A stretch of DNA of 64,000 bases from Bdellovibrionales bacterium. Lineage in GTDB: Bacteria; Bdellovibrionota; Bdellovibrionia; Bdellovibrionales; UBA1609. Under the pieces are notes generated by a model. That model saw only the letters and a list, made by a program, of their open reading frames with translations. It ran no database searches and was not told where the DNA came from. The DNA lies in the NCBI GenBank assembly GCA_965261545.1, contig CBDHDF010000011.1:736001-800000 (forward strand), read 5' to 3'. Shown here piece by piece: positions 1 to 64,000 of the stretch; the first letter of the stretch is position 1, and every line of letters starts with the position of its first letter. The position numbers were made by a program, and so were the translations under genes.

Positions 1-1098
1 TTCCTTGAGTTTCTTTTTTCCTGTGTTTGTTTCTGGCTTTTTTGTTTCGCCACGACGCCAGTGCTCAACCATACCAGTGGAATTGACGGCATCAGCAAAG
101 GCTTGTATTTCGGACGGATCTTGTGATGATTCCTTATTCAAGTGGATTCGTACCAAATCGAGTATTTCTTGTTCCGTTTTACCTTTCAGTTCTAATTGCC
201 ACCGTCCCTCCGGAGTTTTCATTGCCTCGTGTCGCTCTTTTTCCTCAATACGCTTTTGGTCTTCGTTACACAATTTTTTTACCCAATGGTCTGTTTTCTC
301 CTTGTCATGGATAAAGCGTCCATACCCAATTGCTGTTTTGGCGCCAACCCCAACCTCTTGAAGAGCATCGATCAACCAATGAGAAATAGTTTGGAGATCG
401 TTATCATTCACAGTCTTCTGGCAAGGGATAATCCCAAATAAGAAAGATGTGTCAGCGGCCGTCGTTAGAAAGGGAATGGGGGTGGGAGATCGCCAATCTC
501 CTGGTGGATCCTTCTCACTCCAGCCCGCATAGTGGGGAGTCATGATATCGGCCTCAAGTTGCACTGGATTAACTGGGATAGCGTCGAGAAAACATATGTC
601 ACCTGCTTGTGTTGAGTCTCCAAAAAAATGATCCAAAAGTTCTTGCTTAGAATTATCAACATTAACCTCCATATTTACCCACGAGCGAATCAAGCCTTTG
701 ACCGAACTTCCTGGAAGGTAGGGAGTGCCCAATGTTGGATGCCAGGCAAAACCGTTTTCAATGGGATGATTCAGACCCATTCCCGTGACAAACCGAGACT
801 CAGTTTTGAAGATATTAAATTGGCCACCACGCTTTTGGATCATTTGTATCAAACGTAATACATTCTCTGTGAGTTGCTTCTTGATTCCAACTGGGCCATT
901 ATTGAATCCAGTAACAGTTTGGATCCAAGCGAGTTTCGGGTTGCTATCTTTACTCGAAAGTGTCCAAGAATTGCCAGAGTTGTCTTCCTTCTTGACTTGC
1001 CATTTGTTACAGAATTTGTCAAACCACAAGCCCGCATGTCCATCAGGCTCCCAACTCACTGGCTCTTGGCGTTTATATAGTGGAAGCTTCCCATTCAT
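1..1098 (-). CDS. cmr6: Type III-B RAMP protein Cmr6 (3' end runs off the window)
   Basis: Manual translation from ATG at 1098 gives MNGKLPLYK...GLWFDKF, ADIMTPHY, PIPFL and GVGAKTAIGYGRF, which are Cmr6 motifs. It lies directly after the native cmr5 stop (1102-1104). It is missing from the ORF track because it is open at the window edge. Confidence 0.9.
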   Translation of the reverse strand, partial: MNGKLPLYKRQEPVSWEPDGHAGLWFDKFCNKWQVKKEDNSGNSWTLSSKDSNPKLAWIQTVTGFNNGPVGIKKQLTENVLRLIQMIQKRGGQFNIFKTESRFVTGMGLNHPIENGFAWHPTLGTPYLPGSSVKGLIRSWVNMEVNVDNSKQELLDHFFGDSTQAGDICFLDAIPVNPVQLEADIMTPHYAGWSEKDPPGDWRSPTPIPFLTTAADTSFLFGIIPCQKTVNDNDLQTISHWLIDALQEVGVGAKTAIGYGRFIHDKEKTDHWVKKLCNEDQKRIEEKERHEAMKTPEGRWQLELKGKTEQEILDLVRIHLNKESSQDPSEIQAFADAVNSTGMVEHWRRGETKKPETNTGKKKLKE

Positions 1099-1122
1099 GT
1101 CTTATTCCCTTCACCCTTGGGT

Positions 1123-2539
1123 CAATGCCGTTTCCTTAAGCCACCACACCCCTCTGCCTCTGCGTTAAGCTATTTCTTTTAAAAGAACTCCCAGCGCTTT
1201 TGATAGACCTTTCATAGCTTCTTTTGAAGTGCCTCCTCTTCTCCATTGAAATCTTCATCAGCAACTTTATCTGCTTCCTAAATTTCTGATAGAGCCCCGC
1301 AACAAAAAGAGGGATGCTATCCATTATGAAATCAAGAATCAGTTTAAAGTTAGGTTTTTTGTAGTCATTTTTTACCAACTGATTCACACTGTCTTCATCC
1401 TCATTTATGCTCATTTGAATCTTTGTATAATTGAAGAGCCAAAAATAAGAATACAGCTCTTGCAATATTCCATTAAGGCTTGTTGAGTGCCACTGCTCCA
1501 TTTTCATTGTCGATGTAAAATCACGAAATGTCGTTTCTATTTCCCAACGACGAGAGTAAAGAGCAACCATATCCTTCTTGTCCAAGGAGCCATGCGGAAG
1601 ATTAGTGGCCAAAACAGAGAACTCCCCAGTCTTTGGGTTTTTATACTTATAGAGATGAATGACCACCCCCTCAATAACCATTTGTGAATACCAACCTGGG
1701 CCATTAAATAAATTTACGATGGGGATAAAAGTAGAGCCTCGCTTACAACGCGCAATAAAGAAGTTACTGGCTTGAGCATGGGCCTTAATAATCTCTGTAG
1801 ATAAATAAAGCCTATCGTAGAGAGTTATGCTATTACTCTCAAAACTACCTATCATTTGAATAGCATTGGCGATTTCGTTGAGAGCGGGAGAAAAGCAAAG
1901 ATTCTTTGTCACACCCGATAAAACGTCATAAGCATGAGATAGATACATACGTAAGAAATGAGTTTCCATCTCATTTGGGCAAGGGTACCCACAATAACCC
2001 TCCTTTAAAAGATCTTTAGAGCGAGGAAGTGCTAATTGGTCGCCATCTATGGCATAGATATAAAAACCATGAAACGTTTTTCTCAATGGTTCGTAGTCTG
2101 TAATCAGAGATTCAAAGATATCTTTGAAAAATAGGTAAGAAATACTTTGACGTATCTTGCTGAGACTGCTTTTGACTGGCATGAGAAGCAGGTCACCAAA
2201 ATGAGTCCATACCGTCTTAAGAGCGATTTGGTAGCCTTCGTAATTTGTTCCGGAAATAAGATAGATAATGGTAAAAAAGAAAATTTGAGGATTAAATTTT
2301 CGATTCCTTTTTTGTTTTTCTGGATCGACAAGGTGCTCTGGCTTGAAGGAAGAATCAAGTTTTGGTAGAATAAAATGGTCATCTGTGACGCGAACTCGTC
2401 ATTTGGGGGCTTTCGAGATCAATATTGGATTGCATGTGACTTACTCCTTGGTTGAGGGTTGGGTGTAAAATAAAACAAGTCTTATTCTTGTCGATTTATC
2501 TAATGATTTCAAGAGATTTTTCTTAAGGAAACGGCATTG
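1123..2539 (-). mobile_element. IS4-family element A, copy 1 (1417 bp), inserted in the last codons of cmr5
   Basis: Terminal IR CAATGCCGTTTCCTTAAG at both ends; 10-bp TSD ACCCTTGGGT (1113-1122 and 2540-2549). Confidence 0.95.
1136..2182 (-). CDS. IS4-family DDE transposase (frame stays open ~72 codons further upstream)
   Basis: AIDG, YDRLY and YSRRWEIETTFR (YREK-type) motifs. Confidence 0.9.
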   Translation of the reverse strand: MPVKSSLSKIRQSISYLFFKDIFESLITDYEPLRKTFHGFYIYAIDGDQLALPRSKDLLKEGYCGYPCPNEMETHFLRMYLSHAYDVLSGVTKNLCFSPALNEIANAIQMIGSFESNSITLYDRLYLSTEIIKAHAQASNFFIARCKRGSTFIPIVNLFNGPGWYSQMVIEGVVIHLYKYKNPKTGEFSVLATNLPHGSLDKKDMVALYSRRWEIETTFRDFTSTMKMEQWHSTSLNGILQELYSYFWLFNYTKIQMSINEDEDSVNQLVKNDYKKPNFKLILDFIMDSIPLFVAGLYQKFRKQIKLLMKISMEKRRHFKRSYERSIKSAGSSFKRNSLTQRQRGVVA

Positions 2540-2940
2540 ACCCTTGGGTAATAGAGCCCGGCAGCATTTCTTGTGCCACTCCAGCCAAGCCAATGCTTCA
2601 GCTTGGGCATGAAGGTAGAAGCATTCAGAGTTCTCCATGATGGTCTCCAAGAGATCCTTATCTTGTGGGTACACACCGTCTGTTCGGCAAAGCCATTTAT
2701 TCAAACTGAGATACAGTTCGTGATGTGCTTGCTCATCATTGTTTCTTTTTTCTTTGGATCCGGCGGCAGCTCGTTCTGTTGCCAGTGCTTGTCCCAAACC
2801 GTTCATGATAATACTTGGCCCTAGGCGGTTTACATAGGCACGATATCGTGCCTTGAATTTATCATCATCATTATTCTTTTCACTTAGGTTTTTGACACGC
2901 TTCAATGCATCTTCTGCCCGTTGTTGTTCAATGGTTTTCT

Positions 2941-3855
2941 TCACTCTGCCCCCTTATTATTACTAGGGAAGCGCACTGCGAACCAACCCTGACCTACAGT
3001 TTCATTGCCACCAACCTGGAGATAGGGGTCGTTTGCAGGGAAAAGTGCCTTCATGGTGTCCCATGCCTCATTTTTACGGGCTGCCACAATGGCGTACATG
3101 ATTGTGTCTGGAGGCAGCGTCTCTTCGTACCACAGGTTTTCACTCTTCTTGCTGCCATCTTTAGCCAAGACGTTGCGTGCCTGAATGGATAGCCCATAAC
3201 GAACAAACCATGCAAAGTCATCATCGTGCAAAATCGCAATTTGATTTTGCAAGCGATCTTGGGTTTCTTGGTGAAGCACAAGGTATTTGATAGAATCCAC
3301 CAAATCTATCAATAAACTATCAGGCTGGCCTTTCATAATTTCAAACTGTCGTTCCTCAAGAAACAACATTTCAAACTGTCGTTCCTCAAGAAACAACTTC
3401 CCATCACTAGATGCAAGAACAACCCCTTTTTGCTCAATAGTAGGAACCTTAAACTGGTGATTCAAGCCAGCCCGTTTGAGATCACGGCAGTATCTTTCAA
3501 TAAGGTGAGGGCAAGTCACCCAACGGAATGTGCCAGTTAAGCTTCGTACTGGAAGCAGCAATAATCGTCCATCTGCCACTATGAGGTCCCCAGCATGATC
3601 TGGTTTCCCGAAGTGCTTACTGTGCTTTTTGCATATCTCTTTAGTTGTTTCAGTTGCCTCAGTCTTCTCAACCTCCTGGGCCCCATCAACCATCTCGGCC
3701 TTGTCTCGGAGTGCTCCCTTCAGGCTTGACCCCACAAGCACCGGATAGCTTGTAGCTGCTTCTCGTGCTACGGGGAGGTCTACAACTCCCATACTACGTC
3801 CTGCCCCTGGATGAACTGGAGTTTCAGCCAAGAGTCCAAGAATTGCTTTTTGCAT
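2941..3855 (-). CDS. cmr4: Type III-B RAMP Cmr4 (target RNA-cleaving backbone)
   Basis: ETPVHPGAG, VVDLPVARE (catalytic Asp position), SSLKGALR, LWYEETLP and QVGGNETVGQG motifs. Confidence 0.95.
   Translation of the reverse strand: MQKAILGLLAETPVHPGAGRSMGVVDLPVAREAATSYPVLVGSSLKGALRDKAEMVDGAQEVEKTEATETTKEICKKHSKHFGKPDHAGDLIVADGRLLLLPVRSLTGTFRWVTCPHLIERYCRDLKRAGLNHQFKVPTIEQKGVVLASSDGKLFLEERQFEMLFLEERQFEIMKGQPDSLLIDLVDSIKYLVLHQETQDRLQNQIAILHDDDFAWFVRYGLSIQARNVLAKDGSKKSENLWYEETLPPDTIMYAIVAARKNEAWDTMKALFPANDPYLQVGGNETVGQGWFAVRFPSNNKGAE
3338..3397. repeat. Perfect 30-bp in-frame tandem duplication inside cmr4
   Basis: ATTTCAAACTGTCGTTCCTCAAGAAACAAC occurs twice; the protein reads LFLEERQFEMLFLEERQFEI. 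Confidence 0.95.
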
Positions 3856-6344
3856 AAATTCACCTCCAATTACTAAGTTAAATATTAAGTCAATTTAATT
3901 TAAATTAAATAAAGTTAAGTTAAGTCATAGATATTAGGCATCAGATTGGCTATTAGGTGTTGAGGCACTTAATGCGGCCAAATACCAAGTGTTACAAGGC
4001 CAAAACCCCATTCTTGTCGTGCTCCTATCTTTAGCACGCCCTTATTTGTTTTCATTGAGTCCATGGTTTTTTGAAAAATTTCAAAATTAGCACTTTTACC
4101 GCCATCACAAAAGAGGACACCCCCTGGGGGTAGTACCGATCGAAGTGGCAGGGGTTTGCGTGTCAATGAGTTCCATCCTCCGATTCGCTGTGGCCGGTCC
4201 AAACATGCAGAAACAACAAGGGCTCCACCTAGAGCCTCAATGGGTTTCTTGCCACAATAAATCTCTTTTTTGAGATCAAGAGGTGACAATGCAATAACTG
4301 CTATTCGCCCATTTTGATCATTCTTGATCTTCTCCTTGATTTCCTCTAGAGGCAGTTTAAGGTACGAATCAGTGCTCCATTCTTTACACTCCACAAGTCG
4401 ACTTTCACCACCAAAGGGTACCAGTTGATTCACTCCGGTGGGAGGATCAAAGGGTAACTTCCAATTTTCTGGAATGCCGGTGATATTTGCCCCAATAGAA
4501 ACTCCTCGTATCAAGCGTACATGGCGAGTGCTGTAGAGCATTCCTTCTTGGGCGGCTCGCGTTTCAGTGCAACGCTTAAGTCCTATGCGTAGCTCTTCAC
4601 TCCAAAGTTCTGACTTAGGCACAATATCCTCTTGTGAGGGGATTTCACCTTGAAGTACTTTCTCCATGCCTCTTTGTGTAAGCCACAAACCTTCTCCTGT
4701 CTTAGCGGGCTTAGTAGTCTGCGCAGGGTTATAGCTTCCCGGTGCTTCAGGAAGTTGAGCGTTGTTACCTAGTTCCTGTCCAGGGAAGAAAGTTAAGTAG
4801 TTTTAAGTATTTACATGCCTTCCCTTTAGATTTTATGCTTTAAAATGGAGTCCATCAAACATAATCCGTGTAAATTCAGTTACTTACATAAAACGGAAAA
4901 ATAAAATAAGTTCCCCCCCCTCTCTTGACGAACCTTTCACAGCCCCTCCCTTTCAGTGACTTATGTGGCTATCAACTGGTTACTTGATATGAGAGGAAGA
5001 GTTGGATCAACCTGTGTTTCCACCGTGGTGATTTCAAACCTCCTTCAGGGAAATAACATTACGTTGCGCATCAACTTCAAAAAATACTTGACGTGTTTTT
5101 TCAGAGAAATAATTTTTGATATTTTATTCTTCATTTATTTTTTATGTAGGTTTTAGGAGGCGTGGGAACCTCTCTATGAGGTAGAATTCTTATCCATGTT
5201 CTCCGAGAACCTCTCTGATTTTTTTCTTCTTAAAAGACATCCTTGCTCACTTTTTTCCCTCAAAAAAACGTATGTTAATATAAAAATTAAAGAGAAACTT
5301 TCACCAAAGGGGGGACTATGCGCCATTTGAAGAAGACACAGTTGGGACTCTTTTCCCAATATCCTAACCACCAACTCAGTACAGAATTGCAGCAAATTAA
5401 TAACATCATTGATCGCCATCCAGAGTTTGCCCATATGGTTCATGAAGACCTTGTTAAAGAAAAGAAAGATTCTGGTGATATTGGTATGACATCGGAGCAA
5501 GTTCTCAAGGTGGCTATTCTTAAATCCATAAGAGGTCTTTCCTATCGTGCGTTAGCCTTTAATCTTGTCGATTCAGTATCCACCAGAGCTTTTCTGGGCC
5601 TTGAATTGGAAGAAAATTACGCTCACTCCACCTTACAGGACTTGATTGTTCAAATAAGTGAAGAAACTTGGGGAATTATTAGCGCCTCTTTAGTTTCAGA
5701 TGCAAGAGATCAAAAGATTGAGCCGTGTAAGAAAATGAGATTGGACAGTACAGTGACGAAATCAAATATTCATCATCTGTTAGCTGACAATTAAAATGCC
5801 CCACCGTCGCCAATGAAAAGTGGCCACTTTTCAGAGGAGGACCTATGGTGATTTTTGGCATTGTCAACCGAGACGCATATAATCAATTGATATTACTCAT
5901 AAAAAGGCTCCGAGCTGATAAGAACTCCTTTTGGGTTCTTGTCGACCTGGAAAGGGGCTCCGTGTTGGAGAGTCCTTCCATGACAGCCTATTCAGGTTCC
6001 ATATTTGTCATTTGTAGACTGTTTCTGGATTTCAATGAGGTTAAATATATAGTCAAGAAAAGCCTGTTTAGGCTGTGCCCATTTTCTAAAGTATTTAAAT
6101 TCCACAAGATTCCAACATTTGCCTCAATTTTCATGGAATTTCTTTCTGAAGACAGGCTTCCCTTAAAGCCGTCGCCAATTAAAATGTCCCACTTTCAATA
6201 TGGAGGTTGTCGCCAATGAAAAGTGACCAATCTTCAGGGAGTGTTCAAATACTAGACAATGAAGTCTCTTCTTCTGATATAGATACTAAGCTCACAGAGT
6301 CCCTCCCTTTTGCAACTCAAAAGGTTAGCAATGAGGAGGATCTT

Positions 6345-7811
6345 ATGATTAGTCAATACACTTTCGGCCGCATTCGTGACCTGAGTCACAGTGGTAAAAA
6401 TAAGACAGAAATATCTCGTGAATTAGGGATCAATCGTAAGACGGTGCGCAAGTACTGTGAGTCCAACACCCCACCGAAGTACAAGGCGAGGTCCAAAAGA
6501 ACTCGCCCAGATCCCCTTAATGGATATATGGATCGGGTGAAGTACTTTTTGAAGTTGAACCCAAGTAACACCGCCCGTGAAATATATGAGCTATTAGTTG
6601 AGGAGGGTTATCGTGGGAGTGAGAGAACGGTTCAGAGAAGAGTTTGTGAGATTCTTGGTTCTCGCCCCAAGGAGCGTTTTTTCAGCCAAAGATATGATCC
6701 TGGAGAACAGGCTCAGTTTGATTTTAAGGAGAAGGTTGCTTTACCATTTGCCGATGGTGTTCAGATCGTTCATCTCCATTTTGGAACATTGCCTTGTAGT
6801 GGCACCTGTTGGGTTCGTGCCTACCCCTTTCTTGTCTATGAGTGTTTCATCGATGGGGTGCATGCTTTTTTTGAAAAGATAGGTGGGATGAGTGCGAACA
6901 TCCGTATTGATAATTTATCTCCCTGTGTGAAGAAAGTTCTTAAAGGAAATCAGCGAATTTACACCCAATCTTTTGATCGAGCCATCCAATACTATGGATT
7001 TAAGGTTCTTCCCTGCCGCGCAGGGAAGGGCTCTGACAAGGGAGATGTGGAGCGTGATATTCGAACCTTCAGTTCTCGGATAAAAAATATTGTTAGAAAC
7101 AAAGGAATTGTTTTTAAAGACTGGGATCATTTGAATCAGTTTTTAGAGTCTTATATGGATCAGCATCAGAGTGACTCCACCAAATCTCGCTTTGAGGAGG
7201 AGGCCAAAGTTCTTAAGCCTTTGCCTCCACGAGATGAAGATATTCTCTGTAAGGTGAATATTTGTCAAAGTAATGGTTATGGGACTTTGAGAATAGGTAA
7301 AACCACATATTCCATACCTGATGAGGTGATCCAAGCTCCCTGTAAAACCGTACAGGGTCCCTATCATGTCACGATCTATCGTGCAGGAGGGAAGCAAGAA
7401 ATTGTCGCTCGCCATCAAAGAAAACCTGATGGGGAGCATAGTCTTCTTCTTGAACATATCCTTCCCTCTTTAGTTCGTAAGCCGCAAGCCATGGTAAGAT
7501 GGGCTCACCGATCCATTCTTTTTCCAACAAATGTGTTTGAAAATTTTTATCAATACCTCAAGCAACAAGATTCAAGCCGTGCCGAGCATGAATATTTAAG
7601 AGTTATCAACTTGATTCAGCATGTGAGTTGGCAGGACTTATCTACAGCCATGGAGCTTCAATTAGAAAGTCGTGAGATTTTCGACTTTAAATCCATAAAA
7701 GATTTGCTCTTAGGAAATCCCACCAAAATTAATTTGAATGACCAACAAAAACCACTTCAACCTAGATTGTCTCAATATGACAGTCTTGTTCCAAACATAG
7801 GAGGTTCTTAA
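6345..7811 (+). CDS. istA: IS21 transposase IstA
   Basis: N-terminal HTH (ISRELGINRKTVRKY), PGEQAQFDF, IDN and KGDVER motifs; GAGGAGG RBS before ATG 6345. Confidence 0.93.
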   Translation: MISQYTFGRIRDLSHSGKNKTEISRELGINRKTVRKYCESNTPPKYKARSKRTRPDPLNGYMDRVKYFLKLNPSNTAREIYELLVEEGYRGSERTVQRRVCEILGSRPKERFFSQRYDPGEQAQFDFKEKVALPFADGVQIVHLHFGTLPCSGTCWVRAYPFLVYECFIDGVHAFFEKIGGMSANIRIDNLSPCVKKVLKGNQRIYTQSFDRAIQYYGFKVLPCRAGKGSDKGDVERDIRTFSSRIKNIVRNKGIVFKDWDHLNQFLESYMDQHQSDSTKSRFEEEAKVLKPLPPRDEDILCKVNICQSNGYGTLRIGKTTYSIPDEVIQAPCKTVQGPYHVTIYRAGGKQEIVARHQRKPDGEHSLLLEHILPSLVRKPQAMVRWAHRSILFPTNVFENFYQYLKQQDSSRAEHEYLRVINLIQHVSWQDLSTAMELQLESREIFDFKSIKDLLLGNPTKINLNDQQKPLQPRLSQYDSLVPNIGGS

Positions 7812-8593
7812 TGAATCACGAAGAACTTATAGGTTCTCTTAAAAAACTCCGACTTCCAGCGATGGCGGATGAATATGTTGCAACGGCTAGAGTTGCCGAA
7901 AAAACAAAAAAGACGTATGAACAGTATTTAGGTATACTCGTTCAAAATGAGCTTGCTGACAAGCATTCCCAGAGAGTGAAAAGATTGCTTAAGGGGGCCA
8001 AGCTTCCTCAACTTAAATCACTCCAAACTTATAACTTCCAGAAAAGAACGGGAGTGACAGCTCAGCAAATTAATTGGATGGCAGAGGGAGAGTGGGTCAG
8101 AAAAGCCTGTAATGTTGTGTTTTACGGAAGCTTTGGAATGGGGAAAAGTCATTTGGCCATGTCCCTAGTTCGTTCACTCTGTGAACAAGGCTATCGATGT
8201 TTATGGGTCACCACTCATGAACTTATTGAAACAATGCGTGAAAGCAAGAAAGAACTCTCATTGAATGCTCTTTTTAAGAAATTAGACCGTTTTGATCTTA
8301 TTGCTTGTGATGAACTTGGCTATACAGCTTCCTGCACAGAGGGGGCAGATCTTTTCTTTCAATTCATATCTCAGCGATATGAAAGGAAAAGTCTCATGAT
8401 CACTACAAACTTAACATACTCTGAATGGGATAAGGTGTTTCTTAACCCTATTACCACCGCTGCTGCTGTTGATCGAATCATTCACAACTGTGAAACCCTC
8501 AACATTGAAGGAAAAGAAAGTTGGAGAACCGAATCGGCAAAAGCCAAGTCTAAACAGAGCAAAGAGGAAAGTTCAACCAAAGAAGTTCATTAG
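7811..8593 (+). CDS. istB: IS21 helper ATPase IstB
   Basis: Walker A GSFGMGKS, Walker B LIACDELGY, ITTNL and AAVDRIIH. Confidence 0.95.
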   Translation: MNHEELIGSLKKLRLPAMADEYVATARVAEKTKKTYEQYLGILVQNELADKHSQRVKRLLKGAKLPQLKSLQTYNFQKRTGVTAQQINWMAEGEWVRKACNVVFYGSFGMGKSHLAMSLVRSLCEQGYRCLWVTTHELIETMRESKKELSLNALFKKLDRFDLIACDELGYTASCTEGADLFFQFISQRYERKSLMITTNLTYSEWDKVFLNPITTAAAVDRIIHNCETLNIEGKESWRTESAKAKSKQSKEESSTKEVH

Positions 8594-8620
8594 AGATCCC
8601 CACTTTTGGGGAAGGAACTC

Positions 8621-8718
8621 GCCAGTTATCCACAAAATTTATCCACAGCAGCACTGCGTTGCTAGACATCGGGGTCACAGCCGCAGTGTCGCCATGGATA
8701 AATTTATGGATAACTGGC
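8621..8718 (+). other. Conserved ~95-nt hairpin with TTATCCACA motifs downstream of istB (also near 23259 and 41988)
   Basis: Self-complementary GCCAGTTATCCA...TGGATAACTGGC with inner stem CACTGCG/CGCAGTG; homologous to 16992-17086. Confidence 0.7.
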
Positions 8719-10557
8719 TTTTACCGTACTATTTGCTCGTCACTCTCGCGGAGCTTTAGACATTAGCTGCGCCAAGGAATCCTGAAAAATACTCCATTTA
8801 CCTCTGCCATAGGGCTGAAGGATGCATTTGGGGTCATGCCAAAAGTGGTGGGCAGAAAATCATTCCTCAGAATCTTGTGGCATAGTCCGAGTTAAATGAT
8901 GAGCAAAATAAAGACACTTGACTAAACTCTGAACGAAGAATAACTAAATCAGTACATCATCAACTGGCCGTTTTTCATTGGCGACGGCTTCTAAAACTGG
9001 CCAATTTTAATTGGCGCCTAACATCATCCAACGGATGCATCGCTTTTATATGACTGCATAAGAGTTACAGAAAGAGAATTTAAAAAAGTTCGTAAAAATG
9101 TCATGAAAGATTTTTGGCGACTTATTTCAAGAGAAGATCTTAAGAGAGCAAAAACCTTGCTTTACAAAATTAATAATTCCAAAAATGATGCGGAAAGACT
9201 ACCTTGCTATAAGGAGCTTTTAAAAATCGCTACCAAATTGAACAAAGGATTACCTGATACCATCAGAAAGATAAAAAAAGAACAAAAATGTGTGAAGATG
9301 AATGCTTTGAAAAAGAGTCTAAAACAGTTAGAAAATGTTGCCTTCTACCTGGAAAAAATCATCTTTCAAACTCAAAAAAGAGTTATTGAGGGGAAAAAAG
9401 TATCTTCTGAAAAAAAGGTCCTATCCATCTTTGAACCGCATACAGACATTATTGTAAAGGGGCAAAGAGAAGTCGAGTTTGGGCATAAAATCTTTTTGAC
9501 CTCAGGGCAAAGCAACATGATTTTAGATTGTCAGATCCCTGATGGCAACCCCGCAGACTCTGATATGTTTTTAAAAGTTATGAATTCAGTGACACAAACC
9601 TATGGGGCTTGCCCTGTAAAAGTAAGTGCAGATGGTGGGTTTGCTTCAAAAGAAAATCTTGAAGAGGCCAAAGAGATGGGGGCTAAAGATGTTTGCTTCC
9701 CAGAAAAAAAAGGAATGAAAATATTAAAGATGGTTAAAAGTGCTTGGGTCTTTAAAAATCTTCTCAATTGGAGAGCCGGAATAGAGGCTGTTATTTCATT
9801 CCTTAAGAGATGTTTTGGTATGAGAGTTGCTTACTGGAAAGGGCATGATGGTTTTAAGAGGTATGTAAAGAATGCCGTTTGTGCCTATAATTTTGTTGTC
9901 TTGGCAAGACATGAATTATCAACTGTCACCTAAATTTATCCATTAGGAATAACAGCAATGGACCAGGTCGAAGGTGCTAAAATCTTCCAAAGGTAGGGGT
10001 GCGTCTTCAAATCGAAAAAACTAGGGCGCAAGTCGCTTAAAGACCTTTTTCCCCTTAATCTGTAGAGTTTGTGTGGCAAATCTCCAACTCTCACTCCCCC
10101 ATTGAGGCATTGGGAGGCTCAATGGGGAGTGTCAGAGAACAAAAAATGGGCCTTTCTGGACAGAAACTACCTAGGTCGCACTCAACCTCAGGGCCTGGGC
10201 GCAGAAACACCTTTGGAATCCATTTTTTATTTTCGGTAGAGCCAAGTAAGTGGCGAGGCATGGGAAAGAGTGGTTGTGGTTGTCCGTCACAAACTCGAAG
10301 TAAAAATGGACCATCTATGGAGAGTGTACCTAGGTTTTCCGGACCATCACCAAGAACTGCATTTATTTCCTCAGACCATTTTCCATGACCATTCCAACCG
10401 TTGCACAAGGCGAGTGCTGCACGAAGCACTCCGACCACTGACATAGGGTGAGGAGGAAACAAGCTCTCCACACCGCTTTGTGGTGCACTGTCTTTCGAAA
10501 AGGGAGTGCCACTACGAAAAAACAACGTGTCTAGTGGATCAAGTTGAATACCAGCCA

Positions 10558-12609
10558 TCAACGATTCTCCTCATTTTTATCTTTATGGTAGGCTTTATAG
10601 TCAGAGTCATGGTTAGCAAGAAAGCGTGCAAGCATAAGTGCATCAACGCCAAGCTCTGCTGGGGTCTTCTGGTCGTTGTTATCACCAGTATTATCGTTAG
10701 TCTGTCTGCGTGAAGGTCTTAGAAGTTTCCAAATGAGACCGCTTAAACTATCTACATTTGATTCTCCTCCACCATTGGGTAAGCTACTTGTCAGGCTATG
10801 GAGAATTTCAGCACGCAGCAATTCTCGAAAATCATCAATTTCAAAGTCATTGGGCAAATTTCCCCATTCGCCCGGTTTCCATTGGGACCATCCACACAGC
10901 AGAGATAATATCTCTCGGATTCGGTAGATGAGTGCCAATGAGAGCCCCATATCCGATGTGCTCTCATTGAAATTCGTTGTCTTAAAACTATTGAGTTGGT
11001 TCATTAAATCTTCGAGTGGCTTCAGTGCACATAAAGAAGTACCATCAGTATCTTTTCGCATCCAAGTCGTCACCCATTGGGATTGCAATCCACCAGATTT
11101 CATGATTCCAACTGCCAACGAATCTCGTCCATTGGTATTTTTGGCTTCGTCATCGAGCAACCGGTGGGACTCAGCAAGTACTATGTCCAATGGCAATCGA
11201 ATATGAGCAAATGTTACCGCCGCAGAGAGGGTTGCATTGGTGCCACTGGCATTAGTTTTGGCATTGGCCATTTTATCCTCCTCAAAGGCAGACTTATAGC
11301 ACTGTGAAAGCTTAGCAGCACAAGAGAGAGCCCTTGGAACAGGCAGCATCGCAAGAACGTCGTCTCCACCTGCGTAGATTGTGACTCCGTCGTGCTTTTT
11401 CACGATCTCTGGGACTTCGGTGGTGAATTTAGAAAGTGCTTGCCCGACAACTTCCCCACCTAACTTCCCCACTAATTTGCCTAGGCTATCACCGTCTGCA
11501 AGTAACAACGCATAGAATGAGGAGGGTGGTCCCAACGAACGTCCTGAGGTGTCCTTGGTCTTATAAATTTTTTCTTTAAGCATTTTAGACAGCTTCTTGC
11601 GAGTGTCATTTCCGGTGTCGTTATCTAAAGGACATAATCGTTCGTTCTCTATAGATTCGTAATGGAAGTAATTCGTATCAATTTTGGAAAAATCATCCAT
11701 ATTGTTGATTTTCAAATCCTTGAAAGAAGACTGATATTTGGCAATAGTGCTAACATATTCTTGCATCTCTTTCCGTGCAAAAGATTGCACTCGATGAATC
11801 CATGGTTTAGCTCCAACATGTACAGTCGAGTGCCAGTGTGAAGCATCGATGTTTAGGTCCAATTTTTTGGTTATTTTTGGAAACATTCGCTTTACGAATG
11901 CAATTGCACAGAGCCTTTCATTGTCTCTCAGGTTTAATGGGCCAATGGGCCTCTGTTCCCGTAAAGATTTCCAAAACTCATCTTGTTTATTTGCACTTTC
12001 TTTGCCCTCAGCACGAATATATCCCGAAAGTTCTTGCAAATCGTGCATGACGGTGCATTTATCACCTGGCTCATCTGGAGGACATTGGGTTCGCCAATGC
12101 TTGCGACGTGTCATAGCCATTTGGTTTGCTCTGTCACTGTCCTCAGCAGTTTTAGTATTATTGGTCGCAGTCCACATGATTTCCCAATAACCTTTAACCT
12201 GACGATCCCAAATATCCTTGGTCCCATTATTATCCTTGGAGCAGACAGACTCAATAAAAGCCTCCCATACAGCGCAGTACACCTTTTCCCAAGCTTCGTT
12301 AAATGCTTTGATTCCTGCTTTGGCTACGCACCGAGCATCCCCATCCACTTCTAAAACAAAGTGATTAGGCAATGAACCCATTTCGGGTGCACCATTTTTC
12401 TGTTCATCAGAGATCCACAAATAGAGGGGATCATTATCGACAATGGGTCGGATAATCGTACCACCGGCTTTCTTTGCTCCATGCATTGCATGTGCTGACA
12501 GAAATGATAAAAGATAGGAGCTTCCCCATAGATCCCGAGTGCGGCGAGACTGGGCAATAAAACCCTGAACCGGGCCGATAAACATATCAAGATGCTTTGT
12601 CATGGGCAC
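10558..12609 (-). CDS. cas10: Cas10/Cmr2, lacking the HD domain, cyclase GGDD motif intact
   Basis: Starts directly at IGPVQGFIAQSRRTRDLWGSSYLLS; has ADGDSLG and IYAGGDDVL. Confidence 0.95.
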   Translation of the reverse strand: MPMTKHLDMFIGPVQGFIAQSRRTRDLWGSSYLLSFLSAHAMHGAKKAGGTIIRPIVDNDPLYLWISDEQKNGAPEMGSLPNHFVLEVDGDARCVAKAGIKAFNEAWEKVYCAVWEAFIESVCSKDNNGTKDIWDRQVKGYWEIMWTATNNTKTAEDSDRANQMAMTRRKHWRTQCPPDEPGDKCTVMHDLQELSGYIRAEGKESANKQDEFWKSLREQRPIGPLNLRDNERLCAIAFVKRMFPKITKKLDLNIDASHWHSTVHVGAKPWIHRVQSFARKEMQEYVSTIAKYQSSFKDLKINNMDDFSKIDTNYFHYESIENERLCPLDNDTGNDTRKKLSKMLKEKIYKTKDTSGRSLGPPSSFYALLLADGDSLGKLVGKLGGEVVGQALSKFTTEVPEIVKKHDGVTIYAGGDDVLAMLPVPRALSCAAKLSQCYKSAFEEDKMANAKTNASGTNATLSAAVTFAHIRLPLDIVLAESHRLLDDEAKNTNGRDSLAVGIMKSGGLQSQWVTTWMRKDTDGTSLCALKPLEDLMNQLNSFKTTNFNESTSDMGLSLALIYRIREILSLLCGWSQWKPGEWGNLPNDFEIDDFRELLRAEILHSLTSSLPNGGGESNVDSLSGLIWKLLRPSRRQTNDNTGDNNDQKTPAELGVDALMLARFLANHDSDYKAYHKDKNEENR

Positions 12610-13796
12610 ACCTTCAGTCGCTTAGTGAATGGTTCTTTACATTTAAATAGCTCCTTACATTTCTTGGTATCAAGAAGGCGATCAAGAAAATTGTGGATTG
12701 GTTTATACAGTTCTTCCTCTGGAAGCTGGGGGACCTTAGTTTTTCCCACTGAAATATATGAAATATCTGATTTCTTGTCCTTAGGCAAAAATAGTGCTGG
12801 AAGAAAGGATAGAACTGCAACAGGCATGTCATCACCACATTGGTGAATATGAATGAACAGTGGACTTGCTCGACGATTAAAATCCTTAGGCTTTATTGGC
12901 CCATGTGGGAGTCCAAACGCAATACGGAGGGGGTGATGTTTTTGGAGACTTTTCATCAAATCGTGATCACATTTGAAATTCTTTTCTGAATCAACTGTGT
13001 TTCCAAGAATTTTTCCGTTACGACCCCAACTTCTAAATCTAACAAGTTCACGACCAACGAGATCCAACAATTCAATGGGCTCTTTCTTTTCGCTAGATAG
13101 AAGTACGTGGCGAGATTTACTAGAAAAGGCGGTGAACTCAGGTAATTTTTCTATATCTTTATCTTTGTCAACATGCCGAAGTTTCTTGATTGTCTCACTC
13201 AACTCACTTATAGATTTTGGCAGATGCTGCTCTTCTCCGTCCACACTCAAAGTTTGGATGGCCAATGAACCGTAACCTTTTCTACTTTTTGCTCCCATTC
13301 CACCGATGGTTCCAAGCGCAATTAAGGCATTTTGAAGTAATTCCAATTGCTCTGTGTCTTTTTGCGTTTCGTCTTTTAAGCCATGACATCGCATGAGAAC
13401 AGTGAAGCTGCAAGGTGCCAGAATACAAGAACGCATAAAACGCATAAGTTGTCCACTATTGGTACCCTTCTCTTTGCTGGAAAAGGTCTTCATCACACCA
13501 TAACCAAGATAGCGTGCTCCTTCACCGACAACTGTTTCTCCGGCCTTGAGTACTGCGCCTTGGGAAATTTCTTGAAAATCTGTATCCATTTTCAAGCGCA
13601 TGGATACACACGACTGACCACCATTCGCACTTCCAAATAGAGCATCTTCCTCTTTCTACTTTGACCACGCTAAAGCACGCCACCAGAAGCGCAGCACTCC
13701 CTTGAAACTAGGTAGGCGGATTTCAGGACAATCCGAAGCACCTGCGCAGAATAGAGGGGTAACAATCCGGTAAGTGACCTTAATATTTACTATCAT
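12600..13796 (-). pseudogene. cmr1: Cmr1 with an in-frame premature TAG (13656-13658)
   Basis: VTPLFCAGA..IRLPSFKGVLRFWWRALAWSK*KEEDALFGS continues in the same frame into the 333-aa ORF (GGMGAKSRKGYG, AFGLPH, RRASPLFI). Confidence 0.9.
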
Positions 13797-15522
13797 TGTC
13801 ATCCTCCATGGGACCGAACCAAAAGGGTTCTCCTGATTGATACGGGTCTGCATCCTGTTGCTCTGGGGGCCTACGGTCGATCAAACCGAACCTGCGAACA
13901 GGACAAGCCAGTTTACTAGCTGTATCTGCAAGTGCTTCAGCAGTAAGCCCCATGAGAGTGGTGCCACCGGTGACATTCACAATCACTTCACTTGCACCGA
14001 TAAAGCACGAACGCACTTCATTCTGTAAGTGTTCGATCTCTTCATAACCACCGTAAGCATCTTTAAGAAGCAATGGCTTGGTCTCACCACCATAATCAGC
14101 GCATTCCAATGCCTTATCAATAGACCTTTCGGTTTCAGGTGAGCAAATAATGAAACACATGGCCGGCTCAGCAATATTTTTTTGCGTCCGACATGCTTGC
14201 AAGGCACTAAAGAGTACCCCAGGACGTTTTCCAATAGGGATGACGAGAATAGATTTATCCAGAGACTCACCGAGAGAGAGTGAAAATTCTGGGCACAAAC
14301 AAAGCGTTTTCTCCCAAAATTTCCTTACTGAACAAAGCTCTTGGTCGATATTCATATTGTTTACTAAAATCTGGTCACGCATACCATGGTGATGATAGGA
14401 ATTACGCAGTTGACAAAGGCTTCTCCAAAACTTACCAAGGGAACATTGCTTATCAGTCAAGATATTTCTCAGTTTCACATCTTTTTCAATGGTACCAATC
14501 GTCCCGAGAAGACAAGAGGCTCTACGGCGAGCCGTCTTATAGTCCAGCCATTGATTTGTGTTATAATGTCGTAATACCACCCAAGATACTGTCCATTCGT
14601 TCATGAGGCCAAGGGCAACTGTAAAATTCCTCTGTTTCAATAGACTGTCAATAACTTTTGCCTGACGCTTCAGTTCTTCTTCAGACAGAGTTACTTGTCC
14701 CTTCCAACCCTCACCAAGAGGCAGGTCATTCATGGCAAAGTGTTTGAAGGTTTCTTCGAGTTGATTGACCAATTCATCGACAAGAGGTAGTTGGTATTTC
14801 TTTAGTTCTTTCTTCAGGGGTTTATATTTTTTTTGCAACTGATGTGTTTGATAACCCAATTCAAGAGGCAAACCCGAAAGATATGCTTGAGAAAAATGTG
14901 ATAAATCACGTTTGATCTCCTCACCAAATGATCCTGGTGAATTATTACTAATTGCCTTTGCCATTGGAAGCGTACTGCCTGTATTGTGAACTACCTCCAA
15001 GGCATTAAGCCATCGAGGTAGTTCCAAAAGTGGGCGCAAATCGAGAAATGGGCTCTTTCCATCTTGCAACAGTCCGTAGTATGCACCCTTTATCTGAACT
15101 CTACGAAGTGCAGCCAAGTAGAGAACAACCATGTATGTAAGAAAGGAAAAATGTCGATAGCCATGAGTAATATCTAAAGTGAGGTCAGGCTTATCTTTCA
15201 CGGCTTTGGATACCAAAGTGATATAAGAGTTGATACCTTCTTGGGTATGTTCATTTGATACACAAACTGGATCTAACAGATGGTAATTGTTATCCAATTC
15301 TTCTTTAAGTATAGGCCAGCTTTTATTCTTGGCTTCGGGGGTGCAGATAGCCATAATTTGACTTGGTCTTTCTTCTTGTTGCAACAACTTGAGTAAGGCG
15401 ATAGGAGCAAGCTTTGCCTCAGTGGTTTGACCACCAAGGGAGTAACAAGCCTTACTTGAATTTGTTCCAAGTACAGTTAGCAAAAGGTGATCTTTAACAG
15501 CATCATTATTATCTGAACTCAA
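13780..15522 (-). CDS. csx1: Csx1/TM1812-type CARF-HEPN ribonuclease with an extra C-terminal CARF-like domain
   Basis: N-terminal LLTVLG...DITHGYRH, HEPN motif RNSYHH, C-terminal IPIGKRPG...VNVTGGTT; TTG start with AGAGGA RBS. Confidence 0.8.
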   Translation of the reverse strand: MSSDNNDAVKDHLLLTVLGTNSSKACYSLGGQTTEAKLAPIALLKLLQQEERPSQIMAICTPEAKNKSWPILKEELDNNYHLLDPVCVSNEHTQEGINSYITLVSKAVKDKPDLTLDITHGYRHFSFLTYMVVLYLAALRRVQIKGAYYGLLQDGKSPFLDLRPLLELPRWLNALEVVHNTGSTLPMAKAISNNSPGSFGEEIKRDLSHFSQAYLSGLPLELGYQTHQLQKKYKPLKKELKKYQLPLVDELVNQLEETFKHFAMNDLPLGEGWKGQVTLSEEELKRQAKVIDSLLKQRNFTVALGLMNEWTVSWVVLRHYNTNQWLDYKTARRRASCLLGTIGTIEKDVKLRNILTDKQCSLGKFWRSLCQLRNSYHHHGMRDQILVNNMNIDQELCSVRKFWEKTLCLCPEFSLSLGESLDKSILVIPIGKRPGVLFSALQACRTQKNIAEPAMCFIICSPETERSIDKALECADYGGETKPLLLKDAYGGYEEIEHLQNEVRSCFIGASEVIVNVTGGTTLMGLTAEALADTASKLACPVRRFGLIDRRPPEQQDADPYQSGEPFWFGPMEDDNDSKY

Positions 15523-15787
15523 TATATCCTCTTTACTGATTTCCAGTGAACTTTGTTAACCCCTTTGGATTACATTCACTTAATAATTTTCCAGTATGTG
15601 TTAATTTGCGCTTTATCTTCACAATATCTAAGAAATAAATTTCTGTCCGAGAAGTCTTCTTAAGACTCATTGTTATTACTCGGGGGATGAGAAGTAAAGT
15701 GATGTTTTCTTTGTGTTTGTAGAGTTCCTAGAAGATTCATAACCATGATGTCGATGCCTATACACATCACATAACAAAAACTCATCG

Positions 15788-16181
15788 GATAGAATAGAAA
15801 AACACTAAAATTTTTTTTGATACAAAAACCATAAATATTAAGGTGGTATCTCTTAATTTTTGTCAAATGCATCTAGCCTGTCGAAAGCAGAACCAAAACC
15901 TAGAATGAATTAAAATTATGTTTGAATTTTCAACCAATGACCAAGTAAGGAGGTGTGTCAAAATAAGTTGAACGGATTGAAGGCTCTTAACCATAAGAAA
16001 TACCACTGAATTGTCCGACTTACTTTGGGACAGCTCCTAAGGAATTAAATTTCTTTGGTGCAGCTTCAGTGCTTCAATGAAGCCGGGGGCAACTGTGCCC
16101 CGGGAATTATTTCTCAAACTATTTAAGACAAGGGAGGTCTTAATAGCTTCAATGAGGCCGGGGCAACTACACCCCGGAAAT
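15788..16181. repeat. 394-bp duplicated segment (array trailer, degenerate repeat, oldest spacer, one repeat); second copy at 18323-18716
   Basis: The two stretches read identically on direct comparison. Confidence 0.92.
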
Positions 16182-16301
16182 GATATATCCGCCTTAAATA
16201 TGGAGATACAAATTTTAATGCTTCAATGAGGCCGGGGCAACTACACCCCGGAAATCAGATGGACTATGAATTAGTTCAATGGCGACCTGCCAACGCGCTT
16301 C
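16071..16301 (-). CRISPR. Leaderless CRISPR array fragment: 3 repeats (1 degenerate), 3 spacers and a 5-nt repeat stub
   Basis: Repeats at 16071 (degenerate), 16146 and 16220; GCTTC stub at 16297-16301 abuts the IS110 element. Confidence 0.93.
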
Positions 16302-16320
16302 CACCTATGGAAGTGCCGCC

Positions 16321-16990
16321 GATGTGTTGGTGAGTTCCCGGACGTAGGTCCCCATTTAGATCGTCTGTTTTCAAAATTCGTCCTTGAACCCGACTATCCG
16401 CAATCTTGTTTCTATATCTGTTTTCTCACTGATACAGAAACAACCCACATGTAGGCTTCCTCGCTGCTGATCTTTATCCGGAAATCAAGTCTCTCAACTT
16501 ACCGAAACTTACCAAAACTATCAGCCCGTGGAACGAATTTCACACGATCCTATATTTAACTTACTCGGCTCTCTATTTCTCACGCTTGAGATGTTTTTTA
16601 CATTCAAGCTGGTTTTCTTTAATTATCAGGTACATAAAACAGCTGTGTCTTGCTCACCTATTCAAGGTCTTCACCCTTACGGGATCGCCTTATCCTGTTC
16701 CCCCTGCCGCCCATGTCAACATGCAGTAAATATCAGAGTCATAATTGCTCTATGGAGGTTCGTTGTCCATGGGGCGAGGCTCGTCACCGTTTTTATCAAG
16801 AAAATTTCAAGATTTACGAAGCTATTCAATCTTTTATCAAACTACATTATTTCATATTTCATAACTCCTCCCCCTCAGAAATGCCTAGCCACAGTCATTT
16901 GTAATGTAAAAGGCATAATTAAACTCCTGGGTATTCCTATTCCACCCAATGACTGCGTTACATGCAGCATACTAAGACCACTGAGGTGAG
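16321..16990 (-). ncRNA. Candidate bridge/seekRNA-encoding region of the IS1111-type element
   Basis: Non-coding on the transposase strand and downstream of the CDS, where IS1111-group guide RNAs are encoded; boundaries not defined. Confidence 0.5.
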
Positions 16991-16991
16991 T

Positions 16992-17086
16992 CAGTTATCC
17001 ACAGACTCATCCATGGTGACGCTGCGGCTATGGCCCTAGGGGAGCCAATAAGGCAGCGCTGCTGTGGATGAGTCTGTGGATAACTG
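16992..17086 (-). other. Conserved hairpin with TTATCCACA motifs downstream of the IS110 transposase
   Basis: Perfect inverted repeat CAGTTATCCACAGACTCATCCA / TGGATGAGTCTGTGGATAACTG; homologous to 8621-8718. Confidence 0.72.
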
Positions 17087-17162
17087 CGACGGAGTCTCCA
17101 CACAAGTGTGTTGGCAACTCTGTCCTCCGTGGTTTCATGTACAAAGCTCGGATCCTGAAATG

Positions 17163-18221
17163 CTAGGCTCCCATCTTCTCCAAATTGGCTTGGAAAGCAT
17201 ATTCCTTATAGCCACGGTTGTCCCGCAGCATCGCATAGCAGATACAGCTCATCTTGCGAGCCAGGGCCACAACAGCCTTATTGGTTCCCCTCCTCGACTC
17301 AACCTCTAAGGCCCATTTCCGAACAGGATCATCACATTTAGTGCTCTTTTTGAGCCAAGCCCGCGCCCCATGGATGAGATAGCGACGTAATATCTCATTG
17401 CCACTTTTGGTGATGGAGCCCATCATACGAGTGTTTGCTGAAGAGCTAACACTGGGAACTAAACCCAGGTAGCTGGCAAACTTACTGGCATCATCAAAAC
17501 GACTGATATCATCCACCACTGCCACCATAGCCGCAGCCGTGAGAAGACCAACTCCAGGCAAAGTTCTCAATTGTTTTACAGACTCTTTCTCCTGAACTAA
17601 AAACTCAATCCGGTGGGTGATAGACTTTTCTTGCTGTTGGAGGGCTTCGGCCTGACCGTACAATTCCTGAAGAGTGCTGCGAATAAAAGGATTGGGCACT
17701 TTGGAAATAGTCGCTGGTGCTTTCACCCAAAACTGATTTGCTCCCACGGGAATCGTAAGACCCTGTTCCCTCAAAAGACCTCTGATGTGGTTTGTTAAAC
17801 TCACCCGTGTGCCTACAGTAAGTTCACGGGAAACGAGCAGACTCTTTATGTCTCTGGAACCAGGACTACGGAGATGAACCTCACAATCACTATCAGGGTT
17901 CAGGCGCAGAAAAGTATTTAAAGCCTTGGCATCCCGCTCGTCGGTTTTCTTGCCGCTGATACCTATGCCCCTAAACTTGTTTGGGTTGATGATGTGAACA
18001 GTGTGACCCAAATCCTGTAATTTCTGGACATAGGGGTTAACCCCTCCTGTGGCCTCAATGGCTATCTCACAGGGTTCTCTATTTGAGAAATAGCGAGGAA
18101 GATTCTTCGTCTGAATACAACTGACTCTAGGGACTCCTTGAACCATTTCTCCCTTTTGATCTGTAGCATAAAGAACTGAGTTATTCTTGTGAAAATCGAC
18201 TCCTATGTATAACTTGGGCAT
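17163..18221 (-). CDS. IS110-family DEDD recombinase/transposase (352 aa)
   Basis: MPKLYIGVDFHK, IEAT, KTDERDA, LPGVG, YLGLVP..SSS and AVVALARK motifs; AAGGAG RBS before ATG 18221. Confidence 0.95.
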   Translation of the reverse strand: MPKLYIGVDFHKNNSVLYATDQKGEMVQGVPRVSCIQTKNLPRYFSNREPCEIAIEATGGVNPYVQKLQDLGHTVHIINPNKFRGIGISGKKTDERDAKALNTFLRLNPDSDCEVHLRSPGSRDIKSLLVSRELTVGTRVSLTNHIRGLLREQGLTIPVGANQFWVKAPATISKVPNPFIRSTLQELYGQAEALQQQEKSITHRIEFLVQEKESVKQLRTLPGVGLLTAAAMVAVVDDISRFDDASKFASYLGLVPSVSSSANTRMMGSITKSGNEILRRYLIHGARAWLKKSTKCDDPVRKWALEVESRRGTNKAVVALARKMSCICYAMLRDNRGYKEYAFQANLEKMGA

Positions 18222-18605
18222 TGCCGCTCCTTTCGTTTGTGAGCCTTTTGAGCTCGGTTTTTGTGTGGATAAGTATAACAACTTAGACCACGATGAAAAG
18301 GGGCGGCACTTCCATGCCTCCAGATAGAATAGAAAAACACTAAAATTTTTTTTGATACAAAAACCATAAATATTAAGGTGGTATCTCTTAATTTTTGTCA
18401 AATGCATCTAGCCTGTCGAAAGCAGAACCAAAACCTAGAATGAATTAAAATTATGTTTGAATTTTCAACCAATGACCAAGTAAGGAGGTGTGTCAAAATA
18501 AGTTGAACGGATTGAAGGCTCTTAACCATAAGAAATACCACTGAATTGTCCGACTTACTTTGGGACAGCTCCTAAGGAATTAAATTTCTTTGGTGCAGCT
18601 TCAGT

Positions 18606-19235
18606 GCTTCAATGAAGCCGGGGGCAACTGTGCCCCGGGAATTATTTCTCAAACTATTTAAGACAAGGGAGGTCTTAATAGCTTCAATGAGGCCGGGGCA
18701 ACTACACCCCGGAAATACCGTGCACAGCCCAATCGCGTCTTTCTGTGCTTCAGGGCTTCAATGAGGCCGGGGCAACTACACCCCGGAAATTTGTGATGGA
18801 GAACCACGCAGCGAGATTCTTTGATTGCTTCAATGAGGCCGGGGCAACTACACCCCGGAAATAGTGGAAGAAAGTGAGCGACATGTGCTTCAGCCAAGCG
18901 CTTCAATGAGGCCGGGGCAACTACACCCCGGAAATGCAGACTTTGGCTACACGAATACCACATATGCCAAATTCATGCTTCAATGAGGCCGGGGCAACTA
19001 CACCCCGGAAATAATGTAAAAGTTACGAATTAGAAGAAATAGTAGAAAAATAGCTTCAATGAGGCCGGGGCAACTACACCCCGGAAATTATTACGGCACG
19101 GAACAAGTTATTGAGTACATTGAGAGGCTTCAATGAGGCCGGGGCAACTACACCCCGGAAATTGGTATTGGTAAGGTTCTAATGTCTCTCGAAACAGGCG
19201 CTTCAATGAGGCCGGGGCAACTACACCCCGGAAAT
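18606..19235 (-). CRISPR. CRISPR array with 9 repeats (terminal one degenerate) and 8 spacers of 36-41 bp; repeat ATTTCCGGGGTGTAGTTGCCCCGGCCTCATTGAAGC
   Basis: Repeats start at 18606, 18681, 18755, 18827, 18900, 18977, 19053, 19127 and 19200; CCGGGG/CCCCGG hairpin; ATTGAAGC 3' end on the minus strand. Confidence 0.98.
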
Positions 19236-19474
19236 AGTCCCTATATATGTTTTTAGATTTATTGGGTTTTATGGTCATTCTGCGAGGACTGTAGTTTTTG
19301 GCACTTAATGATCTCAAATTACCTCCCAAACAATCTTTATGATATACCCTATCACCTTGAAATACAAGAGAAAATTGAAATGCGAGCGCTAGTAGTAATT
19401 TTCACAGAACTCAAGCTCTCGCAAGCCATCACGGCAGCTTTAGTCCATCCACCTTTGCCTCGATGGTGGGTGGA
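19236..19474 (-). promoter_or_regulatory. CRISPR leader
   Basis: AT-rich non-coding stretch between cas2 and the first perfect repeat; the degenerate repeat is at the opposite end. Confidence 0.8.
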
Positions 19475-19768
19475 CTAAACAATAATGGCCTTCTTTGTAG
19501 GGACTTCATATTTTTTGCCCAAGCTTTCTACACGAGTACGAACTCCATCTGCCGGCCCCAAATCAATGATTAAGATATGGTCTTCCTCTAGCTTTATTAC
19601 ATCTTTCAAGCGTATATTCATCTCAATACAACGTTGAACTGTCAAACGGCATTGAAAAACTGACATCTGTAACCATTGTCCATGGCCTTTCATTAGCTTG
19701 AATACACTCTTCCAACGCTTTGGTTCAGATATATCATATGCAACAATATAAAGATGTTCTTTGGCCAT
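19475..19768 (-). CDS. cas2: CRISPR-associated Cas2 (97 aa, type I-G-like sequence)
   Basis: YIVAYDISEPKRW, WLQMSVFQC and IIDLGPAD motifs; the N-terminal extension in the ORF track is IS-derived. Confidence 0.93.
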   Translation of the reverse strand: MAKEHLYIVAYDISEPKRWKSVFKLMKGHGQWLQMSVFQCRLTVQRCIEMNIRLKDVIKLEEDHILIIDLGPADGVRTRVESLGKKYEVPTKKAIIV

Positions 19769-19782
19769 ATCATTTACCCCAT

Positions 19783-19797
19783 TTACCGAGGTAGATA
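19783..19797 (-). pseudogene. Probable last codons of a deleted cas1 (YLPR*)
   Basis: TAT CTA CCT CGG TAA lies just upstream of cas2 and is cut by the ISNCY end; identity rests on position and motif only. Confidence 0.45.
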
Positions 19798-20982
19798 GTT
19801 TCTGTCCAGAAAGGCCCATTTTTTGTTCTCTGACACTCCCCATTGAGCCTCCCAATGCCTCAATGGGGGAGTGAGAGTTGGAGATTTGCCACACAAACTC
19901 TACAGATTAAGGGGAAAAAGGTCTTTAAGCGACTTGCGCCCTAGTTTTTTCGATTTGAAGACGCACCCCTACCTTTGGAAGATTTTAGCACCTTCGACCT
20001 GGTCCATTGCTGTTATTCCTAATGGATAAATTTAGGTGACAGTTGATAATTCATGTCTTGCCAAGACAACAAAATTATAGGCACAAACGGCATTCTTTAC
20101 ATACCTCTTAAAACCATCATGCCCTTTCCAGTAAGCAACTCTCATACCAAAACATCTCTTAAGGAATGAAATAACAGCCTCTATTCCGGCTCTCCAATTG
20201 AGAAGATTTTTAAAGACCCAAGCACTTTTAACCATCTTTAATATTTTCATTCCTTTTTTTTCTGGGAAGCAAACATCTTTAGCCCCCATCTCTTTGGCCT
20301 CTTCAAGATTTTCTTTTGAAGCAAACCCACCATCTGCACTTACTTTTACAGGGCAAGCCCCATAGGTTTGTGTCACTGAATTCATAACTTTTAAAAACAT
20401 ATCAGAGTCTGCGGGTGTTAGCTGACAATTAAAATGCCCCACCGTCGCCAATGAAAAGTGGCCACTTTTCAGAGGAGGACCTATGGTGATTTTTGGCATT
20501 GTCAACCGAGACGCATATAATCAATTGATATTACTCATAAAAAGGCTCCGAGCTGATAAGAACTCCTTTTGGGTTCTTGTCGACCTGGAAAGGGGCTCCG
20601 TGTTGGAGAGTCCTTCCATGACAGCCTATTCAGGTTCCATATTTCTCATTTGTAGACTGTTTCTGGATTTCAATGAGGTTAAATATATAGTCAAGAAAAG
20701 CCTGTTTAGGCTGTGCCCATTTTCTAAAGTATTTAAATTCCACAAGATTCCAACATTTGCCTCAATTTTCATGGAATTTCTTTTTGAAGACAGGCTTCCC
20801 TTAAAGCCGTCGCCAATTAAAATGTCCCACTTTCAATATGGAGGTTGTCGCCAATGAAAAGTGACCAATCTTCAGGGAGTGTTCAAATACTAGACAATGA
20901 AGTCTCTTCTTCTGATATAGATACTAAGCTCACAGAGTCCCTCCCTTTTGCAACTCAAAAGGTTAGCAATGAGGAGGATCTT

Positions 20983-22449
20983 ATGATTAGTCAATACACT
21001 TTCGGCCGCATTCGTGACCTGAGTCACAGTGGTAAAAATAAGACAGAAATATCTCGTGAATTAGGGATCAATCGTAAGACGGTGCGCAAGTACTGTAAGT
21101 CCAACACCCCACCGAAGTACAAGGCGAGGTCCAAAAGAACTCGCCCAGATCCCCTTAATGGATATATGGATCGGGTGAAGTACTTTTTGAAGTTGAACCC
21201 AAGTAACACCGCCCGTGAAATATATGAGCTATTAGTTGAGGAGGGTTATCGTGGGAGTGAGAGAACGGTTCAGAGAAGAGTTTGTGAGATTCTTGGTTCT
21301 CGCCCCAAGGAGCGTTTTTTCAGCCAAAGATATGATCCTGGAGAACAGGCTCAGTTTGATTTTAAGGAGAAGGTTGCTTTACCATTTGCCGATGGTGTTC
21401 AGATCGTTCATCTCCATTTTGGAACATTGCCTTGTAGTGGCACCTGTTGGGTTCGTGCCTACCCCTTTCTTGTCTATGAGTGTTTCATCGATGGGGTGCA
21501 TGCTTTTTTTGAAAAGATAGGTGGGATGAGTGCGAACATCCGTATTGATAATTTATCTCCCTGTGTGAAGAAAGTTCTTAAAGGAAATCAGCGAATTTAC
21601 ACCCAATCTTTTGATCGAGCCATCCAATACTATGGATTTAAGGTTCTTCCCTGCCGCGCAGGGAAGGGCTCTGACAAGGGAGATGTGGAGCGTGATATTC
21701 GAACCTTCAGTTCTCGGATAAAAAATATTGTTAGAAACAAAGGAATTGTTTTTAAAGACTGGGATCATTTGAATCAGTTTTTAGAGTCTTATATGGATCA
21801 GCATCAGAGTGACTCCACCAAATCTCGCTTTGAGGAGGAGGCCAAAGTTCTTAAGCCTTTGCCTCCACGAGATGAAGATATTCTCTGTAAGGTGAATATT
21901 TGTCAAAGTAATGGTTATGGGACTTTGAGAATAGGTAAAACCACATATTCCATACCTGATGAGGTGATCCAATCTCCCTGTAAAACCGTACAGGGTCCCT
22001 ATCATGTCACGATCTATCGTGCAGGAGGGAAGCAAGAAATTGTCGCTCGCCATCAAAGAAAACCTGATGGGGAGCATAGTCTTCTTCTTGAACATATCCT
22101 TCCCTCTTTAGTTCGTAAGCCGCAAGCCATGGTAAGATGGGCTCACCGATCCATTCTTTTTCCAACAAATGTGTTTGAAAATTTTTATCAATACCTCAAG
22201 CAACAAGATTCAAGCCGTGCCGAGCATGAATATTTAAGAGTTATCAACTTGATTCAGCATGTGAGTTGGCAGGACTTATCTACAGCCATGGAGCTTCAAT
22301 TAGAAAGTCGTGAGATTTTCGACTTTAAATCCATAAAAGATTTGCTCTTAGGAAATCCCACCAAAATTAATTTGAATGACCAACAAAAACCACTTCAACC
22401 TAGATTGTCTCAATATGACAGTCTTGTTCCAAACATAGGAGGTTCTTAA
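20983..22449 (+). CDS. istA: IS21 transposase IstA
   Basis: Near-identical to copy 1. Confidence 0.93.
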   Translation: MISQYTFGRIRDLSHSGKNKTEISRELGINRKTVRKYCKSNTPPKYKARSKRTRPDPLNGYMDRVKYFLKLNPSNTAREIYELLVEEGYRGSERTVQRRVCEILGSRPKERFFSQRYDPGEQAQFDFKEKVALPFADGVQIVHLHFGTLPCSGTCWVRAYPFLVYECFIDGVHAFFEKIGGMSANIRIDNLSPCVKKVLKGNQRIYTQSFDRAIQYYGFKVLPCRAGKGSDKGDVERDIRTFSSRIKNIVRNKGIVFKDWDHLNQFLESYMDQHQSDSTKSRFEEEAKVLKPLPPRDEDILCKVNICQSNGYGTLRIGKTTYSIPDEVIQSPCKTVQGPYHVTIYRAGGKQEIVARHQRKPDGEHSLLLEHILPSLVRKPQAMVRWAHRSILFPTNVFENFYQYLKQQDSSRAEHEYLRVINLIQHVSWQDLSTAMELQLESREIFDFKSIKDLLLGNPTKINLNDQQKPLQPRLSQYDSLVPNIGGS

Positions 22450-23231
22450 TGAATCACGAAGAACTTATAGGTTCTCTTAAAAAACTCCGACTTCCAGCGA
22501 TGGCGGATGAATATGTTGCAACGGCTAGAGTTGCCGAAAAAACAAAAAAGACGTATGAACAGTATTTAGGTATACTCGTTCAAAATGAGCTTGCTGACAA
22601 GCATTCCCAGAGAGTGAAAAGATTGCTTAAGGGGGCCAAGCTTCCTCAACTTAAATCACTCCAAACTTATAACTTCCAGAAAAGAACGGGAGTGACAGCT
22701 CAGCAAATTAATTGGATGGCAGAGGGAGAGTGGGTCAGAAAAGCCTGTAATGTTGTGTTTTACGGAAGCTTTGGAATGGGGAAAAGTCATTTGGCCATGT
22801 CCCTAGTTCGTTCACTCTGTGAACAAGGCTATCGATGTTTATGGGTCACCACTCATGAACTTATTGAAACAATGCGTGAAAGCAAGAAAGAACTCTCATT
22901 GAATGCTCTTTTTAAGAAATTAGACCGTTTTGATCTTATTGCTTGTGATGAACTTGGCTATACAGCTTCCTGCACAGAGGGGGCAGATCTTTTCTTTCAA
23001 TTCATATCTCAGCGATATGAAAGGAAAAGTCTCATGATCACTACAAACTTAACATACTCTGAATGGGATAAGGTGTTTCTTAACCCTATTACCACCGCTG
23101 CTGCTGTTGATCGAATCATTCACAACTGTGAAACCCTCAACATTGAAGGAAAAGAAAGTTGGAGAACCGAATCGGCAAAAGCCAAGTCTAAACAGAGCAA
23201 AGAGGAAAGTTCAACCAAAGAAGTTCATTAG
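22449..23231 (+). CDS. istB: IS21 ATPase IstB
   Basis: Protein identical to copy 1. Confidence 0.95.
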   Translation: MNHEELIGSLKKLRLPAMADEYVATARVAEKTKKTYEQYLGILVQNELADKHSQRVKRLLKGAKLPQLKSLQTYNFQKRTGVTAQQINWMAEGEWVRKACNVVFYGSFGMGKSHLAMSLVRSLCEQGYRCLWVTTHELIETMRESKKELSLNALFKKLDRFDLIACDELGYTASCTEGADLFFQFISQRYERKSLMITTNLTYSEWDKVFLNPITTAAAVDRIIHNCETLNIEGKESWRTESAKAKSKQSKEESSTKEVH

Positions 23232-25193
23232 AGATCCCCACTTTTGGGGAAGGAACTCGCCAGTTATCCACAAAATTTATCCACAGCAGCACTGCGTTGC
23301 TAGACATCGGGGTCACAGCCGCAGTGTCGCCATGGATAAATTTATGGATAACTGGCTTTTACCGTACTATTTGCTCGTCACTCTCGCGGAGCTTTAGACA
23401 TTAGCTGCGCCAAGGAATCCTGAAAAATACTCCATTTACCTCTGCCATAGGGCTGAAGGATGCATTTGGGGTCATGCCAAAAGTGGTGGGCAGAAAATCA
23501 TTCCTCAGAATCTTGTGGCATAGTCCGAGTTAAATGATGAGCAAAATAAAGACACTTGACTAAACTCTGAACGAAGAATAACTAAATCAGTACATCATCA
23601 ACTGGCCGTTTTTCATTGGCGACGGCTTCTAAAAATGGCCAATTTTAATTGGCGCCTAACAGCGGGGTTGCCATCAGGGATCTGACAATCTAAAATCATG
23701 TTGCTTTGCCCTGAGGTCAAAAAGATTTTATGCCCAAACTCGACTTCTCTTTGCCCCTTTACAATAATGTCTGTATGCGGTTCAAAGATGGATAGGACCT
23801 TTTTTTCAGAAGATACTTTTTTCCCCTCAATAACTCTTTTTTGAGTTTGAAAGATGATTTTTTCCAGGTAGAAGGCAACATTTTCTAACTGTTTTAGACT
23901 CTTTTTCAAAGCATTCATCTTCACACATTTTTGTTCTTTTTTTATCTTTCTGATGGTATCAGGTAATCCTTTGTTCAATTTGGTAGCGATTTTTAAAAGC
24001 TCCTTATAGCAAGGTAGTCTTTCCGCATCATTTTTGGAATTATTAATTTTGTAAAGCAAGGTTTTTGCTCTCTTAAGATCTTCTCTTGAAATAAGTCGCC
24101 AAAAATCTTTCATGACATTTTTACGAACTTTTTTAAATTCTCTTTCTGTAACTCTTATGCAGTCATATAAAAGCGATGCATCCGTTGGATGATGAATATT
24201 TGATTTCGTCACTGTACTGTCCAATCTCATTTTCTTACACGGCTCAATCTTTTGATCTCTTGCATCTGAAACTAAAGAGGCGCTAATAATTCCCCAAGTT
24301 TCTTCACTTATTTGAACAATCAAGTCCTGTAAGGTGGAGTGAGCGTAATTTTCTTCCAATTCAAGGCCCAGAAAAGCTCTGGTGGATACTGAATCGACAA
24401 GATTAAAGGCTAACGCACGATAGGAAAGACCTCTTATGGATTTAAGAATAGCCACCTTGAGAACTTGCTCCGATGTCATACCAATATCACCAGAATCTTT
24501 CTTTTCTTTAACAAGGTCTTCATGAACCATATGGGCAAACTCTGGATGGCGATCAATGATGTTATTAATTTGCTGCAATTCTGTACTGAGTTGGTGGTTA
24601 GGATATTGGGAAAAGAGTCCCAACTGTGTCTTCTTCAAATGGCGCATAGTCCCCCCTTTGGTGAAAGTTTCTCTTTAATTTTTATATTAACATACGTTTT
24701 TTTGAGGGAAAAAAGTGAGCAAGGATGTCTTTTAAGAAGAAAAAAATCAGAGAGGTTCTCGGAGAACATGGATAAGAATTCTACCTCATAGAGAGGTTCC
24801 CACGCCTCCTAAAACCTACATAAAAAATAAATGAAGAATAAAATATCAAAAATTATTTCTCTGAAAAAACACGTCAAGTATTTTTTGAAGTTGATGCGCA
24901 ACGTAATGTTATTTCCCTGAAGGAGGTTTGAAATCACCACGGTGGAAACACAGGTTGATCCAACTCTTCCTCTCATATCAAGTAACCAGTTGATAGCCAC
25001 ATAAGTCACTGAAAGGGAGGGGCTGTGAAAGGTTCGTCAAGAGAGGGGGGGGAACTTATTTTATTTTTCCGTTTTATGTAAGTAACTGAATTTACACGGA
25101 TTATGTTTGATGGACTCCATTTTAAAGCATAAAATCTAAAGGGAAGGCATGTAAATACTTAAAACTACTTAACTTTCTTCCCTGGACAGGAAC

Positions 25194-26919
25194 TATTTAA
25201 CGACTCTATGGCGTTTGTGGTATAAAAAATCTTTCTGATTTCATCCGGATAATCGAAAATAGTGATGAGATTGTCCCAATTCCTACGCCAAGACTTTTCA
25301 ATATTCGGATACTTTGAAGACCACTTGGTACAAAATTCCTCAAGGGCCTTTTCAGCTTCTGTCAGAGTCGTAGAGCCATAAATGGACTTGAGGTCTTGGG
25401 CGACAGCTTTCATATCCTTGGAAGGAACATAGCGAAGGGAATTGCGGACCATATGGACAATGCACAGTTGTACTTTAGACTTGGGAAAAGCCGCTGAAAT
25501 GGCTTGAGGAAAACCTGTAAGACCATCTACAGAAAATATAAATACGTCTTTCAACCCTCGATTTTGCAGCTCAGTCAAAACACTCAACCAAAACTTTGAA
25601 CCCTCATTTTCAGAAATCCATAGGCCCAACAAGTCTTTCTGACCCTCCTCTGTAATACCAAGAGCTAGGTAAATCGCCTTATTAATAACTCTCTTGTCTT
25701 GATGGACCTTCACCACGATACAGTCCAAAAATACGATAGGGTAAGTGCTATCCAAGGGGCGGTTCTGCCAAGCCGTAACTTCATCAATAACAGCATCCGT
25801 CACGTTGGCTATCACTGAGTGGGATATCTCTGCACCATGGTAGAGGTCTTTGATAGCTCCTTGAATATCCCTGGTCGTCATTCCCCTCGCATAGAGGGTC
25901 AGAATACTGTCTTCAAAGCCCTCAAGACGAGTCTTGCCTTTGGGAATGACTTGGGGCTCAAAGGAGGCACTTCGGTCACGGGGGACCTGAAGCTCCACCT
26001 CGCCTTTCTCTCCCTTTATGGTCTTTCTACTGTAACCATTGCGAGTGTTGGATTTGCGGGTCTCAAACTTCTCATGCCTCTCATAACCTAGGTGATCGTC
26101 CATTTCCGCATTAAGAGCTGTCTCTAAAACAACCTTCATCAGTTGACCCGTTATGTCGGATAAATCCTTTTGGGTCTTGACGTTCTTCGCTAGTTCCTTG
26201 CCTATCGAGTAGGCAGTGGGAACTTCCCCCACTGCCCCTCACAGAACCGTGCTTGAAAGTCTCCCCTCACACGGCTCCTATGATTTTCCGTTTCATTAGG
26301 CTCCTCCTCAGCATAACCAAGTTGGCCTGACTACTTCCATAAATCATGTGACCCCTTCGCTCCATTCTCATTACAAGAACTTCATCACTACTACGAATCA
26401 CTCTGCCCCTGGTTGGTGGCATCGGTATTTAGCACTTCGGGGGTCTCCCTTATAGCGTTTCCCTTATCATCCACCAGCAGGTTCCCACGTTCCGATACGA
26501 AGCCTGTACTAGGTTCATGCCCCCTATACACCGCACGCCGTCTAGATCGGTCATCAGGCTTCCTCTAGACTTATCCCGACGGAGACAACCTTCCTTCGGT
26601 TTTGACGCGACTGTTAATCTTTCGATGCGTCGTCGGTGGGTTTGCTTTCGCTCATCTCCCTAGTACTTACATGACCGTTTACTACGGCCTTTTCCTTGCT
26701 CGCTCACTACAAGGGCCTTGCCTCCCATGCAGCAGCAAGGTTGTTTGCACTCAAATCCTGAAATCCGAGTGCGGAGGACCTACCTCCATCTTCACATCAG
26801 CATGTCACCTCCGTGACTTCGTGGCACACATTGTCTTGATATCCATTTTGCCTTCTCCTTTCAGGATGATAGTTCATCCTAATATGATTCGGCAGTTACA
26901 CAAAATAGTTTACAGGCTC
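25194..26919 (-). mobile_element. IS256-family element, copy 1: 3'-truncated by ISNCY and interrupted by a group II intron (CDS remnant 25194-26846)
   Basis: Matches the intact copy at 58300-60188; end sequence GTTACACAAAATAGTTTACAGGCTC. Confidence 0.92.
26204..26829 (-). ncRNA. ORF-less group II intron (626 nt, class D/IIB-like), copy 1
   Basis: 5' GTGTG and 3' AT ends; domain V GAGCCGTGTGA...GCACGGTTC; domain VI hairpin GGCAGTGGG/CCCACTGCC; precise removal restores the IS256 CDS. Confidence 0.93.
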
Positions 26920-27452
26920 AATCATTAACCTTTGAAAGACGAAACCCTCCCTAAGTTCATGAAAATTCAGCAAATACGGCCCTTTCCCACTTCAAACCAA
27001 CGTCAAGAAAACCTTGAAGATACGTCCAACTGACCTAGGTGTTTGTTGCGTATGTGTTGCGGAATCAAGGGCAAAAATCTTGTTGCGGCCGAGAACGCAA
27101 CAAGATTTACTCGCTTTGCTTTGTCAGTATTGATTGGGCTCGTGTTTGATCTCCAAGCCTTAGTGATTTGTTAAGATGACCTCTCTCGTATTTTGTAATA
27201 TAGTTTTTCAGTCTGACATTGGGGTCCACCTCAGTCTTATTGTGCGGAGCATAAGTTTGGTTGAGTTATATAAGTATTTGTAAATAATGAGTTATTTTTA
27301 TTTGTCGTCGCTATGTCATTGAGAAATCACAACATGAGCTTTGTGGGGTTCCCCTAAGTGGGCCAGATTATAAATCTTCACATTTAACACATAAATTGTG
27401 ATAATTATGATGACAGGTGACCATTTAGATACGTATAATTAACACATAAATT

Positions 27453-28043
27453 GTGGTAATTATGAAATCTAAAGTAATCAGTCCAGATCAGGCTCTCTAT
27501 GAAGTTGCCTCACAGCAACAAGGGTATTTTACAACCAAGCAAGCTGAGTCTGCGGGTTACATCAGAGCCCATCACTCCTACCATGTCAAAGCAGGCCATT
27601 GGATTCGTGAAATGCGAGGGATTTATCATCTTGTAAAGTTTCCCCAAGATGGTGGAGATGCTCAACTTATTCTTTGGTACCTTTGGTCCAGAAGCCGGAA
27701 CGAAACTCCCCAAGGAGTTTATTCTCACGATACAGCACTCAGGGTCTATGATTTAAGTGATCTCATGCCATCGAAACTACACATGACAGTTCCATCCCAC
27801 TTTAGAAAGTTTAATGAAATTCCAAAAATTTTAGTTCTCCACAAGGCTTCACTTCTAAAATCGGATATCAGGCTTATAAGAGGGTTTGCAGTGACAACCC
27901 CTGTGCGGACAATTCTTGATCTTTTTGAATCAAACCACCTGGGAAAGGATATTCTTGTTCAAGCCGCCACCGAAGCCATTAAAAAAGGACTTATTCACCC
28001 AAAATATGAAGATAAAATAAAGAGAGTGATTGAAAATGAATAA
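27453..28043 (+). CDS. Type IV toxin-antitoxin AbiEi family antitoxin
   Basis: LYEVASQQQGYFTTKQA, RGIY, SHDTAL and VTTPVRTILD motifs. Confidence 0.85.
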   Translation: MVIMKSKVISPDQALYEVASQQQGYFTTKQAESAGYIRAHHSYHVKAGHWIREMRGIYHLVKFPQDGGDAQLILWYLWSRSRNETPQGVYSHDTALRVYDLSDLMPSKLHMTVPSHFRKFNEIPKILVLHKASLLKSDIRLIRGFAVTTPVRTILDLFESNHLGKDILVQAATEAIKKGLIHPKYEDKIKRVIENE

Positions 28044-28067
28044 GTACAGAACTGCGACAGCTTTCTT
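28036..28067 (+). pseudogene. Stub of a probable AbiEii nucleotidyltransferase toxin
   Basis: Overlapping ATG gives MNKYRTATAF, then the sequence is cut at 28068 where the duplicated block begins. Confidence 0.6.
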
Positions 28068-28422
28068 CCTGAATTCTACAAAAATGGTAACAAGGTTCAG
28101 GTCTAAAGTCTAGAAGCTGACTTCAGAACAAATATAACGTGGTTTCAGACCTCTTTTGAATTGAAAGAATTCAAAATCATTGTTACCATTGGTAACAATG
28201 TCTTATTTACATGAGCAAAAGAGAAACGGTAAAATTGTAACTGCTCACGGCTTGGCGATCTACTGCTGAATTTCACGAAATAGTCCCTATGGAGTGTCTC
28301 CCGATGGCGTCTTCAAATATCTGCTTTTGCATGGATTCTCCTTAAGTCGTCTTTCTTTGCCTAAATGAACTTCCAGATATGGCTACTTTGATGGATTGAG
28401 AGGTTATGCGATCCATAATAGC

Positions 28423-28650
28423 TTCACAGATGACTTCCAGGAAATCATTCTGGACCGATACTCAGCGAGAAAAAGCACTCTTATTACCTCCAATCGTATC
28501 ATTGAAGATTGGGGAAAGTGTTTGGGCGATAATACCGTGGCCTCTGCCATCCTGGATCGCCTTCTCCACTGCAGCCAACTATTAAAATTTGAGGGAAAAA
28601 GCTACCGATTGAAGGAAGCTTCAAACCGACTTGTTAAGATAAAAAATTAA
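28423..28650 (+). pseudogene. C-terminal fragment of an IstB-like ATPase from a different IS21 (second copy at about 32365-32592)
   Basis: STLITSNR..EDWG, SAILDRLLH and GKSYRLK motifs. Confidence 0.85.
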
Positions 28651-28984
28651 AGGTAGGGTGAGCCCATCTTGTCAGATCGCCCTAAATGGATGGTTTTGAT
28701 CCGCCCCTCGGGATCTATGGAAAGAAAATTTTTTACTTTTTTGGGAGAGCCTTGATTTCGTCTTCAGAAAGCCCTGTTGCTTCGGCTATCTCCAAAGCTT
28801 CCTGTCCTTTTAAAATCATCTTTAAAGCAATGGCCTCTCTCTCTTTCCTTCGCCCTTTTTCAAGCCCTTCTTCACGCCCTCTTTCAAGCCCTTTTTCAAG
28901 CCCTTCTTCACGCCCTCTTTCAAGCCCTTCTTCACGCCCTTTTTCACGCCCTCTTTCAAGCCCTTTTTCAAGCCCCTCTTCATG

Positions 28985-31538
28985 CAATGGCATTCGTTTT
29001 TGCAGAAGGTTTTTCCACATTTTTCTGACTCCCTCTAACATACTGAGTTAAGGGGGCTTTTATCTTTTTTCTTTTTCCGAAAAAAAATACTTGAGTCCAC
29101 CCCATCGTTGTGTCACATTATATTTGAACCATTCCCAAAGGGGAGAGACTCAAATGGACCCACGCATAGAGACATTGCCTTCAACAACTTTTTTTGGAAG
29201 ACGCTTGACGCGCAAGCAAATTGCCGACATTCAAAAGACGGTGGCGCTATTTCCTTCTTTAAGTCGCCGTGAACTGGGTTATACAGTTTGTGAGCATCTT
29301 GGTTGGCTAACTCCCAAAGGTGATCATCGCATCCAATCGTGCCTTCGTATGCTTGAGACGCTAGAGGAACTTGACATTCTATCCCTGCCAGAAAAAGACA
29401 TGTCAAAGCGGAGTGTCCCCTCCAAAAAAATCACTTGGACACACCGAACAGATGAAAAGCCTCTCATCAACGATAAACTAGACTCATTGACCCCACTTTC
29501 TTTGCAAATCGTAACTGATCAAGAGGCCATTAAGGAATGGAATGAAGTTGTCGATCGGCATCATTATCTCAATTACAGACGTCCCTTTGGTCCCCATTTG
29601 CGCTATTTCATCCTAGATAATTGTGGGCGACGATTGGGTTGTCTTTTATTTGAAGCTGGCACATCCACTTTGCCTTGCCGTGATGAATGGATCGGTTGGC
29701 AAAATCGAGCTTACAAAAAGCACTTGAATTTAGTGGTGAACAATAGTCGATTTTTGATCTTTCCCTGGGTAAAGGTTCGCCATCTTGCTTCGATGGCTTT
29801 ATCTATGGCAACTCGCCAACTTCCCACAGACTGGGAGTTAAAACATGCTTTCAAACCTGTACTCATGGAGACTTTTGTCGACCTTACCAAATTTAATGCC
29901 ACGAGCTATCGTGCTGCCAACTGGCTTTATTTGGGCAAAACAAATGGGAGTCGTGCCTACAAAAATGTAAAGGGAAAAACTCAAAAAGGTGTTTATGTTC
30001 AACCTCTGACAAAGAATTATCAGTCTATCTTATTGAATGGCCCCCAATGCGCTATCAAGAAACCCGTCGGGAAACCCACCATCAAGCCACATAAGAACTT
30101 GGCTGAGCCTATGCTAGAGGACTCTTTTGTGCATCTTTGGCAAAACATCATCAAGACAGTGGTTATCATTGCAGATGAGTACGACCGAACCTGGCAAAAG
30201 CGTCAACGTGTCTTGAATACATTGTTGATTATACTTTTCATCTTCCGACTTGTTTTCTCTAAAGGAAAACAAGGTTATGATACAACTTTGATTGAACTTT
30301 GGGAGCAGTGTCGCATATTAGACATTGAACTCCCTCAACCTAAACCAGTTCGGGCATCCACTATGTGTAGTGCACGGGCTAAAGTAGATGAAAATATATT
30401 TAAAGTTTTGCATGATGAAATTCTTAAACAAGACGGTATATCCAATTCTAGTACCTTATGGAAGGGCCATAAGGTTTTCGCAGTGGATGGATCGAAAATA
30501 AATTTACCACGTCAACTCGTAGATAATGGGTATCAGCAACCATGGGAAAAAGCATGGTACCCTCAAGGTCTTGTCAGTTGCCTGTACCAACTACAGTCGA
30601 AGATTCCTGTGGATTTTGATCTCTTTGCCCATAACAATGAGAGAAAGGCTGCACAAACTCATTTCAAAAAATTGTTTGAAAACGATGTTGTGGTTTATGA
30701 TCGTGGCTATTATTCCTACGAAATGCTTCATGAGCATAAGGTGCGAAGTCTGCATGCGGTGTTTAGGATAAGGAGAAATGCCAACACTGTTTTTGATGAA
30801 TTTATTAATAATGATCAAAAAGACTCAGTGATCCAAGTCATTCCTAGCAAGCAAATTCTGAAAGAACTACATAAAAAAAAGCCACAAGACGACTTCAAAG
30901 CCTACGCTTTGCGTTTGGTCAAATATAAAATTGGACAAACTACTTTTGTTCTAGGAACAACCTTAATGGATCAAAAAAAATATTCCATTGATGATCTGGC
31001 CAATCTCTATCATGGACGCTGGAGTATAGAGGAACTGTACAAAATATCCAAAGAACTGATGACCATTGAAGAGTTTCATTCTCAAAGTGAAAGGGGAGTC
31101 AAACAAGAATTGTTTGCACACTTCACACTTATCACTCTGACAAGATTATTTTCCAACTACACGGAAGACCGTCTTAATACATCTCAATCCCATAGTAAAA
31201 AACAAACCATGCAGACAAACTTTAAAAACAATTTACTGACAATTGCAAGAAATATTGAAGGTCTTTTTCTTCAACAAAAGGTAGTGCTTAGTAAAACCCT
31301 CAATTGCATCATTACAAATATGAAGACCTGCCGACAAAGGCTACGTCCGAATAGGCATTACGACCGAGTTTCTAGAAAACCCATCGGAGTATGGAGACCC
31401 AGTAAAGAGGTTAGGGGGGCTATGGCCAACGGATAATCACATGGATCAAAGAAAAAAACTTGGGGTTAGCCCACCCCCGAGGAGTTAGAGGTTCAAATCC
31501 TTAACCGAATGGGATCTCTCACTAAACGAATGCCATTG
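28985..31538 (+). mobile_element. IS4-family element B (2554 bp)
   Basis: IR CAATGGCATTCGTTT / AAACGAATGCCATTG; 10-bp TSD CCTCTTCATG. Confidence 0.93.
29154..31436 (+). CDS. DUF4338 (Druantia DruA-like) domain fused to an IS4 DDE transposase
   Basis: N-half has HHYLNY, RDEWIGW, VVNNSRFLIFPWV, LMETFVD and YRAANW.YLG.T.G; C-half has AVDGS, YDRGY and YHGRWSIEELYK. Confidence 0.85.
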   Translation: MDPRIETLPSTTFFGRRLTRKQIADIQKTVALFPSLSRRELGYTVCEHLGWLTPKGDHRIQSCLRMLETLEELDILSLPEKDMSKRSVPSKKITWTHRTDEKPLINDKLDSLTPLSLQIVTDQEAIKEWNEVVDRHHYLNYRRPFGPHLRYFILDNCGRRLGCLLFEAGTSTLPCRDEWIGWQNRAYKKHLNLVVNNSRFLIFPWVKVRHLASMALSMATRQLPTDWELKHAFKPVLMETFVDLTKFNATSYRAANWLYLGKTNGSRAYKNVKGKTQKGVYVQPLTKNYQSILLNGPQCAIKKPVGKPTIKPHKNLAEPMLEDSFVHLWQNIIKTVVIIADEYDRTWQKRQRVLNTLLIILFIFRLVFSKGKQGYDTTLIELWEQCRILDIELPQPKPVRASTMCSARAKVDENIFKVLHDEILKQDGISNSSTLWKGHKVFAVDGSKINLPRQLVDNGYQQPWEKAWYPQGLVSCLYQLQSKIPVDFDLFAHNNERKAAQTHFKKLFENDVVVYDRGYYSYEMLHEHKVRSLHAVFRIRRNANTVFDEFINNDQKDSVIQVIPSKQILKELHKKKPQDDFKAYALRLVKYKIGQTTFVLGTTLMDQKKYSIDDLANLYHGRWSIEELYKISKELMTIEEFHSQSERGVKQELFAHFTLITLTRLFSNYTEDRLNTSQSHSKKQTMQTNFKNNLLTIARNIEGLFLQQKVVLSKTLNCIITNMKTCRQRLRPNRHYDRVSRKPIGVWRPSKEVRGAMANG

Positions 31539-32674
31539 CCTCTTCATGGGCTGTGTCGATCTGTGACAAACGATCTCGACGCTGCTTATCTTCAGCTTCA
31601 AGTCGCTCTCGCATAAGTTCGTCTTGAGACAAGTTCCACAAATTTTTGACGGCTCTTCCCATGTCCCTTCCTTTTTTGGCTAGCTCTTGGCTGGTTTGTT
31701 GATTCAGCTCATCCGATCTCTTTAAGAAATAGCACCACGCTTCACGCTGGTCAACAAGGCTGTCTAATCTGCCAATGAACTTGTTCAATTCTACAATGAC
31801 AAATTGCATACCATCGGTGAGTCTCAAATGAGGGTGTCTATCCTGCCTCATGCTGCATGTGTGGTAATAATCGTTGTCCTTGCGTAGCTCAGGAAGGTCC
31901 ACAGTACTGAAAACAAGGGAGTAAACAGTTCTTAATTTCTCGTATTTTTCTCCTTCTTTCACTTGATTGGAGTAGACCCGTCCCGCATAGGCAAGAAGGC
32001 GATTTGTAACCTGAATTCTACAAAAATGGTAACAAGGTTCAGGTCTAAAGTCTAGAAGCTGACTTCAGAACAAATATAACGTGGTTTCAGACCTCTTTTG
32101 AATTGAAAGAATTCAAAATCATTGTTACCATTGGTAACAATGTCTTATTTACATGAGCAAAAGAGAAACGGTAAAATTGTAACTGCTCACGGCTTGGCGA
32201 TCTACTGCTGAATTTCACGAAATAGTCCCTATGGAGTGTCTCCCGATGGCGTCTTCAAATATCTGCTTTTGCATGGATTCTCCTTAAGTCGTCTTTCTTT
32301 GCCTAAATGAACTTCCAGATATGGCTACTTTGATGGATTGAGAGGTTATGCGATCCATAATAGCTTCACAGATGACTTCCAGGAAATCATTCTGGACCGA
32401 TACTCAGCGAGAAAAAGCACTCTTATTACCTCCAATCGTATCATTGAAGATTGGGGAAAGTGTTTGGGCGATAATACCGTGGCCTCTGCCATCCTGGATC
32501 GCCTTCTCCACTGCAGCCAACTATTAAAATTTGAGGGAAAAAGCTACCGATTGAAGGAAGCTTCAAACCGACTTGTTAAGATAAAAAATTAAAGGTAGGG
32601 TGAGCCCATCTTGTCAGATCGCCCTAAATGGATGGTTTTGATCCGCCCCTCGGGATCTATGGAAAGAAAATTTT

Positions 32675-33724
32675 TTACTTTTTTGGGAGAGCCTTGATTT
32701 CGTCTTCAGAAAGCCCTGTTGCTTCGGCTATCTCCAAAGCTTCCTGTCCTTTTAAAATCATCTTTAAAGCAATGGCCTCTCTCTCTTTCCTTCGCCCTTT
32801 TTCAAGCCCTTCTTCAAGCCCTCTTTCAAGCCCTCTTTCAAGCCCTTTTTCAAGCCCTTTTTCAAGCCCTTCTTCACGCCCTCTTTCAAGCCCTTTTTCA
32901 AGCCCTTCTTCACGCCCTTTTTCACGCCCTCTTTCAAGCCCTTTTTCAAGCCCCTCTTCATGGGCTGTGTCGATCTGTGACAAACGATCTCGACGCTGCT
33001 TATCTTCAGCTTCAAGTCGCTCTCGCATAAGTTCGTCTTGAGACAAGTTCCACAAATTTTTGACGGCTCTTCCCATGTCCCTTCCTTTTTTGGCTAGCTC
33101 TTGGCTGGTTTGTTGATTCAGCTCATCCGATCTCTTTAAGAAATAGCACCACGCTTCACGCTGGTCAACAAGGCTGTCTAATCTGCCAATGAACTTGTTC
33201 AATTCTACAATGACAAATTGCATACCATCGGTGAGTCTCAAATGAGGGTGTCTATCCTGCCTCATGCTGCATGTGTGGTAATAATCGTTGTCCTTGCGTA
33301 GCTCAGGAAGGTCCACAGTACTGAAAACAAGGGAGTAAACAGTTCTTAATTTCTCGTATTTTTCTCCTTCTTTCACTTGATTGGAGTAGACCCGTCCCGC
33401 ATAGGCAAGAAGGCGATTTGTAAGGTCTCTTTGGGAGACGGTTTGCATTTCCACGTTCACAGTTTCATCTTCGACCCATTCCCCACTGGATAATTGTCGA
33501 GAGATACGAAGCTTCATATCCAAGATGAAGGTTTTTCCCGAAGGCTTGCTCGCCTCTGAAGAGTTTTCTTCGGCATCTAACAACTGAACATGTTCCACCC
33601 GACAACCGGGTGGCAAAGGAAGAAAATCTTGCAACAAAGGCTTGAGCAAGTCCTGGTCGTGCTTAAAAAATGCTTTAAAAGTGTTATCAAGGGTTAAGCA
33701 AAGGGGAGGGAGGAATTTTTTCAT
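32675..33724 (-). CDS. Rpn-family PD-(D/E)XK nuclease / putative transposase
   Basis: LTLDNTFKAFF, ILD, VNVEMQ, RLLAY and IVELNKF motifs; C-terminal GLEKG/GREEG repeats; IAEATGLS tail. Confidence 0.9.
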   Translation of the reverse strand: MKKFLPPLCLTLDNTFKAFFKHDQDLLKPLLQDFLPLPPGCRVEHVQLLDAEENSSEASKPSGKTFILDMKLRISRQLSSGEWVEDETVNVEMQTVSQRDLTNRLLAYAGRVYSNQVKEGEKYEKLRTVYSLVFSTVDLPELRKDNDYYHTCSMRQDRHPHLRLTDGMQFVIVELNKFIGRLDSLVDQREAWCYFLKRSDELNQQTSQELAKKGRDMGRAVKNLWNLSQDELMRERLEAEDKQRRDRLSQIDTAHEEGLEKGLERGREKGREEGLEKGLERGREEGLEKGLEKGLERGLERGLEEGLEKGRRKEREAIALKMILKGQEALEIAEATGLSEDEIKALPKK

Positions 33725-34003
33725 AAGTAAAAATTATGCATCTTGCTTTGGAGTAAAGTCAATGGCTGTTTTCATTTACAGTTGTAGCCTACAACTCTCT
33801 CCCCGTACTTTTTAAACGACTTTTCTGATCTCCGGGCATACGATATAGGCCATATGATTTCATTGGTTTTGTCTTTGGCATCTCATTTTCTCTACGAAGA
33901 TGAACCGCAGCCCGAGGGGCAGACCCGGAGGGCCGCAGAGAGAACTCTCCTCGGTATATCTCGTGGAGCATCTTGCATACTTTGTTGATTTTTTTGAAAA
34001 AAC

Positions 34004-34250
34004 GTAACTGCTCGTACCCCTTCTACACCAGACTTTTAGCCTAAAGACCATTTTTATACTAAAGTATTGATTCTCAAGCCTCCCCATTTAATAATTCTTT
34101 CGTGAATACAAGAAAACAATCCTTACGAAGCGAAATTGAAAACCTCCAGAAGGAATCTAAGAAGATTCTTTCTGACAAGAGTATCCCACGAGAGACTAAA
34201 CTATTTATTCAGTCCATGCTGACCATTCTCACAGTTGTAGTGACTTTATT
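34004..34250 (+). pseudogene. 5' remnant of an IS66 (ISBst12-like) element
   Basis: GTAACTGCTC end; GTG at 34102 gives NTRKQSLRSEIENLQKESKKILSD...FIQSMLTILTVVV, similar in pattern to the N-terminus of 52597-53964. Confidence 0.5.
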
Positions 34251-34331
34251 TGGGTGTGCTAACGATATACTGTAGATTATATACCCACAGCGTCAATTTG
34301 TGCCCTCTTCAATCAGCATTTAGTCATAGGT

Positions 34332-35748
34332 CAATGCCGTTTCCTTAAGCCACCACACCCCTCTGCCTCTGCGTTAAGCTATTTCTTTTAAAAGAACTCC
34401 CAGCCCTTTTGATAGACCTTTCATAGCTTCTTTTGAAGTGCCTCCTCTTCTCCATTGAAATCTTCATCAGCAACTTTATCTGCTTCCTAAATTTCTGATA
34501 GAGCCCCGCAACAAAAAGAGGGATGCTATCCATTATGAAATCAAGAATCAGTTTAAAGTTAGGTTTTTTGTAGTCATTTTTCACCAACTGATTCACACTG
34601 TCTTCATCCTCATTTATGCTCATTTGAATCTTTGTATAATTGAAGAGCCAAAAATAAGAATACAGCTCTTGCAATATTCCATTAAGGCTTGTTGAGTGCC
34701 ACTGCTCCATTTTCATTGTCGATGTAAAATCACGAAATGTCGTTTCTATTTCCCAACGACGAGAGTAAAGAGCAACCATATCCTTCTTGTCCAAGGAGCC
34801 ATGCGGAAGATTAGTGGCCAAAACAGAGAACTCCCCAGTCTTTGGGTTTTTATACTTATAGAGATGAATGACCACCCCCTCAATAACCATTTGTGAATAC
34901 CAACCTGGGCCATTAAATAAATTTACGATGGGGATAAAAGTAGAGCCTCGCTTACAACGCGCAATAAAGAAGTTACTGGCTTGAGCATGGGCCTTAATAA
35001 TCTCTGTAGATAAATAAAGCCTATCGTAGAGAGTTATGCTATTACTCTCAAAACTACCTATCATTTGAATAGCATTGGCGATTTCGTTGAGAGCGGGAGA
35101 AAAGCAAAGATTCTTTGTCACACCCGATAAAACGTCATAAGCATGAGATAGATACATACGTAAGAAATGAGTTTCCATCTCATTTGGGCAAGGGTACCCA
35201 CAATAACCCTCCTTTAAAAGATCTTTAGAGCGAGGAAGTGCTAATTGGTCGCCATCTATGGCATAGATATAAAAACCATGAAACGTTTTTCTCAATGGTT
35301 CGTAGTCTGTAATCAGAGATTCAAAGATATCTTTGAAAAATAGGTAAGAAATACTTTGACGTATCTTGCTGAGACTGCTTTTGACTGGCATGAGAAGCAG
35401 GTCACCAAAATAAGTCCATACCGTCTTAAGAGCGATTTGGTAGCCTTCGTAATTTGTTCCTGAAATAAGATAGATAATGGTAAAAAAGAAAATTTGAGGA
35501 TTAAATTTTCGATTCCTTTTTTGTTTTTCTGGATCGACAAGGTGCTCTGGCTTGAAGGAAGAATCAAGTTTTGGTAGAATAAAATGGTCATCTGTGACGC
35601 GAACTCGTCATTTGGGGGCTTTCGAGATCAATATTGGATTGCATGTGACTTACTCCTTGGTTGAGGGTTGGGTGTAAAATAAAACAAGTCTTATTCTTGT
35701 CGATTTATCTAATGATTTCAAGAGATTTTTCTTAAGGAAACGGCATTG
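34332..35748 (-). mobile_element. IS4 element A, copy 2 (transposase ORF 34345-35391); flanks do not match
   Basis: Same IRs and length as copy 1; flanks AGTCATAGGT versus ACCACCTTGT. Confidence 0.93.
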
Positions 35749-37684
35749 ACCACCTTGTGGAGTCCTACAGAGAAAAAGGCAAATCCAAAAAACGCATGCT
35801 CATGTCCTTAGGTAAGGCTGGAGAAGGAGGAGAGGATAAGATTAATAGTTTGGCGCAGGCCGTATCCCGCCACCGAGAGCTTCTCACTGTGAGTCAATTG
35901 GCTAAGGAGCTTTACATCGAAGAGACTTTCATTTTGGGTCCCTTGCTGATTTTACAAAAGTTGTTTGATCAACTGGGTATCAATAAGACCCTCAAAGACA
36001 TAAAAGATTCTCATGAGAAAGTTCAATTTGATTTATGTAAGGTGATTTTTACCTTAGTTGCCAGCCGATTTATTGCTCCTAGTTCCAAGTTAAAGGTTTT
36101 TGAGTATTGGCAAAAATCTTTTTACCCAGACATGATTAAGGGTGATTTGAGTCTCCAGCATATTTATCGGTCTATGGACTTACTTGCCTCCCATAAGGAT
36201 GAAATAGAGAACTCGCTTTATTGGGTGGGGCGAGATTTATTTAATTTCCAAGTAGACATTGTGTTGTATGATTTAACAACCTTACGCTTCGAGAGTACAA
36301 GAACAGACTTAGGGAAACTTCGTCAATTTGGCTATAGTAAAGAGAGACGATCAGACTGCACCCAAGTTGTCTTTGGTTTGTTGGTGAATCGGGATGGCAT
36401 CCCTTTAGGTTTTGAGGTTTTCCCTGGTAATACTTTTGAAGGCAAGACGCTTTCAGATATTGTTGATAAAATGAGAAAAAAGTTTAATGTACGCCGTTTC
36501 ATTTTTGTGGCTGATAGGGGGCTTTTATCAAAGGCTAATACTGACAAACTCAGTGAGGATCAAAGCGAGTTTATTGTTGGTATGAAGCTTGGATCTTTAA
36601 AAAAAGAAAAGAAACAAGAGGTCTATGATTTAAATCGTTTTAGCTGGGTATATGAGAATGAGCTTGCTGTTTACGAAACAGACCATGGGGGGCATAGATG
36701 TATTGTGACTTGGTCTAGGAAAAGAGCAGAGAGAGATAAAAAATCTAGAGAATCCCTTCTTGAAAAGATCGAAGGAAAACTATCTTCTAAAGGTGTTCAG
36801 TCTAGTACTTTTGTTTCCAATAAAGGTTATAAGAAATATGTAAAGATGGCTGACGACAAAAATAAAAAACCTGAATTAAATGCAGAACAAATAGAATTAG
36901 ATGAAAAAATTGATGGTTTTTTTGCCGTCCTTACAAATGTCAAAGACTTGACGGCAGATGAGATTATTATCAACTACAAAGAATTGTGGAAAATTGAAGA
37001 TGCTTTTGGTGAGTTAAAAGGGACTTTGAAAACACGTCCTGTTTTCCATTGGACAGACCAGAGGATTATTGGACATTTAACTCTATGCTTTTTAACTTAT
37101 CTTTGTGAGGCCCACCTTGTTAGCTGACAATTAAAATGCCCCACCGTCGCCAATGAAAAGTGGCCACTTTTCAGAGGAGGACCTATGGTGATTTTTGGCA
37201 TTGTCAACCGAGACGCATATAATCAATTGATATTACTCATAAAAAGGCTCCGAGCTGATAAGAACTCCTTTTGGGTTCTTGTCGACCTGGAAAGGGGCTC
37301 CGTGTTGGAGAGTCCTTCCATGACAGCCTATTCAGGTTCCATATTTGTCATTTGTAGACTGTTTCTGGATTTCAATGAGGTTAAATATATAGTCAAGAAA
37401 AGCCTGTTTAGGCTGTGCCCATTTTCTAAAGTATTTAAATTCCACAAGATTCCAACATTTGCCTCAATTTTCATGGAATTTCTTTCTGAAGACAGGCTTC
37501 CCTTAAAGCCGTCGCCAATTAAAATGTCCCACTTTCAATATGGAGGTTGTCGCCAATGAAAAGTGACCAATCTTCAGGGAGTGTTCAAATACTAGACAAT
37601 GAAGTCTCTTCTTCTGATATAGATACTAAGCTCACAGAGTCCCTCCCTTTTGCAACTCAAAAGGTTAGCAATGAGGAGGATCTT

Positions 37685-39181
37685 ATGATTAGTCAATACA
37701 CTTTCGGCCGCATTCGTGACCTGAGTCACAGTGGTAAAAATAAGACAGAAATATCTCGTGAATTAGGGATCAATCGTAAGACGGTGCGCAAGTACTGTGA
37801 GTCCAACACCCCACCGAAGTACAAGGCGAGGTCCAAAAGAACTCGCCCAGATCCCCTTAATGGATATATGGATCGGGTGAAGTACTTTTTGAAGTTGAAC
37901 CCAAGTAACACCGCCCGTGAAATATATGAGCTATTAGTTGAGGAGGGTTATCGTGGGAGTGAGAGAACGGTTCAGAGAAGAGTTTGTGAGATTCTTGGTT
38001 CTCGCCCCAAGGAGCGTTTTTTCAGCCAAAGATATGATCCTGGAGAACAGGCTCAGTTTGATTTTAAGGAGAAGGTTGCTTTACCATTTGCCGATGGTGT
38101 TCAGATCGTTCATCTCCATTTTGGAACATTGCCTTGTAGTGGCACCTGTTGGGTTCGTGCCTACCCCTTTCTTGTCTATGAGTGTTTCATCGATGGGGTG
38201 CATGCTTTTTTTGAAAAGATAGGTGGGATGAGTGCGAACATCCGTATTGATAATTTATCTCCCTGTGTGAAGAAAGTTCTTAAAGGAAATCAGCGAATTT
38301 ACACCCAATCTTTTGATCGAGCCATCCAATACTATGGATTTAAGGTTCTTCCCTGCCGCGCAGGGAAGGGCTCTGACAAGGGAGATGTGGAGCGTGATAT
38401 TCGAACCTTCAGTTCTCGGATAAAAAATATTGTTAGAAACAAAGGAATTGTTTTTAAAGACTGGGATCATTTGAATCAGTTTTTAGAGTCTTATATGGAT
38501 CAGCATCAGAGTGACTCCACCAAATCTCGCTTTGAGGAGGAGGCCAAAGTTCTTAAGCCTTTGCCTCCACGAGATGAAGATATTCTCTGTAAGGTGAATA
38601 TTTGTCAAAGTAATGGTTATGGGACTTTGAGAATAGGTAAAACCACATATTCCATACCTGATGAGGTGATCCAATCTCCCTGTAAAACCGTACAGGGTCC
38701 CTATCATGTCACGATCTATCGTGCAGGAGGGAAGCAAGAAATTGTCGCTCGCCATCAAAGAAAACCTGATGGGGAGCATAGTCTTCTTCTTGAACATATC
38801 CTTCCTTCTTTAGTTCGTAAGCCGCAAGCCATGGTAAGATGGGCTCACCGATCCATTCTTTTTCCAACAAATGTGTTTGAAAATTTTTATCAATACCTCA
38901 AGCAACAAGATTCAAGCCGTGCCGAGCATGAATATTTAAGAGTTATCAACTTGATTCAGCATGTGAGTTGGCAGGACTTATCTACAGCCATGGAGCTTCA
39001 ATTAGAAAGTCGTGAGATTTTCGACTTTAAATCCATAAAAGATTTGCTCTTAGGCAATCCCACCAAAATTAATTTGAATGACCAACAAAAACCACTTCAA
39101 CCTAGATTGTCTCAATATGACAGTCTTGTTCCAAACATAGGAGGTTCTCATAGGTGTTCGTGGTTTTTTATTCTTTCATAG
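37685..39181 (+). CDS. istA: IstA with its native stop displaced by the IS4 insertion (10 extra aa)
   Basis: Ends GGSHRCSWFFILS instead of GGS*. Confidence 0.88.
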   Translation: MISQYTFGRIRDLSHSGKNKTEISRELGINRKTVRKYCESNTPPKYKARSKRTRPDPLNGYMDRVKYFLKLNPSNTAREIYELLVEEGYRGSERTVQRRVCEILGSRPKERFFSQRYDPGEQAQFDFKEKVALPFADGVQIVHLHFGTLPCSGTCWVRAYPFLVYECFIDGVHAFFEKIGGMSANIRIDNLSPCVKKVLKGNQRIYTQSFDRAIQYYGFKVLPCRAGKGSDKGDVERDIRTFSSRIKNIVRNKGIVFKDWDHLNQFLESYMDQHQSDSTKSRFEEEAKVLKPLPPRDEDILCKVNICQSNGYGTLRIGKTTYSIPDEVIQSPCKTVQGPYHVTIYRAGGKQEIVARHQRKPDGEHSLLLEHILPSLVRKPQAMVRWAHRSILFPTNVFENFYQYLKQQDSSRAEHEYLRVINLIQHVSWQDLSTAMELQLESREIFDFKSIKDLLLGNPTKINLNDQQKPLQPRLSQYDSLVPNIGGSHRCSWFFILS

Positions 39182-40420
39182 CAAGACCTTTTTAGCCATA
39201 TTCATTGATGTTTTTCGCCGTCGGTAGTTTGTGTCATAAATTTCATGGGAGAATATCTTGATCTTCTCTATCAAAATATTTAAATACTTTTGAGATGAGC
39301 TTAGGAGATATTTGATAAAATCAGAGGCTAATAAGACGGTAACCTTAGCAACTCTTTGAAACGATGTGGAGTCATTTTGTTCCTTATTGAGTTTAGTTCT
39401 TCCTATCCTCAAAACAACACTTGATGTGAGGTGAGCCGCTAATGAAGCAAGAAGAAGACTCTCTATGATATTTTGATCGTTTGAGGTGATCTGATTTGCA
39501 TTCAAAGAATTCTTACAAGATTTGAAAATAAGTTCACATTGCCAACGTAAACGATAAATTGGATATATGGACTCCGCTGCCACATCTAAATTCGTGCAAT
39601 ACCAATGATAGCGTTTTTCGGAGGAATTCCAGAAGCCTACAATTCTCAAACTTACCCATTTACCATTGGACAAGACACTGCCTATAAATTCAACAACATC
39701 GTTTTTTTTCTTGAGTTTAATATCAGAGAACTCTTTTCCAACATAGTAATCTGGCAAACCTTCAACAACAGCATCAATAAGAATAGAGGCATTTGACTTC
39801 ACTCTAGACAAGAAAAATCCTTTAGCTTCATGAATAGATGACAATAAGCCATAGTCCCAATATCCCAAATCAAAGATGACTAATTTTCCAACGAGTTCCT
39901 TTATATCAGGAAAGCACTTCCTATCGTTAGTGGAAGACGGAGTTAATTCGAACCAAGTCATTATACCACTGAATAAACTGAAACAAGCGTGCCATTTAAT
40001 TCCTGCGTTTGTTCTTGTCCCTGGAAAATTCTCAGATGCTCCATCCCAAAGGCTTATTGTGCTTGAGTCAACAAGAAGAACGTCTGAGACTCCCAGTTGT
40101 AATAATATGGCTTTGCTTCCATGAAAAGCTCCATGAGATAGCTTTATCATGAGCATTTCAACCAGTTTACTCAGAAGCTTTTTTAATCTTTTTCTAGAGA
40201 GTCTTTCCCAGAAGCTGTGTCTTTCAATTCTTAACCCTAAATGACTTATCATAAACCTCCTAATCCCCTCTATTGAATATGTCTTAGAGTCTCCCTGGAA
40301 TGACAAGACAAGAGCCACAATAAACTCAAGAGGTGGAATGGTTGCCCGAGAGTCCTTTTCAGGAATAACTTTCTTGAAACATTTTTTGATCGTTTTAAGT
40401 GTTTGAGCTTCCGTGCTCAT
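39176..40420 (-). CDS. IS4-family transposase (414 aa)
   Basis: LVDSSTI, IFDLGY and YRLRWQCELIFK motifs. Confidence 0.92.
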   Translation of the reverse strand: MSTEAQTLKTIKKCFKKVIPEKDSRATIPPLEFIVALVLSFQGDSKTYSIEGIRRFMISHLGLRIERHSFWERLSRKRLKKLLSKLVEMLMIKLSHGAFHGSKAILLQLGVSDVLLVDSSTISLWDGASENFPGTRTNAGIKWHACFSLFSGIMTWFELTPSSTNDRKCFPDIKELVGKLVIFDLGYWDYGLLSSIHEAKGFFLSRVKSNASILIDAVVEGLPDYYVGKEFSDIKLKKKNDVVEFIGSVLSNGKWVSLRIVGFWNSSEKRYHWYCTNLDVAAESIYPIYRLRWQCELIFKSCKNSLNANQITSNDQNIIESLLLASLAAHLTSSVVLRIGRTKLNKEQNDSTSFQRVAKVTVLLASDFIKYLLSSSQKYLNILIEKIKIFSHEIYDTNYRRRKTSMNMAKKVLL

Positions 40421-40525
40421 ATTTGCCCCCTGCGTTTAAAAAATAAAAATTTCCTCCAATTAATCTTGACCTATTAAGATACTAACGCGAGAATCATTAA
40501 GTCTGTAGATAACTCACTTGTATCT

Positions 40526-40989
40526 ATGCGGATTCATTGTATTCGACAGGAGCAAAAAATAGCAATGATTTTTGGACTTTTAATATTACTTTCTTTGGGA
40601 TCCTTTATATCTCTTTTTATTTCCTTATTGGTATTTGGATTTGGTTATTTACTGGCACTCATCCTCCCATTAACTCAGATGCAAGCATCTTATTTGTTTT
40701 TTGCTTCACTCACACTTTTGGTTCTTACATGTATTTTTATGATGCTCATATCTCAATTTAAAAATCGTTACTTTCACCAGAATCTAGGAGATATTCTTTT
40801 TGATAATTTGGATGAGGATTTGGAAGATGAAAAGAAAAAAAAATTGTAACTGAAGATATGTCGGCATCACAGCAGAAAAATGACCAAAGCGAAAAAATTG
40901 AAAGAAATCAATCCTGTCCATGCGGAAGTGGAAAGAAATTTAAATTCTGTTGTTCCCAAAAGTCCACAGTTCTTTCGTTACACAATTAA
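40526..40989 (+). pseudogene. Passenger membrane protein with a C-terminal SEC-C zinc motif, frameshifted at an A9 tract (40835-40843)
   Basis: Hydrophobic 107-aa ORF; another frame after the A-run reads IVTEDMS...RNQSCPCGSGKKFKFCC...LHN*. Confidence 0.78.
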
Positions 40990-41177
40990 GTCTCTTAAAA
41001 CACATGGCTTGTCGTGGATATCAAATGTCAATCTGCGTCCATTTCTCAAAATACCATCTATAAATATTTATAAATCGCCCACTTCCCTCTATGTAAAAAA
41101 GGAGGCTTGAAAAGTATTTCCATTAATTCGGAATTAAAATTAGAAAAAAACCACGAACACCTATGAGGAGGTTCTTA

Positions 41178-41960
41178 ATGAATCACGAAGAACTTATAGG
41201 TTCTCTTAAAAAACTCCGACTTCCAGCGATGGCGGATGAATATGTTGCAACGGCTAGAGTTGCCGAAAAAACAAAAAAGACGTATGAACAGTATTTAGGT
41301 ATACTCGTTCAAAATGAGCTTGCTGACAAGCATTCCCAGAGAGTGAAAAGATTGCTTAAGGGGGCCAAGCTTCCTCAACTTAAATCACTCCAAACTTATA
41401 ACTTCCAGAAAAGAACGGGAGTGACAGCTCAGAAAATTAATCGGATGGCAGAGGGAGAGTGGGTCAGAAAAGCCTGTAATGTTGTGTTTTACGGAAGCTT
41501 TGGAATGGGGAAAAGTCATTTGGCCATGTCCCTAGTTCGTTCACTCTGTGAACAAGGCTATCGATGTTTATGGGTCACCACTCATGAACTTATTGAAACA
41601 ATGCGTGAAAGCAAGAAAGAACTCTCATTGAATGCTCTTTTTAAGAAATTAGACCGTTTTGATCTTATTGCTTGTGATGAACTTGGCTATACAGCTTCCT
41701 GCACAGAGGGTGCTGATCTTTTCTTTCAATTCATATCTCAGCGATATGAAAGGAAAAGTCTCATGATCACTACAAACTTAACTTACTCTGAATGGGATAA
41801 GGTGTTTCTTAACCCTATTACCACCGCTGCTGCTGTTGATCGAATTATTCACAACTGTGAAACCCTCAACATTGAAGGAAAAGAAAGTTGGAGAACCGAA
41901 TCCGCAAAAGCCAAGTCTAAACAGAGCAAAGAGGAAAGTTCAACCAAAGAAGTTCATTAG
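41178..41960 (+). CDS. istB: IS21 ATPase IstB (variant allele)
   Basis: As the other copies, with QKINR in place of QQINW. Confidence 0.93.
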   Translation: MNHEELIGSLKKLRLPAMADEYVATARVAEKTKKTYEQYLGILVQNELADKHSQRVKRLLKGAKLPQLKSLQTYNFQKRTGVTAQKINRMAEGEWVRKACNVVFYGSFGMGKSHLAMSLVRSLCEQGYRCLWVTTHELIETMRESKKELSLNALFKKLDRFDLIACDELGYTASCTEGADLFFQFISQRYERKSLMITTNLTYSEWDKVFLNPITTAAAVDRIIHNCETLNIEGKESWRTESAKAKSKQSKEESSTKEVH

Positions 41961-42573
41961 AGATCCCCACTTTTGGGGAAGGAACTCGCCAGTTATCCAC
42001 AAAATTTATCCACAGCAGCACTGCGTTGCTAGACATCGGGGTCACAGCCGCAGTGTCGCCATGGATAAATTTATGGATAACTGGCTTTTACCGTACTATT
42101 TGCTCGTCACTCTCGCGGAGATTTAGACATTAGCTGCGCCAAGGAATCCTGAAAAATACTCCATTTACCTCTGCCATAGGGCTGAAGGATGCATTTGGGG
42201 TCATGCCAAAAGTGGTGGGTAGAAAATCATTCCTCAGAATCTTGTGGCATAGTCCGAGTTAAATGATGAGCAAAATAAAGACACTTGACTAAACTCTGAA
42301 CGAAGAATAACTAAATCAGTACATCATCAACTGGCCGTTTTTCATTGGCGACGGCTTCTAAAAATGGCCAATTTTAATTGGCGCCTAACACACCTTACAA
42401 AATGTTTAAGAGATAAGAAGATGAACCTAAAAAGCCCAGCCATAGGCATTGGTCATGTTAAAGAGCGACCTTTAACTGTTGTAGAGGCCATGAGGGAACT
42501 CAAGGAAGTTAGGGCTATCCCTGTTAAAATTCGTGATCAAGTCATTTGGACCCGCACAGATATCACTGGCAAT

Positions 42574-43199
42574 GTGTGCCACGAAGTCACGGAGGTGACA
42601 TGCTGATGTGAAGATGGAGGTAGGTCCTCCGCACTCGGATTTCAGGATTTGAGTGCAAACAACCTTGCTGCTGCATGGGAGGCAAGGCCCTTGTAGTGAG
42701 CGAGCAAGGAAAAGGCCGTAGTAAACGGTCATGTAAGTACTAGGGAGATGAGCGAAAGCAAACCCACCGACGACGCATCGAAAGATTAACAGTCGCGTCA
42801 AAACCGAAGGAAGGTTGTCTCCGTCGGGATAAGTCTAGAGGAAGCCTGATGACCGATCTAGACGGCGTGCGGTGTATAGGGGGCATGAACCTAGTACAGG
42901 CTTCGTATCGGAACGTGGGAACCTGCTGGTGGATGATAAGGGAAACGCTATAAGGGAGACCCCCGAAGTGCTAAATACCGATGCCACCAACCAGGGGCAG
43001 AGTGATTCGTAGTAGTGATGAAGTTCTTGTAATGAGAATGGAGCGAAGGGGTCACATGATTTATGGAAGTAGTCAGGCCAACTTGGTTATGCTGAGGAGG
43101 AGCCTAATGAAACGGAAAATCATAGGAGCCGTGTGAGGGGAGACTTTCAAGCACGGTTCTGTGAGGGGCAGTGGGGGAAGTTCCCACTGCCTACTCGAT
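42574..43199 (+). ncRNA. ORF-less group II intron, copy 2 (626 nt)
   Basis: Reverse complement of 26204-26829; removal restores the IS1634 frame ITGN|ANSLFK. Confidence 0.93.
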
Positions 43200-43342
43200 G
43201 CCAACTCCTTATTTAAAGCCGCAGGCGTCCCCATCCCTCCCAGAATCCTTAATGCCCACAAGTGTGGATAAACAAAATACAACTATATGCGTTAATCCTT
43301 TAATATCATTCGTTTGACGCAGATGCTGCTGTCAAACTCGGG

Positions 43343-43486
43343 AGTTGCTGATGAAGATTTCAATGGAGAAGAGGAGGCACTTCAAAAGAAGCTATGAAAG
43401 GTCTATCAAAAGGGCTGGGAGTTCTTTTAAAAGAAATAGCTTAACGCAGAGGCAGAGGGGTGTGGTGGCTTAAGGAAACGGCATTG
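43343..43486 (+). mobile_element. 3' remnant of IS4 element A (original target of the IS1634)
   Basis: Matches the last ~144 bp of element A, including the IR CTTAAGGAAACGGCATTG. Confidence 0.9.
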
Positions 43487-43576
43487 GCTACAAGGTAGTG
43501 CTAGCCTGCATTTCTCACAAACTAAGAAATGCTCTTCCATTTTCCAGAAAGCTCCCCATGACACACCAGTGCGTGG

Positions 43577-44527
43577 CTATTCAGAAATTTCCATTTTAGA
43601 CCGTATTTTTTTAATGAGTTTTTGCTCCAGTTGTCGAACGGCCTCTCGGGTAATTCCGTATTGATCCCCCACCTCTTGAAGAGTCATGGGACTGTCAGAA
43701 AGCAGACGCTCAGAAAGAAGAAACTTCTCTCGCTCATTGAGTTGTCCCTTGATTTCTTTCAATTGATTCTTCAGCCTTAAAAGCTCTTCAAAGCGAGAAA
43801 GGGCTTCCACGGGGCTTTCTTCATTGTCTTGCTGAAAATCCAAAAAAGTCATACTTCCCTCTCCCTGGTGCACGGGAGTATCTAAGCTGAAATCATGGCC
43901 TGACATTCTCATGGTCATGTCCTCAACCTCCTTTTCTGAAACTCCCAAGCGGCCGCTCAATAAAGCTACCGAAGCCTCATTTCCCATTTTTTCCAACTCC
44001 TCGCGATGCTTCTGAAGTTGATAAAAAAGTTTTTTTTGATTTTGTGTCGTTCCAATTCGCACTAGTGAATACTGCTTCATCAAATACTCTTGAATATATC
44101 CACGAATCCACCACACGGCATAGGAGATAAGTCGCACTCCCTTGTGGGGGTTGAACTCCTTTACAGCATGCATAAGTCCCACGTTACCCTCCTGTATGAG
44201 GTCGATGAGTTTCGCTCCAAACCGTGAGTACTCCATAGCCACTTTGACAACAAAGCGAAGATTGGCCGTGACAAGGGCTTCTGCAAGCTTGGGGTCACCC
44301 GTTTCCTTATATTTTATGGCAAGCTCTTTTTCTTCTTCTCTGGTGAGTACAGGATACTTGCGAACCTCTGCCATATATTGGGCCACGGGATCGGAGGGAG
44401 CTAGAGCCTTTGTACTCGAAGAAGACGAGGGCGACATCAGGGGCTTCAACGGAAGCTGAGACTTCTTCTTTTTCTTTTGGCTGAATCCTTGAGAAGAGTT
44501 CACTGTTTTCAATATTTGTTTCTTCAT
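43577..44527 (-). CDS. RNA polymerase sigma-32 (RpoH-family) factor
   Basis: DLIQEGNVGLM, SYAVWWIR, RpoH-box-like QKKLFY, and region 4 TLQEVGDQYGITREAVRQLE. Confidence 0.9.
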   Translation of the reverse strand: MKKQILKTVNSSQGFSQKKKKKSQLPLKPLMSPSSSSSTKALAPSDPVAQYMAEVRKYPVLTREEEKELAIKYKETGDPKLAEALVTANLRFVVKVAMEYSRFGAKLIDLIQEGNVGLMHAVKEFNPHKGVRLISYAVWWIRGYIQEYLMKQYSLVRIGTTQNQKKLFYQLQKHREELEKMGNEASVALLSGRLGVSEKEVEDMTMRMSGHDFSLDTPVHQGEGSMTFLDFQQDNEESPVEALSRFEELLRLKNQLKEIKGQLNEREKFLLSERLLSDSPMTLQEVGDQYGITREAVRQLEQKLIKKIRSKMEISE

Positions 44528-44583
44528 TTCAATATTTCTTTACTTGCTCTATGCTATAGGGGGCCATCGCTGAGCAGATCAAA

Positions 44584-44889
44584 CTACATAAGCAGCTTGT
44601 TTAGTTTCTCCTCTAGCTTACTTTGAATAGGGCCTCGAAGAAGCGCCAGCCGCAGGGGAAGCTTGACAGTCACAATAACACGGGACCCATCACCCTGGGC
44701 CACAATATCCATAGAAGCTTTAAAATGGCGGCTGGATATGGAGCCAGCAAGTTTTTCTCGACAAAAATCATAGGAAAAGTCGGGGTCTAGCCTCTTAAGA
44801 TCCCGATCTGACTGTAAAAGACTAGACACTTTATCAAACACTTCTTCAGGATGATACTTTGTTGTGATTTCCACAGTAATGTTGCGCAT
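44584..44889 (-). CDS. Small protein, probably polyhydroxyalkanoate-system (PHA granule region) family
   Basis: 101 aa with the C-terminal pattern VKLPLRLALLRGPIQSKL; co-oriented with galU and the sigma factor. Confidence 0.55.
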   Translation of the reverse strand: MRNITVEITTKYHPEEVFDKVSSLLQSDRDLKRLDPDFSYDFCREKLAGSISSRHFKASMDIVAQGDGSRVIVTVKLPLRLALLRGPIQSKLEEKLNKLLM

Positions 44890-44990
44890 ACATATAAACT
44901 ATTCTCTGTTGAGAGCGGTGTCCAGCAGTGACTTAGACAGACATAAGTTCCTAGCCTACATTTCTCACCCCAGATTGCAATGCTGCTTCC

Positions 44991-45863
44991 TTAAGCCATA
45001 CTTTTCAAGTAATAAGCTAAATCCTTTTGAATTTTTGGATTCTTCAAACCAAATTCAATATTTGCCTTGAGATAACCCAGTTGATCGCCAGCATCAAAGC
45101 GCTGTCCTTGGACTTCAATAGCCTCCATTCCATGGCTCTGTGCCAATAATGTCATACCATCTGTGAGCTGAATTTCACCATTTTTTGTAGGTTTTCCATA
45201 TCTAAGACATGTAAAAATGTGGTGATGAAAAATATAGCGACCAGGGAGTGCGAGTTGACTAGGAGCTTCTTCCATAACAGGCTTTTCAACCACAAATTCC
45301 ACAGTATAGCGAAAATCTTCTATTCTTTGATGTTTGATAATCCCATATTTGTGGACCTCGCTTTTTTCTACTGGGGTAACAGCCACTGTGGAAACCCTAT
45401 TTTTGTCCCAATTTTGGATAAGTTGCCCTATGACAGGTATCTCTTCTGGGGGAGTCCACATAATTTCATCACCCAACAGAACAGCAAAAGGTTCCTCTCC
45501 AATAGCAGGCTCACCACAACAAATGGCATGCCCTAAACCTAGAGGTTTGTCCTGACGAACAGGCGTAATACGACACATAGACTCTATTTCTTTGAGCATC
45601 TTGAGGGTTTCTTGCTGACCATTTTTATCTAAGTGGTCAGCAAGACGGGGAGTTGGTTTAAAGAAATCTTCAAGGCTCTCCTTGCCCTGGCGTGTAACAA
45701 GGATAATTTCCTCAATGCCAGCTCGTACAGCCTCCTCGATGACATAGAGAATAATGGGGCGGTCAACAATGGGCAGCAATTCCTTGGGCACTGTTTTTGT
45801 TACTGGAAGAAACCGAGTTCCCAACCCCGCTGCGGGAATAAGAGCCTTTTTCACAGAACCCAT
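44991..45863 (-). CDS. galU: UTP--glucose-1-phosphate uridylyltransferase
   Basis: PAAGLGTRFLP.TK..PKELLP, PLGLGHA, VEKP, GRYI and GEIQLTD motifs. Confidence 0.95.
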   Translation of the reverse strand: MGSVKKALIPAAGLGTRFLPVTKTVPKELLPIVDRPIILYVIEEAVRAGIEEIILVTRQGKESLEDFFKPTPRLADHLDKNGQQETLKMLKEIESMCRITPVRQDKPLGLGHAICCGEPAIGEEPFAVLLGDEIMWTPPEEIPVIGQLIQNWDKNRVSTVAVTPVEKSEVHKYGIIKHQRIEDFRYTVEFVVEKPVMEEAPSQLALPGRYIFHHHIFTCLRYGKPTKNGEIQLTDGMTLLAQSHGMEAIEVQGQRFDAGDQLGYLKANIEFGLKNPKIQKDLAYYLKSMA

Positions 45864-46034
45864 CTGACCTCCTATGGTATATCAAGTATCTCAAATATCT
45901 CATTCAAGTATCTCAGCTTTTCCTGGCCCTCTGCCTTTCGTCAAGTCAAGATAATCTTTATTATACGCTTTTTTCGGCGAAGTAAAGAGGGGACTGTCTC
46001 AAATTCTTCCTCAAAAATTCCGATAACTTAACTG

Positions 46035-47429
46035 ATGAAGAATAAGAAATCTAACTCTCTTGCCAGCGAACTCATGGAGGATCTTTTAGAAGAAGATTTG
46101 TCCCAGGTGACTCTCGATGAAAGTGAAGCTAAAGGTATCAATAAAAGCAGGGGGGAGAACGAAAATAAAGACCAAGGTGAAAGTCAAGACCAAGACAAAA
46201 GTAGAGTCCAAGGCAAAAGGAATAAAAAAGCTTCCAGCAAGAAAATACAAAAACAAGAGCTAGATGGTACAGCAACAGCTTTACTCAAACTCTCTTCATT
46301 AAAAAAAAACATTGAGTGGAGAGTAGAAGACCTTTTAATTGGCGAACTTGCTGATGAATCTCTAACTGATGAATCCATAGAAGTAATTTCTTCCTCCAAA
46401 AAACAAGAAAAACCAAAAAGGCTTTCAGTGGCTTCAGAGATATCCACAAGATTATCCTCAGAGGACCAAACGGTGACACAAGCAACGCCCCTCACAAAAG
46501 TCAAAAGATTAGAGAAACCCCAATCCATCACCAAGAGAGCCACAAAAACGACTGAAAAGAGCACAAAATCACCTCAAACTCCAAAGACTACGGAAGACAC
46601 AGAGGCCATAAAGCCACTTCGTACACCCAAAAAAACAAAAATAGAGAAAGAGCCTTTCTCTAAAGAAGAAATCAACCACGAAAAAACTCTTCCCATAAAC
46701 TCTTCTTCTCATTCACCCCTGTTATTTCATTCTTATCCCAATGAAAATCAAAGGGACACAACAAAATCAAGTCTCACCTCTCCTTTTTTGCCGAAGGCAC
46801 CTCATTTGCACCACTATAGCTCATCTTCTGATTTATCATCAACAGATGTAGCTCTTGTGCAATCCCAACACCTAAAGGTAGCTCAAGAAAAAATATTAAC
46901 CCTTGAAGACGAAATCGACACTCTCAGGATCGAAAATGAAAAATTAACCGCCGCCGGTACAAACCTTAAAGATAGAAATGAAGAACTTACAGCCCAATTA
47001 GAAGAAATCCATAAAATAACACATGAAGAAGTCGATCAACTCACTAAAGAAAAAGAAATTATATCCAAGATATTAAAAGAAAGAGAAGAAGAAATAAATA
47101 AGATCACTTCTGAAAAAAAGAATCTTGAAACACGTTTGGAGTCAAATTTTAGGAAAATACGAGTTAGAGAAAGAGATTTAGAAAATCGTCTAGAGCTTAT
47201 AAAAATGGAACATATGGCAGTTAACCATAGAAAAGATGAAGTTGTATTGAACTTAAAAAGACAAGTTGATCAGCTTTCTTTAGAGCTTGATAATTTTAGG
47301 AATAAAGGACAAAGCTTAAATAAACAACTTAATGAAAAGAAAGAAGCCCTACAAAGAACAGTGAAAGCCCTGCGATTAGCTCTCCTTATGCTCGAAAGTG
47401 GGGATGTTTCATCAAAAAAGATTAGCTAA
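46035..47429 (+). CDS. Hypothetical protein with a low-complexity N-half and C-terminal coiled coil
   Basis: 464-aa ORF with a heptad-rich E/K/L C-terminus. Confidence 0.75.
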   Translation: MKNKKSNSLASELMEDLLEEDLSQVTLDESEAKGINKSRGENENKDQGESQDQDKSRVQGKRNKKASSKKIQKQELDGTATALLKLSSLKKNIEWRVEDLLIGELADESLTDESIEVISSSKKQEKPKRLSVASEISTRLSSEDQTVTQATPLTKVKRLEKPQSITKRATKTTEKSTKSPQTPKTTEDTEAIKPLRTPKKTKIEKEPFSKEEINHEKTLPINSSSHSPLLFHSYPNENQRDTTKSSLTSPFLPKAPHLHHYSSSSDLSSTDVALVQSQHLKVAQEKILTLEDEIDTLRIENEKLTAAGTNLKDRNEELTAQLEEIHKITHEEVDQLTKEKEIISKILKEREEEINKITSEKKNLETRLESNFRKIRVRERDLENRLELIKMEHMAVNHRKDEVVLNLKRQVDQLSLELDNFRNKGQSLNKQLNEKKEALQRTVKALRLALLMLESGDVSSKKIS

Positions 47430-47501
47430 TCTATAAATTAAATATAAATAGAGGATAAACACAAACTAAATACATCTAAAAAGAAAGTAAAATATAGAAT
47501 T

Positions 47502-48596
47502 ATGAGAAAAAAAATAAAACTCGTTCTAAGTGATTTACATCTTGGCCTGGGAAGTCTCCTAGAAGATGGTCGACCCAACCCTCTAGAAGAATTTAATTAC
47601 GATGAAAAATTTTCTGAATTTATTGACTATTACTCTAGAGGAAACTTTGAAGATTATGATATTGAAATTATTTTTAATGGAGATATTTTTAATTTCTTAC
47701 AAGTTGACTACAGAGACCACTACCTCACAGTTATCACAGAAAGTATTACCTTAGAAAAAATGAAATTTATCATAGAGGGTCACCCCATATTTTTTCAATC
47801 ATTAAAAAAATTTTCTAGCCAAGAAAGAAATATGATAACATTTGTTGTTGGGAACCACGATCAAGGCATGTTGTGGCCAAAGGTCAGGGCTCATTTAGAC
47901 ACAGCCCTAGAAACAACAATTCGTTACAAGAATATTGCTTATTTTTTTGATGGATTTCACATTGAGCATGGACATATGCACGAGGCGGCCAATAGATTTG
48001 ATTCTAGAAAGTTTTTTTTAAAAAAGAATCTAGCAGAACCTATTTTAAATCTGCCTTTTGGCTCTTATTTCTTTGTTGATTTCGTACTCAAATTGAAAGA
48101 AAAAAATCCCAATGTTGACAAAATAAGGCCTTTTAACAAGATGGTAAAATGGGGCCTTTTTAATGAAACACTTCTGACTGTAAGTGGAATTTTTTCTCTC
48201 CTACTGTATTTCATTCGTTCTACGTTTTATAAGCCTCTTCGCAAGGGTTCTTGGCCCATACAAAAAATTATAAATGTTATACTGGAAAGTGCCGTCTTTC
48301 CCGACCTTAGTGGAGCTGCTCGCCAAATTCTTACCGATGAGAGAGTGCATACAGTTATCTTTGGTCATACCCACGTTTACCAATATCGACAATTTCCGGA
48401 CGGAAAAGAATATTTTAATACAGGGACTTGGACCGAAATGACCTCTCTTGATATAGGAACGCTAGGACAAGCCACTCGACTGACCTATGTCCTCATTGAG
48501 TATCCCAAAGGTACAACTGAAGGTGCGCGCCCCAGAGGCCGGCTCAAAGAATGGGTTGGTTACCACAGAGTTGAAAAAGACATCATTTCCTCTTAA
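47502..48596 (+). CDS. Calcineurin-like metallophosphoesterase
   Basis: SDLH, NGDIF, GNHD, EHGH, FGHTH and NTGTW motifs. Confidence 0.9.
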   Translation: MRKKIKLVLSDLHLGLGSLLEDGRPNPLEEFNYDEKFSEFIDYYSRGNFEDYDIEIIFNGDIFNFLQVDYRDHYLTVITESITLEKMKFIIEGHPIFFQSLKKFSSQERNMITFVVGNHDQGMLWPKVRAHLDTALETTIRYKNIAYFFDGFHIEHGHMHEAANRFDSRKFFLKKNLAEPILNLPFGSYFFVDFVLKLKEKNPNVDKIRPFNKMVKWGLFNETLLTVSGIFSLLLYFIRSTFYKPLRKGSWPIQKIINVILESAVFPDLSGAARQILTDERVHTVIFGHTHVYQYRQFPDGKEYFNTGTWTEMTSLDIGTLGQATRLTYVLIEYPKGTTEGARPRGRLKEWVGYHRVEKDIISS

Positions 48597-49290
48597 CTTT
48601 CTCGTAACTGCTCACCCTTGCTCTTCTGACAAGATGAGAAATATAGCCTACATTCCGCACTTTTAAGGCGCAAAAAGTTGGAGTCAGTTGTCTTTAATTT
48701 CAATCACTTAGGAAACTTTTATCACTTCCAAGGTGTCTTTGACATACCTTTTTGCGCAATCAAAGCGACCTTTTTTTCTAAGACTCTTAATCTCTTAATT
48801 CTTCGGCGACACTCTTCAGCTTCCTCCTCTGTTACAATGCCATTCGTCTATGAAAAAGTATGTCAAGAAAATATACCTATCCATGTTGCAAAAAATTACC
48901 ATCTTTTGCTGCATACGGTCACCCGTCCTTCCGAAATCTCTCACCAAGTTCTTTCTAGCACTTCTTCTTCATGGTTAATGGCTTTTTATTTACATCTCTA
49001 AAACAACATATTCCTATGATTCGTCTATTTGGACACTCTTAATTCAAGACCGGTTGGAAAATGCTCCTTCCTACAATCTTCAATTTGGGTCATCGTAAAT
49101 GTTAAGGAATAGAGGACGTACTAATCGTTTAAATGAACCTTTATGGCTATCGAATGGATTGAGCTATCTATCCTCACCTCATAATAAAGTCATTGTCTAC
49201 TTTTCGCTATATGCTTAAAGAACTACTGAGATTTTTATGAGGCTGTTTTAATATATTTTACATTTTTGTATTTCCTGTAGGGTTTAAATT

Positions 49291-52200
49291 GGGACTGTAA
49301 AAATAATTGTGTAACTGCAATTTTTTTCTTAAATCTTAAAGCCACTTATGTGGCTCCACTCCTGGTAAAAAGCACAGTCCCATATTATTCGTCAATGTAT
49401 AATTGACATTTTTTCCTTCAAGCGATTTTGTCAGTCAGAATGCATTATAAGTTAATGGGGAGGTGGACATCTTCGCTGGTCTATATAATTGGCCTCTTTA
49501 GTTACTCTGGACTTTTGATTGTATTATGGAGCCGTAATGGGATCATATCAGAACTGGAAAGAACTCAAATAAATAATTATCATCTTGGTTGAAAAAAAAT
49601 CAGCAATGGCTCTCTCAAAAAAATGGAAATTCCAATCTCATCAAAGGGTTCATGTGTTTAGGTTCCCATACTATATTACCCCCTTTTTTTTATTTTTTTT
49701 AACTTAGGATATTCGAGAAATACCAGAATTGGGATGAAATATGAAAAAAAATGGGAACCCAAATCTGCACCAAGAGGGCATGTATTTAGGTTCCCATACT
49801 ATATTACCCTAACCATAGTCTCGGTATTCCAGTACTTCTGTCAACGCCTTAGAGGGGCTTTTAAGCCCCCTTATAAGGCAGGTGGTGGACCTTATTAAAA
49901 AACTTAGTTGTCAAAACGGTCACCGTATTCAATGGCAAACCTGTTCATGGCTGGCTTCCAGTTGTGTAATGGTCGTGTCCATCGCTTAGAGGCCATTTTT
50001 ATCGCTAAATATACAACTTTTAAAGCCGACCGATCACTGGGAAATATCTTACGATTTCTGATCGCCTTGCGGATCACGCTATTTAACGACTCTATGGCGT
50101 TTGTGGTATAAAAAATCTTTCTGATTTCATCCGGATAATCGAAAATAGTGATGAGATTGTCCCAATTCCTACGCCAAGACTTTTCAATATTCGGATACTT
50201 TGAAGACCACTTGGTACAAAATTCCTCAAGGGCCTTTTCAGCTTCTGTCAGAGTCGTAGAGCCATAAATGGACTTGAGGTCTTGGGCGACAGCTTTCATA
50301 TCCTTGGAAGGAACATAGCGAAGGGAATTGCGGACCATATGGACAATGCACAGTTGTACTTTAGACTTGGGAAAAGCCGCTGAAATGGCTTGAGGAAAAC
50401 CTGTAAGACCATCTACAGAAAATATAAATACGTCTTTCAACCCTCGATTTTGCAGCTCAGTCAAAACACTCAACCAAAACTTTGAACCCTCATTTTCAGA
50501 AATCCATAGGCCCAACAAGTCTTTCTGACCCTCCTCTGTAATACCAAGAGCTAGGTAAATCGCCTTATTAATAACTCTCTTGTCTTGATGGACCTTCACC
50601 ACGATACAGTCCAAAAATACGATAGGGTAAGTGCTATCCAAGGGGCGGTTCTGCCAAGCCGTAACTTCATCAATAACAGCATCCGTCACGTTGGCTATCA
50701 CTGAGTGGGATATCTCTGCACCATGGTAGAGGTCTTTGATAGCTCCTTGAATCAATGCCGTTTCCTTAAGCCACCACACCCCTCTGCCTCTGCGTTAAGC
50801 TATTTCTTTTAAAAGAACTCCCAGCCCTTTTGATAGACCTTTCATAGCTTCTTTTGAAGTGCCTCCTCTTCTCCATTGAAATCTTCATCAGCAACTTTAT
50901 CTGCTTCCTAAATTTCTGATAGAGCCCCGCAACAAAAAGGGGGATGCTATCCATTATGAAATCAAGAATCAGTTTAAAGTTAGGTTTTTTGTAGTCATTT
51001 TTTACCAACTGATTCACACTGTCTTCATCCTCATTTATGCTCATTTGAATCTTTGTATAATTGAAGAGCCAAAAATAAGAATACAGCTCTTGCAATATTC
51101 CATTAAGGCTTGTTGAGTGCCACTGCTCCATTTTCATTGTCGATGTAAAATCACGAAATGTCGTTTCTATTTCCCAACGACGAGAGTAAAGAGCAACCAT
51201 ATCCTTCTTGTCCAAGGAGCCATGCGGAAGATTAGTGGCCAAAACAGAGAACTCCCCAGTCTTTGGGTTTTTATACTTATAGAGATGAATGACCACCCCC
51301 TCAATAACCATTTGTGAATACCAACCTGGGCCATTAAATAAATTTACGATGGGGATAAAAGTAGAGCCTCGCTTACAACGCGCAATAAAGAAGTTACTGG
51401 CTTGAGCATGGGCCTTAATAATCTCTGTAGATAAATAAAGCCTATCGTAGAGAGTTATGCTATTACTCTCAAAACTACCTATCATTTGAATAGCATTGGC
51501 GATTTCGTTGAGAGCGGGAGAATAGCAAAGATTCTTTGTCACACCCGATAAAACGTCATAAGCATGAGATAGATACATACGTAAGAAATGAGTTTCCATC
51601 TCATTTGGGCAAGGGTACCCACAATAACCCTCCTTTAAAAGATCTTTAGAGCGAGGAAGTGCTAATTGGTCGCCATCTATGGCATAGATATAAAAACCAT
51701 GAAACGTTTTTCTCAATGGTTCGTAGTCTGTAATCAGAGATTCAAAGATATCTTTGAAAAATAGGTAAGAAATACTTTGACGTATCTTGCTGAGACTGCT
51801 TTTGACTGGCATGAGAAGCAGGTCACCAAAATGAGTCCATACCGTCTTAAGAGCGATTTGGTAGCCTTCGTAATTTGTTCCGGAAATAAGATAGATAATG
51901 GTAAAAAAGAAAATTTGAGGATTAAATTTTCGATTCCTTTTTTGTTTTTCTGGATCGACAAGGTGCTCTGGCTTGAAGGAAGAATCAAGTTTTGGTAGAA
52001 TAAAATGGTCATCTGTGACGCGAACTCGTCATTTGGGGGCTTTCGAGATCAATATTGGATTGCATGTGACTTACTCCTTGGTTGAGGGTTGGGTGTAAAA
52101 TAAAACAAGTCTTATTCTTGTCGATTTATCTAATGATTTCAAGAGATTTTTCTTAAGGAAACGGCATTGCTCCTTGAATATCCCTGGTCGTCATTCCCCT

Positions 52201-52606
52201 CGCATAGAGGGTCAGAATACTGTCTTCAAAGCCCTCAAGACGAGTCTTGCCTTTGGGAATGACTTGGGGCTCAAAGGAGGCACTTCGGTCACGGGGGACC
52301 TGAAGCTCCACCTCGCCTTTCTCTCCCTTTATGGTCTTTCTACTGTAACCATTGCGAGTGTTGGATTTGCGGGTCTCAGACTTCTCATGCCTCTCATAAC
52401 CTAGGTGATCGTCCATTTCCGCATTAAGAGCTGTCTCTAAAACAACCTTCATCAGTTGACCCGTTATGTCGGATAAATCCTTTTGGGTCTTGACGTTCTT
52501 CGCTAGTTCCTTGCCTATTGTCTTGATATCCATTTTGCCTTCTCCTTTCAGGATGATAGTTCATCCTAATATGATTCGGCAGTTACACAAAATAGTTTAC
52601 AGGCTC
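49291..52606 (-). mobile_element. IS256 element, copy 2; transposase (49904-52533) split by IS4 element A
   Basis: Ends GGGACTGTAAAAATAATTGTGTAAC / GTTACACAAAATAGTTTACAGGCTC; 1889 bp after removing the insert; flanks do not match. Confidence 0.93.
50753..52169 (-). mobile_element. IS4 element A, copy 3 (ORF 50766-51812)
   Basis: IRs as copy 1; TSD CTCCTTGAAT. Confidence 0.95.
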
Positions 52607-54238
52607 TCTATGCCATTTTTCTGGCAAGTCAGGAGAAAGCTTCGGTTTCTACAAAATGTCTTGGCTCCCATCAACGAACGAAAGCACCCAGATATTTTCT
52701 GCTGAACTTTGGTCATTCTCAGATCATTTTCTGCTATATTATTCGTAAATGGAACTATGGGGTCCTTCATAAATAGCAAGGTATCATCTTCAAAGTTTCT
52801 CAGTCGATCTAGTAAATTTCTAGATTTGGATTGTTTAACCTTTCCCTTCTTTTTTTTCTCTGTCCTCTCCATTAATGGAGATTCCTTTTCCCCTTCGAAG
52901 AGAATATTTCGATATTTCTCTTTGTAATATTCAATTCGGTCTTGTGAAAGGCATTGGTTCTGCGTATCGTGCACCTCTTTGTTTATTGTCTCTAAAAGAG
53001 ACTTCATTTCTTTTGCCCATTTTTGATCATCTTGCTCCCAAGCTCTTTGAAGCTCCCTTAAATGGTGCGCATTGCAAAGGGCATGAATGCAGGAAGTATA
53101 TGTATAATAAGGTTTCCAATGGTCATGACAAACAATCCCTGTGTATTTTGGAAGAATTCCCATGCGATCCATAGCCTCTGCGCCTCTTTTTTCGTCCACC
53201 TGATAGAGAACCACAGTATCATTGGACAAGAGGTGAAACCACAGCCTCTTCCCATTAACATTCACTCCAGTTTCGTCAGCATGAATCAAAGGTGAGTTCA
53301 GAAGAGTTTCCTTTGCCCACTCCTCAAAAGCTTCCAGAGCCTCAAAGGCAGATTTGTTAAAATTGTGTACCGTAGATCCAGCAAGCGATAGACCCCATTG
53401 ATTAAAGTAACTTGCGACTCGAAGATGAGGGATTAACTGAAACTGGGACATATAAACTGAGTGAGCTTTCACAGAAGGGCCATATTGAGTTGGGTTATTG
53501 ATTCCTTCTGGAAAACCTGCAACCCACTGATTCCCATCTTGGTCTTCGAGGATTTCTCCTTGATACTCCGTGACATGCACAGAAAGGTCTACCTCAAATA
53601 CTTGACGCTTTTCAACTCCAGAAGAAATGTAATCACCTGGAGGAAGTTCCTCTTTATTAATAGAAATGAACTCCACCTTGTCTGGAGTATCCACGGGTTT
53701 TAAAGTAGCTCCTTCGTGTCCGGGTTGTCCTCCTGGCTTCTTACCAGTTTCTTCCTTAGGTTTCTTTTTAGGGCCATTCGGATCTTGAGAAGGGGCAATA
53801 CTACTGTTTTGACTATTTAATTTTTTTTGATTTACTAGAATAGTGATGATTTTGATCAACAACTCAATGGCCACAATAAAAGCGGGAGAAAGGGACTTCT
53901 CTTTCTTAAGAAGCTTCCTGATTTTATTTATGGCTGAAGACACGTCAATATTTTCTATTTTCATACTTACCTTATGAAAATATTAACATGCCTTTTTTTC
54001 ATTAAAAAAAATGCACTAGGATTCGTTCTAAGAAGCAAAAGGAATGAGAAGTGCCCCCCGCGACCTATGTTTCACAATCTTTCAATACTATGGCTCTCAG
54101 AGAGTTTAAGGCATATGCAGGAACATATTCGATAAAGAACAAATGAAAGAGGTCGTTTGCTTCAAAAACTTGTCAAGAATTTTTATACTTTTTTTAAAAA
54201 AATTGTTCGAATTAATGCGGCACCCCCTGAATAGTTAC
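52607..54238 (-). mobile_element. IS66-family (ISBst12-like, single ORF) element, 3'-truncated by IS256; transposase starts at 53964
   Basis: NSQNSSIAPSQD, KPGGQPGH, HADETG, HDHW, LCNAHHLREL and TNNIAENDLR motifs; left end GTAACTATTCAG. Confidence 0.9.
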
Positions 54239-54239
54239 T

Positions 54240-54410
54240 TTTCTTGTAGACTTTGATCTTAAAGACCCCCAAATTAACGGTATTGACTTCATCAAGAAAA
54301 ACAAGCTCCAACACATTTCCTTACTTGTCACCAGCAACTACAGCGATCCCACCTTGATCAAAGAGTGCGAGCAAAGCCAAATCCGTATCCTACCCAAGGT
54401 TCTTGTTTAG
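54240..54410 (+). pseudogene. C-terminal receiver-domain fragment truncated by IS66
   Basis: Manual translation FLVDFDLKDPQINGIDFI...LLVTSNY...IRILPKVLV* shows the REC D, T/S and K pattern. Confidence 0.6.
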
Positions 54411-54845
54411 CTGCTTTCAAGTAGGTTTTCTATAGTTTTCTTCCTTTTGCTTGAAAGAGTATAGTTCCTTGCTTGTCATTATATTGAAAAATTTAAAAAA
54501 TTCGAGCGTAATTTTACTCCATCCATCTTAAGCACTGTGAGACAGGGTCACAACAGACATAGACTTAGGAATTAAAACTGGACTTCAAGGCTTAATTCTT
54601 GGTTTTGGCTTCGCCAGGTTAGGGATATATTTGTTAATCTTCAACCGGACCGATCATCAAGGTCTAGATTTATAAATCAAAGTTAAACATTAAACCATAG
54701 AGTAGTAAGATGATTTTTGGTAATTTAGTAAAACGCTCATGAATTTCCCATTTATATCGTCTTGCAATTTTGATACGATCGACCAGGGAATCTAAAGATG
54801 ATACCTATTTAAATGGTAGGTGGGGTTAAATTTCAAATCTTATAG

Positions 54846-57098
54846 GTGTTAAAACTTGTGCAATCAAAATCAAAGGGTGTAACTTACTACGCTCACACAT
54901 CTGAAACTGAAACCGGAGACTCTAATCCGGATAAATTGAGCTGGAACCTACTTGCTAAACACTTACGTAATGTGGGGATTAAGGCAGAAAAATTTGCAGA
55001 ACCTTTGCTCGCTAATGCGGCTAAACAAGCTGGATTGCTTCATGACTTAGGTAAGTATCGAATTCAATTTCAAGAATATTTAGAAGGTAAAATTCCAGGG
55101 TCAGAAAACACTCACCATGCAGTATATGGTGCCGCCTTGTGTTTTAAAAGAGGTTGGGTGGGGCCATCTTTTGCCATTGCTGGACACCATGCAGGCTTGC
55201 ATAATCGGAGTGATTTAAAGAAGTTGGTTTGTGGAAAAAAATACAGCGCCATGGATCAACTAAGTTCTTTGGAAGAGTTGTTTGAAACTGAATTGGAAAA
55301 GATACCCAGTGAACTAAATGAACCAGAATTTGCTAAAAAGGAAGACAAAGCTATTGCTGAATTCTATGTGCGCATGTTATTTTCTTGCTTAGTAGACGCA
55401 GACTTTTTAGATACGGAGCAGTTCAAAAATCGACGGGAACGATGTCCTTTGAAAATAGATTCTGAGTTAATGTTGAAAAGATTGCAAACGCATCATAGTA
55501 AGTTTGACTCTTCAAGAGAAATCAATCAGTTACGTAGTGGTATATTTCAAGACTGTTTAAGAAAGGCAGCAGAGCCAAGAGGATTTTTTTCCCTGACCGT
55601 ACCCACAGGGGGTGGCAAAACCTTCTCCAGTATGGCCTTTGCTGTAGAGCATGTACGGCGTCACAAAATGCAAAGAATCATAGTAGTGATACCTTACTTG
55701 TCAATTATAGAGCAAAATGCCTCTGAATATAGAAGAGTATTAGATCCAGAAAATAAAGGTATCGTTATTGAAGATCATTCGTCAGTGGGTTCCAAGGATG
55801 ACGAGGAAGAACAAGGACGAACTCTAGAGGAGATGGCAGCAGAAAATTGGGAAGCACCCATAATTGTCACTACTTCGGTACAATTTATCGAATCGCTCTT
55901 CTCGAATCGAACCTCAAAGTGTCGAAAGCTACACAATATTGCAAACTCTGTGGTGCTGTTGGATGAAGTACAGACGCTTCCTTCTCATTTGCTTGATCCG
56001 CTTCTACATGTGCTGCGAGATCTCAAGGAAAATTATCGCACGAGTTTTGTTTTATCTACTGCCACTCAGCCTTCTTTTAAATACAGTACGTCGTTAAAGA
56101 ATGGTTTTAAGGCAAGAGAGTTGCAAGAAATTGTTTCACAGCCTGACAAACTATTTCAAAGACTAAGACGAGTAACCTACGAAGTGAGGTCTGAAACAAA
56201 TGATTGGCCAGAGTTAGCCGAAGAGTGGGAGACCTGCCCTCAAGTCCTAGGGGTGGTCAACACTCGTAAGCAAGCAGTTGCATGGTGGGAGTTCTTGAGG
56301 AATCGTCACTTGAAAGGCATTTTCCATCTTTCTTCAGCTATGTGTGCTGATCACCGGACTGAGGTTCTAGGAAAGGTGAAACGGTGTTTGGAAAACAAAA
56401 AGTCTTGCAGACTAGTAGCTACACAGGTAATCGAAGCAGGGGTAGACATTGACTTTCCATTGGTTTATCGAGCTTTGGGGCCGCTAGATTCGATTGTACA
56501 AGCCGCTGGACGGTGCAATCGTGAAGGGCGGTTGAAAAAGGGGCGCATGATTGTTTTTAAACCAACAGATGCCAAATTGCCCAAGGGTGTGTATTCTGTA
56601 GCCACAAACATCACGGCACGATTGCTAAGCCAGCCGAAACATTTATCTACGGATGATTTATCTAGAGATCCGTCTCTGTTCAGCTGTTACTTTAACGAGT
56701 TGTTTCAATATGTACCAACAGATCATCAACATAGAAGAGAATCTTCCATTCAAGAGGATCGAGAGGCATTGCGTTTTCGTGACGTAGCTGGCAAGGCAAG
56801 AGTTATTACTGATGATACTCAACCTGTAATTGCTCCAAGGGTGAAGGCTTTAGAAGAAGTGAACAAAATACGAAAACGCCCCCAAGCAAGTAGTTCTCGC
56901 TTTACTCGTGGGGATTTACGCAACTTACAACGATTTATGGTGAACCTACATAGAAGAGACTTCCAGCAGCTAAATACAATGGAACTGCTTCACCCACTTT
57001 TGCCCGGTATGGAGCTATGTGTGTTAGATAAAGCAGCTTACCATGAATACCTTGGTGTAATTATTGACCAGCGACCAACTGAGGACTTCTTATTATGA
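54846..57098 (+). CDS. cas3: Cas3 HD nuclease-helicase
   Basis: YAH, LHDLGK, DADFLD, VPTGGGKT, DEVQ, ATQVIEAGVD and QAAGRCNR motifs. Confidence 0.96.
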   Translation: MLKLVQSKSKGVTYYAHTSETETGDSNPDKLSWNLLAKHLRNVGIKAEKFAEPLLANAAKQAGLLHDLGKYRIQFQEYLEGKIPGSENTHHAVYGAALCFKRGWVGPSFAIAGHHAGLHNRSDLKKLVCGKKYSAMDQLSSLEELFETELEKIPSELNEPEFAKKEDKAIAEFYVRMLFSCLVDADFLDTEQFKNRRERCPLKIDSELMLKRLQTHHSKFDSSREINQLRSGIFQDCLRKAAEPRGFFSLTVPTGGGKTFSSMAFAVEHVRRHKMQRIIVVIPYLSIIEQNASEYRRVLDPENKGIVIEDHSSVGSKDDEEEQGRTLEEMAAENWEAPIIVTTSVQFIESLFSNRTSKCRKLHNIANSVVLLDEVQTLPSHLLDPLLHVLRDLKENYRTSFVLSTATQPSFKYSTSLKNGFKARELQEIVSQPDKLFQRLRRVTYEVRSETNDWPELAEEWETCPQVLGVVNTRKQAVAWWEFLRNRHLKGIFHLSSAMCADHRTEVLGKVKRCLENKKSCRLVATQVIEAGVDIDFPLVYRALGPLDSIVQAAGRCNREGRLKKGRMIVFKPTDAKLPKGVYSVATNITARLLSQPKHLSTDDLSRDPSLFSCYFNELFQYVPTDHQHRRESSIQEDREALRFRDVAGKARVITDDTQPVIAPRVKALEEVNKIRKRPQASSSRFTRGDLRNLQRFMVNLHRRDFQQLNTMELLHPLLPGMELCVLDKAAYHEYLGVIIDQRPTEDFLL

Positions 57099-57850
57099 AA
57101 GACCACTATGCTATACACCTGAGAGTTTGGGGCGACTGGGCTTGCTTTACTCGCCCTGAAATGAAAGTCGAGCGTGTTAGTTATCCAGTTATGACACCTT
57201 CTGCCGCTCGGGGTATCTTGGAGGCCGTTTTCTGGGAACCACAAGTCTGTTATTACATTGATACTATCCGGGTGGTAAAACGTGGTCTTTGGACTTCAAT
57301 TCGGAGAAATGAAGTGCAAGCAGTCATCAGCATGAAAAATATTTGTCAATGGATGGTAAAGCCAGAGAATTCCTCACCAATTCAGGTAGAAAGCAATCGT
57401 ACTCAGCGCAACATGTTGGCACTGCAAGAGGTGGAGTACATCATTAGTGCTGAATTACATACCACGTCTTTAGCGAACCCCAAGAAAGACTCCTCATTAA
57501 AGTATTTTTCTGAGTTCAAGCGTCGTGCCCAGCAAGGCAAATGTTTTCACCGACCTGCCTTAGGTATGCGTGAATTTGCTGCGGATTTTGAATGGGTAAG
57601 TGATCCTAAGATAGCCTGGAAACAACGAGCCAATGAACTGAGCATAAATTGTCAACAGCCCGATGAAGACTTAGGCTTGATGCTCTATGATGTTTTTTCA
57701 CCGACAAATCGTATCCATGGTTTTCGTTGGGGCCAACACAATGAATTTATTGGTAAGCTAGTCAAACCTAAGCCTTATTTTTTTCACGCTAAAATTAAAG
57801 ACTCCACTTTGACTTGTCATCCTAATCAAATCGAAATACTTAACCAATGA
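57095..57850 (+). CDS. cas5c: Type I-C Cas5
   Basis: ACFTRPEMKVERVSYPVMTPSAARGILEA, LGMREF and DLGLMLYD motifs. Confidence 0.96.
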   Translation: MKDHYAIHLRVWGDWACFTRPEMKVERVSYPVMTPSAARGILEAVFWEPQVCYYIDTIRVVKRGLWTSIRRNEVQAVISMKNICQWMVKPENSSPIQVESNRTQRNMLALQEVEYIISAELHTTSLANPKKDSSLKYFSEFKRRAQQGKCFHRPALGMREFAADFEWVSDPKIAWKQRANELSINCQQPDEDLGLMLYDVFSPTNRIHGFRWGQHNEFIGKLVKPKPYFFHAKIKDSTLTCHPNQIEILNQ

Positions 57851-57860
57851 AGAGTTGCTA

Positions 57861-58299
57861 ATGCTATTAAAATATTTGAATGATTTTTCAATTTCTCGAA
57901 ATCTTCTTGATGACTTGGCTTTTACACGTAAGGAAGTGCGCTGGATCATTACTTTAGATGAGGCTGGAAACCTCATTGGAGAAGGACCAGTGGAAACTGA
58001 GGGAGGAAAGAACCAGGGTAAGGCATTCGAATGTCCAAGGATACTGGGCTCCAAAGTGGCCGGTGGTGTGGCTGAGTTCTTGGTAGATAGCATTACAGCC
58101 GTGTTTGCTTTAGACACAAACTTAGAAGAATTAGGAAAAAAAGAAGAGAAGAAGCGGGAGAAGCGGCAGGAAAACAATCGTAAGAAGTATGATAATTTCT
58201 GGGCACAGATTGAAAGAGCCCAGCAGCAAACTTTCAACTCATTACTAAAAAGCCTATTGACCTTCAAGTCCAAGATAGCAGGAAAAGAGCCATCCTTTT
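57861..58299 (+). pseudogene. cas8c: Cas8c/Csd1 N-terminal fragment truncated by IS256
   Basis: Lies after cas5c; WIITLDEAG and AEFLVD motifs; reads into the IS end at 58300. Confidence 0.82.
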
Positions 58300-60188
58300 G
58301 GGACTGTAAAAATAATTGTGTAACTGCAATTTTTTTCTTAAATCTTAAAGCCACTTATGTGGCTCCACTCCTGGTAAAAAGCACAGTCCCATATTATTCG
58401 TCAATGTATAATTGACATTTTTTCCTTCAAGCGATTTTGTCAGTCACAATGCATTATAAGTTAATGGGGAGGTGGACATCTTCGCTGGTCTATATAATTG
58501 GCCTCTTTAGTTACTCTGGACTTTTGATTGTATTATGGAGCCGTAATGGGATCATATCAGAACTGGAAAGAACTCAAATAAATAATTATCATCTTGGTTG
58601 AAAAAAAATCAGCAATGGCTCTCTCAAAAAAATGGAAATTCCAATCTCATCAAAGGGTTCATGTGTTTAGGTTCCCATACTATATTACCCCCTTTTTTTT
58701 ATTTTTTTTAACTTAGGATATTCGAGAAATACCAGAATTGGGATGAAATATGAAAAAAAATGGGAACCCAAATCTGCACCAAGAGGGCATGTATTTAGGT
58801 TCCCATACTATATTACCCTAACCATAGTCTCGGTATTCCAGTACTTCTGTCAACGCCTTAGAGGGGCTTTTAAGCCCCCTTATAAGGCAGGTGGTGGACC
58901 TTATTAAAAAACTTAGTTGTCAAAACGGTCACCGTATTCAATGGCAAACCTGTTCATGGCTGGCTTCCAGTTGTGTAATGGTCGTGTCCATCGCTTAGAG
59001 GCCATTTTTATCGCTAAATATACAACTTTTAAAGCCGACCGATCACTGGGAAATATCTTACGATTTCTGATCGCCTTGCGGATCACGCTATTTAACGACT
59101 CTATGGCGTTTGTGGTATAAAAAATCTTTCTGATTTCATCCGGATAATCGAAAATAGTGATGAGATTGTCCCAATTCCTACGCCAAGACTTTTCAATATT
59201 CGGATACTTTGAAGACCACTTGGTACAAAATTCCTCAAGGGCCTTTTCAGCTTCTGTCAGAGTCGTAGAGCCATAAATGGACTTGAGGTCTTGGGCGACA
59301 GCTTTCATATCCTTGGAAGGAACATAGCGAAGGGAATTGCGGACCATATGGACAATGCACAGTTGTACTTTAGACTTGGGAAAAGCCGCTGAAATGGCTT
59401 GAGGAAAACCTGTAAGACCATCTACAGAAAATATAAATACGTCTTTCAACCCTCGATTTTGCAGCTCAGTCAAAACACTCAACCAAAACTTTGAACCCTC
59501 ATTTTCAGAAATCCATAGGCCCAACAAGTCTTTCTGACCCTCCTCTGTAATACCAAGAGCTAGGTAAATCGCCTTATTAATAACTCTCTTGTCTTGATGG
59601 ACCTTCACCACGATACAGTCCAAAAATACGATAGGGTAAGTGCTATCCAAGGGGCGGTTCTGCCAAGCCGTAACTTCATCAATAACAGCATCCGTCACGT
59701 TGGCTATCACTGAGTGGGATATCTCTGCACCATGGTAGAGGTCTTTGATAGCTCCTTGAATATCCCTGGTCGTCATTCCCCTCGCATAGAGGGTCAGAAT
59801 ACTGTCTTCAAAGCCCTCAAGACGAGTCTTGCCTTTGGGAATGACTTGGGGCTCAAAGGAGGCACTTCGGTCACGGGGGACCTGAAGCTCCACCTCGCCT
59901 TTCTCTCCCTTTATGGTCTTTCTACTGTAACCATTGCGAGTGTTGGATTTGCGGGTCTCAGACTTCTCATGCCTCTCATAACCTAGGTGATCGTCCATTT
60001 CCGCATTAAGAGCTGTCTCTAAAACAACCTTCATCAGTTGACCCGTTATGTCGGATAAATCCTTTTGGGTCTTGACGTTCTTCGCTAGTTCCTTGCCTAT
60101 TGTCTTGATATCCATTTTGCCTTCTCCTTTCAGGATGATAGTTCATCCTAATATGATTCGGCAGTTACACAAAATAGTTTACAGGCTC
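58300..60188 (-). mobile_element. IS256 element, copy 3 (1889 bp, intact), with an adjacent deletion
   Basis: Both IRs present; flanks ATCCTTTT versus TGGATGTG join cas8c to mid-cas7. Confidence 0.94.
58913..60115 (-). CDS. IS256 (Mutator-type) transposase
   Basis: RNGY, VPRDR, FLD, DGL.G, QLCIVH and TTNAIESLN motifs. Confidence 0.96.
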   Translation of the reverse strand: MDIKTIGKELAKNVKTQKDLSDITGQLMKVVLETALNAEMDDHLGYERHEKSETRKSNTRNGYSRKTIKGEKGEVELQVPRDRSASFEPQVIPKGKTRLEGFEDSILTLYARGMTTRDIQGAIKDLYHGAEISHSVIANVTDAVIDEVTAWQNRPLDSTYPIVFLDCIVVKVHQDKRVINKAIYLALGITEEGQKDLLGLWISENEGSKFWLSVLTELQNRGLKDVFIFSVDGLTGFPQAISAAFPKSKVQLCIVHMVRNSLRYVPSKDMKAVAQDLKSIYGSTTLTEAEKALEEFCTKWSSKYPNIEKSWRRNWDNLITIFDYPDEIRKIFYTTNAIESLNSVIRKAIRNRKIFPSDRSALKVVYLAIKMASKRWTRPLHNWKPAMNRFAIEYGDRFDN

Positions 60189-62233
60189 TGGATGTGTCAT
60201 GAATATTTTGATATTCGTGCTTTTGGCGGAGTCCTCTCTACAGGCAATGCCGTTTCCTTAAGAAAAATCTCTTGAAATCATTAGATAAATCGACAAGAAT
60301 AAGACTTGTTTTATTTTACACCCAACCCTCAACCAAGGAGTAAGTCACATGCAATCCAATATTGATCTCGAAAGCCCCCAAATGACGAGTTCGCGTCACA
60401 GATGACCATTTTATTCTACCAAAACTTGATTCTTCCTTCAAGCCAGAGCACCTTGTCGATCCAGAAAAACAAAAAAGGAATCGAAAATTTAATCCTCAAA
60501 TTTTCTTTTTTACCATTATCTATCTTATTTCCGGAACAAATTACGAAGGCTACCAAATCGCTCTTAAGACGGTATGGACTCATTTTGGTGACCTGCTTCT
60601 CATGCCAGTCAAAAGCAGTCTCAGCAAGATACGTCAAAGTATTTCTTACCTATTTTTCAAAGATATCTTTGAATCTCTGATTACAGACTACGAACCATTG
60701 AGAAAAACGTTTCATGGTTTTTATATCTATGCCATAGATGGCGACCAATTAGCACTTCCTCGCTCTAAAGATCTTTTAAAGGAGGGTTATTGTGGGTACC
60801 CTTGCCCAAATGAGATGGAAACTCATTTCTTACGTATGTATCTATCTCATGCTTATGACGTTTTATCGGGTGTGACAAAGAATCTTTGCTTTTCTCCCGC
60901 TCTCAACGAAATCGCCAATGCTATTCAAATGATAGGTAGTTTTGAGAGTAATAGCATAACTCTCTACGATAGGCTTTATTTATCTACAGAGATTATTAAG
61001 GCCCATGCTCAAGCCAGTAACTTCTTTATTGCGCGTTGTAAGCGAGGCTCTACTTTTATCCCCATCGTAAATTTATTTAATGGCCCAGGTTGGTATTCAC
61101 AAATGGTTATTGAGGGGGTGGTCATTCATCTCTATAAGTATAAAAACCCAAAGACTGGGGAGTTCTCTGTTTTGGCCACTAATCTTCCGCATGGCTCCTT
61201 GGACAAGAAGGATATGGTTGCTCTTTACTCTCGTCGTTGGGAAATAGAAACGACATTTCGTGATTTTACATCGACAATGAAAATGGAGCAGTGGCACTCA
61301 ACAAGCCTTAATGGAATATTGCAAGAGCTGTATTCTTATTTTTGGCTCTTCAATTATACAAAGATTCAAATGAGCATAAATGAGGATGAAGACAGTGTGA
61401 ATCAGTTGGTGAAAAATGACTACAAAAAACCTAACTTTAAACTGATTCTTGATTTCATAATGGATAGCATCCCTCTTTTTGTTGCGGGGCTCTATCAGAA
61501 ATTTAGGAAGCAGATAAAGTTGCTGATGAAGATTTCAATGGAGAAGAGGAGGCACTTCAAAAGAAGCTATGAAAGGTCTATCAAAAGGGCTGGGAGTTCT
61601 TTTAAAAGAAATAGCTTAACGCAGAGGCAGAGGGGTGTGGTGGCTTAAGGAAACGGCATTGTCTCTACAGGTAATCACATGAAAGGATCTTCTTGGGGAC
61701 AAGTACGAGGGCCGGTACAATTTACTTTTGCTCAATCATACCACCGCATTACACCATTGGAGATTTCCATAACTCGTTGCGCCGTGACTAAAGAAGACGA
61801 TATTAAAAAAGAACGAACTATGGGTAACAAACACATTATACCTTACGCCCTTTACTCGTCTAAGGTTTATGTATCTCCTGGATTTGCTGAGCGCACCGAA
61901 TTTACAAATTCTGATTTTGATATCCTCTTAGGTGCAATCAAGAATATGTTTGAGCATGACCGTTCAGCTGCTCGTGGTGAAATGATAGTGCGTGATATAT
62001 ATGATTTTAAACATATTGGCACTCAGCATAAAAATAACATCGAACAAAATAAGCGTGAAGCTCGCCTCGGATGTGCCCATGCTCACAAGCTCTTTGAGGA
62101 AGTCAAAGTAGAGTTAAAGGATGGTGTAGATTCTCCTCAATCTTTTTCTGATTATAAAATTAAATGCGACTGGAATAATAAAGATCCCAAATACGAAGGC
62201 GTGAAATTACAGACAATTAAAGACATAAAATGA
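60189..62233 (+). pseudogene. cas7c: Cas7/Csd2 (type I-C), 5'-deleted and split by IS4 element A
   Basis: WMCHEYFDIRAFGGV before the IS; GQVRGPVQF, ITRCAVT, TMG.K and FEHDRSAARG after it. Confidence 0.92.
60245..61661 (+). mobile_element. IS4 element A, copy 4 (ORF 60602-61648)
   Basis: IRs as copy 1; TSD TCTCTACAGG. Confidence 0.95.
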
Positions 62234-62889
62234 ATGATAAAACAAATTTTCTGCTCACTCCTCCACTTGATAGCGGCGAGAGTATTATACCTCTCTCCTC
62301 TATTAACCAATTTCTTTATTGTTCTCGTCGGGCAGGACTTATGTATGTGGAAGGCGTCTTTACTGATAATGAGCATACAGTTCTTGGCCGCCAGCTTCAT
62401 AAGGAAGTCGATACTTCTGGCTATGCAACCATTAAAGGCGTGACTTTACTTCGTGCTTTGCCTGTTTGGTCTGGTCAATTTGGGCTTAGTGGCAAGTGCG
62501 ATATTGTCGAACGCCATCCTGATGGTACATTATTTCCTGTCGAGTTCAAAAAAGGTCGACGCCGGAAGTTCGGTAACGATGATGCCCAACTTTGCGCTCA
62601 GGCCATTTGCCTTGAAGAAATGTTTGGTCGAAGTATTCACCGAGGTGCTATTTTTTATTTTAAAACCAAGCGTCGCCGGGAAGTAGAATTTACCGAGGAA
62701 TTACGCTGTCTCACCAAACAGGTGATCAGAGATATGCACCAACTGCTATTAGAGAAAGTTATGCCACGGGCCGTGCATAAACCTCAGTGTTCGGAGTGCT
62801 CGCTTTTTGGAAGTTGCATGCCTGAAGTCACAAGTATTCCGCCCGCACTAGCTAAAGCTAGTCAGGCAGTATTTGATACAGATGATTAA
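62230..62889 (+). CDS. cas4: Cas4 exonuclease
   Basis: YCSRR, GKCDIVE, PVEFKKG, QLCAQAICLEEM and C..CSL...C motifs. Confidence 0.95.
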   Translation: MNDKTNFLLTPPLDSGESIIPLSSINQFLYCSRRAGLMYVEGVFTDNEHTVLGRQLHKEVDTSGYATIKGVTLLRALPVWSGQFGLSGKCDIVERHPDGTLFPVEFKKGRRRKFGNDDAQLCAQAICLEEMFGRSIHRGAIFYFKTKRRREVEFTEELRCLTKQVIRDMHQLLLEKVMPRAVHKPQCSECSLFGSCMPEVTSIPPALAKASQAVFDTDD

Positions 62890-62927
62890 TACTTTTGTTA
62901 ACTGTTAAAGGAGGTCAAACAATCACT

Positions 62928-63998
62928 ATGGCTATTATTCAAAATACCCTTTATTTGACAACACCAGGGGCCGCAGTTGTTAAGGATCATTTAACACTTC
63001 GGGTTGAAATTGAGAAAGAAACTCGCCTAATTGTACCCATTCATCACTTAGAAAGCATCTGTGCATTTGGGCGAGTTGTAGTGACACCTCCAGCTATGTC
63101 TTTGTGCTGGGATCATCAGGTAGCTATACATTACCATACAGAGAACGGCTACCTCTTGGCACAAGTATTGGGGAGCGGAGATACACGCTACTTGTTACGT
63201 CGGGCTCAATACTCCACAGCAGATAGTCCAAAGGGTGCTGCCCACATAGCTCGCCAGTTTGTTGCTGGAAAGCTACAAAATTCACGATCCAATGTATTAA
63301 GGGCAAAAAGGGAAGCTGATGATAATGCAGATTATAAACAACTCGCAAAAGCTGCTGATGAACTTGCTCAGATTATCCGCCGCCTTAGTCATCATCAACT
63401 CACTGACAAGGGTTGTTCACTCCGGGAGATGCTTGATCCAATTCGAGGGTTAGAAGGATTGGGTGCCAAAATTTATTTTTCAGTACTTCAATACATGCTC
63501 AAACAACAGCGTGAAGACTTTCGATTTGTAACCCGTACTCGGCGCCCACCTCAGGACCGAATCAATTGTCTACTTTCCTTCATTTATGCTCTAGTTCGCC
63601 ATGATTGTTTGGCTGCATTAACAACCGCTGGACTGGATCCATATGTTGGTTGGCTTCATGTAACACGTGCCGGACGACCGGCTTGTGCTCTTGACTTGAT
63701 GGAAGAATTTCGACCTTGCTTAGCAGATCGTTTAGCATTAACCCTAATCAATCGCCGCCAGATCGAGCCTAAACATTTTTGTGAACGAGAGGGTGGTGCT
63801 GTAGAATTTACCGAACGAGGTAGAAAGGAGGTTATTCAAGCTTGGCAGCGGCGCAAGCAAACGGAAGTGAAACATGCTCTATTCAAAGAGTCTATTCGCT
63901 TAGGGCAGGTGTTTAGCATCCAAGCTAAGTTATTAGCAAGGAAACTACGTGGGGATATTCCTGACTATATCAGCAATTCCCGTCGAAAAATAGTTTAG
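62928..63998 (+). CDS. cas1: Type I-C Cas1
   Basis: NTLYLTT, RGLEG, RRPPQD.INCLLSFIY, GLDPYVG.LH and LDLMEEFRP..ADR motifs; AAGGAGG upstream. Confidence 0.95.
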   Translation: MAIIQNTLYLTTPGAAVVKDHLTLRVEIEKETRLIVPIHHLESICAFGRVVVTPPAMSLCWDHQVAIHYHTENGYLLAQVLGSGDTRYLLRRAQYSTADSPKGAAHIARQFVAGKLQNSRSNVLRAKREADDNADYKQLAKAADELAQIIRRLSHHQLTDKGCSLREMLDPIRGLEGLGAKIYFSVLQYMLKQQREDFRFVTRTRRPPQDRINCLLSFIYALVRHDCLAALTTAGLDPYVGWLHVTRAGRPACALDLMEEFRPCLADRLALTLINRRQIEPKHFCEREGGAVEFTERGRKEVIQAWQRRKQTEVKHALFKESIRLGQVFSIQAKLLARKLRGDIPDYISNSRRKIV

Positions 63999-64000
63999 GC

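Follow-up and report, generated by a model that had tools for sequence, protein, structure and literature searches.

REP/BIME, PATE and MITE sequences and attC sites are short palindromes that are tied to mobile DNA, and attC sites carry RYYYAAC ahead of GTTRRRY in a cassette context. A fold-back stem with DnaA boxes has been described for the A site of the ABC primosome (Masai 1990, as related in PMC6127211), for which a strand-specific fold is predicted; according to the same account, a DnaA-box hairpin in single-stranded DNA (ssDNA) suffices for DnaB loading and primed synthesis. A covarying hairpin near transposases is known as the alpha-transposases motif of alpha-proteobacteria (Weinberg 2007, PMC1950547), which has a 10-15-bp stem and weak sequence conservation, and its authors leave open whether it acts as RNA or DNA. 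A DnaA site within an insertion sequence (IS) has been described in the outer end of Tn5/IS50, as a single box in the terminal repeat of a cut-and-paste element (PMC3347997). The IS3, IS21, IS110/IS1111 and ISL3 families are all listed as circle-forming (10.1101/2023.06.07.543989), and transposition by copy-out-paste-in is outlined as requiring replication of a one-strand-bridged intermediate (10.1101/2023.06.07.543989; PMC9345347).

We analyzed a window of 64,000 nucleotides, i.e., the whole stretch of DNA under study, from a Bdellovibrionales bacterium, in which a hairpin with DnaA boxes lies behind transposase genes. Like the A site, this hairpin holds DnaA boxes in its stem, but it has two tandem boxes per arm and lies inside ISs; the comparison is drawn on description. 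Its stem of 27+6 bp differs from that of the alpha-transposases motif, for which the passages of PMC1950547 on the motif do not mention DnaA boxes; the two are set apart by description only. Tn5/IS50, as presented in PMC3347997, has no hairpin and is not a portable module. Clusters of the oriC type likewise have tandem boxes of 12-bp pitch in inverted pairs, whereas our hairpin has no dnaA linkage, occurs in about 100 copies and has an upper stem with wobbles. It also differs from REP/BIME, PATE and MITE sequences in having neither free copies nor ends of its own, and identity with REP, MITE or PATE was rejected because 0 of 110 loci were free-standing. An attC site was rejected as well, since the hairpin has GTT on the 5' side and AAC on the 3' side, facing the opposite way, without a cassette context. 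A full-text search, with subscription journals outside its scope, found no description of DnaA-box hairpins at IS 3' ends. Passages of PMC5737381, PMC3971601, PMC6006769, 10.64898/2026.08.14.744561 and 10.64898/2026.09.22.753630 do not describe the hairpin, and it might be among the candidate motifs listed in their supplements.

The hairpin and its host elements in the window

As the preliminary description stated, a hairpin lies 3' of the last gene in both IS110 and IS21 elements; its coordinates (Table 1) and NCBIfam searches, which confirmed the IS21 (IstA/IstB), IS110 and ISL3 families, bear this out. The IS21 copies that had been placed near 8621, 23259 and 41988 were recovered at the three positions listed. 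On the + strand, the IS110 copy folds into a 27-bp stem with G.T wobbles, one mismatch, a 6-bp stem and an apical loop. Each arm of the hairpin holds two tandem DnaA boxes at a pitch of 12-13 bp; the inner box TCATCCATG of the IS110 copy is paired via G.T wobbles, and IS21a copy 1 has two perfect boxes, at 8626 and 8639. The window family has no GNA loop. The distance from the stop codon to the hairpin is 29 nt for istB and 76 nt for IS110. When folded as DNA, both strands reached z = -8.8 to -10.9, and 0 of 200 shuffles folded equally well. The IS110 and IS21 versions align end to end, as had been claimed, at 75% over 96 columns (blastn E 5.6e-10, this genome), and the compensatory changes that had been quoted between them are present. 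In Rfam 15, including its transposase-associated motifs, the hairpin had no match at the gathering score, and the E-value mode returned only sub-threshold miRNA hairpins.

Table 1. Positions of the hairpin modules, their DnaA boxes, host elements and neighboring features in the window
Feature	Position	Strand	Remarks
IS21a element	5778..9023	+	istA 6345-7811, istB 7811-8593
Doubled left end of IS21a	5778-6237		encloses a 124-aa ORF
Further IS21a copies	20416-23661; 37118-42390
Hairpin module, IS21a copy 1	8623..8716	-	better-folding strand antisense to istB
Hairpin module, IS21a copy 2	23261..23354	-
Hairpin module, IS21a copy 3	41990..42083	-	host element split by IS4
IS110-family element, IS1111 type	16302..18321	-	2020 bp; subterminal inverted repeats 16307-16320 and 18302-18315
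IS110 transposase	17163..18230	-	355 aa, start codon picked within the element; NF033542 E 3.4e-74; Pfam
Hairpin module, IS110 copy	16992..17086	+	95 nt; + strand is antisense to transposase and folds better
Outer DnaA box, left arm, IS110 copy	16995..17003	+	TTATCCACA, perfect; host oriC boxes for comparison
Inner DnaA box, left arm, IS110 copy	17007..17015	+	TCATCCATG, imperfect; 12-bp pitch
Inner DnaA box, right arm, IS110 copy	17063..17071	-	TCATCCACA, one mismatch
Outer DnaA box, right arm, IS110 copy	17075..17083	-	perfect
Extended segment, IS110 right end	16968..17148		about 180 bp; shared with ISL3 right end (84-89%)
Single DnaA box, IS110 left end	18264..18272	-	perfect; directly after a TATACT -10-like hexamer
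CRISPR array divided by IS110	16071-16301; 18606-19270
394-bp repeat flanking IS110	15788-16181; 18323-18716		CRISPR leader and two repeats
IS4 transposase	29091-31436		fused to a DruA-like domain; about 20 genome copies

The IS110 element has a long non-coding 3' end, and this, with its subterminal inverted repeats, makes it one of the IS1111 type. The preliminary description considered an RNA processing or stability element just 5' of the putative bridge-RNA region. The closest IS110 relatives (46% and 41%) are without the module; among 13 IS110 relatives, none showed similarity to it, 12 lacked a hairpin of any such kind and one had a different hairpin. With the wobbles on the antisense strand, an inverted copy in ISL3 and no such hairpin in 12 of the 13 relatives, a role in the transposase mRNA or in bridge-RNA processing is not supported. 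A component of the bridge RNA or seekRNA was rejected, as it fails conservation in related IS110 non-coding ends and has antisense polarity.

Several further features of the window were recorded. The closest relative (L049) lacks the left-end box of the IS110. All three IS110 copies lie between long direct repeats (394 bp, 81 bp and at least 471 bp), the other copies being at G000:C7:185642-187661 and G000:C7:466501-469708. These repeats start with GAA and end before CCGA, as if two target halves were used far apart; duplication of intervening segments is mentioned in 10.64898/2026.08.14.744561. The left portion of the divided CRISPR array has two spacers, each single-copy in the genome, and the CRISPR-Cas loci of the window are full of ISs. 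In a 38-copy transposase that is IS1634-like by eye (window position 43263; G000:C2:102539-104200), the terminal codons spell a perfect DnaA box beside an inverted variant box.

Distribution, pairing and strand polarity in the genome

Blastn located 110 hairpin loci in the genome (intron-split copies are counted twice), all of them 3' of a transposase gene, so that the proposed association with transposases holds at every locus. Assignment by 60-nt flanks gave 64 loci in IS21a (56 full), 18 in a second IS21 (IS21b), 25 in ISL3 (21 full) and three in IS110. The ISL3 element is 1720 bp long, and its 15 full copies have short target duplications. Throughout, the hairpin lies 29-80 nt past the final stop codon, and its orientation is inverted in ISL3. 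No free-standing copy was found outside the flanks of these four ISs, so the tiny mobile unit suggested earlier is not supported as a free MITE or REP. IS21a and IS21b are 23% identical in IstA and 25% in IstB, yet their hairpins are 91.6% identical, and one IS21a/IS21b hybrid element was found. The likeness of these hairpins despite divergent proteins, together with the segment of about 180 bp common to IS110 and ISL3, indicates transfer of the module from one element to another. The hairpin is missing from high-copy elements (IS256, IS3 and two other IS21s, with names taken in part from reading the sequence) and from the remaining multicopy transposases of the genome. Hairpin orientation showed no bias relative to GC skew (41 v 44), a weak test because 39% of the genome is repeated sequence, which includes dozens of multicopy IS families. 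In DNA contigs of one sample, an IS21 circle junction was not seen, and this carries no weight either way.

Group II introns are inserted within the hairpin, every one on the better-folding strand, at five of seven sites for one intron and one of two for another (G000:C2:463513, C2:47906, C10:508799, C11:695143, C11:1056590 and C10:111602). We did not accept intron insertion as proof of ssDNA folding: the argument is weak, because the main intron inserts into sequence of a similar kind elsewhere too.

Perfect DnaA boxes number 298 in the genome against about 48 expected, and 195 of them are inside the hairpin. Behind the host dnaA gene lie boxes with the same consensus (oriC). The DnaA link drawn in the preliminary description therefore stands as far as the boxes are concerned, which are genuine DnaA-box sequences, and a link to replication appears to be the best option.

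Across seven variants, the 33 hairpin pairs are kept in 98.7% of 231 cells, compared with 27-50% for slid-partner controls, and changes are two-sided (compensatory) in four pairs and one-sided in five. None of 500 shuffles equalled this value, in a control that is blind to relatedness among variants, and three of the four two-sided changes divide the IS21 version from the remaining versions; thus, the pairing evidence is modest. The upper stem outside the boxes is also paired, with its own two-sided change at pair 32-70. Together with the hairpin identity across the two IS21s, these figures uphold the earlier view of a portable module under structure conservation.

The strand antisense to the IS21 and IS110 transposases has G.T at six pairs and A.C at one, and the sense strand that had been read before is therefore the less stable one; likewise, the module had been assigned to two IS families and is also found in a second IS21 and, inverted, in ISL3. 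For the window copies, the strand difference is small with DNA parameters (0.3-1.9 kcal/mol), and RNA parameters favor one strand of the IS110 and IS21 copies by 5-8 kcal/mol through G.U wobbles. Over a set of 20 hairpins, the antisense strand was more stable in 18 with RNA parameters and in 19 with DNA parameters, as opposed to 26 and 24 of 49 control hairpins, respectively. The difference between 18/20 and 26/49 has a Fisher p of 0.005, and the 20 hairpins represent about six lineages, for which a sign test gives p 0.03. A polarity-neutral detector placed the variant base on the same strand in 7 of 7 convincing hits. As regards the strand-specific fold predicted for the A site, polarity is clear across the analogues described below, but the strands of the window copies differ by only the small DNA-parameter value given above.

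Analogous hairpins in other bacteria

The hairpin family of the window was not found outside this genome by blastn, model and pattern searches of genomes, plasmids, viruses and metagenomes. Blastn detected it in 0 of 40 relatives and model R1 in 0 of 150 genomes of the class, for each of which 27 candidates were scored. Elsewhere, this model matched best to box clusters upstream of dnaA-like genes. Blastn of plasmids and phages gave one 30-bp match or none, and protein-anchored viral scans returned no relatives. Pattern scans yielded 5 viral and 14 genome matches that are box clusters or origins without a transposase (judged by eye from translations), and the inner-stem pattern had no viral match and eight metagenome matches, which are chance. 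Dense DnaA-box clusters were observed in viral contigs L021-L023 and L025, near terminase-like genes in L021-L023.

Analogous DnaA-box hairpins are present in other bacteria at the transposase 3' ends of IS3, IS21, IS110, ISL3 and IS481-like elements. A first family is common to an IS110, an IS3 on a Legionella plasmid and an IS481-like transposase; 14 of its 57 pairs have two-sided changes (4 sequences), and it contains the wobble duplex of the window family, ATCCATGG paired with CTGTGGGT, in permuted order. A second, Bradyrhizobium-type family is common to IS3 and IS21 elements from plasmids of Bradyrhizobium and Acidiphilium (10 of 44 records examined), and GCGNAGC makes a side arm in it. 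It is possible that this family overlaps the alpha-transposases motif as that motif is outlined in PMC1950547. Introns adjoin the analogous hairpin in Bradyrhizobium IS3 copies. Model R2, which was trained on copies from the same plasmids, found 16 places on 5 plasmids, some assigned by identical tail sequence, all at IS3 (13) or IS21 (3) 3' ends and in one orientation. Among the 20 hairpins, 10 contain words of the form X-C-GNA-G-X'; all 14 occurrences are antisense and none is on the sense strand, and some lie within stems.

The polarity-neutral detector found hairpins past istB at 4 of 29 Burkholderiales-order loci (two convincing) and 3 of 19 alphaproteobacterial loci, and in two complete genomes the inverted-box pattern matched only these istB ends. 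In the class of the window, it found a DnaA-box hairpin after 1 of 18 ISL3, 1 of 13 IS110 and 0 of 17 IS21 elements; in the Burkholderiales order, it found none after 27 IS110 and 25 IS4/IS5 elements. Both families above were reached from seeds among these hairpins. No convincing hairpin accompanies the single boxes (perfect or with one mismatch) that lie around or past the istB stop at 6 of the 29 IS21 loci of the Burkholderiales order (L140, L141, L143, L148, L154 and L156). A wider detector recorded hairpins for 7 of 150 ISs that form circles, 1 of 47 IS4/IS5 elements and 3 of 146 coding controls, so restriction to circle-forming ISs is not significant against IS4/IS5 (p 0.68) or coding controls (p 0.34). 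A phylum-wide analogue pattern gave 7 matches in 251 genomes, of which one was a real hairpin, against 22 control matches. These counts leave out loci L236, L263 and L355, repeat copies of one element and loci short of downstream DNA (18 from the wider-detector count). The hairpin is clearly dispensable for many ISs.

Candidate roles of the hairpin

The hairpin is real, portable and structure-conserved, and from it a mechanism may be proposed. Starting from its anatomy, its sharing between unrelated ISs, its conserved pairing and strand polarity, and the host boxes of the same consensus, we tentatively read it as a portable ssDNA signal that, by analogy with the ABC-primosome A site, would load DnaA and helicase for copy-out replication, a reading to which we give somewhat less than an even chance. 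It would be a cis-acting DNA element retained near the right end of circle-forming ISs, which would fold on the strand antisense to the transposase once this is single-stranded, presenting DnaA boxes in its stem. The folded stem may be bound by DnaA, with loading of the replicative helicase and of primase onto the displaced strand in the manner of the A site; copy-out replication, the step from the one-strand-bridged intermediate to an IS circle, would thereby be made faster. Should the left end attack the right end, it is from the right end that the antisense strand would first be displaced, and a hairpin there would load a 5'-to-3' helicase travelling through the element; the inverted ISL3 copy breaks this geometric argument. 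The module would act as an optional booster that is exchanged between ISs by recombination, and not as a core requirement.

The host encodes dnaA, dciA and priA. A host lacking PriA was rejected, and as PriA is present the host has an alternative restart route; with DciA in place of a tested DnaC, the helicase loader would differ from that of E. coli. Mini-hairpins of the GCGNAGC and CCGAAGG types, described as stabler in DNA than in RNA, occur where ssDNA is primed in phage G4 and at RSF1010 ssiA (PMC13037366). The GNA words on the antisense strand speak for the ssDNA-signal reading; the window family itself has no such loop, which counts against it. In addition, IS621 is not known to use copy-out, and as IS110 encodes a recombinase, its circles may not need it (10.1101/2023.06.07.543989). 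That unrelated circle-forming IS families carry an exchangeable strand-specific ssDNA origin, in which a DnaA-box hairpin loads helicase and primase on the displaced strand, is on the doubtful side.

An unlikely explanation, albeit one with some weight, is that the module works as double-stranded DNA, with two inverted box pairs forming a DnaA-binding cluster that may regulate the IS as a transcription roadblock, a transpososome modulator or a means of cell-cycle coupling. Arm symmetry would then be maintained by template switching or gene conversion and not by folding. The tandem boxes of 12-bp pitch in inverted pairs resemble oriC-like clusters, and since these likewise have complementary spacers, symmetry alone does not require folding. 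DnaA is described as binding the Tn5 end (PMC3347997), and a cluster that is independent of orientation is compatible with the inverted ISL3 copy. Single perfect boxes without a hairpin also follow several istB genes and occur at the left end of IS110, and the 15.9 kb examined downstream of 48 istB genes hold 18 near-consensus boxes, compared with 4 in 16.3 kb of coding sequence. However, such a cluster leaves unexplained the G.T polarity of one strand, the paired upper stem outside the boxes and the GNA side arms of the analogues.

It is distinctly improbable that the hairpin acts as RNA on transcripts running into the IS from the right end, or else on the mRNA of ISL3, as an RNase III substrate or stabilizer limiting read-through or transposase expression. 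The wobble preference for one strand is larger under RNA parameters, a stem of 27 bp has sufficient length for RNase III, and the host encodes this enzyme; side loops of the L056-type family can also be read as cUNCGg on the sense strand. Nevertheless, an RNA hairpin gives no reason for the recurrence of DnaA boxes at the stem in unrelated lineages. Inward promoters were not above chance (0 at the IS21 end, and 4 at the IS110 end against 1.8 +/- 1.2), the full stem is not followed by a U-tract, GCGNAGC arms are not readable as UNCG loops, and Rfam gave no match.

We give little probability to a palindrome that is selfish or neutral, possibly descended from a DnaA cluster of the origin type, and that rides along in the 3' regions of ISs while recombination between the many IS copies of this genome spreads it. 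Lateral movement between ISs is clear, the IS21a/IS21b hybrid is in line with it, and the occurrence is patchy, with the module absent from the 40 and 150 relatives searched. Against this, none of the 110 loci is a free copy, and terminal repeats or a target duplication of its own were not seen in the alignment; the compensatory changes and the fixed position 3' of the transposase imply selection. An intrinsic terminator was rejected, as the full stem received no terminator call and IS21 only one weak internal call.

Non-coding modules are shown here to move between unrelated IS families. If the tentative ssDNA-signal reading is true, a strand-specific ssDNA origin would be a missing cis-signal for the copy-out step, and the DnaA-box hairpin offers a concrete, mutable cis-element to which the existing ABC-primosome assay is applicable. 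The perfect boxes sitting in the hairpin could titrate the initiator DnaA; under the same reading, about 200 DnaA boxes would be in competition with oriC in IS-rich genomes.
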